Source: Owenia fusiformis
Lineage: Eukaryota
NCBI GenBank assembly: GCA_903813345.2
Contig: CAIIXF020000001.1
Location: forward strand, 21,390,001 to 21,454,000
Reading direction: 5' to 3'
DNA length: 64,000 nt
This document shows positions 1-64,000 of the stretch, piece by piece. Position numbers and translations under genes: made by a program. The notes beneath the pieces are model-generated. The model searched no databases. It was not told where the DNA came from and saw nothing but the letters and a program-made list of their open reading frames with translations. Within the stretch, counting starts at the first letter, position 1; the number at the start of each line of letters is the position of its first letter.

Positions 1-260
1 GATCAACTTCAAAAGCAGACTAGTGCAGAGATCAGCACTAAGAAAAAAGAAAATTACAGTTTGGACCATAAATAAATAAGTAGTTGATTTTCTATCACCA
101 TTTCCAAACCATGGCGGTTTGAAAACCCATAGTTTCCAATATTGGTTGGATCATACCCCCTAAAATTTGCACCATAACAAATTTTAGAAAATATTTATAG
201 TTCAGTTTCTGTATTTGTAGGGTCCCTACCCCGGAGCCCCAGCAGGGGTTATATAAAGTA

Positions 261-340
261 ATGAGTGCACTGGGGAATCTGTTGGCGCGGAAACGCAAGA
301 ATTCTGGAGGTAGTGGGGATGGCAAACAGCAGTCACAGAT
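261..340 (+). CDS. NCOA: NCOA coding exon 1 ([27 protein letters not shown]), NLS-like RKRK; exon begins at 221
   Basis: Acceptor tttgtag|221, ATG 261, donor AT|gtaagt at 341. The phase 2 join to 34709 gives [13 protein letters not shown], as in taiman-type proteins. Confidence 0.9.
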
Positions 341-3300
341 GTAAGTTAAAATTGATGTTTTACCACTTATGAATTCTGCTTTCCTAAGTCTGACTCTCAC
401 TCTTCTGTAAGAAAGTTTGTCACAATCACAAGTTTTTAAGGAACTGCGAGGCCCGGGGGCCACCAATGTGTCTCCCCACTAGTAAGCAAAGAATTGTGAG
501 GGTGTGAGTCCACCAAAATGTGTCTCCCCACATGTGTGTTAAGAATTGTGAGAATGGGAGTCTACCAAAGTGTCTCTTACCCATACTTGTGTAAAGAATT
601 GTGAGGGGGGGGGGGTCTACCAAAGTTGGTTGTCTTGTGCATATGGAACTTTGATGGTGGGGGTCCACAAAGAGTGTATGTAAGGAATTTTTGATCTCCT
701 CCCAAATGTACAATTTAGCATTGCTTACCCTTTTTCAACAGTAAAATATATGCCTTCGTTGGTTAATCAAATATTGTGTTGAATCACTGTTTAAGGGTAG
801 TAATTTTATTTTATTTTATACAATGTCAACCATGCTGTAGCAACAGATACAATATGCCTCTGTTATATGAATCAACATAGATAACTGACATGACAAAAAC
901 AGGTATTATCACATTTGAAAGGGCTGTATTGTTGTTGACTTTTGCCATGTTGGCGAGTGACACAAGAAACCTTTATCAAGGTAGAAAAGAAACTGCTTCT
1001 ATGATTGAATTATTTTCAGATGTAAAAGCATACCTATACCAAAATCTGATTAGGTTTTGGGCATGCTGGGTAATTTACAAGATACGTTTTCCTTACGAAT
1101 TACGATATTTCTCACTTCGTGTGTTGTATATGTAAGTGTCATTATCTCATATGGCAAATTGGCAGATAATTGATTCCTTATTATTATTGTGTGTTATATA
1201 CACATATAATGATATCTTATATAACTCAGGGGATGGTAACATCACCACTGACAGCTAAGAAGTGACAACATTTTTTATGTCACCACCAGAAGTGGAAACA
1301 TATTGTTATAGTCTCTCCAAGTTTTTTGTAGACAGTGCTTGGCACTCAGCATCTGTAACAAATGGCTGGTGGTGGTATTTTCATGTTAATGCCTTTCATG
1401 ATAACTGTTGGGCTCATACAGTTCTTTCTGTTGTGATTTATCTTGCTAGTTATAAACTTCTTTATATATGCTGACTTATATGACTAATGTCACATCTACA
1501 CAATAGTTATTGATTAAAATTGCTCAATTTTCAATGCTGACATCAAAGGATGTTTTATTATCCATATTAACAACATTCCTTCAAATATAGATTGAATCGA
1601 TAATTGCAAAGCATACTTTATATTAAATGAGCTCCTATCGAAGAACAGAATCACCCAAAAATTTGATACTGATTATTATTAATATATGTCATCTAAGATA
1701 ACAGGAAGTACTAACAATCAACCCACTTGTTATATTCAAACTAAACAAGTCACCAGACAAATTAAAAAGTGCATTTATATCTTCTAGTCTACCTACCTTT
1801 ATTACTAGAAGTCCCATATTATATTATCTAATGATGAATGGACTGGAGGAGACTGATTAAAAGCAAAACCCACACACTTTTCCCAAAACAAGCATTGTTC
1901 TAATTGCAGATATATTAAATGATATACAATAAGGAGAAACGATGGTAAAGCAGAATTTGATGTGCTAGGATTTGATAGAAATTTTCATTTTTATTTGTTG
2001 AGAAGTGAAAAAAAAGTCTATGATCTTTGTAAATTGTGACTTTTAATCAGTTTTACATCAGGTCCTTGTGATCCCTCTCTCTTTGTATACATCATGTCCC
2101 TGGGGGTTCACTGCTAACAAAATTTGGATAGTGTCTAAGTAGCACAACTGATGTGAGTTGATGTAAGACTTGAATATTAGCTGAAGGTTAGTTTTGTTAA
2201 CACATTATTACCCATCTCTTACCCCGTTATTTTGTTCTTCAAAGATAGCTCTGGAATGATATGTAAAGAACCTGATAATTTATTGTTCTATAAAAAGAAC
2301 TGGAGCAAGATGGTCTACTTAGATGTCTTGTTATTTGGTGTATTAATACAATCAATAATTTCTTAAGCTCTCCAGTAAAGCTTCAGCATGTCTTATGGCC
2401 ATGTCTGAATTGTAAATTGGCATTTGCAGAGTTTCCAATGATTGACTTCACTATCCCATTTAACTAAGGGCATTACAATACCCGAGAATTTATTGGTTTG
2501 TGTAAAGGAACATTGGATCTCAGGCTTCCATCTCGATATTCTGCCATATATAGAGATGTCAGGAGTACAAAATTCTGACATTTTCATTGTTTGAAAATAT
2601 ACAGTTGCGTCTCTGCTGCTTGCATATCTCCCCATATCTTTTATCAATGTTTTGGGATCAGCAAATACATTTTTTGAAATCTCAGCAAAAATTGTATTCT
2701 TTCACAGATATCATTCTCAAGTCGAAAAATCATCCTACTGGTCCTACCTTAATGTTTTGTAAATTTGTTTGCACTTTAGTAGAGGAGTAGTTAGTTAAGG
2801 TCATGCGCTATGCTGAATGTATATAGACATTGGTTGCCCAGCTTAGCATTGAGAGCAGTATTCAAGTTAGTTACATAAAATATTTGGAAATCCTTCAATA
2901 GTATCGCAAGCCTATTATATATTAGGCAGATGAAGCTCTCTTTTAAAGAAGCAAATCAAACTTTTGGAAATGGTAACAGATGACGACTTCTCGGATTTCC
3001 AGTTGATGAAGTTTTCATTATACTTACAATCATTAAACTGACAAGCATATATACGGTCATATATAACTATTCACATGTCACCAAAGACAGGATGTCTGGT
3101 CTGGAGGCCCATTTTAAATAAACTAATACACTTTAATGAAATATTGATCCTCTGCACTAGCTTATGGCAATAACAAATAATTCCAATATTATTCTCAGTA
3201 AAATTTGCCCCCCCCCTTTTTTTATTATTTATTTTTTCAAATATGAATTGGGTGGTTGAGTGAATGGACTTTAGAGAAGGATAATCCTTTAGGGGGTGTC

Positions 3301-6300
3301 GATAACCTTATATGGTGTGACGAAGGGTAACTTGTAGCATAGAGTTGCTTAATAGTTCCGGAAAATAGTTCATTTTTAACAGTAATTGAGAAGAATAGCA
3401 TTTTTTCTAATTGACTATTGTTGATACATTTGTGCTGCCATGAAGAACGTTCCTATGACTGTTTTTATCTTACCCTTGCAAGTTGTGACATATTGTCATA
3501 GTCTCCAAATTTTTGATAGACAGTGTTCGGTGTCTCCAACAAATGGCAGGTGGTGATATTTTGCGTGCTAACACCTTGTATATCTGTATACGTATTACCC
3601 AATGAATTTTCTGGGATACTAGATTTACCCTGATTTGAATACTGGGAGGGTATGTCATTATCAGAAGAGATAATCAAAGGGTGTTGGTTGTAGAATGACA
3701 TTTGATTTTAATTAAGCATTGAGATAAAAAGTACATACCTTTAATAATAAAAACATGGAACTTAATACTATTATATATATTCATTGCTATATACTACTAT
3801 AGTATATATTTAGCAGTTATGTCCCTATCATTGAATATATGCCTGAGGTCTGTCACCAATATAGCCCGAGCTTGCGAGGGTTATATTACGACAGACCGAA
3901 GGCATATATTCAATGATACTAACATAACTGTATTACATACTTTTATATCATAGCTACGTTATATCAATGACGCCACGTGTCTGTGTGCGAGTGAAATTAG
4001 GAAGAAAAGAAACATGACATCCCGATGACGTCATAAGATTGTCATGGTAAAAGGTTTGGCGGCTATACAGGAATATATAGCCGACCTTCAGCTCCATTGA
4101 CTTCAATACAAATGCTTCACTGGGTATGTAATACTGAAATATAAATGACTGAATCTGCTCAGATCTTTCAGTGCTGTGATATATAAGATTGGACATAAGT
4201 AGATTATCTTGCCTAAGCCACTACCCCATACCTATTGTTAGAATGGGGGGGAATACAGGGACTTGTCACATTATGTTTGACACAAGAAAGAAATAACTAT
4301 GTTTCAGAAAACAGATATCTTTCTAATAAAAATGTCCTTATAAATAGAAATGGAAAATTGGAAGGATTCTTAGCTAATACAATGTAGTTGATTAGGTATG
4401 AGGTTGTGCCAATGAGAACACATCCGTGGGTAGGTTAGAAGCTTTTAGCTATTGATAGATGTTATTCTGTGACACACCTCTCATCTTCATTTATATGCTA
4501 TTAAAGGCCATCAATTTAATTTGCGTAACAGTAAGTAGAGCAAAATATAGTTCTTGTTTTTGATAGCTGTAGAAAGTCAATTACAATAAGATATTTGTTC
4601 TTTCATTTTAGCTCAGCCTTTTTCTTAGCTCAATCTTTTTTCTCAAATTCACCTTTTAGTTTTTTAAAGTTTATTTATATTTCAAAAGCAAAGAAACACA
4701 TGTTCTAAAGTAACTATTTGGAAAGAAGAGAGCTTCAAGAGCCTTCTTGGAGTCCCAGAGTCTTCCCTTGTGCATCATGCTGGTTCTATTTCACCTTCAT
4801 AAAGGTAGAATTTAAACCCTTGATACACACGGGGGATAAGCAAAACGAGGACGAAGCCACGGACTGCGACTCGCGTAACCTTACACCGCAGCCCAGCGCC
4901 AAAATTGAGGGACATCCGGCAGTGCCTTCTGCTTCTTCCGACAAAATAGAGAAATCCAGGTATTTTAAATGCTATCGTAGTGTCTAATCGGTGACCAAAA
5001 TATTACTCTGTATCTACTGTTGGTCTGTAGATAATAAAATAAGCAGTTGTCCAGATCAAGCTAAAACAGTAGCAAAGTTCTGATTTTACCTGTAAAATAT
5101 GTGCATATTATTTAATTTACTATACATTTGAAAGGAGTTTGAACACGTTTCTGATATCTAAAGGTTAGTTGAGGCTCCGAGTATAATTCGTGAAAATGAT
5201 TTGATAAAAGAATGTGTTCATGAGGAGAAAATTAGATTCAAACTGCGCATTCATAGTGGACGCAGTCCAGTAAACAAAGCTATTTCAACAACGCAACACA
5301 GCCTCCATTGATATTCTAAGCAACGCAGTCCAGCCGCGAACACGAAATAAATAAGATAGTGTAAACTATATTCCTACGCTATTATTGTTTCAGGAAAAGA
5401 AAGTCAGCATCCAGATTATCATTCAAAGTTACGTTGATTAACATATATCTATTACCTGAATCAATGTCCCAAATTGCTATATTGTATCGTTTAAGACCTA
5501 GAAATATGGCAATTCAATAGCGTATTTGGCAGAACAGTCGAGCGCAAGATGACAACGTAATATGTTTATTACAAACCAATTTGTGGATAGGGTTAAATAT
5601 ATAGATAATTGGATAGTGGTGAGACTTTTTATAAGAAGTAGAAATGCGAAACAATTAACTTTTTGATGATGCAATAAAAGTTTTCTGCTGGGGAAGGGTA
5701 CATTAACTAGTATTTAAGATATCAGGAAAATATCAAATAATTGGAGAGTTGGTGAGTTATTGTAATTTTGGATGATCTTTCCAACAGTCCATCAATATTG
5801 CTAGCTACCATAAATTCATGATTTCAGCTGTATTTGACAGCTTGTATATATTTGCAGAATGGATTGAGACACGATGTACGTAGGTCTATTAAAATAGCCC
5901 TTTATATTCAATTTTGTCCAAAGTTGCTCCATTTCGGCCACACCTGTACACACATGTGCTATCTACCTTTGGCTGTGATTGCGTTCAGCTCCAGATATAA
6001 AGCAACACTGAGTCGCGGACTGCGTTGGGCAGATGGATGGACTGCGACTATCATAAATTCCAATTTTCTATGTAATTGTACGTTTTCCGCTTACCAAATA
6101 TCACACGAAGATGTAATTGTAACAACAGAACATGAATAATTATATTAATTCGATGTCATTTCTGATTCCTTTGTTTAAATCGGTATATTAGGGACAAATA
6201 TTGACAAAATTACATTTTTTGTGGCAGATTTCGAATTCATTTGTGTTCATGCTAAACTATTGGACAGCCGAGCACCAAGAATGCCATTGCAGGTGGAGTA

Positions 6301-9300
6301 TGAATATGTTGATCACCGACTGGAACATACTAGCTATTCTGTAGAATATCCAAACCAATAATCTACCCCAAATCCTAACATGCCTTCCAAATTAAGTTTG
6401 GACTTACCGCCATTGTTCAGCTATAATGCGTTGTAACCTCGTTTTGAATTACGCGAGTCGCAGTCCGTGGCTTCGCCCTCGTTTTGCTTATCCCCCGTGA
6501 TACAGGACTGGTAGACTAGAGGTGTTACATCGATCCAACATAGATTCGAATCTCAGGACTGAAGGCTCGGGTTGGGTCATAAACAACTACTTACCAATTT
6601 CTGGTCGGGTCAGAACACTCTGGAATCCCCAAAATTATTGTAAAAAAATTTATATTCCCTGCAAAAATTTCAAATTTCTAGCTGGCCTAATTCTTATATA
6701 TGTATAAATGGTTTGACAATTAAGTCAAATTTATTTTTCTGTTTTTTTTCCTGACCCGACCCGAGATTAACTGACCCACATAGTTTTTTCTGGCCCCACC
6801 CAACCCAAAAAATATTTGACCTATGATGCCTCTAGTTAGTCATTCTTTACAAATATGTATGCTCCAAGAATTCTGTATATATTGACCCAAAAAACTCTTT
6901 GTAGGAGGATTTGTTCCTCAAAATGCAGAGGTACACAGACTTGCAAGCATACACCCATCTTTTATCACATAGTGCTCTGTCGTCAATGTCTTATGCTAAT
7001 AGCCATGCATGTGCTTTCTGTCTATTTGGGTAGGTGGGTACCACATAAATCTTGTTATTGCTGATATGTTCAATTAAATTTTTTTTTGTGGTTAAAACAT
7101 GTGATATCTATATCGCTGTGTGTTTTGTGTTAAATGTATGAGTTGTAGACCATATTTTATATTATGTCATAAATGCGGTGTAGACTTTTATATGAACTTG
7201 GAGTTGATCCCGGGAATTTTGTACTCAAAGCAAGATCAGATGAATTTTTATATATTGCTATGTGGGCATTTTAGTTAAGTGCAGCCAACAACAATAGAAA
7301 CATTTTTGAAGTGCATATTAATTCATGTTGTTTGTTTAAAGTTCAATATGTCACTATAAGAAAAATTTCTATATGTAGTCACCCCCGTCCTTCTCTGCAG
7401 GAAGTATTTCAATTATAAGGTAGCCATCATTATGTTAAAACATCTTCATGATTCATACATATGTTTTTAACATGGGCCCTGGAGCAATCTAAGTTGTAGC
7501 CGGAGAATCTACAACATATACATTAATATAGGATGATTGAAACAAGGCTTTGCACCAAGTATTGATTAGCGACCACAGCTACATAGCAGATAACTACTGG
7601 CTAGCTTATATACTTATATGGCAATCGGTGAAATATTGCGCTTTATATTGGATTTTATATGCAGAGGAATGTCGCCAATGTAATAATACATTGATTATAT
7701 ACATTGTGTTTAGTGGAAACATATGTCTGAATTACACACTAAATGAGGTCAAAAAATTAAATTTCTCTTGTAATGTGGTTAGATAAGGAATGGATTCTTT
7801 GAATGTAAAGGGTGTAATGCAAGCTTATTTCTGTTAGTAGGCACAATCTAGGGCCACCAAGTTTTCTGCATTTGGAGATATACGAAGTAAAGCATGTCTA
7901 TATTATTATCTACTCACCAACTGTCAAACAACAGTTCATATATATATATTAGGTAAATGGATTATTATAAACTATAGAGATTTTGGTAAACTATAAAACC
8001 AATTATTGTACCTATTATAGTCATTGTAAAATAATAGTACAGTGAAACTTGTAAAGTGGAACCCCTCTATTATGCCTCAGTCACATTTGCTCCAATTCAT
8101 CAGCTGGCGTCCGGCCGAGTTTGTTCAAAATTGTAGGTCAGATCTCAAATTTAAGGTCAGATGTGAACTCCTGAGAACTTGTACATGATTTGAAAACAAT
8201 TTGAAGCAAGTTGAAATCAGTTTTGAACAAAATACTGCAATTGACCAGGCACCGGCTGATGAATCAGAGCAAATGTGACCTGGGGATTAGTGGAACGCTT
8301 TTCAGAGTCTCAAGACCGATAACTGATTTACTGTTAAAAGAACCTCTCTAAGTGGAACACCCCCCAAGTAGAACTGTCCCACTTAGACAAGTATTACTGT
8401 GTTTGTAACCAAACAAAGGACTCAATCAATAGATATTTCCTAGGATGCCAATGATTGAGCCATTATGCCATGGCAACTTCCCTTCATTATTTCTGTACTT
8501 TCTTGGCCATGAAAACCCAAGGAGGAAACAATATGCTATGATCCTTCATCATAAACTCTGCCATAATCATAATCACCAACATGTCAGAGCATCAATCATT
8601 TGAGAAATGAGAAGAAAAAGTTGTGAAGATTGTCAAATATGAGGTGTAATTTTAGGTTTAACACCAGGTAAGGGTGTTTTCATGCTTGAGAGGGATGCAA
8701 GGCTTGCACACGTTCTTTACTATCAAAGCTCAATTCCTAATTTTCAGTTAAATAGAATAACTTAGTAAATGCATAAATTGTATTCATTCATTTTTTATCT
8801 TTTTGATGCAGATAGTAAAAATTATATAATCTGAATGTCACTGGGACCAGGCAAGTGTTCATATTGGCAGGTATTCATGCTTAGAGGTGTGTTTAGATGT
8901 ACAGGTTAAACTGTATACTGGTTTTTTATGAGTATTTATTTATTTGAACTTGGAAATAAGACTTTAAAGATGATCTTATTGAATATATTCTTATTGAATA
9001 GTGAATACCTGTCTCAAATAGACACTCTTCCTTACCACATACTCAGCTGATTTCTGTATAAATAACCCTCTCTGTACTGAACACCTCGCTCCAGTGCACA
9101 TGTTTGTGGCTCTATAGATGTTCAATATACACAAGTTTCACTGCTTGCTCCATTAAAGATATCAACTCTTGTTTGAAACAAAAGCCTTGAAATGCTGACA
9201 ATTTGTGTCTAGAATCATCAGTCTGCTTCAATTTTATACTACACTTCTATTCAATACATCTGAACCCCTCTGAGAGTTACCACAATCAATGTCTCTTTAT

Positions 9301-12300
9301 TTAGAAGACTCAAATTAGATTCTCAATACAGTTTTGTAGCTTAGCTACTTTGATAGACATAAATCATGTAAGTGCTTAGACACTTATCCAAAATGCATTT
9401 TTCGAATAAATACTGATCACTTATGTTAAATAGCTAAAGTACAGCAATGAACTACATATTATGGATTAGAAATGAATTGTTTATGTAATGTTTTGGAATT
9501 TCGAATAATAAAGCAAAAATATATGATGTGGGCGGATGTTGCAAATATAACTTCCTTGTGTTATTAGTATACCGCCATGTATAATTTATTATAAGTAATA
9601 TCATAAATTGTTTATCAATTTTTCAAACAGAAACTGCAGATTTTTTATGTTCATCTTTTGTTTGATCCTTCAACTAAAAATATTGATATTAAAGATTACA
9701 TGATAGAAAACTGTCTCATATTGGTAATGAAAACACAAAATGAAATCCTGTATTAAGGGCTTAGGTATTATTATGTCACAGCTGTGAAGTGGTTACATAT
9801 ACAGGGTGGGCCAAAAAAACGCCACTTTTTTTACAAAATGCTATAACTTTTTTAATTTTTGATATTAAATCATAATTTGCATACCAAATGAAACTTGATG
9901 TTTTTATCTAGCCATTGATCATAAATTATATACTTTTACTTGAATAAAATATGTCACCAGCGACGTCTCACTTAAACATGTGGTGTGCCATGAGAAATAA
10001 GCATAATTTGCAAAATGTTCCTGAACTGTTACGGCCTGATGATCACCAAGCTAATAGCCCTGATGCAAACCCCAGTGAGTATAGGGTATGGGAAGGTCTC
10101 CAGGAGATTGTATGAAGGCACCCCATCTAGAAAATTGCTCATCTAAAGCTGGCAATTAAGATCGGTTGAAAAAAACTTCTAGTAAGCTAACATTTCATTG
10201 ATACCGCAATATCAGCAAGGCGACTAAAACTAAAAAATATATCATTAATTAGGGTGGCGGACCAATTGAACTCCCCTTTTAGATCAAATGTAATCCAAGT
10301 TGAAGGACTTGTTATTACATTATATTATTACAAAGAAGCCTTTGCACTATACAAATGCAAAATTGTAGGTTGGAAAATAAAAAAGTTGTAGTGTCTTGAA
10401 AAAAAAGTGGCGTTTTTTTGGCCCACCCTGTATAATTGTATCTACTGTTTTTATGACCAGAAATCAGCATCAGTATTACCATTTTACATCTGTAATAATT
10501 GTTACATATTTTGAATCAATAATACAATTTCTAGTAAGTAAAAACTTCTAGTAAGCTAACATTTCATTGATACCGCAATATCAGCAAGGCGACTAAAACT
10601 AAAAAATATATCATTAATTAGGGTGGCGGACCAATTGAACTCCCCTTTTAGATCAAATGTAATCCAAGTTGAGGGACTTATTATTACATTATATTATTAC
10701 AAAGAACCCTTTGCACTATACAAATGCAAAATTGTAGGTTGGAAAATAAAAAAGTTGTAGTGTCTTGAAAAAAAGTGGCGTTTTTTTGGCCCACCCTGTA
10801 TAATTGTATCTACTGTTTTTATGACCAGAAATCAGCATCAGTTTTACCATTTTACATCTGTAATAATTGTTACATATTTTGAATCAATAATACAATTTAC
10901 ATAATTAAATTCCAGAGTTGTTATTACAATAGAAAATATTATTAAATTGCTCCTTGTTATGTTATTGCAGAGTAGCATATACCACTTAAAAATGATGGGA
11001 ATTTTTGAAGTGTCTTTGTGGTATCCACACCCTCTTTATAAACATAATTAGTTTTTAAAGGTTGACAAGAATTTCAATGTTGAAGTGTTGGTTGCTGAAA
11101 ATTGAAGTTTTATGACTTGTGTATATATAAGCAGGGGTGTCTGAGAGAATTATTTTGTAACATATTCATTTATGTTCAGGGACACCATCTTTACAGAGAT
11201 AACTTTAATAACCAACTACTTCTGTTACCATGGTAATGTGAAATTGCAATAAGTTAGCATCCATGACATTTTGTAAGATGATGCCATATCATGTGTCTCT
11301 TACCAAACACAGTGTGTGGTAGTATTAGACTTGAGCCTCAGATTGCTTCATATGGCTGATGTCTCATCTATTGTTTAGTTTATTGTTATCATATTCAGGC
11401 TATTCATGATAAGTAATGTTTACTATTCATGAATCTATCCTGTCTGATCAATGATAATTTGACTCTTCCTTCTTATATTAATATGAATGGCCCATTCATA
11501 AAAGAATCCTCAGCTAGCTTTTCTATAAGGCATTTTTGTTCATGGTTCCAACTATCTTGTCAGTCATGTTTGGAACCGAGTTAGTCGTTCATATCTGCAT
11601 CCTTACTACCCATTTGTAGTTGCTTTTATGAATATTTTAACCATTTGCTTCAATATTAGCTGACCCAAAATACAACTTGAGCTTTTTAAAGAAATATTGA
11701 GCTTTTTAAGAAAATAGAGTGTTGCCTCCATTTTACAAGTTTACATTATGTCAGTTGTACCATTTGAGACTCTAGGCCTATATCTACAATTATAGTGCAA
11801 AACAAGGAAAATATTAGGAAACAAAACATTGTCCTCAGGAAAACAAACAAACATTTATAAAAACAACCAGGTTTAAAGGATAAAGATACAACACTTCGAA
11901 ACGAAAAAACAATGTACCATTTAATATATATGTATATGTACAGTGCTTTGGTGACTAAGGAGTTACAGGGCTGGGAACATACATGACTGTATATGGAAGG
12001 ATAGATGGTTGATATTCTGTCGTTTTGTTTTCATAGGATGGTTAGGGTCATTGTGGTTTACTAAAGGTCATGGTTTTCCACAATTTATTCCCAAATTTAG
12101 TCAGTCAATATTATTGACCATCTGTAGAGTCTGCAGATATTCCTTTATCTTTGCTGTTCTCAAACAAGTTCATTTTATGGTTATACGCTCCAGTGTTAGT
12201 CTGATCGAGTCACTGAACACCTCCTTGATATATCCTAATGTTACTGAATATGCCATCTTGGTGTGGGGTTCAAAGCAAGGCCATTAGATTGTTTAGGTTG

Positions 12301-15300
12301 GAATGACCTTACAATGAAAAACAAGTTATTTGGAACTTGAGGCATTGACTAGCGCCACTTCCCGGCACAGACAATACACATGGCAGTGAAACCAAGAAAA
12401 TAAACTCATGTCATAGCCATGTTGATTTTATTTTGGGAAACAATAGAAACTTGCATGTAAAAAAGCTGCAAAATGAAACTGCCTGGATATAGTTAGCACC
12501 ATGGGTTGAAAATAGTAAAAACATCAGCAATGAATCGGTAAGATTTTATACTTGTCTTTTTATTGGTCCCTGCATGCCAAATTCAGCCCACTTTTGCTGG
12601 TAGGTAGGTACCATGTTCTTGTTTCCAGGCATACCGTTTGACCACAGACTTATGAAGTGAGCATACTATCATTATGGAATTACTTTTTTTATACTCCAGG
12701 AAATGAACGTCAAAATTTTCCTTTTGACCATGCATGAGGAGTGAGTCACCCTTCTATCTTATCTTATATTCAGTAGCCAGTATTAGATATAGAGTATATT
12801 ATAGAGGGAGGGGGATGACTTACTCCTGTGGGAGCATGCCCGGGCCCCAGGGGTGGATCTGGGAACCAACAAGGGGGGGGGCAAATCTCATGTCAGAGAA
12901 AAAAACTTCTTCCTAAAACCCAAAAGTGAGCCCAACTTTTGAAATTTTGAGGCCTATTTTCTTCAAAATGTGGCCTGAAATTTTAAAATAAGGCCTTAGA
13001 GGGCCCAGTTATGACTTAAAAGGCCCACTTTTTGGGGCTTTAAGGCCTTTTTTGCTCTAAATTTTTTTGGGCCCTATTTTTTTCTGGGGGATATATCCAT
13101 TGAAAGTTTCATGAAAACTGCTGCCTATATTGTTAGTATGTATCTAATGTTTGAATTGAATTGTTTTCATTGATGGATGAATCAAAACGAAATTGTTGGA
13201 CCCCTTATATACATATAGCATGTAGCACGTATGCCTTCACTTTTCTTGAGTATAATATGTATTATATAATTATTTAACAGAGGTCAGTATCATTTATCTC
13301 TCAAGGCAAGATTTTTCTCAGTTTAACAGATGTTTTAGTTTTATCTGCTTTACTCTCTGGCAGATTTATTTGTACTAAGTTATACTTGATAGGGTTTTGA
13401 ATGAATAACATGACATAAGTGGCTTGGACAGTCCAGCTGGTTCCTAAGAAAGGTTATTCAGTGGTCAATGCCACTACTTTGATAAAAACTAAAGTGGTAA
13501 TGCAATCATGTAATCATGTGATGCATTGTTTATGAGATATGTATGGAATGATTGCTTAGAGATGTCCTGTCCATTTTGGAATGTCCCTTCTCTGCACAAT
13601 TGTTCTTTTAGTTTTGTTATTTTCTAAAATCAGATTACCAAATCAACTCTAAATGGAGTTTTACAATCAAGTTAAGTATTAATTTTCAGTAAGTTCAGTT
13701 TTTAGATAATAGTATTTTGCATGTTTAATAAACATGAAATATGGCTCTTGTTATATAAAGATTATCCTATATGAGGTTCAGGATATTGGGATTATCCCGA
13801 GGCAAATATAATATATTTGCCCGAGGGCCGCAGGTCCCGAGGGAAATATATTATATTGGCCAAGGGATAATCCCAATATCCTGAACCGACTATAGGATAA
13901 TATGTTTATCCCATACCAATCTTGGTCATCTGGTCCACATTGTTCAATCGTGGAAATATTTTAGAATATTTATGTCCAGTTTTGTTTTCTTGGCCGTGGG
14001 CGGATTTTCCTGTTCTCTCAAATATTCCCACATTTATTTTCTCGAATTTTTGATTGATTAAGTGGATGCTCTTTCCCTTTTTTAAACCATCACACAGAAT
14101 CCGATTGTCTGTGTTTTCTCCATTGTAGTTTACAGTCATTACGCGAACGTTACAAATTATGAACAAATATGCGAGCGGCGATTATGACGTAGCGGGCAGA
14201 TATACTATATCTGCCCGCGCGGAGCGGGACGTAAAGCTATATCTGCCCGCTGATGAAAATATAAGTTTTTACAAACCGGCTTTATGTACCCGTAACACGT
14301 CCAAGTATGGGATAAAGATATTTATCCTATGCCAAGTAGAGTTTAAGGGAGATAAGTTGGTAAGATATATCCCGTATCCTGATGTTGAGGTTTCCATATC
14401 CTGAACCTCCATATCTCCCGCCATATCTCCCGCTCCAGGGCATATCTTCCCGCTTCAAAAAAAAAAATTGAAAAAATTAAAAAAAAATTTGAATAAAAAT
14501 TGAAAAAAAGAAAAAATAGAAAAAAATTGAGGTCCCTACAGTCCCTCAGGTAGATATGCATATCTCCCTCTGGATAAACCTCATATCCAAAACTTCCCAG
14601 GATATAACCCTTATATATATATAACAAATGGCACTGGAAATATCCCTTCTAACTGGAAAAGCTTCTAGATTTACACGAAAAGTGTCTAACTGAAAAAGCC
14701 TTTATGTTTACACCAAAAGTGTCCCCTCTAACTGAAAAAGGAAAATCATGGTGAACTTGTTTTCTTATATCATATATCTTACCCTCCAGGTTATTTCCTC
14801 AAATATAAACAGAAGATGGTAAAATAAATAGGAGGTGGGGGTAGGGTAGGTAGTGAGTTTGCAACAAGCTCCTATTTCCTAAAAAAATAAATGAGAGTTT
14901 GGGAAACTTCAAGACAAATTGTATAGACTAGTGAGCATAGAAACTATTTCTTATTTGAAGATTGTGTTATCACAGAATAGTAGACAATTTTAAGATATAA
15001 GTGGTAATTTTATATGTTGTTATACATAATAAAACATCATTGGGACAGGCATAGAAGATAAATCTATTTGATTAGATTACTATTGCAACCTACTTTGGCC
15101 TGTTATAGTGTTATATTTGTGTCAGTGTTATATTTGTGTCACAGTTATATTTATATCATTGCAGTATCAAGGTGGGTAGGCATCAATCTATTTGATTAAA
15201 TGATTATTATCGCAGCCTCCTTACTCTGCCTGTTATTGTGTTATATTTGTGTCACCATTATACTGCCACTGCTGTATCGAAGTGGGTAGTGATGTGTGCT

Positions 15301-18300
15301 CGTAGAATTCAGCCCCGGAGAAAGAATGGCCAATATGGGATGATTAGTATTGTTACAGCTAAAATCACTTTCTTTCCCAAAATCATACACACATGCACAA
15401 GTTACAGTATTAGTCAATAAAATATCTAGTATGTATGGTATGGTATGGTATGGTATGGTATGGTATGGTATGGTATGGTATGGTATGGTATGGTATGGTA
15501 TGGTATGGTATGATGTTATATGGTTTCTGGTTAGGTATGGTATGATATGGTTTGGTGTGGTATATTTGGTATGTATTTCCAGGCTTGGTCATTCCACTAT
15601 TTTGGATGTTGACCTTTTTTAAGCAAATGTTTCATGAAAGCGTTATCTCCCTAAGTAGTGCCTGGATGAAAGATTTGCTGTGAACAATAAGATGATATAT
15701 TAATAATTATGAAATAAAAATAGAAGTGGTTGGCACACAAAACAAACAAACACAAAACAAACACACAAAATTAGACAGTGTAGAAGCCATATTGCTCAAT
15801 GCTCATACTATAGATACATTCTGATTTTAAATTATCAGAATCTTTCTTTATCTTAAACTGTGGATCTCACAATGACTTTAAGCTCCTGAGAGAGAACTTG
15901 AGATTAAGGAACAATTTCCATCTTGGCAGGTAGCTGGGTTCTCTGAATTTTAATCCCCTCATGTCTTGTCTAGGTATATTCTAGGCACTAGAGATTTGAA
16001 AAGAAGTTGAGCATTTCTGTTATCACTAAGAATTATAGTCCATTACTGTATTCATCTGACATGTGATCAGCTTATATTAATCGGGTCATAGATATTCATT
16101 TCCCTCAATTCGAATCCCATCTGATTAAATCTAATAGAAATGTAATAGGGCTGAAATTGTAGATACATCTGTTGCATTTATATTGAGTAAATAGGCGTCT
16201 GCTATTGTAAAACATTCACTAGATGGCAGCACCAGTAGTGTTTATCAGAAAGAACTGGACTTACACCCGAGATAACATACACATCAGAATATTACCTTAG
16301 TATCTCTTTGGATATGATTTAAAGATAGCATTTCATGTTTAAATGATTCACACATATGGATAAAATGGCTGTAAAAGATTGGAAAGGAAATATGCTTTTT
16401 AAAGGTAAGATTATGTATTTCAAGAAAATTATCCAACATATACATTCAGCCTGTGCTATAGGCCACAGATTGAGCTAGGCACGTATTGATTTGCCAGGCG
16501 GCTAAAGCTACATAACTGTTTGCTGTTCTAAGTTCACTGGCTATTACTATGTAAAACATCAACTGTGTGCACATACACTTTACAGCCAGGGATAAAAATT
16601 CAGTTTAAGTCTGGTATTGGTTTACCTGGCCAAGTTGTTGAATTCACCATGTAAATGTACTTGGTATTTTATCTGAATGTTTAAATAATATTAATGCTTT
16701 TGTGGTTTCTTAAGGGCACATGCTGTTATGCAGAACATTATTCTCACAGCGCTTTAATAATCAGTGTATGGAAATTATAGCATATATATATACAAATGTA
16801 TTATACTGTATTTGTTAATGGTCCCTAGATTTTTTTGCTATTTATATACCAGTATAGCACTGTAGTATTCAAATGCGCACCACATGTAAATCTCTTATAA
16901 ATTAATGATCATGATGACGACTTGTATGTTACAAAACAAGTGCCAATATATGCTAGATACATATGGCTGTAGATCCAGCATGTGAAATACTGGTATTCAT
17001 ATGTCTATTGATCGTGTAGCTAGGCACAACAAGTAGAATGATTCATGTGAATGTATTTAATCATGCCATTATAGAGAAAATCATTATAGAGTATATAGTA
17101 AAACTGTCGAGTAGAAAACTTCAAGAGAAAACTTAAGTTGAACACTTTTTATAGTTAACAAACTCAGTGACATGCTTTTTATGTGGTCAAGCAGAGCATT
17201 CGATAGCATGGCCCTTATATTTTAAAAGCACATTAATTTTGGGCATTAGCTATATACCTGTTTCTTCAATCGATTTGAACATTCATTTTCTCCTTGTCAA
17301 TCTCAAATCATGGACATAACGCTATATTTCTGAGTAGTACGCCACCACGGGAACAAGAGTTGAGCGAAGCAAAAAAGAGTGTTTAGGGGGGTCTGGGGGT
17401 TCTCCCCACGAATATTTTGAAATTTGGTTGTATTTGGAGCGAATTTGCAACCATCTGATAAGCCTGTGCATACCAGGCGCTACACCTGTCCAAATTGCAG
17501 AGGTGTTCACTTTACTTTTTGAGATTCACGCAGTAAATTCAGACAGTGTTTCAAAATGTTAACATAGCCTTCTATTCTAGTTTGATAATTCATGCATGCA
17601 TAAGAACAAATGAACTTAATTTTGGTAATTCCTGTCACTTGGAGAAAATATGCTTTTTGTGCTAAGTTAAAGATGTAAACCATATATGGAATGAGTTATA
17701 CAAGTATAAAGACCTGAAAATAATGTACTTCAATTAGGAAGCCATTAAAATTTCTGAACATGCGGATATCTCTCACAATTTATCGATTAGTTCTGTAAAA
17801 AGGTTCCTGTGACAACTATTGAATTGCATGGCATTAGATTGATCTATGTTAACAGTTAGGTATCTAAACCACACTCGCATTTGGCACATAAGGTGGTCAC
17901 CAAAATATTTGTTTTATTATATTATACACCAAAATCATAAATATATCCCAGGAGTAGTGACTATATATATATATACAGTGTATAGAGGTATCCACTGCTC
18001 TTAAGAATTTCTCATATTTGACTTACATGATTGGTAAATATCACCTCGTGAATATACTTCATTTTACATGACCTGGATTTAACCAATGATAAAGTAAGAA
18101 GCTTGATCATGATATGATAATTAAAAATGTTATTCACTTTTTCTGACCAGAAATCATTGATTGTAAAATGCACTGTGATATTATTATTATTGATATTATA
18201 CTGGTTTACAGTAATTTTTCATTTTATTTTGAAATTGATGAAACATTGCATTTCGGTAACCCGGTAATTGATTTCCAGTAACGGTAAATCTCAATTACCT

Positions 18301-21300
18301 GGAATTAATCGGTATTACACATTTTACTGTCAGTCTCTAAGTGACAAACATGTAAGGTGTATTAACCTGGCAAAATAAGTGTTATTCAAATTTTGTGTCA
18401 TAGCTGATAATTTGCCCTTAATGCCTATATTATTAAAATAAATTTGATCGGGGCAGACGATCAGTTTCATGTCATCTTGGCTTGAACTCTAGATTTTGAA
18501 CTGGGTGTCATGTTTGAATTTTCAAGAGGGTGCAGCACATCACTTCAGTGCTATGGATATCACTTGCCAGATTCAAACATGACACCAGATTCAATTTTAA
18601 AGCGAGTCTATACAGGTAATATAAGATGACACCATGTGTCTAATAAAATGCCATTGCATGTTGGTAATCTGTGGTATATACTGTTTTTCAAAAAGAACAC
18701 CAAAGAGAAAATTGCTAAAAATCATCAAACATCTATTATTAATAAAAGACAATCTTCAATAGTACCATGTACTAGCTCTCCAGTGTCATTCAATGTAGTA
18801 GATGACGTTTTTGTAGAAGAAGTATTTGTACTTGTAGAAGTACAAGTATTTGTATTTTTTTATTTAATCGAATGTGGGTGCACTCTCTCTTTTTGTTTTG
18901 CATTTCTAGTTCATATACAATTGTACATCTTAACCCTTGACCCTCCCACTCATATACCTAAATTTCAAGACATGTTTCACAAAGCACACTAAATCATTGA
19001 AAAATCATGAATAAAAATGAGTCACCAAAATCAAAATATCTTACTTGAATTTTGTACTGTATACGTTTCACCCAGAAAAAGCACTTGGATCTTATTTGAT
19101 GCCAGATAATCAAAATTGACCAACCAAACCAATATAGTGAAACCTGTATATTCAAACACCTCTCAATGTCAATACACGTACTTTTCTTGGTCTCAATGTC
19201 AATACACGTACTTTTCTTGGTCTCAATATCAATAGATGTACTTTTCTTGGTCTCAATGTCAATACATGTACTTTTCTTGGTCCCAATTTTGTTCACTTCC
19301 ATAGATTCACTTATTTAGAAAACCTTGAAATGTTAACATCTACATGTATAAATAGGAACACTTCTGGTCAATCCGAATGGCATTTGGATTCAACAGGTTC
19401 TACTGTACTTATTTACATTCAGACGCTCGTTACATCTCCCCTCTTACATACTAGAATATCTGTCAGAAAAATGCCATGGTATATGATGATGTTACTTTTA
19501 TTGTGATGATGTCATCCCAATTCATGTTATTGTTTATGACAGGTCGTTTGGAATAAATCTCTTTCCTTATTCCAACAAGATATATGGCATATTAAATCTC
19601 CTCTCTCAATTATCTGGAGAGCAATAAAATTATCATGTTCTGTACTGTAAATATTGATAGACTTGAAGGCTGTGATAAGTAATGTCTCTGCCTATGTGGG
19701 TTTCTAATAAGAATTAAAAATGTATATATTTCTGTTACAAGCAGTTACAAGGTTTGTTTAATAAGAAATTACACATCAGACGAAATCGTATGACAAGAAA
19801 TGATATGGTCCTTCGCCATATTCTTAAATTGAAACACTTTTTATGTTACCACCAATAGTGGTGTCATATTGTTATGGTTTCCAACTTTTTTTTGTGACAG
19901 GGGTTCATGGTCAGCGTTTGGAGTTCAGCATCTGTAACAAATGGGAGGTGGTGGCGAGGTTACAGTGCATGTTAATTGTTGTTAATGGTAGATGTTCACT
20001 GAAGAGAGATGTTTACACTAGACAGATCTGTTCATTTTAGAAATATATTCCTATTAGAGAAATAAGTACACTAGAGAGAGGAGCTTAACAGAGAAATGTA
20101 CAGGGTGGTCCAAAAAATGGGAAACGTATTTCAAGCATAACCCTCAATCTTGGCCTAAACTGGTCGATAGCGTCATTGATATGCTTTTGAAATAATGAAT
20201 GACACTTCTCAACAATTCTACCATTAGGGGATAAAATAGATATAAAGGATTAATGGTACACCAACTATGTTAGTTCTCCCCATTAGTGGTCCATCAGGTG
20301 ATCTGAGGGCCAGTGATTTCCTGATCTCATATTCGAATCATTTTGTTTTCCAAGAGATTGGAGTCCAAGCCATAGATCCCACAAGACAGTCAAATATTTA
20401 AAGGAGAGTGTGTATAGATTCTCCAATCTCCCCCTTATCACTGGCCCCCAGATCATTCGATGCCAACATCTGCGACTACCACATATGGGGAAAACTAACA
20501 ATTGGTATACCATGAACTCTTTACATCTATCCAGGACAGAATTGTTGAGAAGTGGAATTCGTTATTTCAAAAGCATATCAATGATGCTATTGACCAGTTT
20601 AGGCCAAGATTGAGGGTTATAATTGATCAAAATAGATGACATAATGAACATCTGTTTGTGGCGCCAAAAAACCTTGGTTTTTGCAAGTTTTTGAAAACCT
20701 GTTTTGAATAAAATGATATAATTTGTATTATGGACGCTGGTTGACATGTATTATAGTAAATTTGAATTTGAACTGATTGATCAAAAGGTATTCTTTATGA
20801 ATATGTTCTCCTGTGATATGTGTATAAATTACAAGTTTACTGTATAGCATTAGAATGATCTCATGTGTTATTTGCTGGGCATTTAGTTTTATCAAGGTGA
20901 CCTTAAATGCCTCATATACTTGACCTTTGCTTAAAGATATAATAGAGACATATGTAATAAATAAGTTCTTTAATGGTATAATATAACTAGCTGTGCATAA
21001 ATGTTCATCTCTTTTGGTTTATGACTAGTATTTTTTATAGGTTCTAGCCAAAACCCAGAATTTATTGTCATTCATCAGTATCATCTGATAAGCTGCAAAT
21101 GGGTGTCTTGCATTTAATTTTCAAGCTATACATGTATATGTATTGTAAGATGTCAGTTGCACCATTGAAACAACATGCCTGATATACCTCCCATATATGT
21201 ATGATTACAGTGATATTGAACTCAACAGATTCTTGATTATTAATATACCATTATATCCAAGTTTCACAAAGTAAACTTTTATAGTAATTTAGCAAGGCAA

Positions 21301-24300
21301 TTTCAGGTTCTTGTCATATTCTGTTGAACCACATATTGTCGTGCTGACATTGACATCGTGCTGACATTGACATCGGTCTCCTGGTAGACTTTGAATAGCT
21401 GACTGTAAGGAATTACATGTCATTGAAAGGATTCTACTTGATTTATTTCCTTTTTGTCTGTTTTTTATTGCCATATGATGATGGACTTGAACCATGCTTT
21501 GTTATTGTTAACCCCCTTTTTAACAAGCAAACTGTAATGAGTTGTGCTTTAAAGACATTTTAATGTTCAAATAATGGATAGGTCCTCCAGAGTTGAATAA
21601 AGGTTCTCTATATAGATAAAAGGAGACATCATCTGCCTGGTCCAATTATTATTCTGGAATAGAAAGCATTGGGTCTGGTATTCTGGTTCAATGATGTTCT
21701 TCATTCTTTCTCTTGCAATATTTCTCATTGCATCAAATAAATGAAACTCAAGTAGATTGCATTTTGATCCATCAAGGTATTACATATGACTGAAGGAATA
21801 CACTGGTTCAACAGTATGAGTGGATTGCTACTCTGGGCTCAAATGTAAAAAAATCATCCTCTTACTAAGATTGATAATTTTTTTCAGTTTGCATTCAACC
21901 AATTAGTTCCAACTTTTCAATCAATGGAGATCACATATATGGTCAAAATAACGACCATCTCTGATTTGCTTATTTGTTTAAGGGTCTAATTGATTATGTA
22001 GAGTATTGAGATGAAGATGCTGATCAGTTTTTCAAAGGGGATCAAATAGTCTAGCTACAAGCCTTTGCGCCCCCACCCCACTACACACCTGTGTGAGAAG
22101 GTTTCTTACCTTTATGTAGTCAAGTAGTTGGAGGGGGTGGTCATGGGCTTATAGCTTGACTAGATATCAAAGTTCTACACTAAACATTAGCTTGTGCATA
22201 AGGATAACTAGGCCACACTGACATTCCCTCACTGCTAATGTCACATTTAAGGCCCAAGGCACAGCAGCCTTGAAATCATATACCACCATCAAAGGTCAGG
22301 CTTATTTTGCACTGCTTATTTTGTTTTCCTCTATGTACCTCACAACAATAAAACATTTTTGTAAATAGTACATAGCTAACATGAATACTTGTCCATGTAT
22401 CAGACCATAGTGTCCCTAACACCAGTGTATGCCCTAAGGATTCCAGAGCTGCTGGTCAAAAAGGCATTACTGACCAGTTGCAATGTTATTTTCCTATACC
22501 TAGTGAAAAAATCAACTGGTCAGTATCAAAAGTAACCAGATAATGACCAGCTGTCCGACGCTTAAGGCGTGCCCTGCCTAACACACATATACTTGAACAT
22601 ACATCTTGGCTTATTTCGGATTTGGTTCAACTGATGATGCAAATACACAAAGTCATTTTCTCTATTATGGTGCTCCCATTGTGGGATCCAGAGCCTTTAC
22701 TATGCCTTGGAATGTACACACTCAAGCATTAGATAGGCTCTGATAAATCAGAATGGGATGCTACACTTGTTCCCCATATCCATATTAAGCTTCACAGGAA
22801 CCTTCAAAGTATAAGTGCTGTATTGTGCTATACTCTGACCATCTCTGTATTGTAAAGAATCTATGAGGGTCTGAAACAAAGCTGTGTGAGATATGTGTGC
22901 CAAATTTTTTTGTATGGGACTATCAAAAATCAGGAAAGCACATTGTTCAACTAGTACATTCCTTTCAGTCATATGAACACCTCATTGGATAGAGGAGATT
23001 GATCAACTGTAAAAGCCATGGTTCAACATGTATATGTTTGAATATGAATAATTCACTTCTTTGCACTCCCAGTATCTTAACTGCATGCCATGAGTCAAGA
23101 TGAAGATGTACGTTTTTATGAACAGTGCTATTATTACCAGTTATCATTGAATGTATTCAACTCTTGTCCTCTATCTTATGTGCTACTATTATGAACTTTT
23201 ATCATCATTTTGTCCTTCTTAATTAGGATATCTTCAGTGGTATGTTTCCTTGATGGTTAGATGGAAATTTATTGCATGTTATGTGGTTAATCTTGTGGTT
23301 CAATGTTGTCAGAGGAGTGAACTTTATATGAGTATGCGCTGTCATTGTTAAACTAGTTTTCTTTTTCAAATGCAGTCACCCTGTTCTTGGTTCAAAATGA
23401 TATGTCTTTCTGTTCAGGAGATAACATTTTACATGCTATATAAAATAAATGTTTTACAAGATTTCGACATGAACATTTATCCAGATAACTGTAGAGTTGC
23501 ATGTGTTTTCAACATATGTCCCTAAGCTTACAGTAAGTGTTGATTAGATGCCTGGCATTTTAAGGTCAATGTACAAAAACTTGAATAGAAAATGGCTGTT
23601 CTATTCAAAGATTGTAAACCTTGAATTCAGCAGGAATAAGAAAAAGTATTTGAGAGTTAGCTGTCCTTTGTACATCAAATCCAGCAAATATATTTTATGT
23701 TATTTATGTTCATGTAAGCATAGACTTACAGAAATTAAGACAGCTATCAAATAGGCTAATGCAGTGGGTGTATGCCTGTTTGTGATTTTCAAAGTACAAT
23801 TCAATGTGACTTATAATTTGATAACTCATATTTTAGTAAATCCTGAAAAAGAAAATGACAATGAAAAATGGCAAATGGCTTATTGCGAGTGATATAGAAT
23901 CTGAGGCCTATCATAACGAAGCCAAGGGAAAGATATTTTGTGTTCCAATAAGTGTAGCCCTATTTCTAGTATAACGAAAAATAGTTAAAATAGATGTTAA
24001 AAATTACTTGCTTGGGAACTAGGGGAGTTTGTATGTATCATATGTAAAGAACAGTTGTGACATGTATGTGTATATTTAATATAAGCTTCATGTGTTCCTT
24101 TGCTATTTCTTTGTTTAGTATGGACCAAAGCTTTTATTCTGATTTCACATGGAGATTAGATATCTCAAAAGCAACATTATGCTCCACATGTGACGTCTTT
24201 CATTTCATGGACTGAGTTAGTATTAACAGAAGGGGAGGGGGTTATTACAGAATAAAGGTTTATTGATGTCAAAGATCATTTCATCAATTTTTGGCATCAC

Positions 24301-27300
24301 TTCATCTTTAATACCATTTTTAATGTCAAAGATGATATCTTCAACTTTTTTCTAAAATTTTGATTGTGTCCTCATATTTATAAAGTAAGTCCTGACTGGG
24401 ATCAGTTGATTATCTACTAGTTCGTGTATAAATGACATGATCTTCAATATCAAAATGGTCAAAATGATTACATTGAAGTTAAACAGTACATAAAATCATG
24501 ATTGACTTATCTCTAATCATGTTTAGTCATTTAAAGCTGATTCTCTTTCATTTCATTAACATAGTGGAAGATTTTGTGATTTTTATTTGTGCAACATTTT
24601 AGAATTTTCTCATTTTTTATTGTAGCATTTTAGAGGACACATCTAATTGCATTGAGGAGCGTTTGGTTTTGTAAAATACATGGCGGTGGTGCGCCTCAGA
24701 GATTACACTTCAGACATAGAGTCGCAGGTTCATACTTTGCACCATACACTTTATGCATTTGTATTTTGTTTATGAAATTGAGAGTTGGCCAAAGGTTGTG
24801 TTAGCTATCAGATAAGTGTAGAATGTTTTGCACTAGAGAACCTAGAACAGCTGTTTTGTTGATAGTTATTCCAACTGAATGTGTGTGTTAGGTTCTGTGT
24901 TGAGACAGGTATGTACAAGAAAAAAAATGAGTGCATGTATACTATATACTTATTATTACACTCGTTCTGTCCTGGTATATACTCATTTTGTTTTTGAGTA
25001 TACTCATTCTTTCACTCGATTTGTCCTGGTATGTGCAAAGTTTGTTTTAGTTGCATATACTTATTCTCACACACATTCTGTCCTGGTATTCATCCTTATA
25101 TTCATTCTGTTCTGGTATGCACTCATTTTGTTTTTGAGTACACTCAGTCTTTCACTCGATTTGTCCTGGTATGTGCAAAGTTTGTTTTAGTTGGATATAC
25201 TTATTTTTACACACATTCTGTCCTGGTATTCATCCTTATATTAATTCTGTCCTGGTATACACTCATTTTTTTGAGTACACCCAGTCTTTCATTCGATTTG
25301 TCCTGGTATGTGCAAAGTTTGTTTTAGTTTGATATACTTATTCTCACATACATGCTGTCCTGGTATTCATCCTTATATTCATGCTGCCCTGGTATTCATC
25401 CTTATATTCATGCTGCCCTGGTATTCATCCTTATATTCATTCTGTCCTGGTATGCACTCATTTTGTTTTTGAGTATACTTATTCTCACACTCAATCTGTC
25501 CTGGTATTTTCTCATTTTTGAGTATACTCATTCTTACACTCATTCCATTCTGGTGTGTACTTATTTTGTTTTGAGTACACTCATTCTGGATTAAAGAAAA
25601 GGTTGGAAAAAAGGTTGAAGCAAGACTACAATTTCATGAGTTCATTATTAACAACGGTCACACATTATGATTTGAAAGTGATAACATACATAGAAATCTT
25701 TGTCTTTGAAAATATAATGTCAATAGTACTATGAAATGCCAGATATTGCATGAGAGTCTTCATAACACAAGCTATAATCTAGTAATTATTGAGGATTATT
25801 TCATCACTTGTAAATGGATTAAAATCTTCCATAACTGCAGTTAGGCCTGTGCTAGTCATGTACTTCTCGTACATGCTAACCTCATACTTAAGACAATCTT
25901 GATAACATATTATCTGTGGGTGTCTAAGTCATGTATTGTATTGTGTTAAATATTATGTGGTGCAGTGCCAGTACTGAGTACCATTCAGACTTGTTATATA
26001 TGGTGATAATAGTGTTTTGCTGACCGACTTTGTCTCAGACTCCATCTCACTGATAGATCTCCACTGAAAATGAATTTTAGCTTTCCTGAAATTTATCACT
26101 CGTTGTCAGAGGGATGAACTAGTTAAGACAGCAATATGACTTTTTCTGTTTTTCATCTTTGAAGCAAACTTGGCCTTGTATTTTCACAATTATGTACATA
26201 TCTTAGCTTATGTTTTGGGTTATTTGCCAATCTATGCTTGTTGGTATATAAGCATAAATATATAATATTATGCATGAAACGCTGTGACCTTAAATGTAAT
26301 CTGTAAATTCATTTTGACATTGTAATATGTCGTAAATATGAAACTTAATATGCTTTTAAAGCCAAAACGTTCATCATATTACTAAACAGTGTTTAAGCTA
26401 TATACTCGACCAATGAATAAGAGTAGTGTTGTTTTAAGATAGAACTACACAATTTTTTTCTATTTAAGGCTTATTTTCTTGATAATTTGGGCCTACCTAA
26501 TCTGGGCCAACCCAAGGGGGCCCCTGCCCCCCCCCCCCCTCCAAGTTTTCTAGCCCTCTAATAGAAATCCGCCTTTCTACTATAGAATTTAAATAAAACC
26601 TCCACCATTGAACAACATTCGCAAATATTTTTAACCAATGTATACCATGAAAAATGTTGATGGAATAACATGTTACTCACAGACCTATGAGATATGTACA
26701 GGCAGAGTCCACAAATTTACCTTGTGTTAAATCTGTTTTTATTCTTTTAACTTTTAATATTTTCAAGATTATGTTTTGTATTAACAGCATAATAGAGATT
26801 TTTACCGAGGCCCTTCACAAGCACATTATTGTATGTTTTAAATGTGGAATAAATGTTTAAACTGTACAATACAGTATATAACAGATCAGCAATGTAGACC
26901 TCCCTAGATGGAGTTTTCATGTTAGATCTACGATTTGTATTTCTTACCAAATATACCAATTCACCTGTCTATTGTTACCATAAGCAAGCAATGTTTAGAC
27001 TGGATTGCTTATATATACATACTGACATTGGAGAAACACTTTGCAAATCTCAAATTGAAAAGCACCAGTCTACATCACACAAACCCAGGAAATGAGATAT
27101 TCACTATTTATTCACTTCATTGGTCCTTGTATATATTGGAAATATGCTGAAGACTGTGGCAAGGTTGTATATAGAAGTTCAGTTTATACCTTATAGCACT
27201 ATTCTTATAAACAATGCTTACTGGCACTAAACATCGTGATAAACTATGTCATCTCATTTCTTCTCAGTTGTGACACTTTATGACACAGTGAAACATTTCT

Positions 27301-30300
27301 CTGATCTGAACACCTTGCAATGTGAATACTCGTTCTCGTTCCCAATTTGTTACTCACATATTTAGAAAATACTTGAAATATGAACACCTGCTAATCTGAA
27401 CACTCTTGGCTGATCCCAGATTAGACACGAGATTAGAGACTTTCACTGCAGTTGTTACTGCTGCCAGAGCTCAGTTCAGAAAAGAATATCATAATATCAC
27501 ATTGTGGAATAGACAGACTGAGTCTTTCACAAGTTTAAGATAAAGAGAGACATCAAGGGCGTAGCCAGGGGGAGGGTGCGATGGGTGCGATCACACTTCC
27601 CGACACCCCAACAAAAAAAGAAAAAATCAATTTTGTAAAATTTGTTGGAAAAAGTAAAAAATTATAGTTCACTTGCACTGATACAAACCCAAAAATTTCC
27701 ACCTCCCCTTGACATTTGCTGTCTACCCCCTGGACATGATTAAATCAGAACATGTTGCTAGTAAACAGACCGGTATTAGAATAAGCATTTAATAGTTATT
27801 AGTAAACTACTACACTGGACTACTATGCACACAGCCACTTTGTTTCACCAACATAGTGCATTACATGCATTGACTAAGAAAAAAACATATTCACAAGGTA
27901 CATGGGATGATCAAAGAAATTACTTGGTAATAGGGTTAAATCTGTCATCCTGAACATTTTATTTATTTTTGTTGCGGAGTATGAAATATATCTATATTAA
28001 TGATTGTTTGTTATATTTGGTAAGATGTTTTTATACAAATATTATTTACACAATTGCGATTTTATCCTATAAATTAATTTGTTTTATTTTTTATTTTAGT
28101 TTTATTTGGCCAGCATTAGCAAAAACAACTTGTATAAAGTAGGAAGTAGAAAATTAAGTATGGATTTCTACTCTTATCAAAACTTGCAATAATAGTGGAT
28201 TTGAAATGTTAGAGTGTCTTATATGGTGTTTAAACTGCTTCTTTATTCGGTACATTAATATTCCATAAATACCAAATAAAACAAACAATTTACCAAACCT
28301 TTACCCAATCTATCGAATGTTTTTTTATTTTATCAAATGTAATAATCTATACAATTTATATTCGCTAAATAGTTTCACTTGTTCTTTGTATTGACATTCA
28401 CATTTGATATGTATACATGTATTTGTGTGATGCAGCAAATCAGTTTGTTTTCCTTAACGCACGTATAATTCAATTAATTATTTGTACATTCGGTATTTAA
28501 ATTATTTATATTCGGTAAATACCGAATGCCACATTCGGTAAATTTCGTTATTTTTCGATAATTTACGAGACTTTCAGTCACGTGATATATTTGTACGATG
28601 TAGAATAGCTGCGCGGCCATTTTGTAAATCTCGAAGTCACGTGACAAAATATCGAACCACAACGCAAGTTATCGAATATTACTTTATTGCATTCGGTAAA
28701 TAGCAAATTAGCTTTCGGTAAATAGCAAATTAGCTTTCGGTAAAATGCATTAACTTTGTCATAGAAAAATAAACCATTTGGTAAATATAGGCAAACTTAT
28801 TTCGGTAGGGTTCAAATAGAAATTCAATATTGTGCATATAATGTGTTACTCTTAAGGAATACCATAACAATTTACGCAAAAAATATCATTTAACGAATGA
28901 AATATGTAATTTAATGCCCATAGTATTAAGTGATTGCCCATTTTGAAAACTTAATTTGCTGTAACAAACATATAAATGTTTTTACCGAATGGAAAAATGA
29001 TTTAGCGAATATGAATGTTTCATATATCGAATATATTTGAATTTAATGAATAAAGAAGCAAAAATAATGCCATAGTCTTATATCAATATGAGCCTTGTCT
29101 TGCAGGCCTTGGGTTTACAGATGCAATAATCAGGGCACCCACCACTTTTTTTTTGGGGGGGGGGGGGTATCATACATACATACTGTTTGTAATTAGAAGT
29201 AAATTGAATACAAATTGGAAGCATTCATTCTGTGAAACAAGCCCTTAAATCTTCCAGGCTCTGTACATTACAGGAATGGAATTAGGCCTTGGATATTAAA
29301 GATGTCTGTTTAGACCTTGCATATTATATTTGTGTCACTAGGCCTTGTATCTTACAGGTTTTCAGTATATCGTTTCTCAGGTGTCATTAGGACTTGCTTG
29401 ATAGTGGGTCACTCACTTTGCATATTACAGATGGGTTAATTGACCTTAACTATGTAATGGGTTGCATTCATTTTGGGTCACCCTGTACCTGTAATTAGTA
29501 TAATTTATGTATATATGATATCTTATTTGTAAAATGAGTGCTATCCAGTAAACATAAATTACCATCATGTTATACATTTATTACCACATTATGGTCTCTA
29601 CAGTTGTAATTCTGTATCAGATTAGGTCGAAATCCAATTTTACGATATATATGTCTCACCCCTGTGCCATAACTGTTACCCCTATTACATATGCTAGCTC
29701 AATGGCTAGTAAATACATTATGTATGGGGTCAAACTTAGGCCAACTCTTATCAAGTTTATCAAACAACTTGCATTAGGGCTGCAACATTTAACAATCCTG
29801 TGTATACATACTTCACAATAGGCATTTGAATGACTATTTGGTGCAACCCTCTTCACTTAGCACTTAGTAAGCATACCTTTGTATAAACACTTCATTTCTG
29901 TTTGTTGTTTTAATTTTTCTCTGTGTTTACCCCCAAAAAATTAAAGCAAAATGATTCATATTTTGGATTAATGAAGAAATATACGTACATGTATATAACA
30001 TATTTTTTAGTTGTTAATTGTTGACAAATTTATGTCTGATTTTAGTTACAATTTATTAGGGTAATTAGTTAAGGAGAATGATTAGTGAATGTAGCATGTA
30101 GAGGTCATGTTACCATGGTTACTTTACTGTATTAAGTTTCTGGCAATGAAAGAGCATTTGGAAAAAAAAGTTGTATGGTACATCCTTGGAAAATCTTGAT
30201 CAAGTTTATAGAGTTGAATATGTGAAGACATTGGACTGAATAGCATTGGAGATGTACAAAGGTTCTAGGCGGGTTTACCAGGCGTGAAGAGAACTTACAC

Positions 30301-33300
30301 AATTCTAGCATGGGGATATATATTCAGATGAATAGTTCACGTTTTTTTGGGATTGTGAGTCTGAAGTAGATTTCCTCATGGCTGATAGATTCATTGGATT
30401 ACAAATGCTGATATTGAAGAATTGATTCGGAGAATGGACTAACGTTAGAATTCGTTAGGGCACCTGCCTTGTCTTGGATGCATTTTGCCGACCAACAGTA
30501 GCCATTGTTTTGTATTGTGGCATAAAGACTATTCAGTTCCAGCATACATTCAGACTGTGAACCACCCTCACATGAAACACAATACAACAAAGTCTTGCAT
30601 TTTCACAACTCAAATAGCCAGGGAGGAATTTTCATAGAATAAACAAAACAATGCAATTGTTTGTTATCTCATTCTATATGATATTTGATTCAGTAATCAA
30701 AATACTCTGGGAAAGTGAATGAAATATAAATGAACTCAAAGATTTTTTCTCTGGGCGTGCAGACTTTGAATACCAAATGTTCAGCATGGTTGCCTATTCT
30801 ATGTACAGCTGCTGTTAGGATTGTGTTGGAAATCAGTTGAATAAGACAATTGTACGACAATCGTACATTTGTTACAAGATTTTAAAAGATCATTCAAAAT
30901 GGTAACCCGTAATAATCGGTGAGTACTTCTTCTTTTTTTTATAGGATATTTTATGTGAACTGTTTATGTCTAGTTAATGGTTTTCTGGTTGATATTTAAA
31001 CCTCTTGTCCATAAAGAATCATATCTGATATAATTGAGTTATATTTAACACTGTTGTAGTCTATGCCTATTGATTTATTTCACTGTTACCATCAAGGTTA
31101 CTAGCATTATAAACAATGAAAACAATAATACTAACAATCTTAGGAGATTGAAATAAAGGTTTATGGAATTGTGGTTTGATATTCATGAAAAATTCATATT
31201 TGGAAAATCCAAGAATGATGGTGAAAGGTAGAGATGAGTGTGTAGGGAGACAGTGTCTGTGATCAGTGTTATTAGGCAAGCCTATCAAGAATATTGTCTT
31301 AGATTTAACGTCAGCGTATTACAATTACTCTTCCCCCTCTCTGCACTCAATGTCAGTATGCAGGCTGACATGCAAGATTAATCCAACTGTACCAGCTAAT
31401 TTATATCTGCTCCGCATTCCATCGATATTGCCAAATAAAAAGCAAACATTGCAGATATTGTAATTTGTTAGCTGCCTTACAAATAGCTTTTTTGATTGAA
31501 TATGCATCATGTTTTATTATGGTGTTTCATTACCCTTTCTTTGAGAGCATCATCTTATTACTGCTGGTCTCAGGGGTCATCTCTTCATATGACTGAATAT
31601 TGTAAGACTTAGTATATTGGCAAAAAATTCAGATTTGGTTGGTGTTCACTACAGAGAGTATAATTTACAAAAATGTTATTTGAGTATGTATGGAGAAAGA
31701 GTGTCTACTAGGCACAAGTGTTCACGAGAGGAGAGAGGAGTGTTCACTTAGAATGTTAGACAGGTTTTATACTGTACTGGCAGGAGACAATGAGTATTGA
31801 TTCATGTCACCATCTCTTGACATAAGAGGTACTTTATGATATATTGTATAAGTAAAATATATACAGAGCATAATAACACAAAGGAAACATGCTTTGGACA
31901 GTTATAACAGATGGGAATATTACAGATGCGGGACATTATACTGGCATTATCCAGATTTTCAGACAAAACGTACTTGATTTACTTTACATGTAATTTATTT
32001 CTCCACATAAACATCCTGAGCATGACTGTGTAGGTCCCAGAGGCTAATAGAAATTAGTGCATGCATTAGATGGGGGGGGGGGGATTCCAGAGAGTAGACA
32101 TATAACATAAGCTCTTTTCAAAAGATGTAAAATCAAACTGTTGAAAGGGGTACCTGAACACAGACACAGGAATGTATTTCATGCAATAACTAATATGCCA
32201 GTAACTAAGACAGCTGAGAGAAAATTATAAAGGAGTAGTATCGAGCTAAGCAATTAGTATACTTATGATGTTTGTGAATTATGAAATGTAAATACCGTCA
32301 TCATAATATATGAAATTAAAAGATATATATTATATATACGTAGATATTTTAATATTTTTTACTTTTAAAGACGTCACTAGAATATGATAAACGAGATAAT
32401 TGGACCCCTTGATATCAATAACTCACTCTTAATAACCATGAGTTAAATAGTTACACATAGATTCCTTAATACACATCTCTACATTTGTGAAATATTCTGG
32501 TATTTAGTTATAAGGTGAAACTGTTTGTCAACAGAGTTGATGCCTATTAGCTTGGCTCTCAGGCTAACTAAATAATGGTGGTTTTGTCCACCCTCAGAAA
32601 ACTGTTATTAAATAAATGTTTGTTTAGAGGAGCTTACTAAGGTCATCCAAGAATCTCCCAGTATGTATTTTTTTATAATAATAAAATGGTATGAAACATT
32701 TTGATGTGGTCCAAAAATCAAAAAATCAGTGAAACATATAATTAAACTGAGCTCATATATGGCCTAATGTGTGTATAGTCTATTATACTTCAATAGACAT
32801 AAATATTTGAAATATTTTCAAAACATAAGATAGATATATTAGTGCATGGAACATTTCAAGACAAGCCATTTGAAAAATATTATCAGGAAATGTCAAACTG
32901 AGATAAAAATGATTTATTTTCAATAGATGAAAAGGAAGGACATATATCATCTATTCAAAATATTTTGAAAATAAATGAGGGGGATTTATCAAAGAAACAA
33001 GAGGATAGATCAACCGATAGAAGTCTTGCATCAAATATTTGGACCCCCTAACTCCAGAGGTTTTGAGGAGGGGTTGGCAAGGGCTTGAAACAAGACTAAT
33101 CAACCAGGAACTACATGAGAGAGAGAGGATATCTAAGAAAAAATATAACAAACTTGTCTGTATTTATTAGAGTATTAATCTTATCCGAGACAGCCACATA
33201 TAAACCATAATATAGCAGTTTATGTGCTGTACAATTTCTATCCAATTTAGTCAATACAATATAGAAAGTAATAGAATACATAGCAGCTGCTCTATTCTAT

Positions 33301-36300
33301 AGACATAAGTTCCTAGTAAAGCTATTCATGGGTAAGATTATTAAAATTGTAAAAATGACAAATTAATTCATTGACTTTATTAAGTAATAACCTTGAAATT
33401 TGTTTTGTACGGTAGGTAGAATTCAAAATATAATGTAAACAAAGCTATAGTAGTTGTGATAAAAAATCAATATAAGTAGGAAATGTTTAGTTCATGCTAA
33501 AAGGAAATAATACTTACATATTTTGACATATTCTGTATGAAGCATAAACACTTTGAATTCTTGTTATTAAATGTAAGTACCTTTGCAATGAGTAGGAATG
33601 AACTTACCAATTTACCATACTTTCATGTTTCAACAATTTAATTGATTTTCAGAGATATGTCTAATAGACTGTATAAATATATTTGTGTTATACACTGTTT
33701 ATCAAAGGTACTGAGAGTGACTTTTGCAGTCAAATAAAAGAAATACATGTACATGTATACTTACTCCAGGGCTCTAGGTATATAGAGTGAGGGGATGGAT
33801 ATATATGTTTATCCCATACTTGGACGTGTTACAGGTACATAAAGCCGGTTTGTAAAAACTTATATTTTCATCAGCGGGCAGATATAGCTTTACGTCCCGC
33901 TCCGAGCGGGCAGATATAGTATATCTGCCCGCTACGTCATAATCTACGCTCGCATATTTGTTCATAATTTGTAACGTTCGCGTAATGACTGTAAACGACA
34001 ATGGGGAAAACACAGACAATCGGGATCTGTTTGATGGTTTAAAAAAGGGAAGGAACATCCACTTAATCAATCAAAAAATTCCAGAAAATAAATGTCGGAA
34101 TATTTGAGAGAACAGGAAAATCCGACCACAGCCAAGAAACGAAACTGGACATGAATATTCTAAAATATTTCCACGATTGAACAATGTGAACCAGATGACC
34201 AAGATTGGTATAGGATAAACATATTATCCTATAGTCGGTTCAGGATATTGGGATTATCCCTTGGCCAATATGATATATTTTCCCTCGGGACCTGCGGCCC
34301 TCGGGCAAATATATTATATTTGCCTCGGGATAATCCCAGTATCCTGAACCTCATATAGGATAATCTCTATATCTATCTAATTATCGTCACAAAGTCTGGG
34401 ACATAAAGCTATATCCATCCAGGACCATCCTCTTAAGCAGGTATTCTGAATCCATACCTCCTTCTTCCCCCTGCCATAACCAATTTGGAAGCGCCCGATT
34501 AAACTGAATCACGTGATCTAATTATGCGCAATGACTTATACATGATTTCTGTCGCAGCCAATCAGATTGCGAGTTCTTAATCGAGGAAATACTGACTGCT
34601 TATCGCAGGGGGTAAAAAGAAAGAATATATTCTGGATTTTGAAGCCCTGTGATCAGAGGATATTAAAAAATAGATTAGCGTTAATTCTTGTCATTCTTGT
34701 GTTTTCAGAAACAAATGCCTCAATGAGAAGCGGAGGAGAGAACAGGAGAACATCTATATAGAGGAGCTAGCAGAATTGATCTCGGCTAGCATCACTGAGA
34801 TGAACACATTCTCTGTTAAACCAGACAAGTGTGCCATCTTACAGGAAACTGTCAGTCAAATTCGTAGAATCAAAAATGAAGGTAAGAGAGAGGACTTTGT
34901 TATGTTGTATCAATTGTGTGATCTTTAATCTCACTGTTTACTAATTACGTTCAAGATGTAAATACTATTAAAGAGTGCCGATATTAGGATACAAAATAAT
35001 CAATTTATATGAACCATATCAAATGATTTTTCAATAATAACAGGTGATGTGTTTCACTGAAAAAATGCACGTCAAGATGTGATAGTTGCACATTTTTAGA
35101 GCTAATATGCGACTTATTTTTATATAGCTTAAACGCATGCGTGATTGAAAAGTAATTGAAATTGTTAAGTACATACCTGGTCAATATACTCTGTTCTATG
35201 ACTACATTGTAATTGTATACTTAGTAGCTCTCCTGAGTGTAAAAGCCTAGTATGTTATAGCATTGAATCATAAAGTGCTCTTTAAAAATCTTAAAGAACT
35301 ATTAGTCTATATTGGCAATGGTAATACCAGCTGTAAGTGGATTGTATTCAATGTCTACTGCATATGATAATAATATAGAATAAACATCTCAACAATTTAG
35401 GATTCTATAGTGTTATTGTCCCCTATATTCCATAAACTAACTCAGCTTGATTGTGTTGGCATTGCCAGATAATACAGGGAGACACAAAAAATGACAGCCA
35501 CCTTACGTTGCATAACTTATTTGTCTATTGACATATAGACTTGTTCCAAAAATTTCAGATGTGTAGCTCAAGTTGTTCAAATTTTATGAGTAGTCTATTT
35601 TATTGTAGACACACATGGATTTTACATGAGAAATGTCACTTGGCTTGTACTTTCAGGGAAATGATGTCCATTCAATTAAACACAAAATAATGTAGTTGTC
35701 ATTGATAGAATCATTATAACTTATTTCCAAAATCATGATATAAAAGCTGGGTGTCATTTTTTGTGTAAGATCCAGTTGTGCCAGCAAAGGAATAGATGAC
35801 ACATTTTGTAATGGTCATTTAATGTGCATCTAGATGAGCTAGTCATTTGAAACTTCTTGTTGAATTGCAAAATGGAGTGTAGTTTTAATTTGCCCAAAAA
35901 TTTGTCAGAATTTCTTCAGACAAAAAAGTTATGAAACATAATGTGGGTGGATGTCATTTTTTGTGCCAAGCGGTATACTGAGAAATATTTTAATATGGAA
36001 TAGATGGAAGATTGATAATTTTGCAGAGTGATGAATTTTTGTTGATTGTTGACTAATTATTATTTAGACATTAATATAAAAAACAGAATTGCATCCCCAA
36101 GATTATTTTTGGTAATTATGAAGTTCTTAAAGATTTAACTTTTAAACATCTTTTACTGTAATGCCTTGAATCAATAAACCATTACTATGCAACATTTTGT
36201 CTTACTTAGCTACATACAATTGGTAGCTATTTGAAACTTAAACAATGATAATAACACATTATTAACAGATCCAGGGTGATACATATATAATTCTTCATAA

Positions 36301-39300
36301 AATAAATGTATTCTTTGCTATAACCCATACCAATCAGAATATATAATCAGATAATGATGACTCTCCTTTTTATTTCAGCATAGTAGAAAGCATTCATTTG
36401 ATGAAAGCTACGTTTCATATTATTATTTAGATCTTGTTGGCAGCGTCAGAATTAAAATCACCTGTATTAGTTAGAGGATAGTATTTGGCTATCTGATGGA
36501 GATGAAGGGTAGACATGAAGATTTTGTATTAACATATGTATCATAGAGTAACATAAGATACTATTCATTAGAGAAGTCTACAATCATTCATAAGTCAGTA
36601 CTTAGTCCTGAGTTGGAGGAATGTCAAGTGCAGCCAAGTTTGTTTATTTCATTTTACATTGAACAGAACAGAGTTGAATGTCCAAGATGGAGGAATGGAT
36701 ATTTTCTGATTGCTAAATGTTGGTTGCTGGTAATTACTGGGTGAAGCGCTTATTACCCCTGTGACACAGAGCTGTGTATTTAGCTAATAATTAAATCACT
36801 GATCTCTATCATTGTAGTATCCTGGTGCAAGATTTCAAAACTACCAATGTACCAAGTAGAATGTCTGGAAAATCATGGAAAATTAGGATATTTCGACCAG
36901 ATCACTAATTTCAGGAAAAATCCAGTATTGAACACACTATGAGACCTTAAGAAGGCATTTCTTAGGGGGTGTTGTCATAACAAACCGGCAACAGCCGAAG
37001 CTTGCTGTGTCTGTTGTTTTGTTGATGTAGAGTGGTCTGTACTTTAAATGAAAATATGCCAGATGAAAATACAGCATGTGTTATTATGGACTTATGTAGA
37101 ATACATGCTCTTTATAGTACATGCATACTATACACTTAAACCTACCTTATATGAACATTTGTTTAAAGTGAACTCATCAGAATGTGAATATTGTCAATGT
37201 TAACTGAACACTATATTATGTTATTGTACGATGTATTTCCAGAGAGTTGCACATCAGATGCAGTTCAACAAAGTCACGTCTCCTCAAGTAAACCTACCAT
37301 TCTGGCAAATGATGTTCTCGGACCCCTTTTATTAGAGGTAAATTTCCTTATTGGCAGCAGCTAAGACCCACAAACATGTGTAGTATCTCCAAAAAAATAG
37401 TCCCTGGAATCCTGTGCTATACCCAGTAAAATTAAACAAGATTTTGTGGATATAGAAGAGGTGTAGCATAAGATATTAAGAACTCTTTAGATACTACCAT
37501 TGACATTGGTAACTCAAAACATAAAGCTTGCATACATATAGTAATATTACTAACAGCAAAAACATGTTTTAAATGATATTTATTTGGTAATCTGCTCAGT
37601 GCTCAGTAATTAGTTCAATTTGTATAGAAGATGCTTAGAGAAATAACGAAACATACAGAATGAAATAAAAATGACAATTCAAAGTGTGTCCTTGAATTAA
37701 GATGCTAATAAATGTCAGCTTGTTTCTATTACGCTTATACTCATTTGCTTCTAAGCATATCAATGAAATATCTCAGTCTTGTTACCATAGATACAACAGC
37801 TCAAGTTCACCTGCATTCGTTAAATTGGAAATAATTCTTAAATTTAGTTGAATCCAAACAGCTTTTGAAGTCAAAATCGAACATTTATTTCACATCCAAA
37901 CTTATATAAGGCTTTAAATACTTAAGATCATTGATTATGATTGATGCAATCGTTAACTTCTTATTTTCTTCACTGTTAAATCATCTATAGTAGACATAAG
38001 TGAAATTAAAGAGTGGCTTTTTATCCAAGTACTTAGGACTTTCCCATCATGCTTAAAAACATACAGTAACAATCACAAATTAGCCATTTAATTTATAGTA
38101 ATGTAATATCTTGCTTACCTAATATTTACATAATTCTGTGGTTTTACAATTTTTATGTTTGTATTTGTAGGCACTAGATGGATTCCTATTTGTTGTAAAC
38201 TGTCAAGGAAAAGTGGAATTTGTATCGGATAACATCTCACAATATTTGAAATATCAACAAGACGACCTAGTGAATAAGAGCATATATAACATAATACACG
38301 TTGGAGACCACGCCATATTCAGTAAAGGTCTAGTGCCGCTTTCAGTTGGTGAGTGAATGTTATTTTATTGGAACTTTAGGCAGGCGTATGTTGGTGAATT
38401 AATCTGTGGTACCTATATGTCTTACGAAAGTGAACCACTTCTCTAAGAAAGCTAAAATCCCAAGAATTTTTTTGTCCTTTGACTTGCATAAGTAAACAGG
38501 GGGAGGGAGTGTCACAAAACTCAAACCCAAAAGTGTCCACAAGAAGTTTTATGCAACATTTCCTTCCAATTTATTGTTTGTTGTAACAACAACAACAAAA
38601 ACAAAAGAAACTTGGGAATAACCTGATACATGGAATGTCTGGTGTATGTGAAGTGTTATTGTACAGTATTACTGTTTAATCATCTCTTGGAAGGGCCCAT
38701 TTCAATGAAATAAAGCACAAAGATTATGAAGCCAAGAAGACAGAGATGAGACGTTTTCAGTATTGTGTAGGAGTACAGGCCCGTAGCCAGCTTTTGCCAA
38801 GGGGGGTTCACTTTTCAAATAATTCGTTGAGGGTTCACATTTGATAACTTTGACCAACATTTGAAAAGTGTTCAGAATGATGAAAATGATGTGATTTTGA
38901 AAGAATTTTCACCCGGGGGGTTTTGCTTTAAAACCCCAATCTCCCCCTCCCCCTGTCTACCGGTCTGGAATATTAGATCTAACTCAAATTATCCTGCTGC
39001 GTAAACCATAATGGATTTGTAACACTATATACTTGTTTTATGGAAGTCGGGTTGCATATATAATAATGACGACTTACTTTCATTTCCTGTCGCTTCATTT
39101 TTCTATTCACAATAGTCCACAATCTCAAGTTACTTTAGTTGCATTCATGTGTATTTTATAAATGTTTGTGTACTTGATCAGAATATACTCTGATTGGAGA
39201 TACACAATGTATTTACTTGGAAATCTCATCTCTCTTGAATATATTCAAGTTGTAAAATTTATTTTTGTTTACCAGTGACCAAGCTTTGTCCGTTTCAGTT

Positions 39301-42300
39301 TGAATTTTAAATAACAATTATAACGACACTTAAATATATTATACCATCTACGTCATGCAATGTAAATCTATTATGCTTGGGTGGTGAAGATACAGAATTA
39401 AGATATATTGTAACGGGGTACATGTATTGTTATATCACTATTGTATCTTCATGTTTGCATACTACAAATAGATGAAATGTAGTTGTAACCACAGTTGTAA
39501 ACCTAGCACATGATTCATAACTGCCTGTAATAATCACAAAATTAAACCTCACTAAAAAGTTATTTTTGAATAATTTACAGATTTGTCTTTGAAACATGTA
39601 TGATGCTGTTATTTTACATGTATCAAATACTTGTAAATATCCGAATATTAAACAGAATAAGATAGAATTGAATGGAATGGAAAAGAAACTTATCTAATGT
39701 CTATCAAAGAAGTGTTCTCTAACATTAGGTGCTGTAAGGGGTGTATATCTATATGTTTGATAATACTGCATTTACACGTGTCCTCAGGAAACCCTCTAAA
39801 CCTTGAATGACCTTGCCTGGTGGTAAATAATCGGAGGAATAGCAGTTCATAGTTTAGCACCTTCCTAAAATTACTTATACATTGAAATATGAGAATCAAT
39901 CTAATTTGTTCTATTTTATCAGTTGTTCCATGAATATTGATCTGGTTGCGACTGTTTATATATATTTCAAATAATATCGGAGATATACTTGTAAGGATGT
40001 AATATCTCCTTCCAATTTGTATTCAGGAGGTTGTGGCACATGTTTTCTTGATTATGTGGTCAAAATATATATTTGGTATTTGCATGTAACGTGGTCATAC
40101 TATTATAGAATAATTACATTAATTAATGCTGACCTGAGCCATATGAATATTGAACCCTCAATTTATCCACGGTTCCATCATCCCTCAGGAGTCAATTTAC
40201 ATGGAGATATTGCATTACTTACTTGTCTGTTCATCTGTCTGTCTATTGTCTGTCCATTTGTCTGGCTGTCCATCTTTCAACAATTATGGTATGTTTTGAG
40301 ACCTCTGTTTATATGATTCCAGTCTTAAGTTATTTTTGGTGTTCATTTATATAAAAAAAGGGTCTTTTCAACTTTTTCATGTTAAATTTATTATTTCCAT
40401 TAATTTTGCCAGTTGTTTTCATTCATTGAGCCTGTTGTGAGAAATCCTAGTGAAACCCCTGTTCATAGTATCTATGTGATCATGACTCAAAAAGTATTCC
40501 CACAACAAAGTTTTTGGAAATCGTATAATTTCGACATGGAAAAGAAGCAGGTTAAGCAGTAAAAATGAATTGAGAACTTTGTTCATGAACATGAAGCCCC
40601 CTATGAAGCTTTCACACAAGACCATGTTGGCTCACCACTTGGCACCTTGCGAATGTGAATACTTTTGGGTAGACAGTGGTAGACGGGACTGGGATAGACA
40701 CACAATTTCAAAACAAATAGTTTTATAGCAAGATACCCCTCACACTTGTTGATAAAAAATGAATGCCCAAACGTATTCACATGGTGGCCAATGACTAGCC
40801 AAAACAGCCTAATGTAACAGCCACTTTACAAGGTAAATATGCATTGCTCAAAAGGATATTGAAAAACATGTATTATAGGAGTCCTAATAAACATGCAGCA
40901 CATATTGAAAAATAACTATTAATTTGATTATTGATATGTATGTGCAATATATATATGTATACATAACTATATTTAATATATCTGTTTCCACAATTATTGC
41001 CTTAGTGTCTCGTGTAGTTCAGGTCACTATTATTTACCATCATGTACTGTTATGCCAAGGCCTCACATACAAACAGAGGATAGAGTGAAATTGACCGCAA
41101 CACACCAGTTGGGTTATACATTATGTAACCTCGGTTCAAACACGGGCTACTAGGGTGAACCATTTGGAAATACCAAACAAATATTAAACATCACAAATAT
41201 CTATTGTTAAATTATTAATCATTCTGGGATGACTGCAGTTTTGATTTTTTATTGACTTGACTAGCACCAAATGTAACATCCCTTGTTGTATTTATCTGTA
41301 GAGAGTACTACCAAGTGTACAGCGAGCTAAATTATGTAAAATTATTTTTTAAAAATTGGGTATTGACATCTTGAGCAACAGTTATAATCAATGTGCAAAG
41401 TGGTACATTGAATGAAAATGGTAGATTGAATGAAAGTGGTAGAATTGAAGCAATACTGACAATTTTGGAAACCCTTTTACTGAAAATACTGAAACTGAAA
41501 ATTCAGGTAAAAGTATTATAAATAGATGTGCAATCCTGTATTGTTTCTGACCTGAAGAGCTATTCAAGTGATAGATAAGTCAAAGGATATTAAATCATTT
41601 TCATTATAAAGATACAAAACTTATATATCATTTAAAAGGTCTGGTGTAAGAATATTGAGAATATAAGGAAATAGTACAGATATATTATATCAGTTCATAT
41701 TGTGATGTCCTGTAAGAGCAGATGTATCACTACGGACATACTTGCAATTGTACTAATAAAATTTATGAGCAAACAATGCTTTTGTACAAGGGTTGAACAC
41801 CAACTCAAATATACAACTTTTTTTTATTTTGTTTTAAGAGCAATTATTTATTGAATAATGGCAAACTGGTTCAGATAAAATTTAGAAATGTTTAAATGGT
41901 GGTTAACCATGCCTCTAAATATATGCAGGTTGAAGACTAGTTACATACAGTGCAGATGTATCAGAAGGATATATAGGGGTTATGCACTGGGAGGTTTTGG
42001 ATACAGGGAATATCCCGAGGGATATACAATATATCTTCCCGAGGGACTGAAGGGACCGAGGGAAGATGTATTGTATATCCCAAGGGATATTCCATGTATA
42101 CAAACCGACCGTGCATAACTGGTGTATCTCATACGTGAGTGGGTTTAGGGTAGATATAACCTTTTCCAACTTTTTCAAATGACAAGATATTTATATTTAA
42201 CATTTTCGTAATATTCTTTTTGTTCAATACAATGAAATTGTAACATTTAAACTTAAAAAAATTAAATTTTAAAATTAAAAAATTAAAACTTTTGATATTT

Positions 42301-45300
42301 AAACTTTTTTAAACTTTTGAAAAATTCCCGGCAGCGGGATGGATATATTATATCTGCCCGCATTTGGCCTGGAGCGGGACATATACAATATCTTTGCCCG
42401 CTCCTCAGATACGATATATATTCCCGGGTGATATCTACCCCAAACCCACTCAAGTATGAGATACATATGCAGATGTAATACTAAGGATATATAATGCAGC
42501 GGTATCACTAGGGATATACATGCAGATGTAATACTAAGGATATATAATGCAGCTGTATCACTAGGGATATATATTCAGATGTTATACTAGGATACAAAAT
42601 GCAAACATAATTCTGTGGACATAAAATGCAGCTGTATCACTAGGGATATGCAGATATAATACTTGGAATACACAGTGCTGATATAATACTGTGGACAAAA
42701 AAAAGCAGCTGTACCATTGGGATATATACAGATATTATACTAGGAACTCATGATGAGGATGTAATGCTGTGGACATAAAATGCAGCTGTATCACTGGGAA
42801 TATATATGCAGATATAATACTAGGAACACACAATGAGGATGGAATACTGGGGACATAAAATACAGCTGTATCACTAGGAATATGCAGATGAAATGTTAGG
42901 AACTCACGATGAGGATGGAATACCGTGGACATAGACTGCAGCTGTATCACTAAGAATATATATGCAGATTTTTTTACTAGGAACATAATGCAGATGTAAT
43001 ACTGTGGACATAAAATGCAGCTGTACCATTGGGATATATGCAGATGTTATACTAGGAACACACAATGGGGATGGAATACTAGGGACATAAAATGCAGCTG
43101 TATCACTAGGGATTTACATGCAGCTGTATTACAGGGGATATACATGCAGATATATTAGGGTCATACATGCAGCTGTATCACAAGGACAACATGTAGATGT
43201 ATTAGGGATATACACATTTTAATTTATAATTTGAGTTATACATATATATGAAAATGTAATAAATATGCAATGGTGTATATGCAGTTGCATTATTGTAAAG
43301 AGACTATACATGCAGGGCACCATTCAAAGTACCTGCATATTATCAGGATCTATTATATGTGAGACCCGAGCAGTGTGATAAAAGACAAGAGTTCAAAGAG
43401 CCTGGCTAAGAGGCCTCTTCTTCCAGAGACAATGTAGTATAGATGAATGGGCTACTTTATTATGGTATCTTATTGCTTCATCTCCAGGAACAACAGCTGC
43501 TATAACTGCAACAACTGCAGTAATGATAAGAGCTGCAGCTGCTGTATAACTAGAAATATCCACAAAGTTTTATATGGACAAACATGTTGATACAATATAC
43601 GTAGAAATGTGGAGATTTTTTCAACTCAAGATTTTGTTCATAAATACAGCTGTTCATCAATGTATAGTCCTAAGTATATACCCACAGTCATTGGAGTTGT
43701 CCCAATAGGATACACAATATCTGAGGCTCTAGGCCTGTCATAGGATATGGTTCATAGTTGCTTTGTGAATAACTGTTCTTTTTTACTGAAACCATATGTG
43801 GTACTATATATTTTATTTATATATCACATGTAAATTGGCATAGATACAAAGTACAAAATTATGGAAGTTATGTTACACTTCGTATATTCAATTTATATGA
43901 TATTAATTTATAAGAGGGTTCTGCCAATACAAGGTGCATAAGGGATGGTGTCCAATTGTAAACAGTCATGGAAAAATGAAGTTGATTTTGCTATTGTTTG
44001 ACCCCCCTCATCTAATAGAATTTTAGAATGCTGATTTGTCTTTCACTTGAATTTTAAAAAATCAACGCTATTTGCTAAATAAAGCATCATTTACCTCCTT
44101 TCCCTAAATGAAACTTATTTCACAAGTGTTGATAATTGGAGACTTTCCCTCAAGTGAATTGAATTGGACTTTTACTCTGACATTGATTATTTTTAATGTT
44201 AAGTCTAGCATTTTCTCAAACAAAGGTTAAATAAGGCTTCTATAGTAGGCAATGCAGAACATGTTCCAAATTGAAAGATAAACTAAACGTCTAGCTGGAC
44301 TATTGTAAAGTCTTATTGTATCTATGCTTTCTTGTTAATATAATAGGCAGTCATTTTTTGTAGGAATTTATTTATTCAACATAATTACATACGGTAATAT
44401 GAGAAAATACAATTGCAGGCAGTCCCTCTTACCTTATGACATACTCTGAATATGAAAATATACTTGAATGATATATAGTTAAAGCTGCCTTAATGAACAC
44501 CTCTCTCTTGTGAACACATGTCTCTAATGAACACCCTTCCAACACACCTACTTTACTGACTTTTGTATAGATTGCCCTCTCTGTAGTGAATACCTACTTA
44601 CATTGAATACATTCTTGTGGCTCCATAGGTGTTCACTGCACATAGTACTGTATATCCGAATGTTTTAAATTGCAGTAAGTTTAAATGCTCATCACAATTA
44701 ACAAGTTAATAAAAATCATACAATTGTTGCATTTTCACAAAGTCAAAAAATATATCAAGAATACAACTACAATACAGAGTTAAATCAAAATTCATGTTTT
44801 TCATTCGATTAGACATAACAATATTGTGTATGACTAAATAGACCAGTTACTTTTTGAGAAGTGCTGTTGACCAGCAAGTTTTTATACTGACCACCTGATG
44901 AATTCAAACTGCCAGTCTGTATGACAAGCAGTAAAAAGAAGCTCAGCTCAAGCCCTGGACAGAATATCAACATGACAATTTACTGAACAACGGTCTAGAT
45001 TAATGCCTCATACGTCTTTCCTGAGTATTCTCAGTTTTCAGGAAATTGGCGATATCAATTTAAAAAGTCATATTTTGTTTAAGTACTAACACTGCTAGAA
45101 CTGTCAATGAAATTAGTGAATAACCTCTGAAGATTTTATAGCTATACATACCTATACTTTTTATTATTATTATAATAAAAACTGATGTTAAAAACTTGAT
45201 ACATTGTCATAGAGTAAAAAATGGGACTTCCTTTATTCTAGTATAATTGTTATTGTTATTTGTCAGGCAGAGAATCCATCCCATGAATTTAGCGTGTTTG

Positions 45301-48300
45301 AAGTTAATCATTTGTTGATGTTCCTATATTTTCCAGGAAGTATACCCTGGAATCCAGATGGCGCTGCTTATAAAGGACGTACTTTCAACTGTAGGATGTT
45401 AATAAAACCTCCAGGTAAGTTTCACTTAATACTCATTAGATGGGCCATGTTTATTACTCACTGCTTTATATTGGTTTAGTGGGCCACGTTTATCTTCCGG
45501 GTAAGTCTCTCTAAACTGGTTTATTTAAAGGATACAGTTGCCTCTTGGGTTAGTCTCGCTTGACACTGTTTTTTATAGATATTACAAAGAAAATATATTC
45601 AGTATATGAGTTTGATTATAATTCTTTGTTATCAATTTTTAATCAACCACTTGGTGTGTTTGAACAAACCCCTGGAATTTTTCCAGGTTAGTCGTCTTAT
45701 ATATTTCAATACAATAGCGAATGTCCCTACATCACCTTGTGAGTGTAAGACAGCTTGGCCAACTGGCATGTATTTTGAAAAAGTAGCATAGTGTACTATG
45801 CATACAATGTTAATGGAAATCCATACCATCTCCTATTATCCATTCACTTACAACTGAAATTTTCAAGCACAAGAACTACTGGGAAAATATTGGTTTCCAT
45901 TATTGCTTTCAAAGCAACTTTTATACTCGGTCAATGTTTCATCTTACAGTTAAACATGTCTGTAGTGAACACTGCAGGGACTGGCAGAGAGTGTTCACTG
46001 TAAGGAGTGTTTACTGTAAGGAGTGTTTACTGTAAGAAGTGTTTACTGTAAGGAGTGTTTACTATAAAAGTGTTCACATTAAGAAGTTGTAGTAACATGC
46101 GAGTCAGTGGGACATTAAAACATGAACCTAGACCTTTTCTCAATCTTAACTGGTATCCAAGCAAACCATCAGGTTTCTATTTCTTTTCAAAATATTTGAG
46201 CATTCATTTTTCCGAGAAATTTTCTAGTTATTTTTAAATTGTGTAAATAAGAGTTCACATATTATTATAAGTAGAAATCGCCTCTTTTCATAGAAGACTG
46301 CAAGTTCAAATCTGAACCCAAATCATGTGTATGATCACATTTCTTGCTTATACACATCTTTTGTTTATTGAGATGCAGAGCTAGGGCACCTGGGAATAAT
46401 TCTCCTTTGTTTTAGATGATGAAAATGATGTTGAAGTGAAGCAGACCCACGTATCCCAGTATGAAGGCATGCAGATATCTGCTGTTCTAGTTCCTTACCC
46501 TAATAGCCGGGACAATTTAGGTTTAGCAGATGACACAGGTATGTCCCCTCTAGCATCTTGCATGTTCACTTATTGACCATATATGGAAAATTATTTTTTC
46601 ATTTTCTCTTCTATTAACTTGATATAAAGTGAACCTCTGTAGGTTGAAAACCTCCAATAGATAGCCTCCTCGAATACACCCCCTCCCCCTAAGATACCCT
46701 CATGTACTTCACCCCTAAGGTATGCTTATACACTCCTCCCCTAAGATATCCTCATGTATGTCACCCTCTGAGTTATGCCGATACACCCCTTCTGCTAAGA
46801 TACCCTCATGTACATGTACTTCACCCACTAAGTACATATATGTCACTCACTAAGTTATGCTTATACACCCCTCCCCCAAGATACCCTCATGTACTTCACC
46901 TCCCTCAGGTATGCTCATACACCCAATCCCTCTAATTACCCTCGTGTACTTTGCCCCCTCCCCCTCCTAAGGTATGCTCATATACTACCCCTCTAAGACA
47001 CCCTCATATACAATCCCCTCATATACCCTAATGTACACCTCCCTTTACAATACCCTCATATACATCCCCCTAACATCTCTAAAAAAGAATATCAGTTACA
47101 TTTTCCTCAGTATGGTTTTGAGAAAGCTAAGCTTGCATAAGCTATAAATATATATTCATAATCAGATTTTTATAAAACAAAGGTAATCCTAAATTATAAC
47201 ACTATAGGAATCCATATATGAACTTGTAATATACAAGTTATAATCCCAATGAACAAAGTTTGGGGGGATATAACGGCTCTGTATGAACATCCATCTAGGC
47301 AATAACTCAAATGCCATTGAACCATGTTGATAAAATGGCAGCCAGTTTCAAAATTGCAGCCATTTTGGTTTCAATTTTTGGGGTATTTTAGTTTATGTCG
47401 GATATTGATAATGTTGAAAATCTAATTATTTAAAAAATGTTCAAAATGGCCACCATTTTTATGCGTGTTATTTTACAGTTTTTAATATTACTTGAAAAGA
47501 AATAGGGCGACTTTGTTTAAATTTTATATCTGACTACTTAGAAGCATTTTACACTTTCTTAAAATGTTTTTGGAACGATGGTGGCCATGTTTATGTCACG
47601 TTATTTTTAGTTTTTTGCTGTCACTGAAAAGTTTGTTGAAATTTTACATGTGAATACTAAGGAGAAATATTACACTCTCTTGTTACAATTTTGCTAATTG
47701 GTGGCCATTTATAAAAATAGCAGCCATGGCAATGTGTTCGGATTTGCTAAGCCTTGGCATTGCTGTTATCTAGTTCTGATTTTTATGAACAGTAACATAA
47801 CATAATAAGGCATAAGCTATACTCATAATCTGATTGGAATAAAACAAAGCTTATCCTAAATAAAAACAACTGAAGAAATCCATATCCCGTAGTGGGCTCC
47901 TTTAGTTATAAGGTAATATAACAGGTATACAGGTAATTCTGATTTCAATGAACAGGTCAGGAAGATATACGTGTCATTTTATTACGAATAGTGCATTGTA
48001 GAGTAATATGTTAACTTTGGCTTAAATGTACTTCATTGTTTTCTAGATGGCCAATCATGCTTGGTTTGTATCGCCAGGACACTAGCTATCACTGAGAAGA
48101 GAAATAGCATGCTTGGTATTGAACAGTTCACAACTAAACAGAACATAAACGGACAAATTGTTGGATGTGATACAAGGTATTGAACTAAAATCAACTTGTA
48201 ACAATATATAGATATGTGTGCTAGTACATCTTTTGTTTCACTTGTCCAATCATTTTTTATTCAGTTTATTGATATTTATACATATAATGTTTATCTCTGA

Positions 48301-51300
48301 CTTGTTGGTCCTCTGAACAAATAATCACAATTTATTCAAATTAATCCGACAAATTTTGTGATTATGATGTGACAGTCATGCAAGGACACTGTCATCTTGA
48401 ATTTTGTCATTGTTTTGGTTCAAAGAATTTTTGAAAACCTTGCTTACTATTGACTTGTTTAAAGTATACATAAATGGGTTATGGTCATGGAACAAGGATG
48501 AATTTAGAAATAACCTTGGGAGTGTGTTAATAAATTACATCCTACAGACACATGTCAGGGTTGGCCGTCTCAATATCACAATCTACATGTCAATGTCACA
48601 TTCTCCCATTGATGTTGAAAAATGTATTTTTTACAAATTGTTTCAGTGGAATAAAACCTTCGAAGTACAGATACCCGGACTTTGATGGCCATAATATTAT
48701 TGACTTTGCACACGCAAATGATGTCCAGCTATTAAATAAACATTTACAAGAAGGTAATTTAGAGTCATTTATATTATCTCTCTCTGTATTTTGATTCATA
48801 AGGCATCTAGTTTTTAATTTCTGTAGAGCTATCTGATAAACACATCACTAATTTCTGTCTTGCATCACCATGGATTCCCCTATAAATGTGGATTGAATGA
48901 AATGATAATCATAAAAAAGTGATAATTTCAATATGTAGGTACAACGTATCATATAGATATTATCCCATTGTTCTTAGAACAGACATATGTGTTAATTTTT
49001 TTAATATGATCGTTGTCATTTACCTATTCTAGTGACTAAGAGCGGCAAGAATCCTACAAATCACACGAGCAGTGTTTATAGATTCAAACTCCGAGATAAC
49101 AAATATGTCTTTGTTCAAACTAAGAGTCGTTTATTCAGTAAGCCTGTCACATCAGAGCCTGAGTTTGTCATGTCTACACATTCAATTATTAGGTAAGTAC
49201 ATACAGTATGAGCTTTGTCAATAGATTCAATTTAATAAGTTGGTCAACATTTTCAATCATTAGGGAGTAAAATAAGTTTTTTGCTAGTTTATTCATTCTT
49301 TCCATCTAATCTTAATAAAGAATAACATATACAAGGGGCGAAACATATATTCTGATAAAAATGCTCTCATTTTGCTATTTTTTCACATATCCATCTCATA
49401 TTTTCAGAAAATGTAGATTATGTAATTACACATACAATGCTGAAATATTATAGCTACATCTTAAATTAATTAAGAGATAGGGTACCATGGTAACCTGTAT
49501 TAAGGGTAGGCAGGTCAATTAAATTATAACGTATAAAATATCATAATAACTTGTTATTTTGATTATATTAAAGCATGCGGAAATCATACATTTTTTCTAA
49601 AAAAAGTTTGGTATTGTTTCTCGTTGTTTGTTGCTAAACAAATGTTTATTTGTGATCACTATAACATCACAACAACTCACAATAGCAATGTATGACAGGA
49701 TGGGCAAATTGGAATTACATGTCATGAGACCGCCAAATATCAAAATGACAGATCAGATGAGGTTAGTGCGGCTGTTGCAGAGTGTGACATTAACAGATAC
49801 ATTAGGAGTACCATTAGATTTTATGTACTACCAAGAATAAGTTAGAGGACACTGCCAGAGACATACATGGACTCTTATAGTGTATGGACAAGGTGTTATA
49901 TCTGCTCTAAGGATCTCTAGGTAGTATTGTAAATTTGAGGGAGGTTAGTCACTGTTGAATATCATTCCCAATTTGGTTGCAAGAATAGCTTGCGGACAGA
50001 GAATAACACTACGATAATTTGAGATGCAATTTATGAAAAAAGAACTATTCCACTGTGGAAATAGCAAACAAGGGCAACAGGGGTATGGAGCAGTTCAACG
50101 AATAGTTGGCAATGACCTGGATATGCGTTTGATCTGATTGAAATAGGTACCGAGGAATGATTAAATTAACAAATTTATCTATTGTATACGTTATAATTTA
50201 ACTGACCTGCCTACCCTAAATACAGGTTACCATGGCAACCTTATCTCAAAAATAATTTAAGATATAGCTTTAATAATTTAGCGTTGTATGTATAATTACA
50301 TAATCTTCAACTTCTGAAAACATGAGAGGGATATGTGAAAAAATCACAAAATGAGAGCATTTTTATCAGAATATATGGATCGCCCCTTGTATAGTGGTCA
50401 GTCAATCAATGTCACGACTATTGTAGATTTAAATGTATTCCATATCTACTGAGGTTCTAGGTACTTAACATTTGGGAATGTATAGTGTATTTAGGGATTG
50501 GGTGGATATTTCTGTATCTATCCCTCTTTTGTTAATTATAATTTATCTGTTCTTATTCAATGAAAATGAATTTTTAAATTTCAAAATATTCATATTTAAA
50601 GTTTTAGAATTAAAATTTAAAAAATCATTTTTTTAAATTTCTGAACCTTTGAAGGTAAGATGTATGTAAAACCATAGTTGGACTGGTATGGAATATATCT
50701 GCTATGTATCGTCAGTTTCGGATACAGGGTTTATCCCTTGTGAAATATATGTATCTTCCTCTGTCCCTGCAATACAAATATGTACACATATTTCCCTTGA
50801 GATAAACCCTGTACCCCAAACCTCCCAGTACATCACCCTTATGTATACTTGACATATCATATAATATCTTATATACTTGTTTATTTGCAGAGAATGTGAC
50901 TCAGACATTGAGTTGAAAGGTTCTGCGTCTACTAGTTTAATGAAGTCTATCATTGGTCAAGGTCTCGTCAAAGGGGGGTATGTTTGATTTTCTGGATTTT
51001 CTGTTTCTCCTTAAGGAGATTAAGGTGGTTGTTCACGTTGAGGGCTAAAAATAAATTTACGATGAAGTGAATATATTATTATATCAAAATGACCATGACA
51101 TAATTTTGCTGCATTAAATCAAAAAAGGTTGGTGCCACCAAGTTTTTTCCTTAAAGTTAGAAAACATCTTGATCCTCCATAAGAGAGAAGTTGATGCTGA
51201 ATGACAGGAGTTTTGAATGTTTGAATACAAGAAAATTATAGTTAGTTTAAGAAAATAGTGTAACAGAGAAACATTAAAAATGCTAATACTGGGTATAATT

Positions 51301-54300
51301 CATTAACTCCATCAAAATTATGTATCAATATTAAGTAGAAAAATACTCAAAGAGTGACATCTCAAAATGTTCTTGTCAAAAGCTGAACACTCATCAAATC
51401 ATTGCTCTTATGCTATAGCATGGAGCCACCTTTTGCCAGTGAGCTACTACCTTAAAGGTATAATTTCCTATAAAGACCCGCATGGTCATAATTTACTTGT
51501 ATTAAACAGTGAGTGCTGTACAATTATTTCTGTTTTGAGTTTGATCAGTTGGTGTTAATAAACCCCAATATTTCTTTATTTACAGGGATTCTGAAGCTGC
51601 AAAGCAATTATTAGGACCTTTAGACCCATCTACAAGTAACTCTGGACTGCCCTTATTAGGCTCTCCTAGTATGGCTGGCTCAGGTATGGTCTCCCCACTG
51701 CCAAACCTAAACTTCTTAGATGGCATAGCCACAGACAATATGAGTTTATCAAATGTATTGGAGATGATACCGACAAGTGGACCATGGGACTTGGGCAGTA
51801 TGGACAATGCCTCCTCTGCAAATTCACTTGAGCAAAATGCCAATTTGTATAGTATGGCAGGAAATTTTTCTCAAGCTGTTACGACAAATGCGCACAACCC
51901 CACTTCGCAGTCTTGGAGCAATATGAACTCTATGAGTGGTGTGCGCAAACAGAAAGGACAACAGAATAATATGAACATAACTTTGAATAAAATATTGAAC
52001 TCCTCTATGGGAGGTTTACAGAGCACTCGGCCAGCTCCTTTAAATATTGGGCCCCGTTCTTCAGGTTTTGATCGCACTAGTCCAGGATTTGCAGGGGCTC
52101 AGAGCCCAATATATCAGAACCAAAGAAGCCCCTCGGCTTCATTTCCACGGCCCAGTCGTGGTAGGAGCCCATCCATGAGTGGGTTTATGCCTCAAACATT
52201 GGCAAATCATACTGCAATGAATGGTGGGATGATGACATCTGGGATGAATATGATGTCACCAACTGGAATGAACATGGGGCAGCAGTCCAGTGGATGGAAC
52301 AGCAGCACAAGCGGGACAAACAGCAATCCACAGACTCCTCAACCCAATGTGAGTCCTTGGGGCAATGGGGGTAGCAACCCACAGACCCCTCAGATGATGC
52401 CTCGACAATCCCCTGTTCCCCAAAGCCCTCTCCAGGCATTAAAGAGTATGGAAGCCCAGGCTGGAGTTCTCCAGAATCTTCCAATTATGGTATGTACACA
52501 CAGAGCATATCTATAACTGGTCATGCTCACTTGATATTCTTTTAAAAATTACATGCCACCCTGCTGAATTTGAAAATTGTGTTGTACCAAAATAGTGAAA
52601 ATATTGAAATATTTTGACCAAACTAGGTAAAATAAAATTAGAATTGACACCCAATAACTAACATTTGTTCACTAGACAAGCCCTGGACCTTTGAGTGATG
52701 TTCAATAAATTGCAATACTTAACTATGATACACTATCTCATAAACAGGGTTCCATGGAGCAGATGAAATCACCCGTAATGGCCCAGGCAAGTAGCAGCCG
52801 AGATCCATTGACGATTGACACAAATGTGAAACGAGCTGGAAAGCTTCGTCAGCTCCTGACGACAGACATCTTAGATGCTGACTCACAGTCAGAAAAGGAT
52901 ACAAGTAAGAAATAAGACATTTATGAATGGGTTTTTTGAAAAATCTGTAAAGCAAATCTTGTCTTCAGTGATTATATAAGTTAATGTAATACAAGTGGAT
53001 TGCCAGTAATGGTAATGATTCATTCATATCATACAGTTAAAAATGTCATATATCAGAGATGATTGATTATTTATATATTATGTCAGATTGCTATTGATAT
53101 TGCTGTAAAACTTCTTGAAATCACTTTCAACTTGTATTAACTCATTGATCATCCTCCAAACACAGAGTTCAAGACATCCCAGGTAAGAAGAAAGGAACAG
53201 AGTGGATGATGTCTGGAGACCTGCATTTGGAGGATGCCCATTGATACATAGAGGTTCTAATATGAGTACCTGTTCAAGATCGTCCATTCTTGATGCGCTT
53301 TGATAATTCTTCCTTATCGAGTCACATCTTGCATGGGGTAAAGATGGCTGTATCTTGGTTAGTCATATGAGAAAAATATATCTACATATCCAACCTTGTG
53401 TAGAAGACACATTACTCTTGATTAATTTCAAAGAATGCACAAAAGATTCGCCACTGTATATTTCAGAGAGGAGCAGCAATAGAAGCTCTCCTGCATTCGC
53501 AATAGGCCAGAGCCCCAAGGAGCAACCCCAGAGTACTACCAGCCATGATGCCCCTGACTCGACCAAGCACTCTCCAAAGGAGAAATGTAAGTTAACCTTG
53601 AAAATAATACCATAGATGTGAAGAAATGTATAACCAACCTACTAATATCATTGTTAGCTGTAAGATTTGGTGACGCTTGTGATGACATCTGTATATAACT
53701 AATAAAAACTTTAAACATTAAAAAATTAAAAATGATTATTATTTGAGATTCTGCATGCCTTCCAATACTTTTAAGTGATGAATAGTGAAAATTTAGAGAT
53801 GAAAAGTGAAAATCTAGAGATGAATAGTGAAAAGTAAAACAATTTTTATTAAATGAAAATTTGCCATGTTTTAGAGAATCAGGTTTTTGTCATGAAATTA
53901 TCACATTTTTCACAAAATACAGGTATGACATTTAGAGTATTCTCAAATAATACAGGGTGTCCCAGAAGTAATGATAATTATGCTCTTAAATTTTTATTTG
54001 ACAAGGAAACAATATGAAATTCATACAAATTAAAGTTTAAGATATAAGCTTCATTTTGCTATATTACATTTATGAATTTATACAAAAATATTCCATGTAT
54101 AGTTGCCATAGCAACATGTATGCGCGTTCTGCGGAGCAGTTTCCGTATGTTATAAATGTTCAAACTTAGTTTAGAAAAGCAGTTATTCTGTGATAATGTT
54201 TCAAGCTTTTAAATCATTGTTATGGTAATTGTATACAGTTCCATGATGACACAGCCAGTTTGTACAAGAAATGATAGAGCAGGATAACAAATTGTCTCCA

Positions 54301-57300
54301 GCAAAGAACAGTATGTGGATAAGTGAATCAACAATGTACAATGCTCTTAAGGAATATCAGGAATGAAGTAGCAGCATTACAGTAGTGATGTGAACAGCAG
54401 GGAAACATATGAACATGAAATGTTTTTCAAAAATGTATGAAAAACACACAGCTGCTCCGCAGAACGCGCGTACATGTTGCTATGGCAACTATACATTAAA
54501 TATATTTGTGTCGAGTAATAAATGTAATATAGTAAAATGAAGCTAACATCTTGATCTTTAATTTGTGTGAATTTCATATTGTTTCCATATCAAATAAAAA
54601 TTTTAGAGCATAATTATCATTACTTCTGGGACACCCTGTACATAGCTACATATATTTAAAATATATTGAATTTCACTGTTTACCTCCATGTTGCAGCAAA
54701 CCCTGAGGATAATGTCATTCTGAAGCAGCTGCTGAGCCAAGAAGATGAAGATGAAGAAGATGGAGACACCCAAATGGAGACAACCAGCAAACAAGAGGAT
54801 AACATTGACATGAATAAGAATGAGGCGGAGCCAAAACCAAACAAGAATGAACTGTTAAAGGTTAGATATTTTGTTTTTTTAATAACTAGATACTACAATG
54901 AATCTATTGTTGGATTGGGTTTCTATTTCACTTGTCATTTCTATCTGCGCGGCTCTTTTGATTCTCAAGAAATTGGTGATGTTGACCTTAAAAAGTCATA
55001 TAGACAACTATATAGGCAAATCAATTATGATAATAGTTGCTAATTATTTTGATTACTGCTACATAGTGTAAAATCATTATTGCGCTGATCAGCTTGTTAT
55101 CCCACCGAACGAAGTTCGAGGGGGATATAGAGAAGCCGTCCGTCTGTCCGTCCGTCCGTCCGTCCGTCCGTCTGTCCGGGCGATAACTCCAATACCGGTT
55201 GACGGATTTAGTTCAAATTTTATAGGCTTATGCCTTATGAGTGTAAGACCTCTGCTCGAGAAGGAATTTTCAATATGGCCGCTCAATTCAAAATGGCCGC
55301 CATTTTTCGTAAAAAATGTAATCGTTGATAACTCAAATACAAGTTGACGGATTTGGTTCAAATTTTATATGCTGATGCCTAGGGACAAAGGAGTTTTGCA
55401 CTAAAAGATATTTTCAAGATGGCCGCTTATTTTTTTTAAAATGGCGGCCATTTTTCGTAAAAATATGTAATCTTTGATAACTCAAATACCAGTGAACGAA
55501 TTTGGTTCAAATTTTATATGATGATGCTTGGGGACACAGTTGCTATGTTAGACAAAAAATTTTCAAGATGGCCACTTAATTTCAAAATGGCGGCAATTTT
55601 TCGTAAAAAACGTAATCTTTGATAACTGAAATACCAGTGAACAGATTTGGTTGAAATTTTACATGATGATGCCTAGGGACACAGTAGCTCTGTTCAAGAA
55701 ATAATTTTCAAGATGGCAGCTGAATTTCAAGATGGCGGCCAATTTTCGTAAAAAACTGAAGAATTCTATAAGTAATGTGTTGTTAAATATATAACAACAT
55801 ATACAACATAGTTACAATTGATAGTAAGTGGTACTTAATTTGGAAAATTCAAACATTATCTGTGGGATATATATAAACACACATGAAAATAGTTACGTAT
55901 ACAATTGTTATTAAAAGGTACATACAAGTAATTTGAAAAATTCATATATTGTTTACGTGATAATGAGGTTTAGTAATAAAAAATTACTGCTCTGAAAATT
56001 GGTTTCTATAGAAATAACAAAACGTAGGGTTTGGTAACTATGTGCAGTCAAGTAAATATATGCGAGCTTATACCAAATAATTTATATCAATATAACTCAC
56101 TTCTATTCTCAGCTCGAAGAATATTAACAGCTAAGTATATGTGCTAGCTTAAGAAAAGAGGATTCAAGCAACTTATTTTTGTAATTTATGATTGCAGAAA
56201 TTACTGAATGATGACCAGAGTTCAGATAAGAAAGATAATGGATTAGCTGCCTCACAGAATGCATTACTTCAGGAGCTCCTTATGAAGAGTGGTGAAGATT
56301 CGGACTCTGTAAGTCACAAACATGCTACATAAACACTCTGATTGTTTCCTTTGTGGAACTATTTTTGTCATTGTAGCCATCTAATTCAGATTCAGTTCAA
56401 GCAATATTTATTGTTAAGAATGTAACCATCAATTCTAAAAGGTATTTCAATCAATTTAGGATTTTTGCTATTGTTGATGCATGTATGTTGCCTCTTGTTT
56501 TACAGGAGACCCCTGAGCCTGCTACCACTACAAAGTCATCTAAAGAGAGCCCTGCCGCCAAAAACAGCATGACTCCAAGACAAGATAACCTGACCCAGAG
56601 ACAGAACAGCCTGGCCCAGAGACAAAACAGCCTGGCCCACAGACAAAACAGCTTGGCCCACAGACAAAACAGCATGGAGTCTCAGCAGTTGAGCAAGGCC
56701 AAGGGTCATCAGTTCGCCTCACAGGCGCAGAATGTCTCTGCTCACTTGCCCTTTAATCTAAATCAGGCCCCCTCCCAGATGCCCTCTCAGCAGGTGTCAT
56801 CCCAGCAGGCTTCACAAGGGCAGCAGGTCTCTTCGCAAATGCACTCTCAGACACCACAGGTCTCTTCCCAGCTTCCCCCACAGGCTCAACAAGTGTCCTC
56901 TATTGGGGCAGATGATGAACTTTTGGGACAGATGTTTCCCAATGATGGTCCCGCTGTCAACCTTGATCGCTCGGTGATTAGTCAGGATAAGAATTTACAG
57001 AATTTACTCAGCGAGCTTTGGGAGAGTTCAACAGAGCAGCGTATTGAGCAGAAGGCTGATGTTGCATCCACGCGTGCCCAGAAACGAAAGGCTTCCAGTG
57101 ATGTTGACAGTACAGGGATCGACTTTGGTGGACAGATGTCCCTGGGTTCTATGCTGGAAAGTCCCTCGACATCAACAAATAGGACCAATAACATAGCTCA
57201 AAAAAATGCACTTCTCACTCGACTGCTTACTAAAAATCCAACAAGAGACAACCAAAGAAATGTGATTAAGTCTCCCGTGAGTCCAAGTGAAATGCCACAG

Positions 57301-60300
57301 AATAAACTACCAAAAAATCTGCATGAGAAAATTGTGGATATTCAAATGTCTGCTGATAACGGCTCGCATATAAAAGAAAACATTCGCCCTGCTCCTATAA
57401 ACCAAGGCCCCAAAGTGGCAGAGTTGGGTAAATTAGGTAACGAATGGACCAGCCCTCGGACTGATCCCAATAGTCCTTTCCCAGGAAACACCAATAGGGT
57501 CAACTCTAGCAATCCCCAACTGGCAAGCCAGACCCCCCAACAACAACAGCCACAGTTGCCACAACAACAGCCACAGTTGCCACAGCAACAGCTGCCTCAG
57601 AACAGCTCAAGCAATCTAATCAGTCAAAGCAGTCAGAGTTACGGCTTCGATCAGATTCAGCTGTTGTTATCGCAATCACAAGGGGGCGCTAATGCATCTG
57701 CCACGTCCACGTCTTTTAACCCAGATAATGAAGTAGGAACTGGAGAGGACCAACTGTTTCAACAGATTCTGCAACAAGCGACAGACTTACAGAATGATGT
57801 CTCTAATGGTCAGCTCAATCAACTCAACTCAATCTTAGGAACAGAGCCAACATTGACGACTACCGCGAACCCAAACTCTGTGAATGGCGCATCAACGGAT
57901 GATATGTTGGCTCAACTTGATCAAGCCTTCCCTGATATAGACGACTTGTTAGGTCTAGGAGGAGGTGGGGGAAGCACCCCTCAAAGTCAGCCTGACCTGC
58001 AGGAGCAGTTAGCCATAGATGCCATCCAGAAACAACTAATGAGTATTGATCAACCTGTGTCTGCTCAGCCTGATAACTCCGAGCCTTCTAATTCAGCAGC
58101 CAACTCTATCCTCAACAGTCTGGTAAACCCAAGTAAGTAACTGCATTCTGGTATTGTGAACGTGTTTTTGAAGAAATTTTATGACGGATTTGATTACCTT
58201 TGGTCAATTAAGGTTATAAACATTAAAATAAGGACAGTGTGGAGTTCTATAGTTGGACAAGAGTATGCTTCCATAGTAAGCCATTATGTTTCATATAATT
58301 CCACGATAAATTGAAATTCCACGATAAAATGAATACAAAAATTTTTTTTGTGTAAAAGTAGATAAAAAAACTTGGAAGCCTGATATAAAGTAAGGTAGAA
58401 TTATGTTTTATTTTTCTGTTACAGGTGTCGCAGCTAGTATGCCAGCATCTGGAGCTAGTCCCATGGATGTCATGAATAGAGCTATGGCCCAGAGCATCAA
58501 ACAAAACAATTTCACAAGCTCACAGGTTAATCAACATATTCAGCTGTTACGACGTGAACAGCAGCGTCAGCAGCGACAACAGCAGCAGCAACAGCAAGGC
58601 GCCCATCTTCAACAACAGAATGCTGGGAATAGTAGCCTCACGAGCATGTTGGGATTTGTTCAGGGCCAGAATCAACAAGGGGGACAAGGCAACAACTTTA
58701 GATTCTCACAACCTCAGAATAGTGAGTTTTTTATGAATTTTTTATTTACTTTAACAAAAATGATGATATGTGTTATAAGATCTCTGTATTAGAATTGTTG
58801 AAGTAACAAAATTGCACTTTGATGTGCAGATAGATGATGCTGTATCAAAGACCATTCTTCCCAAAATGAAGACCACCATTTATTTGTCACTGTTACGATG
58901 TTCGTTTTGAATTTTAATGTTTACTTGGCCTCTAGGAAGACTGGTGGAACTTGTCATTTTATAAGAATTTGTATGCTAATATGAAATATGTTTATACCAA
59001 TTATTACCCTCAAAGTATAACTCTCCATACGTTCTTCATAGCGCTTGAGATCCAGGTCCTCTCTCATTCACATAAACGCACACGATTCATTGTTTTCACA
59101 GACACACACACACGATTTTGTATGTTATTTGTGACATGATTCACCATACTCCTTTCAGTAAATATTGTTTGATTGTTTTGAATAGTTCTTAGAGTTAAAA
59201 CTGCACGTATTGAAGTCTCGTCAACTAAAAATATAGTGTTACATACATTTGCTTTTACACATCGATTTGTTGGTTGATGTTACACATTTGTGTGAAGTGC
59301 TTACATTGTCTGTAGTGTTCACATTGTGTGTATTGTTCACATTGTTGGAATTACAGGTTAGATAACATGCAAGCGAATGAGATATCTTGAATATTTAACC
59401 TACCAAAAGTTGGTCTTATAAGAAAGTGCTTATAACACCTTTGTAGAAAAAATGTTAAGAAATCCTGTATTGCAATCAGTTCACATTAAATATAATATTT
59501 TTCAGAAAATTTGCTTTTACTTTTGCACTTAAAATGCATCTTAAAAAGAACATTTATTGGCTCATTAGTGTTATACCCAGTACCTGTATTGCTATAGGAC
59601 TAGGCTTTTGTTGCAATGTACATGTTTATATAAAACTAGCATTAACACCACAGTTTGAGTGTAGCAGCACCACATATGAATCAAAAATTCAGGTTTTCAG
59701 TATGTTTCATCTGCAAAACATGAATTTCTGATTTCGTATCTTGCTATTTGATCATTTAAAAATCAATTTAAAGAATGTTCAAAGTTATTTTATTTGGAAA
59801 TAATAGTTCTTACTAGAAGAATGTAATGATCAGGCAGTAGATATATATTTTTGTTGTTTGTTAGTTTGTTTGTAGTTTGTGCACCCTTTTTACACCACTG
59901 TTCTATTTCTTCATTTCCCAGAAAAAAGTAAACCAACTTTAGCGGGAAATCTTTCAGGTTTAGGTAATGTGGCTGCAGGAAGGGGAGGTGGTGGTAGACC
60001 CCCGCGTGACTTCATGATGGGGAGTCTACAGAGTAAGGTGCGGGCGTCACTGCTGATGCAACAGAAGCAGAAGCAATTGAAGGAACACCAGAAGAATCTG
60101 CACCATCGGATGATGATGCAAAGGCAGATGACGCACCCTCCCCAAACCCCCCAGCAGCACCTGTCCCCTCAGCACACTTCACCTCAACAATCACAGTTCA
60201 GCCCTGGCAGTTTCCCACAGGTATGTGTAACTATCTTGACATTTTGATTTGGAGATCTTTACTTTGATTAAAATCCAGAACTGATACAATAGCACAATTC

Positions 60301-63300
60301 ATCTCGAGATTAAATGCTATAATAACTAAAATCTCCCACTCGTTTCTTTCATTTCCATGAGGAATCTGTATCTTCTATTATTTTGAAGTGTAATAAATTT
60401 GCATTAACAAAGATATAGGTGAAAAATTTCAAGTCTCACAATTGCTAATTATTTCATCAATTAAAGTTCAAATAGAGAAGCTGTCCATCCATTTGTACAT
60501 TCGCTTGTCTGGGCAATATCTCAAATACTGGTTGTTTGATTGGGTTCAGATTTGGCAAATGGACCTCTTATATGTCTCTTTATGTACTTTAGGGTAATGC
60601 ACTGAGTGGTATGAGGGACAATGTGAACATGACATTTACTGAGAACTTCAATGAGCTAATGAACTCTGCAGTTGTGCCCAATGTAAGCCTACAGGTGAGA
60701 TCATCTTTACCAGGAACACATGGGATCTTGTTAATACTTACCAGGAAAATATGACACCTAATTAATCTATCTTAGTACTAATCAGTAACATCTGACATCT
60801 TGTCCATATTTACCAGGAAAATATGACATCTCATGCATCTTAATTAATAACATATGACATCTTGTTCATATTTACTGACATCATTATGTTGATGAACATG
60901 TGAAATGAAAAGCATAAGTGCTGTTGACTAGTTGAATAAGTAAACTAGTGCTACTGAGATGTAGAAATATAAGTCTGTCAACAAAAATGATAAACATGTT
61001 TAACTAGTCAATTGTGTTGCAGCGTAACACTTCAATTCCTGGTCCCATGTCTCCGCAGTATCGAAACAACTTGTCTGGTGGTGGAATGGTACGTCCACCA
61101 GGTCCACAACAAATGAACCAATCACAAATATCGCCGAGCTTCACTCCTCGCAGCCAGGCAGGGCAGCCATCTTGGAACCAACGATCCTCAAACTCACAGT
61201 TACAGGGGATCATTGCAGGCCAAATGGTATTTCTATTAATCTACTTCTCCTTAATAAGTATTCTTGCTCTAGAAACAGTGTGTTATATCTTAGAAATCAA
61301 AGTTCATTCGTTATACGCTTTATGCAATACTTGATCAGCGAAAATAATTTTTGATTATATGTAATCCTCCCAACTTCTTGATTTTAGGGAAACAGTCAGT
61401 TTAATCCTGGAATAATGCGCAGCCAGTCCATGCCAACCCCTACCAGTCAGGACAATAGTAGGTTTCAGTTCCCTGACTCAAGCTTTCCTGGAAATGGGGG
61501 CCAGCAGCCAATGGATGTGGGAGGCTTCTCCCCTCAACAGTCCCCTCAACAAATGTTTGCTCAAAATCGGGACATGCCTCAACAAAGAATGTCCATGCAA
61601 TGTAAGTGTCATTTTGTTTTATATCGACTTTATGTTATGTCTTTATGTCAAATCTTTGTTGGTACCTTATCATTTATATCATGCCTGAATTGATTCTATG
61701 TAACTTTTTGTCATATCTGTAACTTTATGTCATGTCTTTGTTGTTTCTATGTTACTTAATGTCATGTCTGCATAGTTTATTGTTCAGAATCTCTTTAGAA
61801 TCTCACTCTGTGATTTTAGAAGAATATTCCCAATCCCCTTCAATTTTATTTCAATGTATAAACTGGTGCCCATAAACAACATCTGGTGCAAATATTCCAT
61901 GAATATTCCAGAAAACATTTAAGGGCAGAAAGCTTTAACTATTTGAAAATCTAACTGAATACAGTCTCTTATATCATAACTAAACTTTAAATTGAAATGG
62001 ATACACTAAAATTAATCCAATAATTTTAGTACAAGAGGAGTATATAATAACAAGAGGAATGGTTTACGCAGTTTATTCAAACGGCTATTACATGAGTATA
62101 CCACATATGGATGGTATAAACCAACACAATGCATATATAACACCTCCAGTACACAATAACCAAGAAAATATGGATCCAGTATTTGAACATAGCAACAACA
62201 GATGCTTTGAAGAATTACATGCACTGTGTCCGTACATCCATAAAATAATTAATTGTTTGTTTTATGTAACTTGTGTTGCTTACAAAATAAGGGAATAGCC
62301 ATATACAAGTAAATGTGTTTTGTATATTATGCATCAACTTATTTGTTAATTTCATTCATGATGTGCACATGGTTTCAACTTATATTGAATAGAAATAATA
62401 TGGCTACTCCTTTATAAAATGTTGATTTCAGTTTCCTGTTTATTATTTCCAGCATTATATAGACCATATAGTTAATCAAAAGATATTGTCAGTCGGTTCA
62501 AAATCAAATGATTCATGATTTATGTTAAGAAATATATATTTGGCAATATGAGATGATAGTGATGAAAATATGTTTTGTCATAGATCAAAAAATAAATAGA
62601 TAAAACTAATAAACTAGTAACTAAAACAATAAACTAATGAAAATATATGTTTCTGTTTTCAGCCCGAATGAATTCTCCTCAAAATAATAGCCAGTTTGGG
62701 TCCCAGGGTCACGATCCCATGTTGATGTCCCCTCACAATCAGATGACCTCCCCTCATCAAAAACACTCACCCAGATCCCAGGTCAGCCCCCAGGGCTTGA
62801 TGGATCCCTTGGCTGCAGGTAAGCTATTGCACTACTATTCTATTGCATTCATCAAAGTACATGGGAGCAACTGTAATGTATGTTTAATAAGAAAATCAAT
62901 GCGTTTATAGATGGCATTACTGAATGGAGAATCATGGGTAAAAGTAAATGTTTCCATATACAGAAATATAAAGCACCATAAAACTTAGAAAATATGTCTG
63001 TGATTGTTTTGCTGTATTAATTTATTGACCCTCTGATGTAACATTGAATATTTTAAAGGAGAAATAACAGTTAACCGTTAACTTTAGAACTCTGGTTTGT
63101 AGCATCTACATATATAGGTATACATTGTTTTCTGTCACATCAGATGCTTGTCATATTTTCCATAAATAAGTATTATGATGTGTGTTATGAACATGTATGA
63201 ATTATGATGCTTGTCATAAACATATTGATGCTTGTCTTTTTATAGGAATGAGTGGGAGGAATATGAATAATTTTGGGCTACAAGGCAGATTTGACCAGCA

Positions 63301-63747
63301 GATGTTCGCCGGAAACAATGTTGGCCAACAAAGGTAAGAAACTTTTTGGTATGATATCTCAATGAAGTAAAGTAATAATTAATGTACTTCTTAGATGAGA
63401 GCTGATGTGGAACTCATTTGTTCAAATAGCAGCTTTGCACAATGCATAGATGTATTTTAAAATTTTGCCTTTATGGATAAAGTTTACAATTTTATTGGTT
63501 TTCATATTTTCACATATTACATTCAGACATGTCGATTTTTTCAGTAATCGCAGTATGGGTGTAGGAGGTATGGGCCAGACGGCTCTCACATCATCACAGT
63601 TGGTGAAACAGGAGCTGCAGAAGGCGCTGACTGCCCGCTGCAACCAGAGCCAACAACATATGAGCCTACCCCCCAGTAGCAGTGCCCCCTCCATGAGTGC
63701 TATAAGTGCAATGGATGATGAAATCCCCCAGGATATCATTGACCAAA
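261..63747 (+). CDS. NCOA: Nuclear receptor coactivator (p160/SRC/taiman family, bHLH-PAS), 24 coding exons in window, 3' end beyond window
   Basis: Manual splicing with canonical GT-AG sites and matching phases gives about 1952 aa: [13 protein letters not shown]...[58 protein letters not shown] (p160 bHLH), [17 protein letters not shown] (PAS-A), EQFTTKQ...YRFKL...[10 protein letters not shown] (PAS-B), multiple LxxLL boxes. Family recognised from memory of NCOA1-3/taiman sequences. Confidence 0.96.
436..690. repeat. Degenerate tandem repeat, about 52-bp unit
   Basis: aagaattgtgag at 489, 541 and 594, each followed by a c(c/t)accaaa motif. Confidence 0.7.
3814..4134 (+). mobile_element. Short hairpin/junction element, family A (Crypton-like non-autonomous, tentative)
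   Basis: Hairpin 3814-3930; internal 3922-3940 is the reverse complement of right end joined to left end. Confidence 0.7.
4828..6499. mobile_element. Non-autonomous DNA transposon with 51-bp TIRs (CAC...GTG) and 5-bp TSD ATACA
   Basis: TIRs 4828-4878 and 6449-6499 with one mismatch; ATACA at 4823-4827 and 6500-6504. Confidence 0.92.
8040..8399. mobile_element. pogo/Tigger-like MITE carrying a nested insertion
   Basis: ta|cagtgaaacttgt ... acaagtattactg|t ends and repeated agtggaac motif. Confidence 0.6.
8073..8286. mobile_element. PIF/Harbinger-like MITE, TTA TSD
   Basis: Imperfect TIRs gtcacatttgctc..attcatcagc / gctgatgaat..gagcaaatgtgac, flanked by tta on both sides. Confidence 0.7.
9802..10430 (+). 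mobile_element. Internally deleted Tc1/mariner element with transposase C-terminal relic
   Basis: TA|cagggtgggccaaaaaaacgccactttttt TIR at both ends; about 10050-10275 translates to [20 protein letters not shown] with stops (SPDLNP-type motif). Confidence 0.9.
10171..10898. repeat. Near-identical tandem duplication of about 360 bp
   Basis: 10171-10530 is repeated at 10540-10898, including the Tc1/mariner right TIR and flanking DNA. Confidence 0.95.
13761..14319 (+). mobile_element. Hairpin/junction element, family B copy 1
   Basis: Hairpin 13761-13901; internal junction 13891-13916; close inverted copy at 33805-34364. Confidence 0.9.
14320..14608 (-). mobile_element. Deleted hairpin/junction element related to family C, abutting family B copy 1 tail-to-tail
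   Basis: Reverse complement of 14530-14608 aligns by eye with 41979-42057. Confidence 0.65.
15433..15573. repeat. (TATGG)n microsatellite, degenerate 3' part
   Basis: Perfect pentamer run to about 15512. Confidence 0.97.
16216..16232 (+). promoter_or_regulatory. CTCF-like motif
   Basis: tCACTAGATGGCAGCAc matches the CCASYAGRKGGCRSY core with one mismatch. Confidence 0.45.
18470..18631. repeat. Degenerate hairpin, probable old transposon remnant
   Basis: ggtgtcatgtttgaa 18504 / ttcaaacatgacacc 18572; outer tgtcatctt / aagatgaca. Confidence 0.6.
19161..19282. repeat. 30-bp minisatellite, 4 copies
   Basis: tctcaatgtcaatacacgtacttttcttgg repeated. Confidence 0.95.
20101..20620. mobile_element. 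Tc1/mariner-like relic with long inverted arms, right tip missing
   Basis: TA|cagggtggtccaaaaaa left end; 20137-20219 is inverted at 20538-20620; RSPD-like remnant on the minus strand near 20300. Confidence 0.7.
24955..25590. repeat. Compound minisatellite (about 29-bp subunits, about 140-bp higher-order unit)
   Basis: tgtcctggtat recurs throughout; cgatttgtcctggtatgtgcaaagtttgttttagtt occurs three times about 140 bp apart. Confidence 0.9.
28222..29074. mobile_element. MITE with TATGG...CCATA termini and 6-bp TSD GTCTTA (IS3EU-like)
   Basis: Imperfect TIRs sharing tgcttctttattc; gtctta at 28216-28221 and 29075-29080; many internal ttcggtaa/taccgaa motifs. Confidence 0.75.
30899..30918 (+). 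CDS. Candidate alternative first coding exon of NCOA (MVTRNNR)
   Basis: aaaATGG start context, donor CG|gtgagt in phase 2 matching exon 2, upstream in-frame stop, TCAGTT initiator-like motif at 30833. Confidence 0.5.
33805..34364 (-). mobile_element. Hairpin/junction element, family B copy 2
   Basis: Reverse complement of 13761-14319; the chance ORFs 14159..14404 and 33774..34070 share a peptide. Confidence 0.9.
34709..34881 (+). CDS. NCOA: NCOA exon 2, bHLH domain
   Basis: ttttcag| [57 protein letters not shown] |gtaag. Confidence 0.97.
37243..37337 (+). CDS. NCOA: NCOA exon 3, bHLH-PAS linker
   Basis: tttccag| [31 protein letters not shown] |gtaaat; phase 1 to 0. Confidence 0.95.
38171..38348 (+). 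CDS. NCOA: NCOA exon 4, PAS-A
   Basis: tttgtag| [59 protein letters not shown] |gtgagt. Confidence 0.97.
41979..42465 (+). mobile_element. Hairpin/junction element, family C
   Basis: Hairpin 41979-42119; internal gtgcataac-tgg-tgtatctcatac is complementary to the left end and to the right end gtatgagataca. Confidence 0.8.
42466..43215. repeat. Degenerate minisatellite, about 22-26-bp unit
   Basis: atgcagctgtatcactagggatat and atgcagatgtaatact variants repeated. Confidence 0.9.
45337..45414 (+). CDS. NCOA: NCOA exon 5, PAS-A
   Basis: ttccag| [25 protein letters not shown] |gtaagt; TFNCRML is conserved in p160s. Confidence 0.95.
45989..46060. repeat. 16-bp tandem repeat, about 4 copies
   Basis: gagtgtttactgtaag repeated. 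Confidence 0.85.
46416..46538 (+). CDS. NCOA: NCOA exon 6, PAS-A
   Basis: ttttag| [40 protein letters not shown] |gtatgt; phase 1 to 1. Confidence 0.92.
46675..47070. repeat. Degenerate C-rich minisatellite
   Basis: ctaagataccctcatgtac and ctaaggtatgct variants. Confidence 0.75.
47236..47776 (+). mobile_element. Degenerate HINE/DINE-1-like element
   Basis: Left end similar to 55095 (tccc..gaac.aagtt..gggggatata), aaaatggc.gccatttt repeats, ends in ctagtt. Confidence 0.5.
48047..48176 (+). CDS. NCOA: NCOA exon 7, end of PAS-A and start of PAS-B
   Basis: ttctag| [42 protein letters not shown] |gtatt. Confidence 0.95.
48647..48753 (+). CDS. NCOA: NCOA exon 8, PAS-B
   Basis: tttcag| [35 protein letters not shown] |gtaat; phase 2 to 1. 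Confidence 0.93.
49033..49192 (+). CDS. NCOA: NCOA exon 9, PAS-B
   Basis: ttctag| [53 protein letters not shown] |gtaagt. Confidence 0.95.
49332..50389 (+). mobile_element. mariner-family deleted element with about 200-bp TIRs and transposase N-terminal relic
   Basis: TA|caaggggcga ... tcgccccttg|TA; interior translates to [21 protein letters not shown] and [23 protein letters not shown] (mariner HTH and WVPR-like). Confidence 0.88.
50435..50837 (-). mobile_element. Diverged family C hairpin/junction element
   Basis: Reverse complement of 50785-50840 aligns by eye with 41975-42030; second arm at 50700-50750. Confidence 0.55.
50891..50977 (+). CDS. NCOA: NCOA exon 10
   Basis: tttgcag| [28 protein letters not shown] |gtatgt; phase 2 to 2. 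Confidence 0.85.
51586..52489 (+). CDS. NCOA: NCOA exon 11, S/P/M/N-rich region
   Basis: tttacag| in frame with ORF 51671..52516; donor ATG|gtatgt. Confidence 0.9.
52748..52904 (+). CDS. NCOA: NCOA exon 12, first NR box (KLRQLLTT)
   Basis: aaacag| [10 protein letters not shown]...[24 protein letters not shown] |gtaag; resembles vertebrate NR box I (KLxQLLT). Confidence 0.9.
53080..53350 (-). pseudogene. Tc1/mariner-type transposase fragment
   Basis: Minus strand translates to [16 protein letters not shown] with stops, resembling WPxRSPDLxPxDFFLWG. Confidence 0.45.
53467..53586 (+). CDS. NCOA: NCOA exon 13
   Basis: tttcag| [39 protein letters not shown] |gtaagt; phase 1 to 1. Confidence 0.85.
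53953..54638. mobile_element. Tc1/mariner-type MITE with about 190-bp TIRs, TA TSD
   Basis: TA|cagggtgtcccagaagtaatgataattatgctct ... agagcataattatcattacttctgggacaccctg|TA. Confidence 0.93.
54697..54860 (+). CDS. NCOA: NCOA exon 14, NR box ILKQLL and first half of a split LK|KLL box
   Basis: ttgcag| [21 protein letters not shown]...NKNELLK |gttag. Confidence 0.9.
55094..55757 (+). mobile_element. Helentron-associated (HINE/DINE-1-like) element with GTCY microsatellite and four repeats of about 146 bp
   Basis: ttgttatcccaccgaacgaagttcgaggggga left end, (gtcc/gtct)n 55137-55177, repeat units starting gataact at 55182, 55327, 55476, 55621; right end uncertain. Confidence 0.8.
56198..56308 (+). 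CDS. NCOA: NCOA exon 15, completes LKKLL and carries LQELL
   Basis: ttgcag| [37 protein letters not shown] |gtaagt; phase 0 to 0. Confidence 0.9.
56506..58132 (+). CDS. NCOA: NCOA exon 16, large Q/S-rich exon with LQNLL, LTRLL and putative CBP/p300-interaction segment
   Basis: tttacag| in frame with the 551-aa ORF; donor A|gtaagt at 58133; contains [20 protein letters not shown]. Confidence 0.92.
58425..58721 (+). CDS. NCOA: NCOA exon 17, Q-rich
   Basis: ttacag| VAASMPASG...FRFSQPQN |gtgagt; phase 1 to 1. Confidence 0.88.
59922..60220 (+). CDS. NCOA: NCOA exon 18, Q/M-rich
   Basis: ttcccag| KSKPTLAG...[16 protein letters not shown]...GSFPQ |gtatgt. Confidence 0.88.
60593..60694 (+). CDS. 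NCOA: NCOA exon 19
   Basis: ctttag| [34 protein letters not shown] |gtgag; phase 0 to 0. Confidence 0.85.
61023..61226 (+). CDS. NCOA: NCOA exon 20
   Basis: ttgcag| [14 protein letters not shown]...LQGIIAGQM |gtattt. Confidence 0.82.
61388..61601 (+). CDS. NCOA: NCOA exon 21
   Basis: ttttag| [16 protein letters not shown]...QQRMSMQ |gtaagt. Confidence 0.87.
62663..62818 (+). CDS. NCOA: NCOA exon 22
   Basis: ttttcag| [11 protein letters not shown]...GLMDPLAA |gtaag; phase 1 to 1. Confidence 0.87.
63246..63333 (+). CDS. NCOA: NCOA exon 23
   Basis: tttatag| [28 protein letters not shown] |gtaag; phase 1 to 2, which bridges the flanking exons. Confidence 0.85.
63545..63747 (+). CDS. NCOA: NCOA exon 24 (not terminal)
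   Basis: tttcag| NRSMGVGG...[17 protein letters not shown]...[10 protein letters not shown] |gtaagt; no stop before the donor. Confidence 0.88.
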
Positions 63748-64000
63748 GTAAGTGAGATGTTAAGAAATAAGTTGGAACACAAAGTCTTGCAGCAAGCCTC
63801 TGTTCTCTCCATAATATCTATATATGTTTTTAGAAAGAGAATGAGGAGAGGTAAGACAAGCTTGATACAAGACTATGAGGTAGTATCTAACCTAAAACTC
63901 TGAAAGACGTAATATGATTAAGCATACTGTATACTGATCTGTCTTTGAATCAGTTCATATCATAGAGTTTGTTTTACATCATAAGGCCATAAGAAGTAGA

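Follow-up and report, generated by a model that had tools for sequence, protein, structure and literature searches.

Tandem G.A oppositions kept on one strand of the terminal palindromes of short non-coding elements in Owenia fusiformis

Intronic DNA of one gene of the annelid Owenia fusiformis contains long hairpins in which the dinucleotide GA lies opposite a second GA within otherwise complementary arms. Are these oppositions the random decay of palindromes, or are they a kept property of one strand? A sequence-only reading of the window, the whole 64-kb stretch of DNA analyzed here, had described three hairpin families and proposed selection for a strand-specific fold comparable to integron attC sites or IS200/IS605 ends. 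The present analysis rests on six copies in this one window, designated F1, F2a, F2b, F3, F3b, and F4, which fall into two sequence families.

Overall layout of the elements

The hairpins are terminal stem-loops of longer mobile elements, themselves short and non-coding, and are not stand-alone units. From one end to the other, an element consists of a palindrome of 117-157 nt, a gap of 0-4 nt, a short inverted repeat of 11-39 nt (IR-L), a non-coding body with GC-clamped hairpins, and the partner repeat (IR-R), over a length of ~325-577 bp. A short repeat follows the palindrome within 0-4 nt in 5/5 untruncated copies, and its inverted partner is found at the far end in the four legible copies (F1, F2a, F2b, and F3). 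The two repeats agree at 11/11 positions in F1, 12/12 in F2, and 36/39 in F3, where the repeat is longer than usual. A conserved tail of ~8 nt extends beyond the palindrome in F1, F2a, F2b, F3, and F3b. What had been taken for independent hairpin families is the terminal stem-loop of one type of element, since the palindrome is joined to a body in all six copies (whole in five, left arm and apex only in F4). The division into three families holds in part: F2 and F3 are homologous end to end (nhmmer E 6e-19), and F1 stands apart, with no nhmmer match to F2 or F3 at E<=10 though it shares their layout.

The terminal palindrome of F1 occupies positions 3814-3930 of the plus strand (117 nt). IR-L (GTATTACATAC, 3930-3940) overlaps it by one base and is the 11/11 reverse complement of IR-R (GTATGTAATAC, 4124-4134). 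A body hairpin with the GC clamp CGGCTATA...TATAGCCG lies between them at 4051-4088, all on the plus strand. IR-R is a candidate end only, and the element may run past it.

F2a is a whole non-coding element of 575 nt on the plus strand (13753-14327). Its palindrome (13761-13901) has an apical GCA loop closed by C-G and is followed by IR-L (TTTATCCCATAC, 13905-13916), the GC-clamped hairpins (14191-14251), and IR-R (GTATGGGATAAA, 14305-14316), the last being the reverse complement of IR-L. A second full copy, F2b, lies on the minus strand at 33797-34372 with its palindrome at 34222-34365. The two copies are 95.3% identical over 577 columns, and their homology continues 420 bp beyond the palindrome.

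F3, on the plus strand, begins with a palindrome at 41979-42119 whose apical GAA loop is closed by T.G. The 39-nt IR-L (42123-42161) is a 92% inverted match to IR-R (42427-42465), and the GC-clamped hairpins at 42330-42405 are homologous to those of F2. Homology to F2a stops at about 42467. A tandem array with periods of 27, 53, 76, and 156 (42460-43214, plus strand) starts at the F3 end, outside the repeat pair. F3b is an old, decayed copy on the minus strand (50300-50850), with a palindrome at 50708-50832 and an IR-L-like motif at 50686-50695; the CpGs of its GA motifs are lost. F4, also on the minus strand (14340-14616), is a truncated copy that has lost IR-L and the right palindrome arm. 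What is left of the palindrome, its left arm and apex, is followed by a T-rich filler and then by the GC-hairpin region. It was the only further copy returned by an nhmmer search of the window. A/T-rich low-complexity stretches occur inside the F3 and F4 bodies.

The GC-clamped hairpins lie ~75-135 nt from the element end and show no strand asymmetry (predicted folds of -21.2 versus -20.2 kcal/mol in F2a). Among the 44 ORFs of the window (6 + 38), Pfam returned no relevant match to a Rep/helicase or other transposase and no viral gene. Rfam gave no match at the gathering threshold over the whole window, and a tRNA scan of the window returned nothing relevant.

GA opposite GA in the palindrome arms

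Every GA/GA string quoted in the sequence-only reading is present, at 3814-3930, 13761-13901, and 41979-42119. All positions given here are on the plus strand. In F1, the outer site places 3845-3846 opposite 3898-3899 (CCT-GA-GGTCTGTC with GACAGACC-GA-AGG), and the inner site places 3868-3869 opposite 3876-3877 (CCC-GA-GC tt GC-GA-GGG). The outer site of F2a is formed by 13773-4 and 13888-9, as (T)GA-GGTTCAGG with CCTGAACC-GA(C), where an adjoining T.C enlarges the opposition to a 3x3 loop. Its inner site, 13823-4 with 13839-40, reads CCC-GA-GGGCC gca GG(T)CCC-GA-GGG and has a bulged T in the stem. F3 contains three sites. The outer one (41991-2 with 42107-8) is GG-GA-GGTTT with AAACC-GA-CC, and the inner two (42041-2 with 42058-9; 42045-6 with 42054-5) are contained in CCC-GA-GG-GA-CT gaa GG-GA-CC-GA-GGG. 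An additional site common to F2 and F3 has CCC-GA-GG opposite CC-AA-GGG (GA 13799-800 opposite AA 13862-3 in F2a; GA 42017-8 opposite AA 42082-3 in F3). Two of the three hairpins have GNA triloops, as had been noted: GCA in F2 and GAA in F3, as sequence only.

The sole motif common to all sites is approximately Y-GA-R. A protein that recognizes sequence would need a longer site, and this favours a structural reading. Two sites of F3 deviate from Y-GA-R. The innermost has the context G-GA-C, which is a poor one for sheared G.A pairs, and the outer site is G-GA-G with C-GA-C.

The GA/GA sites are kept in both 95%-identical F2 copies, are unchanged in the diverged F3, and are seen again in F1, which nhmmer cannot align to the others. 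Counted on the GA strand, the inherited non-Watson-Crick oppositions of F2 and F3 comprise 18 purine-purine and one pyrimidine-pyrimidine (8 and one T.C in F2a; 10 and 0 in F3). F1 is less one-sided, with four purine-purine, four pyrimidine-pyrimidine (one being the apical T.T), two C.A, and one G.T; its C-rich 3x3 loop and its C.A oppositions, also on the GA strand, count against the reading favoured below.

Fifteen other inverted repeats of the same window served as controls. In these, 21 of 91 oppositions were purine-purine, and GA/AG made up 1 of 32 adjacent mismatch pairs. Separate mismatch events in the F2/F3 lineage, by our own count, were purine-purine in 12 of 14 cases (binomial P = 3e-6, p0 = 0.25), in line with the earlier claim that mismatch types are non-random, here judged within the window. 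The independent events are few, since F2 and F3 have their GA sites by common descent. From the control type frequencies (GA 7, AG 5, TC 5, and CT 3 of 91), a Poisson estimate made by hand, with no simulation, predicts ~0.01-0.02 tandem sites of the GA/GA type per element; 2, 2, and 3 are observed. The control repeats, the binomial test, and this estimate together rule out a chance origin. CpG deamination is also ruled out as a source of GA/GA, since GA opposite GA requires two transversions from a perfect palindrome and transitions cannot produce it. Deamination does account for CC-AA-GGG and for the decayed motifs in F3b and F4.

All GA/GA sites of an element lie on one strand, as had been claimed, and this is the strand on which the palindrome is 5' of the body in 6/6 copies (the minus strand in F2b). 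Single mismatches new to one lineage are of the purine-purine type too, and lie on that strand as well. The mismatches found only in F2b, which arose after insertion as judged against F2a, are C.A and A.C, i.e. transitions of the A.C type. The oppositions are thus confirmed, and the case for them is stronger than first stated. The data support the view that they are part of the family sequence and not random decay.

Stem covariation and predicted folds

Compensatory two-sided changes are found in 10 of 45 stem pairs, while the GA/GA sites stayed fixed. Shuffled controls gave 5.2 +/- 1.5 such pairs, with 1 of 500 reaching 10, and slid controls gave 0-2. The covariation could instead come from arm-to-arm copying and not from selection.

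The minimum-energy fold is a long hairpin in every case. With the nearest-neighbour folding tool, the GA strand folds better in 4/4 pairs, by 0.9-6.6 kcal/mol. The values for the GA strand and its complement are -36.9 and -36.0 kcal/mol in F1 (z = -11), -53.4 and -51.0 kcal/mol in F2a, and -48.0 and -42.4 kcal/mol in F3. For F2b, a separate script rated the complement slightly better (-46.2 versus -45.8 kcal/mol). The fold model treats each GA/GA loop as destabilizing (+1.1 to +1.6 kcal/mol), 0.3-0.6 kcal/mol better than TC/TC, and with so small a difference nearest-neighbour energies are not decisive for strand preference. Several apical GA/GA sites (F1 inner, F2a inner, and F3 innermost) are open in the predicted fold; that they pair is a reading of the sequence and not an outcome of the fold. 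A cloverleaf, with GA linking small hairpins formed locally, could be drawn for F2 because of its local palindrome GGCAAATATA-A-TATATTTGCC. The arms of F1 lack such local palindromes and cannot adopt it, and the arrangement is discarded in view of the long-hairpin minimum-energy folds.

Published work on DNA mismatches, as far as the cited excerpts go, describes tandem GA-AG as a very stable mismatch held by sheared stacking, reports sheared stacking for GA-AA as well, and classes TT, CT, TC, and CC as 'open' pairs (PMC8163305). Sheared tandem G.A, GNA triloops, and mini-hairpins are described in model oligonucleotides and in human satellite III (PMC8163305, PMC13037366, PMC3201870, PMC11014236, in the parts consulted). 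The palindromes resemble the model DNA oligonucleotides in having GA opposite GA between C-G pairs and in their C-GCA-G and GAA loops; the model systems, in contrast, are biophysical oligonucleotides or satellite repeats and not transposon stems. The proposal of selected strand-specific folding is therefore upheld as regards the GA sites as part of the family sequence, their single strand, and the covarying stems, and is weakened by the small gain in folding energy and the destabilizing scores of the loops. Likewise, a weaker opposite strand agrees with the 'open' class of C/T mismatches in the cited excerpt (PMC8163305), whereas the model makes TC/TC just 0.3-0.6 kcal/mol worse.

Comparison with known mobile elements

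In layout, the elements appear closest to rolling-circle transposons of the Helitron2/Helentron type (HLE2), and we infer putative membership of that group from the layout. Excerpts of the relevant papers describe canonical HLE2 with terminal inverted repeats of 12-16 nt, the right one followed by a stem-loop, a 'reverse' form that has its stem-loop at the 5' end (both PMC11417382), HINE elements with subTIRs of 12-15 bp and a 3' palindrome (PMC4067079), and Helitron2 with hairpins at both termini, those at the 5' end of FoHeli having GAA loops (PMC5148889). Hairpins are presented there as general recognition features of HUH transposons (PMC10288648, in part). The present elements share with HLE2, HINE, and DINE-1 the short inverted repeats at both ends and the stem-loop directly outside one of them, with HLE2 derivatives the short, non-coding sequence and perhaps an association with low-complexity or tandem repeats, and with FoHeli the GNA-type loops. 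Repeats in the HLE2 size range (~11-18 nt) are found in F1 and F2, the F3 repeat being longer, and the stem-loop lies outside the repeat in F1, F2a, F2b, F3, and F3b.

There are also differences. The stem-loop of 117-157 nt is about tenfold longer than the 5-10 bp palindromes given for HINE in the excerpt cited (PMC4067079). The tandem array by F3 is external to the repeat pair, whereas HLE2 has its microsatellite or tandem repeats between the two modules. Conserved tandem G.A oppositions are not mentioned in the excerpted accounts of HLE2. Placed in the canonical HLE2 orientation, which puts the stem-loop on the 3' side, the elements would carry GA on their minus strand, which is not the one taken by convention to be mobile. 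No Rep/helicase partner was seen among the 44 ORFs of the window. HLE2 inserts between T and T and does not duplicate its target. Here no consistent target-site duplication was seen at the element ends. On the GA strand, the flanks of the only two full F2 copies are T|...|T in F2a and G|...|A in F2b, and T is the last base of 5/6 left flanks, though the sequence there is rich in TA.

A canonical Helitron (HLE1) starts with 5'-TC, ends in 3'-CTRR with a hairpin of 16-20 nt at a distance of 10-12 nt, and inserts between A and T. The elements do not fit this description, and the two full F2 copies have neither TC...CTRR nor its complement as their termini. In Helraiser, according to the excerpted report, the 3' hairpin is a terminator and the transposase cleaves single-stranded DNA (PMC4778049). 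The likeness lies in a hairpin near one end of a rolling-circle transposon, acting as a single-strand termination signal (PMC4778049, in part). Helraiser, however, ends in CTAG with a 19-bp palindrome at a distance of 11 nt, starts with 5'-TC, and inserts between A and T; such termini are absent here. A stand-alone MITE of a DDE transposon (e.g. of the Tc1/mariner type) was rejected, the palindrome being attached to a body in 6/6 copies and no consistent duplication being present.

IS200/IS605 ends are imperfect palindromes whose unpaired features make one folded strand the substrate. The same is described for attC, where unpaired or extrahelical features of imperfect palindromes select the folded strand (PMC2727003, PMC5027507, PMC6393395, each in part). 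Both systems are bacterial and much shorter, act through a tyrosine recombinase or a Y1 HUH enzyme, and are marked by extrahelical bases and bulges, not by tandem G.A pairs. Membership was rejected for elements in an animal intron in a window with no such genes, and the comparison is an analogy only. They had been put forward as comparable; by layout, the Helitron2/Helentron stem-loop is closer.

The left hairpin of minute virus of mice, a terminal hairpin of ~120 nt, has a GA doublet opposite a GAA triplet (PMC1185569, in part). It too is a conserved purine mismatch that breaks palindrome symmetry in a eukaryotic HUH-dependent replicon, as far as that excerpt goes. Its asymmetric bubble acts as a spacer in duplex form, whereas the elements have several symmetric 2x2 sites. 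A parvovirus-like terminal hairpin was rejected for elements of 325-577 bp that are non-coding and lack Pfam matches.

Possible roles of the GA strand

The reading that we favour, to which we give about an even chance, is that, in the course of transposition, one strand is single-stranded and folds, and that sheared tandem G.A pairs stabilize and mark it. Transposons of the HLE2 type probably travel as a single strand of DNA by means of an HUH Rep nuclease fused to a helicase. The strand with the GA dinucleotides would be the one exposed, and it would fold into a stem of 55-70 bp. The conserved 5'-GA/5'-GA oppositions, mostly in a pyrimidine-GA-purine context, would form sheared tandem pairs that hold the stem continuous and, together with bulged T residues and GNA-type loops, act as irregular marks. 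The complementary strand would have weak T.C and C.T oppositions instead. The outcome may be a structural label for strand and end, e.g. a termination or recognition signal.

An unlikely alternative is that the oppositions are symmetry-breaking marks read in duplex DNA, by a Rep-like protein that binds head-to-tail iterons or by a host protein, which would so distinguish the two arms or strands, with no need of a folded strand. With GA on both arms, an otherwise two-fold symmetric palindrome contains four to six C-C-G-A-G-G motifs that all point the same way, at intervals of 16-26 nt, with motif starts spaced by 24, 16, and 24 nt in F2 and 24, 17, and 24 nt in F3. Published excerpts offer precedents: RepB binds direct repeats beside the nick hairpin in pMV158-type origins (PMC10288648), and the mismatch of minute virus of mice matters once it is duplex, only the doublet side being an active origin (PMC1185569). 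The outer sites, however, hold half a motif per arm (T-GA-GGT, ACC-GA-C), and the inner site of F1 (CCC-GA-GC/GC-GA-GGG) reduces the common part to about four bases plus flank complementarity. A dimeric reader of CC..GG would moreover be indifferent to GA versus TC, and the purine-purine type of the extra lineage-specific mismatches would be left unexplained.

Less probable again is a frozen accident, in which mismatches of ancestral master copies were passively inherited, without function, by foldback or MITE-like elements, possibly TA-targeting. The descent common to the F2 and F3 sites fits this, as does the loss of the motif CpG in the old copies F3b and F4, with no sign of constraint. So do terminal motifs like CAGTTATG and the TA that, in 5/6 left flanks, directly borders a conserved terminal tail of 8-9 nt (YWTAR + 3-4 nt), which we take to be a loose resemblance to Tc1/mariner ends. 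However, each site takes two adjacent transversions, and 2-3 sites stand against the ~0.01-0.02 of the hand estimate. Every GA site stayed while ten stem pairs changed on both sides, the newer lineage-specific mismatches are purine-purine on that strand too, and the unalignable F1 has GA/GA in a Y-GA-R context too. The attachment of the palindrome to a body in all six copies (in F4, left arm and apex only) also speaks against it.

A transcribed GA strand forming a long RNA hairpin, e.g. a small-RNA precursor stabilized by sheared G.A and G.U with U.C mismatches in the antisense, is highly improbable. In its favour, every copy lies in an intron of a gene that looks expressed, CGAG is a context in which tandem G.A is also stable in RNA, and Rfam gives matches to models of long microRNA precursors (MIR2630, 53.9 bits; mir-944, 47.5 bits). 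These matches, however, are far below the gathering thresholds of 144 and 100, and MIR2630, the one family compared on both strands, scores alike on the two (53.9 versus 51.6 bits) and so reflects a generic hairpin. Three copies have the GA strand in the sense of the host gene and three antisense to it, the window scan found no tRNA or other promoter-bearing feature, and the terminal repeats and the spread as a DNA element would be left unexplained.

Returning to a folded DNA strand, a more far-reaching form of this reading, which we put forward as tentative and rather doubtful, is that conserved sheared tandem G.A pairs, bulged T residues, and GNA loops encode strand identity in the very large hairpin at the end of a Helentron-like rolling-circle transposon. 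Such a code would also enable the element to retain a stem longer than 55 bp, able to fold on one strand even as the duplex resists cruciform extrusion. A full-text literature search found no earlier report of sheared G.A pairs or conserved marks in transposon hairpins, which is weak evidence of absence. It also found no experimental test of stem-loop use or of the mobile strand in Helentron/Helitron2; the experiments found concern one canonical Helitron (PMC4778049, in part).

If the strand-identity code is true, the extruded, folded strand would be readable from sequence alone, and it would have the stem-loop 5' of the body, opposite to the conventional drawing of Helentrons. If purine-purine oppositions mark the functional strand, the question of which Helentron strand is used would become testable with oligonucleotides and the partner enzyme. 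The elements would then be a eukaryotic addition to the folded single-strand recognition of integrons, IS200/IS605, and parvoviruses. The G.A pattern may also be a practical signature with which to find and orient such non-coding elements in invertebrate genomes.

GA/GA oppositions in the palindromes

Three palindromes, at 3814-3930 (element F1), 13761-13901 (F2a) and 41979-42119 (F3), form long predicted hairpins that fold far better than shuffled sequence (z -11 to -14). The arm and loop strings quoted in the sequence-only reading are all present there. In each palindrome 5'-GA-3' lies opposite 5'-GA-3', with Watson-Crick pairs on both flanks. F1 contains two such sites, F2a two and one GA opposite AA, and F3 three and one GA opposite AA. 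Several apical GA/GA sites are left open by the fold program, and their pairing is our reading of the sequence. A T.C opposition adjoins the outer GA/GA site of F2, and the bulged residues in F2 and F3 are T. The contexts are mostly pyrimidine-GA-purine (C-GA-G, T-GA-G, and C-GA-A), a context that favors shearing of tandem G.A pairs and gives them their greatest stability. Tandem GA-AG mismatches have been described as unusually stable through sheared stacking, with GA-AA stacking also seen, and the pairs classed as open are TT, CT, TC, and CC (PMC8163305).

Element copies and layout

Alignments indicate that the palindromes are parts of longer elements and do not stand alone. Self-comparison and nhmmer located six copies in the window. 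F1 (3814 to about 4140, plus strand, right end approximate), F2a (13753-14327, plus), F2b (33797-34372, minus, 95% identical to F2a), and F3 (41979-42465, plus) are full copies. F3b (about 50300-50850, minus) is old and decayed. F4 (14340-14616, minus) is truncated, keeping the left arm and apex of the palindrome and lacking the right arm; its break point lies just past the apex, and it is placed tail to tail with F2a, about 15-30 bp apart. The CpG in CCGAGG motifs is present in the young F2a, F2b, and F3 and lost from the old F3b and F4. Three families had been proposed. The alignment of F2 with F3 covers both elements in full (nhmmer E 6e-19), whereas F1 has no nhmmer match to either at E ≤ 10, so the copies are assigned to two sequence families of one common layout.

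Homology between F2a and F2b begins at the palindrome and extends 420 bp past it. A short repeat follows the palindrome after 0-4 nt in every untruncated copy, and its inverted partner lies near the opposite end in F1, F2a, F2b, and F3. The two repeats match at 11/11 positions in F1 (3930-3940 with 4124-4134), 12/12 in F2a (13905-13916 with 14305-14316), and 36/39 in F3 (42123-42161 with 42427-42465). The region between them is non-coding and contains one or two GC-clamped hairpins, which are homologous in F2 and F3. No relevant match to transposase or Rep/helicase families was obtained from 6 + 38 ORFs of the window.

A tandem array at 42460-43214 (periods 27/53/76/156) starts at the exact end of F3, and its unit opens with the final bases of the F3 terminal repeat. 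The array may have grown out from the F3 end, like the satellite-like arrays in oyster HINEs, which are non-autonomous Helentron-type elements. The interval 4201-4235 contains a terminal-like motif, AGATTATC, and, some 20 nt further on, TACCCCATAC, which resembles the repeat next to the palindrome; no palindrome lies between the two motifs, and this may be a relic whose palindrome was lost.

Host gene and other repeats

The window has a G+C content of 34% and is strongly depleted of CpG (observed/expected 0.38, against 1.02 for GpC). Long open frames are scarce, tRNA genes are absent from the window, and nothing in it reaches the gathering score of an Rfam family. The frame at 56485-58140 encodes 551 residues, which match a stretch of a PAS-domain protein (2080 residues) from the annelid Owenia fusiformis with 100% identity. 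Because tblastn places 24 pieces of this protein between 261 and 63746, on the plus strand, the window is one animal gene, and all elements discussed are intronic. The product (261-63746, plus) is Q-rich, contains LxxLL-type motifs, and resembles a nuclear-receptor coactivator. The first intron, of about 34 kb, contains F1, F2a, F4, and F2b.

Other repeats, at 24944-25587, 55265-55756, 10171-10898, and 15429-15563, comprise arrays with periods of about 140 nt and 145 nt, a tandem duplication of 360 bp (98.6% identity), and a microsatellite, (GTATG)n. Three long inverted repeat pairs of 160-240 bp (49328-49566/50157-50393, 53951-54139/54452-54640, and 20131-20290/20478-20626), with 81-90% identity within a pair, point to further transposons that have long terminal repeats; the first pair overlaps the F3b tail. 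A long intronic C-rich tract occupies 26515-26545.

Mismatch types and stem co-variation

On the GA strand, which carries the GA/GA oppositions, the inherited mismatches of F2a are eight purine-purine and one pyrimidine-pyrimidine (T.C), with none of other types. F3 has ten purine-purine, no pyrimidine-pyrimidine, and one or two G.T. In F1, 11 of 58 oppositions are non-Watson-Crick: four purine-purine, all within the two tandems, four pyrimidine-pyrimidine including the apical T.T, two C.A, and one G.T. Fifteen further inverted repeats in the window, taken as controls, contain 91 mismatches, of which there are 21 purine-purine, 25 pyrimidine-pyrimidine, 26 A.C, and 19 G.T, and GA/AG accounts for 1 of 32 adjacent mismatch pairs. 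By our own reading of events, with shared sites entered once, 12 of 14 in the F2/F3 lineage are purine-purine (binomial P = 3e-6 at p0 = 0.25), or 16 of 22 with F1 included (P = 3.5e-6). Compared with 21/91 in the control repeats, the mismatch types are not random. The differences that F2b acquired after insertion are C.A and A.C, as random transitions would produce.

In an alignment of F2a, F2b, F3, and F3b, 10 of 45 predicted pairs changed on both sides with pairing kept, and 95.4% of cells are paired. Shuffled alignments gave 5.2 ± 1.5 two-sided pairs and reached ten in 1 of 500, and sliding the partner by 1-3 columns left 0-2. The alignment has four sequences, of which two hardly differ, so the co-variation is supportive rather than strong for stem maintenance, and arm-to-arm copying could also explain it. 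The GA/GA sites stayed unrepaired while neighboring stem positions changed in concert.

Strand consistency

Within an element, every GA site is on the same strand. Since the body is asymmetric, strands are comparable between elements, and the GA strand is the one with the palindrome 5' of the body in 6/6 copies, which bears out the proposed one-strand placement. Three copies have the GA strand in sense orientation to the host gene and the other three in antisense, ruling out host transcription as the cause.

The GA strand is more stable than its complement in four pairs folded with the fold program (-36.9 vs -36.0, -53.4 vs -51.0, -48.0 vs -42.4, and -23.5 vs -16.9 kcal/mol). For F2b, our own script favored the complement by 0.4 kcal/mol. 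Each GA/GA loop is modeled at +1.1 to +1.6 kcal/mol, just 0.3-0.6 below TC/TC; the fold model thus misses the reported GA/GA stability and cannot decide strand preference.

Relation to rolling-circle transposons and proposed role

The sequence-only reading likened the hairpins to integron attC sites and IS200/IS605 ends; the stem-loops of rolling-circle transposons are a nearer comparison. In the published description of canonical HLE2 elements (Helentron, Helitron2), the terminal inverted repeats are 12-16 nt long and the right one is followed by a stem-loop; a 'reverse' form carries its stem-loop 5', and insertion is T-T (PMC11417382, HELIANO). Their non-autonomous forms, HINE/DINE-1, were described by Thomas et al. 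(PMC4067079), with inverted repeats of 12-15 bp and palindromes of 5-10 bp, and oyster Cg_HINEs are similar (PMC7492417). In Helitron2 each terminus has a hairpin, and the 5' hairpins shown for FoHeli have GAA loops (PMC5148889). The Owenia elements show both architectural features of HLE2, but their palindrome size, 117-157 nt, is outside the described range. On the GA strand, F2a lies between T and T, and F2b between G and A. Built like HLE2 derivatives, they very likely work likewise, although we do not file them as members. The termini of canonical Helitrons are absent from them. Full-text searches of open-access papers turned up no account in which sheared G.A pairs are a conserved feature of transposon hairpins.

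One Helitron has been tested, and a companion study reportedly concerns single-strand intermediates. In that Helitron termination is signaled by the 3' hairpin, and the substrate that the transposase cleaves is single-stranded DNA (PMC4778049); the HUH Rep enzymes work on single-stranded DNA, where hairpins are common recognition features (PMC10288648). In the Owenia elements, the GA strand would be the one exposed in transposition. Sheared G.A pairs would hold its stem across the non-Watson-Crick sites, and the GA/GA sites, bulged T, and GNA-type loops would set its hairpin apart from the complementary one, giving the G.A-marked hairpin a putative role in transposition.

An unlikely alternative is that the asymmetry is read in duplex DNA, as direct repeats or a symmetry breaker. 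There are precedents in minute virus of mice, whose GA/GAA bubble takes effect once it has been copied into duplex (PMC1185569), and in the iterons of rolling-circle plasmids (PMC10288648), but the sites have only about four bases in common, and those at the outer positions are half-motifs constrained by complementarity. A frozen accident in master copies is somewhat less probable still: F2 and F3 are of common descent, yet repeated double transversions are improbable, the GA sites are fixed within co-varying stems, new mismatches are purine-purine too, and GA/GA recurs in F1. An RNA hairpin is very improbable, its sole support being matches to microRNA models that are generic and below threshold (for MIR2630, on both strands).

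The GA/GA feature is real, non-random, and strand-consistent in the terminal stem-loop of a Helentron-like non-coding family. Selection for a strand-specific folded intermediate, as first proposed, is plausible and partly supported: the mismatch pattern and strand consistency agree with it, and the single-stranded intermediate is what we infer. HLE2 elements are conventionally drawn with the stem-loop 3', which would make the GA strand the minus strand. Thus, as a concrete prediction of the proposal, either the Owenia elements would be 'reverse' forms, or the other strand would form the functional hairpin.

Follow-up and report, generated by a model that had tools for sequence, protein, structure and literature searches.

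Short non-coding repeats of Owenia fusiformis are probably non-autonomous Helitron2/Helentron-group transposons with an unusually long 3' palindrome

Six copies of short repeats in one window of Owenia fusiformis DNA (the window is the whole stretch that was analysed, 64 kb) probably belong to the Helitron2/Helentron group (HLE2) of rolling-circle transposons, as non-coding, non-autonomous, HINE-like members. In the initial annotation these repeats were read on the complementary strand, described as mobile elements that carry an internal inverted copy of their own circle junction, and linked to the tyrosine recombinase elements known as Cryptons and DIRS. No feature specific to Cryptons or DIRS has been found. 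In genome annotation they are best entered as probable non-autonomous HLE2 elements, on the other strand than the one first read, and not as Crypton-like. The group itself is known; what stands out, and is of modest interest, is the unusually long 3' palindrome and the strictly TATATA-like 3' flank.

The copies are designated A, B1, B2, C, D, and E (Table 1). The two copies of family B are 95.3% identical over 577 nt, lie on opposite strands, and are found at unrelated loci, while C interrupts a satellite array; the earlier description of these repeats as short, non-coding, and mobile-looking is borne out by this. It had also been claimed that A and C are two further families, otherwise different from B in sequence. 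This is true of A, but not of C, which in a nhmmer comparison within the window aligns with B over its full length (E = 5.7e-19). Two further relatives were found in the window, D (50433-50839) and the internally deleted E (14320-14611), and the 5' end of E meets the 5' end of B1 head to head. In the window comparison, B, C, D, and E are mutually homologous and A alone is independent. The middle of C, D, and E consists of low-complexity or tandem-repeat sequence.

Table 1. Positions of the elements and of their parts in the 64-kb window
Feature	Position	Strand	Remarks
Element B1: 5' repeat, body, internal repeat, palindrome, and 3-nt tail, in this order	13758..14319	-	Ends from homology with B2 and analogy with the empty site of C
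5' terminal inverted repeat of B1 (the former "right end")	14305..14319	-	14/15 match to the internal repeat
3' subterminal inverted repeat of B1, half of the former "internal site"	13902..13916	-	Adjoins the palindrome, gap 0
Terminal palindrome of B1, arms 13761-13821 and 13841-13901	13761..13901	.	Arms 54/61 complementary; hairpin in the predicted fold
3-nt tail of B1, CTT on the minus strand, then flank TATATA	13758..13760	-	C-Y-Y in 5/5 B-E copies
Small G+C-rich hairpins in the body of B1; related motif common to C	14191..14252	.	
Element B2	33805..34367	+	5' repeat 33805-33819, internal repeat 34208-34222, palindrome 34223-34364, tail 34365-34367
Element C	41976..42466	-	Boundaries from the reconstructed satellite unit
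Parts of C			5' repeat 42427-42465, internal repeat 42123-42161 (36/39), spacer 42120-42122 (3 nt), palindrome 41979-42119, tail 41976-41978
Element D, degraded relative of C	50433..50839	+	
Parts of D			5' repeat 50433-50444, internal repeat 50687-50698 (11/12), palindrome arms 50715-50753 and 50783-50821
Element E, with internal deletion; 5' end, outer palindrome arm, and CCT tail kept	14320..14611	+	A-rich filler 14457-14530
Element A, independent family	3809..4136	-	Single copy, outer ends uncertain by a few bases
Parts of A			5' repeat 4124-4134, internal repeat 3930-3940 (11/11), palindrome 3815-3929 (44/52 complementary)
27-bp satellite array interrupted by C, stand-in empty site	41919..43214	.	

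Does an element of this kind need a copy of its own junction? In B1, the site at 13891-13916 matches the reverse complement of the joined ends (the last 15 nt to 14319 followed by the first 11 nt from 13761) at 25/26 positions. In B2, on the other strand, the relation is present with one mismatch, different from that of B1, and the report that each family B copy differs by one base is correct. With up to three mismatches allowed, the 26-mer is found nowhere in the window but at these two places, where 100 shuffles give an expectation of 0. The same design had been claimed for A and C, and there it holds once the left end of A is moved by 1 nt and a 3-nt spacer is allowed for in C. With its left end at 3814, A matches ungapped at 12/19 positions, and with a left end at 3815 at 19/19 (by eye). 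The ungapped match in C is only 13/24, because a 3-nt spacer parts the halves of the internal site, which on their own match at 12/12 and 9/9.

Algebraically, the junction-copy relation amounts to a body flanked by short inverted repeats with a long palindrome directly next to it. Read on the opposite strand, the elements consist of a 5' terminal inverted repeat, a body, the matching repeat, a palindrome of about 105-141 nt, and a 3-nt pyrimidine tail. The outer arm of the palindrome complements the inner arm beside the second repeat, and therefore the joined 3' and 5' ends are the reverse complement of the internal site; a separately encoded junction copy is unnecessary. Whatever the element, a terminal repeat combined with a subterminal partner and a terminal hairpin will look like an internal inverted copy of the circle junction, so that the pattern alone is no evidence of a new mechanism. 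The view that the mechanism is undescribed is not supported either: the design follows from the published terminal layout of Helitron2 and Helentron, and in the excerpted text of Bao and Jurka (PMC3627910) pairing of the two ATIRs is proposed to take place in rolling-circle replication and to set its end point.

Ordinary terminal inverted repeats had been described as absent, but short inverted repeats do exist, one at the 5' end and one internally. The 5' repeat and its partner are recognisable in five of the six copies (14/15 matches in B1 and in B2, 36/39 in C, 11/12 in D, 11/11 in A), and in E the partner has been lost by deletion. The length of the 5' repeat ranges from 11 to 39 nt across families. 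The gap from the internal repeat to the palindrome is 0 nt in B1, B2, and A, 3 nt in C, and 16 nt in D, and in B1, B2, and C the palindrome stops 3 nt short of the element end. The sequence of the repeat varies among A, B, C, and D and the partner changes with it; thus, the proposed covariation of the internal site with the ends holds across all four. The idea that a single strand could fold with the terminal repeat on the internal site agrees with prediction. The predicted fold has -109 kcal/mol, compared with -57.6 +/- 5.3 for shuffles (z = -9.7), and in it the terminal repeat is paired with the internal site beside the long hairpin.

By the same algebra, each element equals two adjacent units, both bounded by inverted repeats. 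A fold-back unit and a longer one that abut and move together might be miniature elements of a cut-and-paste DDE transposon (Tc1/mariner-like, with a TA target), but such an origin is unlikely. No solo palindrome or body unit was found in the window. The chance abutment of two independent insertions was also considered and is rejected, because the two-part layout recurs in five of the six copies, in four families, and at unrelated loci. As regards the outer ends, the initial annotation had noted the lack of ordinary terminal inverted repeats, and for B, E, and A this stands: the similarity of the 5' 60 nt to the inverted 3' end is insignificant, its score being reached by 227/500 shuffles for B1, 89/500 for B2, 70/500 for E, and 128/500 for A, which counts against DDE elements. 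The ends of C and D, however, are alike (1/500 and 6/500 shuffles), as DDE elements would have them, and both ends of A begin with CAGT when read inward (by eye).

The two ends of the elements are asymmetric, one always starting with A-T-(G/C/T)-T and the other always ending with C-Y-Y. Such asymmetry is expected more of an enzyme that nicks one specific strand than of a DDE transposase, and the systematic difference between the outermost nucleotides (A-T-S-T versus the C-Y-Y tail) is a further point against the DDE elements. Owing to this tail, which reads C-Y-Y on the opposite strand, the palindrome-side end lies 3 nt further out than first annotated in all five B-E copies; the true joined ends would therefore have three extra bases that are absent from the internal site. 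B1 and B2 share 8 bp on each side beyond the ends first annotated. These were considered as parts of the element and rejected: on the palindrome side, three of them are the tail and the remainder is the conserved TATATA flank, and on the other side, the bases of B1 belong to the adjoining element E.

The satellite array around C serves as a stand-in for an empty site. When the left flank of C is aligned to the satellite on its right, the score of 40 is reached by 0/1000 shuffles, and the left flank stops exactly where the right flank resumes the satellite unit. The insertion is therefore 41976-42466 without duplication, and its excision restores the 27-bp unit exactly. This again weighs against DDE transposition, although a TA duplication would still be compatible because the satellite units vary. 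After an end shift of 1-2 nt, a TA can be placed beside both ends in five of the six copies (by eye), as the DDE explanation requires, but these TA flanks are of little weight because the target DNA is TA-rich. At this one stand-in empty site, C is inserted between T and T on the element strand. With C cut at these reconstructed boundaries, the final base of the 5' flank is T in B1, B2, C, and E and A in D, and the 3' flank begins with T in all five B-E copies. In all five the 3' flank reads TAT(A/G)TA, which has a background of 0.0028 per position.

Which known group fits these termini? In the excerpts of PMC3627910, Helitron2 has a 5'-ATIR that lies no more than 2 bp from the 5' end and a 3'-ATIR upstream of a hairpin, and in those of PMC4067079 and PMC7492417, HINE/DINE-1 elements have subTIRs, a 3' palindrome, a TT target, and no target-site duplication (TSD). 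HLE2 elements have an inverted repeat of about 8-16 nt, placed at the 5' end or within 2-4 nt of it and matched by a second copy near the other end, and the copies studied here agree with this, except that E has lost the second repeat. They also agree in closing with a palindrome beyond the second repeat, though one far longer than in described members. A further point of agreement is T/T insertion without target-site duplication at the empty site of C, where a TA duplication is still compatible. Neither a 5' hairpin, as in Helitron2, nor an inverted repeat 3-22 bp downstream of the 5' repeat, as in DINE-1, was detected in the six copies, whose first 60 nt are not significantly structured (z from -0.76 to +0.57). 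According to the excerpt of PMC4067079, this 5' inverted-repeat feature is missing in some HINE families, and Helentron proteins are known from Annelida. Weak complementary stretches are seen by eye 20-35 nt downstream.

In the putative mechanism, a Rep/helicase transposase, supplied in trans, would nick the 5' end and displace one strand as single-stranded DNA. The end point would be marked by the 3' palindrome together with repeat pairing, which would also bring both ends side by side; the ends would then be joined into a circle, which would insert between two Ts without target duplication. In the predicted fold, the 3-nt C-Y-Y tail would stay unpaired as a bulge at the very joint, and it is a plausible single-stranded nicking site.

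The same termini could instead belong to an undescribed single-strand (HUH-type) or other transposon that merely resembles HLE2, in which the long palindrome and the internal splint direct self-templated end joining and the choice of TATATA-flanked targets. This is unlikely. A palindrome several-fold longer than described HLE2 termini, the absence of a predicted 5' hairpin, the strict TAT(A/G)TA 3' flank in all five B-E copies, and the 3-nt bulge exactly at the joint would suit it, but these features fall within the between-family variation of the known group. In its fuller and equally doubtful form, an undescribed lineage, either a deep offshoot of HLE2 or unrelated to it, would use the 140-nt terminal palindrome and the adjoining repeat as a built-in splint. 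In the displaced strand, its ends would be paired side by side on the internal site and parted by nothing but the 3-nt C-Y-Y bulge, the point of both nicking and joining, and the logic of pairing would select TATATA-flanked targets that resemble its own 5' end. If the long palindrome and the TATATA-like flank hold genome-wide, the elements would be a convenient natural system for studying how the HLE2 transposase recognises the 3' end and the target.

The elements might also be non-autonomous tyrosine-recombinase elements with a Crypton-like or DIRS-like logic, with the joined ends as a recombination site and the inverted copy inside as another site or as a circle-forming splint; this reading, the one put forward in the initial annotation, is quite improbable. 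The joined ends of family B make up a dyad with inverted arms of about 11 nt and a short spacer (by eye), resembling the 11-13-bp arms and 6-8-bp spacer of tyrosine recombinase sites given in the excerpt of PMC3212892. However, the dyad is clear in B only, and the arms are dissimilar in C and A. In B1, B2, and C, the 5' flank is similar by eye to the terminal motif of the element itself, as attB is to attP, and C has no target duplication. Cryptons share with the present elements the lack of target duplication and a presumed circular intermediate, but any terminal repeats of Cryptons are short and direct, inverted repeats and a terminal hairpin are lacking, and animal Cryptons are reported to lack terminal repeats of either orientation (excerpt of PMC3212892), whereas the elements here have strong inverted repeats and a terminal hairpin. 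The 14 window frames scanned with Pfam contain no recombinase domain, and the HLE2 layout already accounts for every feature.

DIRS1-type retroelements are several kb long and have long terminal repeats, inverted or split direct, together with genes for reverse transcriptase and tyrosine recombinase. As in the present elements, a segment inside them has complementarity to the two outer ends, which a single strand can thereby unite; in DIRS this segment adjoins a terminal repeat. Nothing comparable to their long terminal repeats flanking coding regions is seen in the present elements, which also lack the multi-kb size and the two genes; the long arms are adjacent as one palindrome and not at opposite ends.

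The Pfam scan covered 14 of the window's 49 frames of at least 90 aa. Thirteen gave no match and one gave a weak Connexin match below the cut-off; among these 14 frames there was neither a Rep/helicase-encoding partner nor a recombinase or reverse-transcriptase domain. The 91-aa frame of B1 has no Pfam match and no relative among 1.84 billion representatives, and it is broken in B2; the possibility of a coding remnant in the body was rejected on these grounds. The same searches (Pfam over the 14 frames, and the B1 frame against the representatives) gave no remnants of reverse transcriptase, RNase H, or recombinase. A ribozyme or retrozyme, suggested by a CTGATGA motif in B1, was likewise rejected, as Rfam has nothing at gathering scores in the window and around B1 gives only sub-threshold matches to generic long-hairpin microRNA families. 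In a metagenome scan, the family B internal site had 0 matches. A pattern common to the body hairpins of B and C had one match (L001), high in GC and coding-looking by eye, which is unlike the elements and was taken as chance. Element-specific motifs are absent from the oyster HINE supplement, which holds satellite sequences only. Of six short element motifs searched for in paper texts, at least one occurs in 44 papers; the 10 listed concern unrelated subjects, and the matches look like primers or chance strings. The literature searched has no description of such elements for Owenia fusiformis.

Compared with Helitron2/HLE2 in the excerpts of Bao and Jurka 2013 (PMC3627910) and of the HELIANO paper (PMC11417382), the present elements are alike in the inverted repeat at the very 5' end, the subterminal partner just upstream of a 3' hairpin that is followed by a few nucleotides, the T/T insertion without target duplication, and repeats that co-vary between families. 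They differ in that their 3' hairpin measures about 105-141 nt instead of roughly 20-30 nt. Nor is there a predicted counterpart of the 5' hairpin given by Bao and Jurka, and the TATATA-like 3' flank amounts to a stronger target preference than plain TT. Across the papers as excerpted, palindromes of 5-10 bp or terminal regions of 20-40 bp are described, compared with the palindrome of about 105-141 nt seen here.

A similar comparison can be made with the HINE/DINE-1-like Helentrons, including oyster Cg_HINE, on the basis of excerpts of PMC4067079 and PMC7492417. HINE palindromes at the 3' end are 5-10 bp long, and 38-60 bp separate the 3' repeat from the end, unlike in the present elements, and the 5' repeat is 2-4 nt inside in HINE but terminal here. 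The 5' internal inverted repeat of HINE is not detected here, and the satellite lies outside the element and not inside it. By contrast, the present elements share with this group the short, non-coding form, the 11-15-bp subterminal inverted repeats, the palindrome after the 3' repeat, and the TT target without TSD. A low-complexity or tandem-repeat middle, as in C, D, and E, and an association with satellites, as for C inside its array, are also features of both.

The internal site of these elements is the reverse complement of their own joined ends, a relation that is real and far beyond chance. Family B shows it in copy B1: joining the final 15 nt (to 14319) to the initial 11 nt (from 13761) and reverse-complementing the join reproduces 25/26 positions of the internal site at 13891-13916 (26 nt). 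On the opposite strand, B2 (about 33797-34372; 95.3% identity to B1 over 577 nt) has the same relation with its single mismatch elsewhere, so that each family B copy is one base off, as the initial annotation had noted for this right-end-plus-left-end site. Allowing up to three mismatches, the 26-mer occurs in the window only at these two places (0 expected, 100 shuffles). Family A, compared ungapped at the coordinates first proposed, gives 12/19, and 19/19 as judged by eye with the left end at 3815. Family C gives only 13/24 ungapped because a 3-nt spacer splits two otherwise perfectly matching halves.

Why should an element contain its own joined ends? In the layout L-X-L'-R'-Y-R, where a prime denotes the reverse complement, L'R' is the internal site, so the whole reduces to a palindrome (L-X-L') adjoining a body (R'-Y-R) with a short inverted repeat at its edges; on the complementary strand the order is R'-Y'-R-[L-X'-L']. 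Copy E has lost its internal repeat partner by internal deletion. At strict settings, a scan of the window picked up long palindromes at A, B1, B2, and C and nowhere else. The predicted single-stranded DNA fold of B1 has the two repeats paired beside a long hairpin; its energy is -109 kcal/mol, whereas 100 shuffled sequences gave -57.6 +/- 5.3 kcal/mol (z = -9.7).

Element copies and tandem repeats in the window (repeat match, 5' terminal repeat against internal repeat; gap, from internal repeat to palindrome; arms, palindrome arm complementarity; tail, from the end alignment)
Feature	Position (strand)	Repeat match	Gap (nt)	Arms	Tail
B1	13758-14319 (-)	14/15	0	54/61	CTT
B2	33805-34367 (+)	14/15	0	53/62	CTC
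C	41976-42466 (-)	36/39	3	53/60	CCC
D	50433-50839 (+)	11/12	16	32/39	CCT
E	14320-14611 (+)				CCT
A	3809-4136 (-)	11/11	0	44/52	
Tandem repeats, 140/277-bp units	24944-25587				
Tandem repeats, 145-bp units	55265-55756				
(GTATG)n microsatellite, ~27 copies	15429-15563				

A CCCGAGG-like motif recurs three or four times, in both orientations, within the palindromes of B and C (13786-13874, 41996-42104), and the bodies contain GCGGGCAGATAT-type hairpins; these could be protein-binding iterons. In E, A-rich low-complexity filler (14457-14530) replaces the middle, including where the internal repeat and inner palindrome arm would lie.

Are the families related? B and C align over their whole lengths (nhmmer, E = 5.7e-19), and the search adds D and E as relatives, while A has zero similarity to B, C, D, or E. 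The shared design therefore stands on two independent lineages, A and B-to-E; the earlier description of families otherwise different in sequence holds between these lineages but not for B and C, which are homologues. Among the six copies examined, all from one window, the repeats have diverged within the B-E lineage and each partner has changed along with its repeat. The internal site thus co-varies with the ends, one of the conditions that the initial annotation had set as a test of its reading. The literature searched gave no account of these families.

A 3-nt tail extends beyond the outer palindrome arm, and TAT(A/G)TA follows it in 5/5 B-E copies; this motif starts at 0.0028 of window positions, too rarely for chance to explain its recurrence at a constant distance. 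In A, a single copy with uncertain ends, a 6-nt stretch precedes the same motif. The ends first proposed were off by no more than 3 nt at the palindrome and by 0-1 nt at the opposite end. Because of the tail, a true junction has three bases that are absent from the internal site; in the predicted fold these would bulge out slightly where the ends meet.

Element C lies within a 27-bp satellite (41919-41975 and 42467-43214), which has higher-order periods of 53, 76, and 156 bp. Its left flank aligns with the satellite to the right of the element (alignment score 40; reached by 0/1000 shuffles) and stops exactly at 41975, where the array continues with the bases found after C from 42467. Excising 41976-42466 thus gives back a normal satellite unit with zero duplicated bases, and at this one reconstructed site insertion fell between T and T on the element strand. 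Variation among satellite units leaves a TA duplication, with ends displaced by 1-2 bases, conceivable. With C recut to these boundaries, T is the last 5' flanking base in 4/5 B-E copies (A in D) and the first 3' flanking base in 5/5.

Movement by cut-and-paste is improbable. In its favour, both ends can be set next to a TA, and the 5' 60 nt resemble the inverted 3' end significantly in C (1/500 shuffles) and D (6/500). This likeness is absent in B1 (227/500), B2 (89/500), E (70/500), and A (128/500), the two ends consistently differ in their outermost bases, and the satellite at C was restored without duplication. Equally doubtful is the Crypton/DIRS-type tyrosine-recombinase link first suggested, which gains a little from dyad symmetry in the joined ends of family B and from flanks that, by eye, look like the ends of the element itself in B1, B2, and C. 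The dyad is missing from C and A, animal Cryptons are reportedly without terminal repeats of any kind (PMC3212892), and nothing retroelement-like was found in the elements by a Pfam scan of 14 window frames and a homology search with the B1 frame. Rfam at gathering scores gave zero family matches across the window, ruling out a ribozyme-bearing retroelement.

The 5' ends of B1 and E adjoin head to head (14319|14320), making a 28-nt imperfect palindrome (14305-14332), and the B2 5' flank (33789-33804) opens with an 8-nt stretch matching E's start at 7/8. Members may favour insertion sites beside the 5' ends of relatives or of sequences that look like them.

The window is AT-rich eukaryotic DNA (34% G+C). 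Low-complexity long open frames lie at 51545-52516 and 56377-58140; the latter, a 587-residue frame, has 100% identity to a segment of a protein of the annelid Owenia fusiformis (2080 residues; PAS-type Pfam domains), and the gene looks nuclear-receptor-coactivator-like. Two further inverted-repeat structures, at 8080-8279 (35-nt arms separated by 130 nt) and 53142-53244 (37-nt arms separated by 29 nt), have no sequence relationship with the elements and may be miniature transposons of other kinds.

Which known transposons share this design? Judged from the element DNA, it is the known terminal architecture of the Helitron2/Helentron group (HLE2) of rolling-circle transposons read on the complementary strand, and the elements are probably non-autonomous members; the initial annotation had known of no description of such a mechanism for non-autonomous Cryptons. 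In Bao and Jurka's definition (PMC3627910), Helitron2 carries short asymmetric terminal inverted repeats, the 5' copy 0-2 bp from the end and the 3' copy just upstream of a 3' hairpin. The authors report that changes in the repeats of related families are compensatory, and they propose that the replication end point is set when the two repeats pair. Thomas and colleagues and an oyster study (PMC4067079, PMC7492417) describe the non-autonomous HINE and DINE-1 as having subterminal repeats, a 3' palindrome, often central tandem repeats, and TT targets without duplication, and place Helentron proteins in Annelida. The joined ends of a fungal Helitron2-like element were amplified, consistent with a circular intermediate (PMC5148889).

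From the element layout and these accounts, a Rep/helicase would act in trans with strand displacement, the ends of the displaced element would pair, and the joined ends would yield a circle that inserts at T|T. The elements share with HLE2 the terminal repeats, the 3' stem-loop, and, at the one reconstructed site (C), T|T insertion without duplication. By contrast, no 5' hairpin is predicted in any of the six copies (z about 0), the 3' palindrome is about 105-141 nt rather than the tens of nt of members described in these papers, and the TATATA-like 3' flank is stricter than a plain TT target. The oversized 3' palindrome and TATATA-flanked target would set these HLE2-type families apart.
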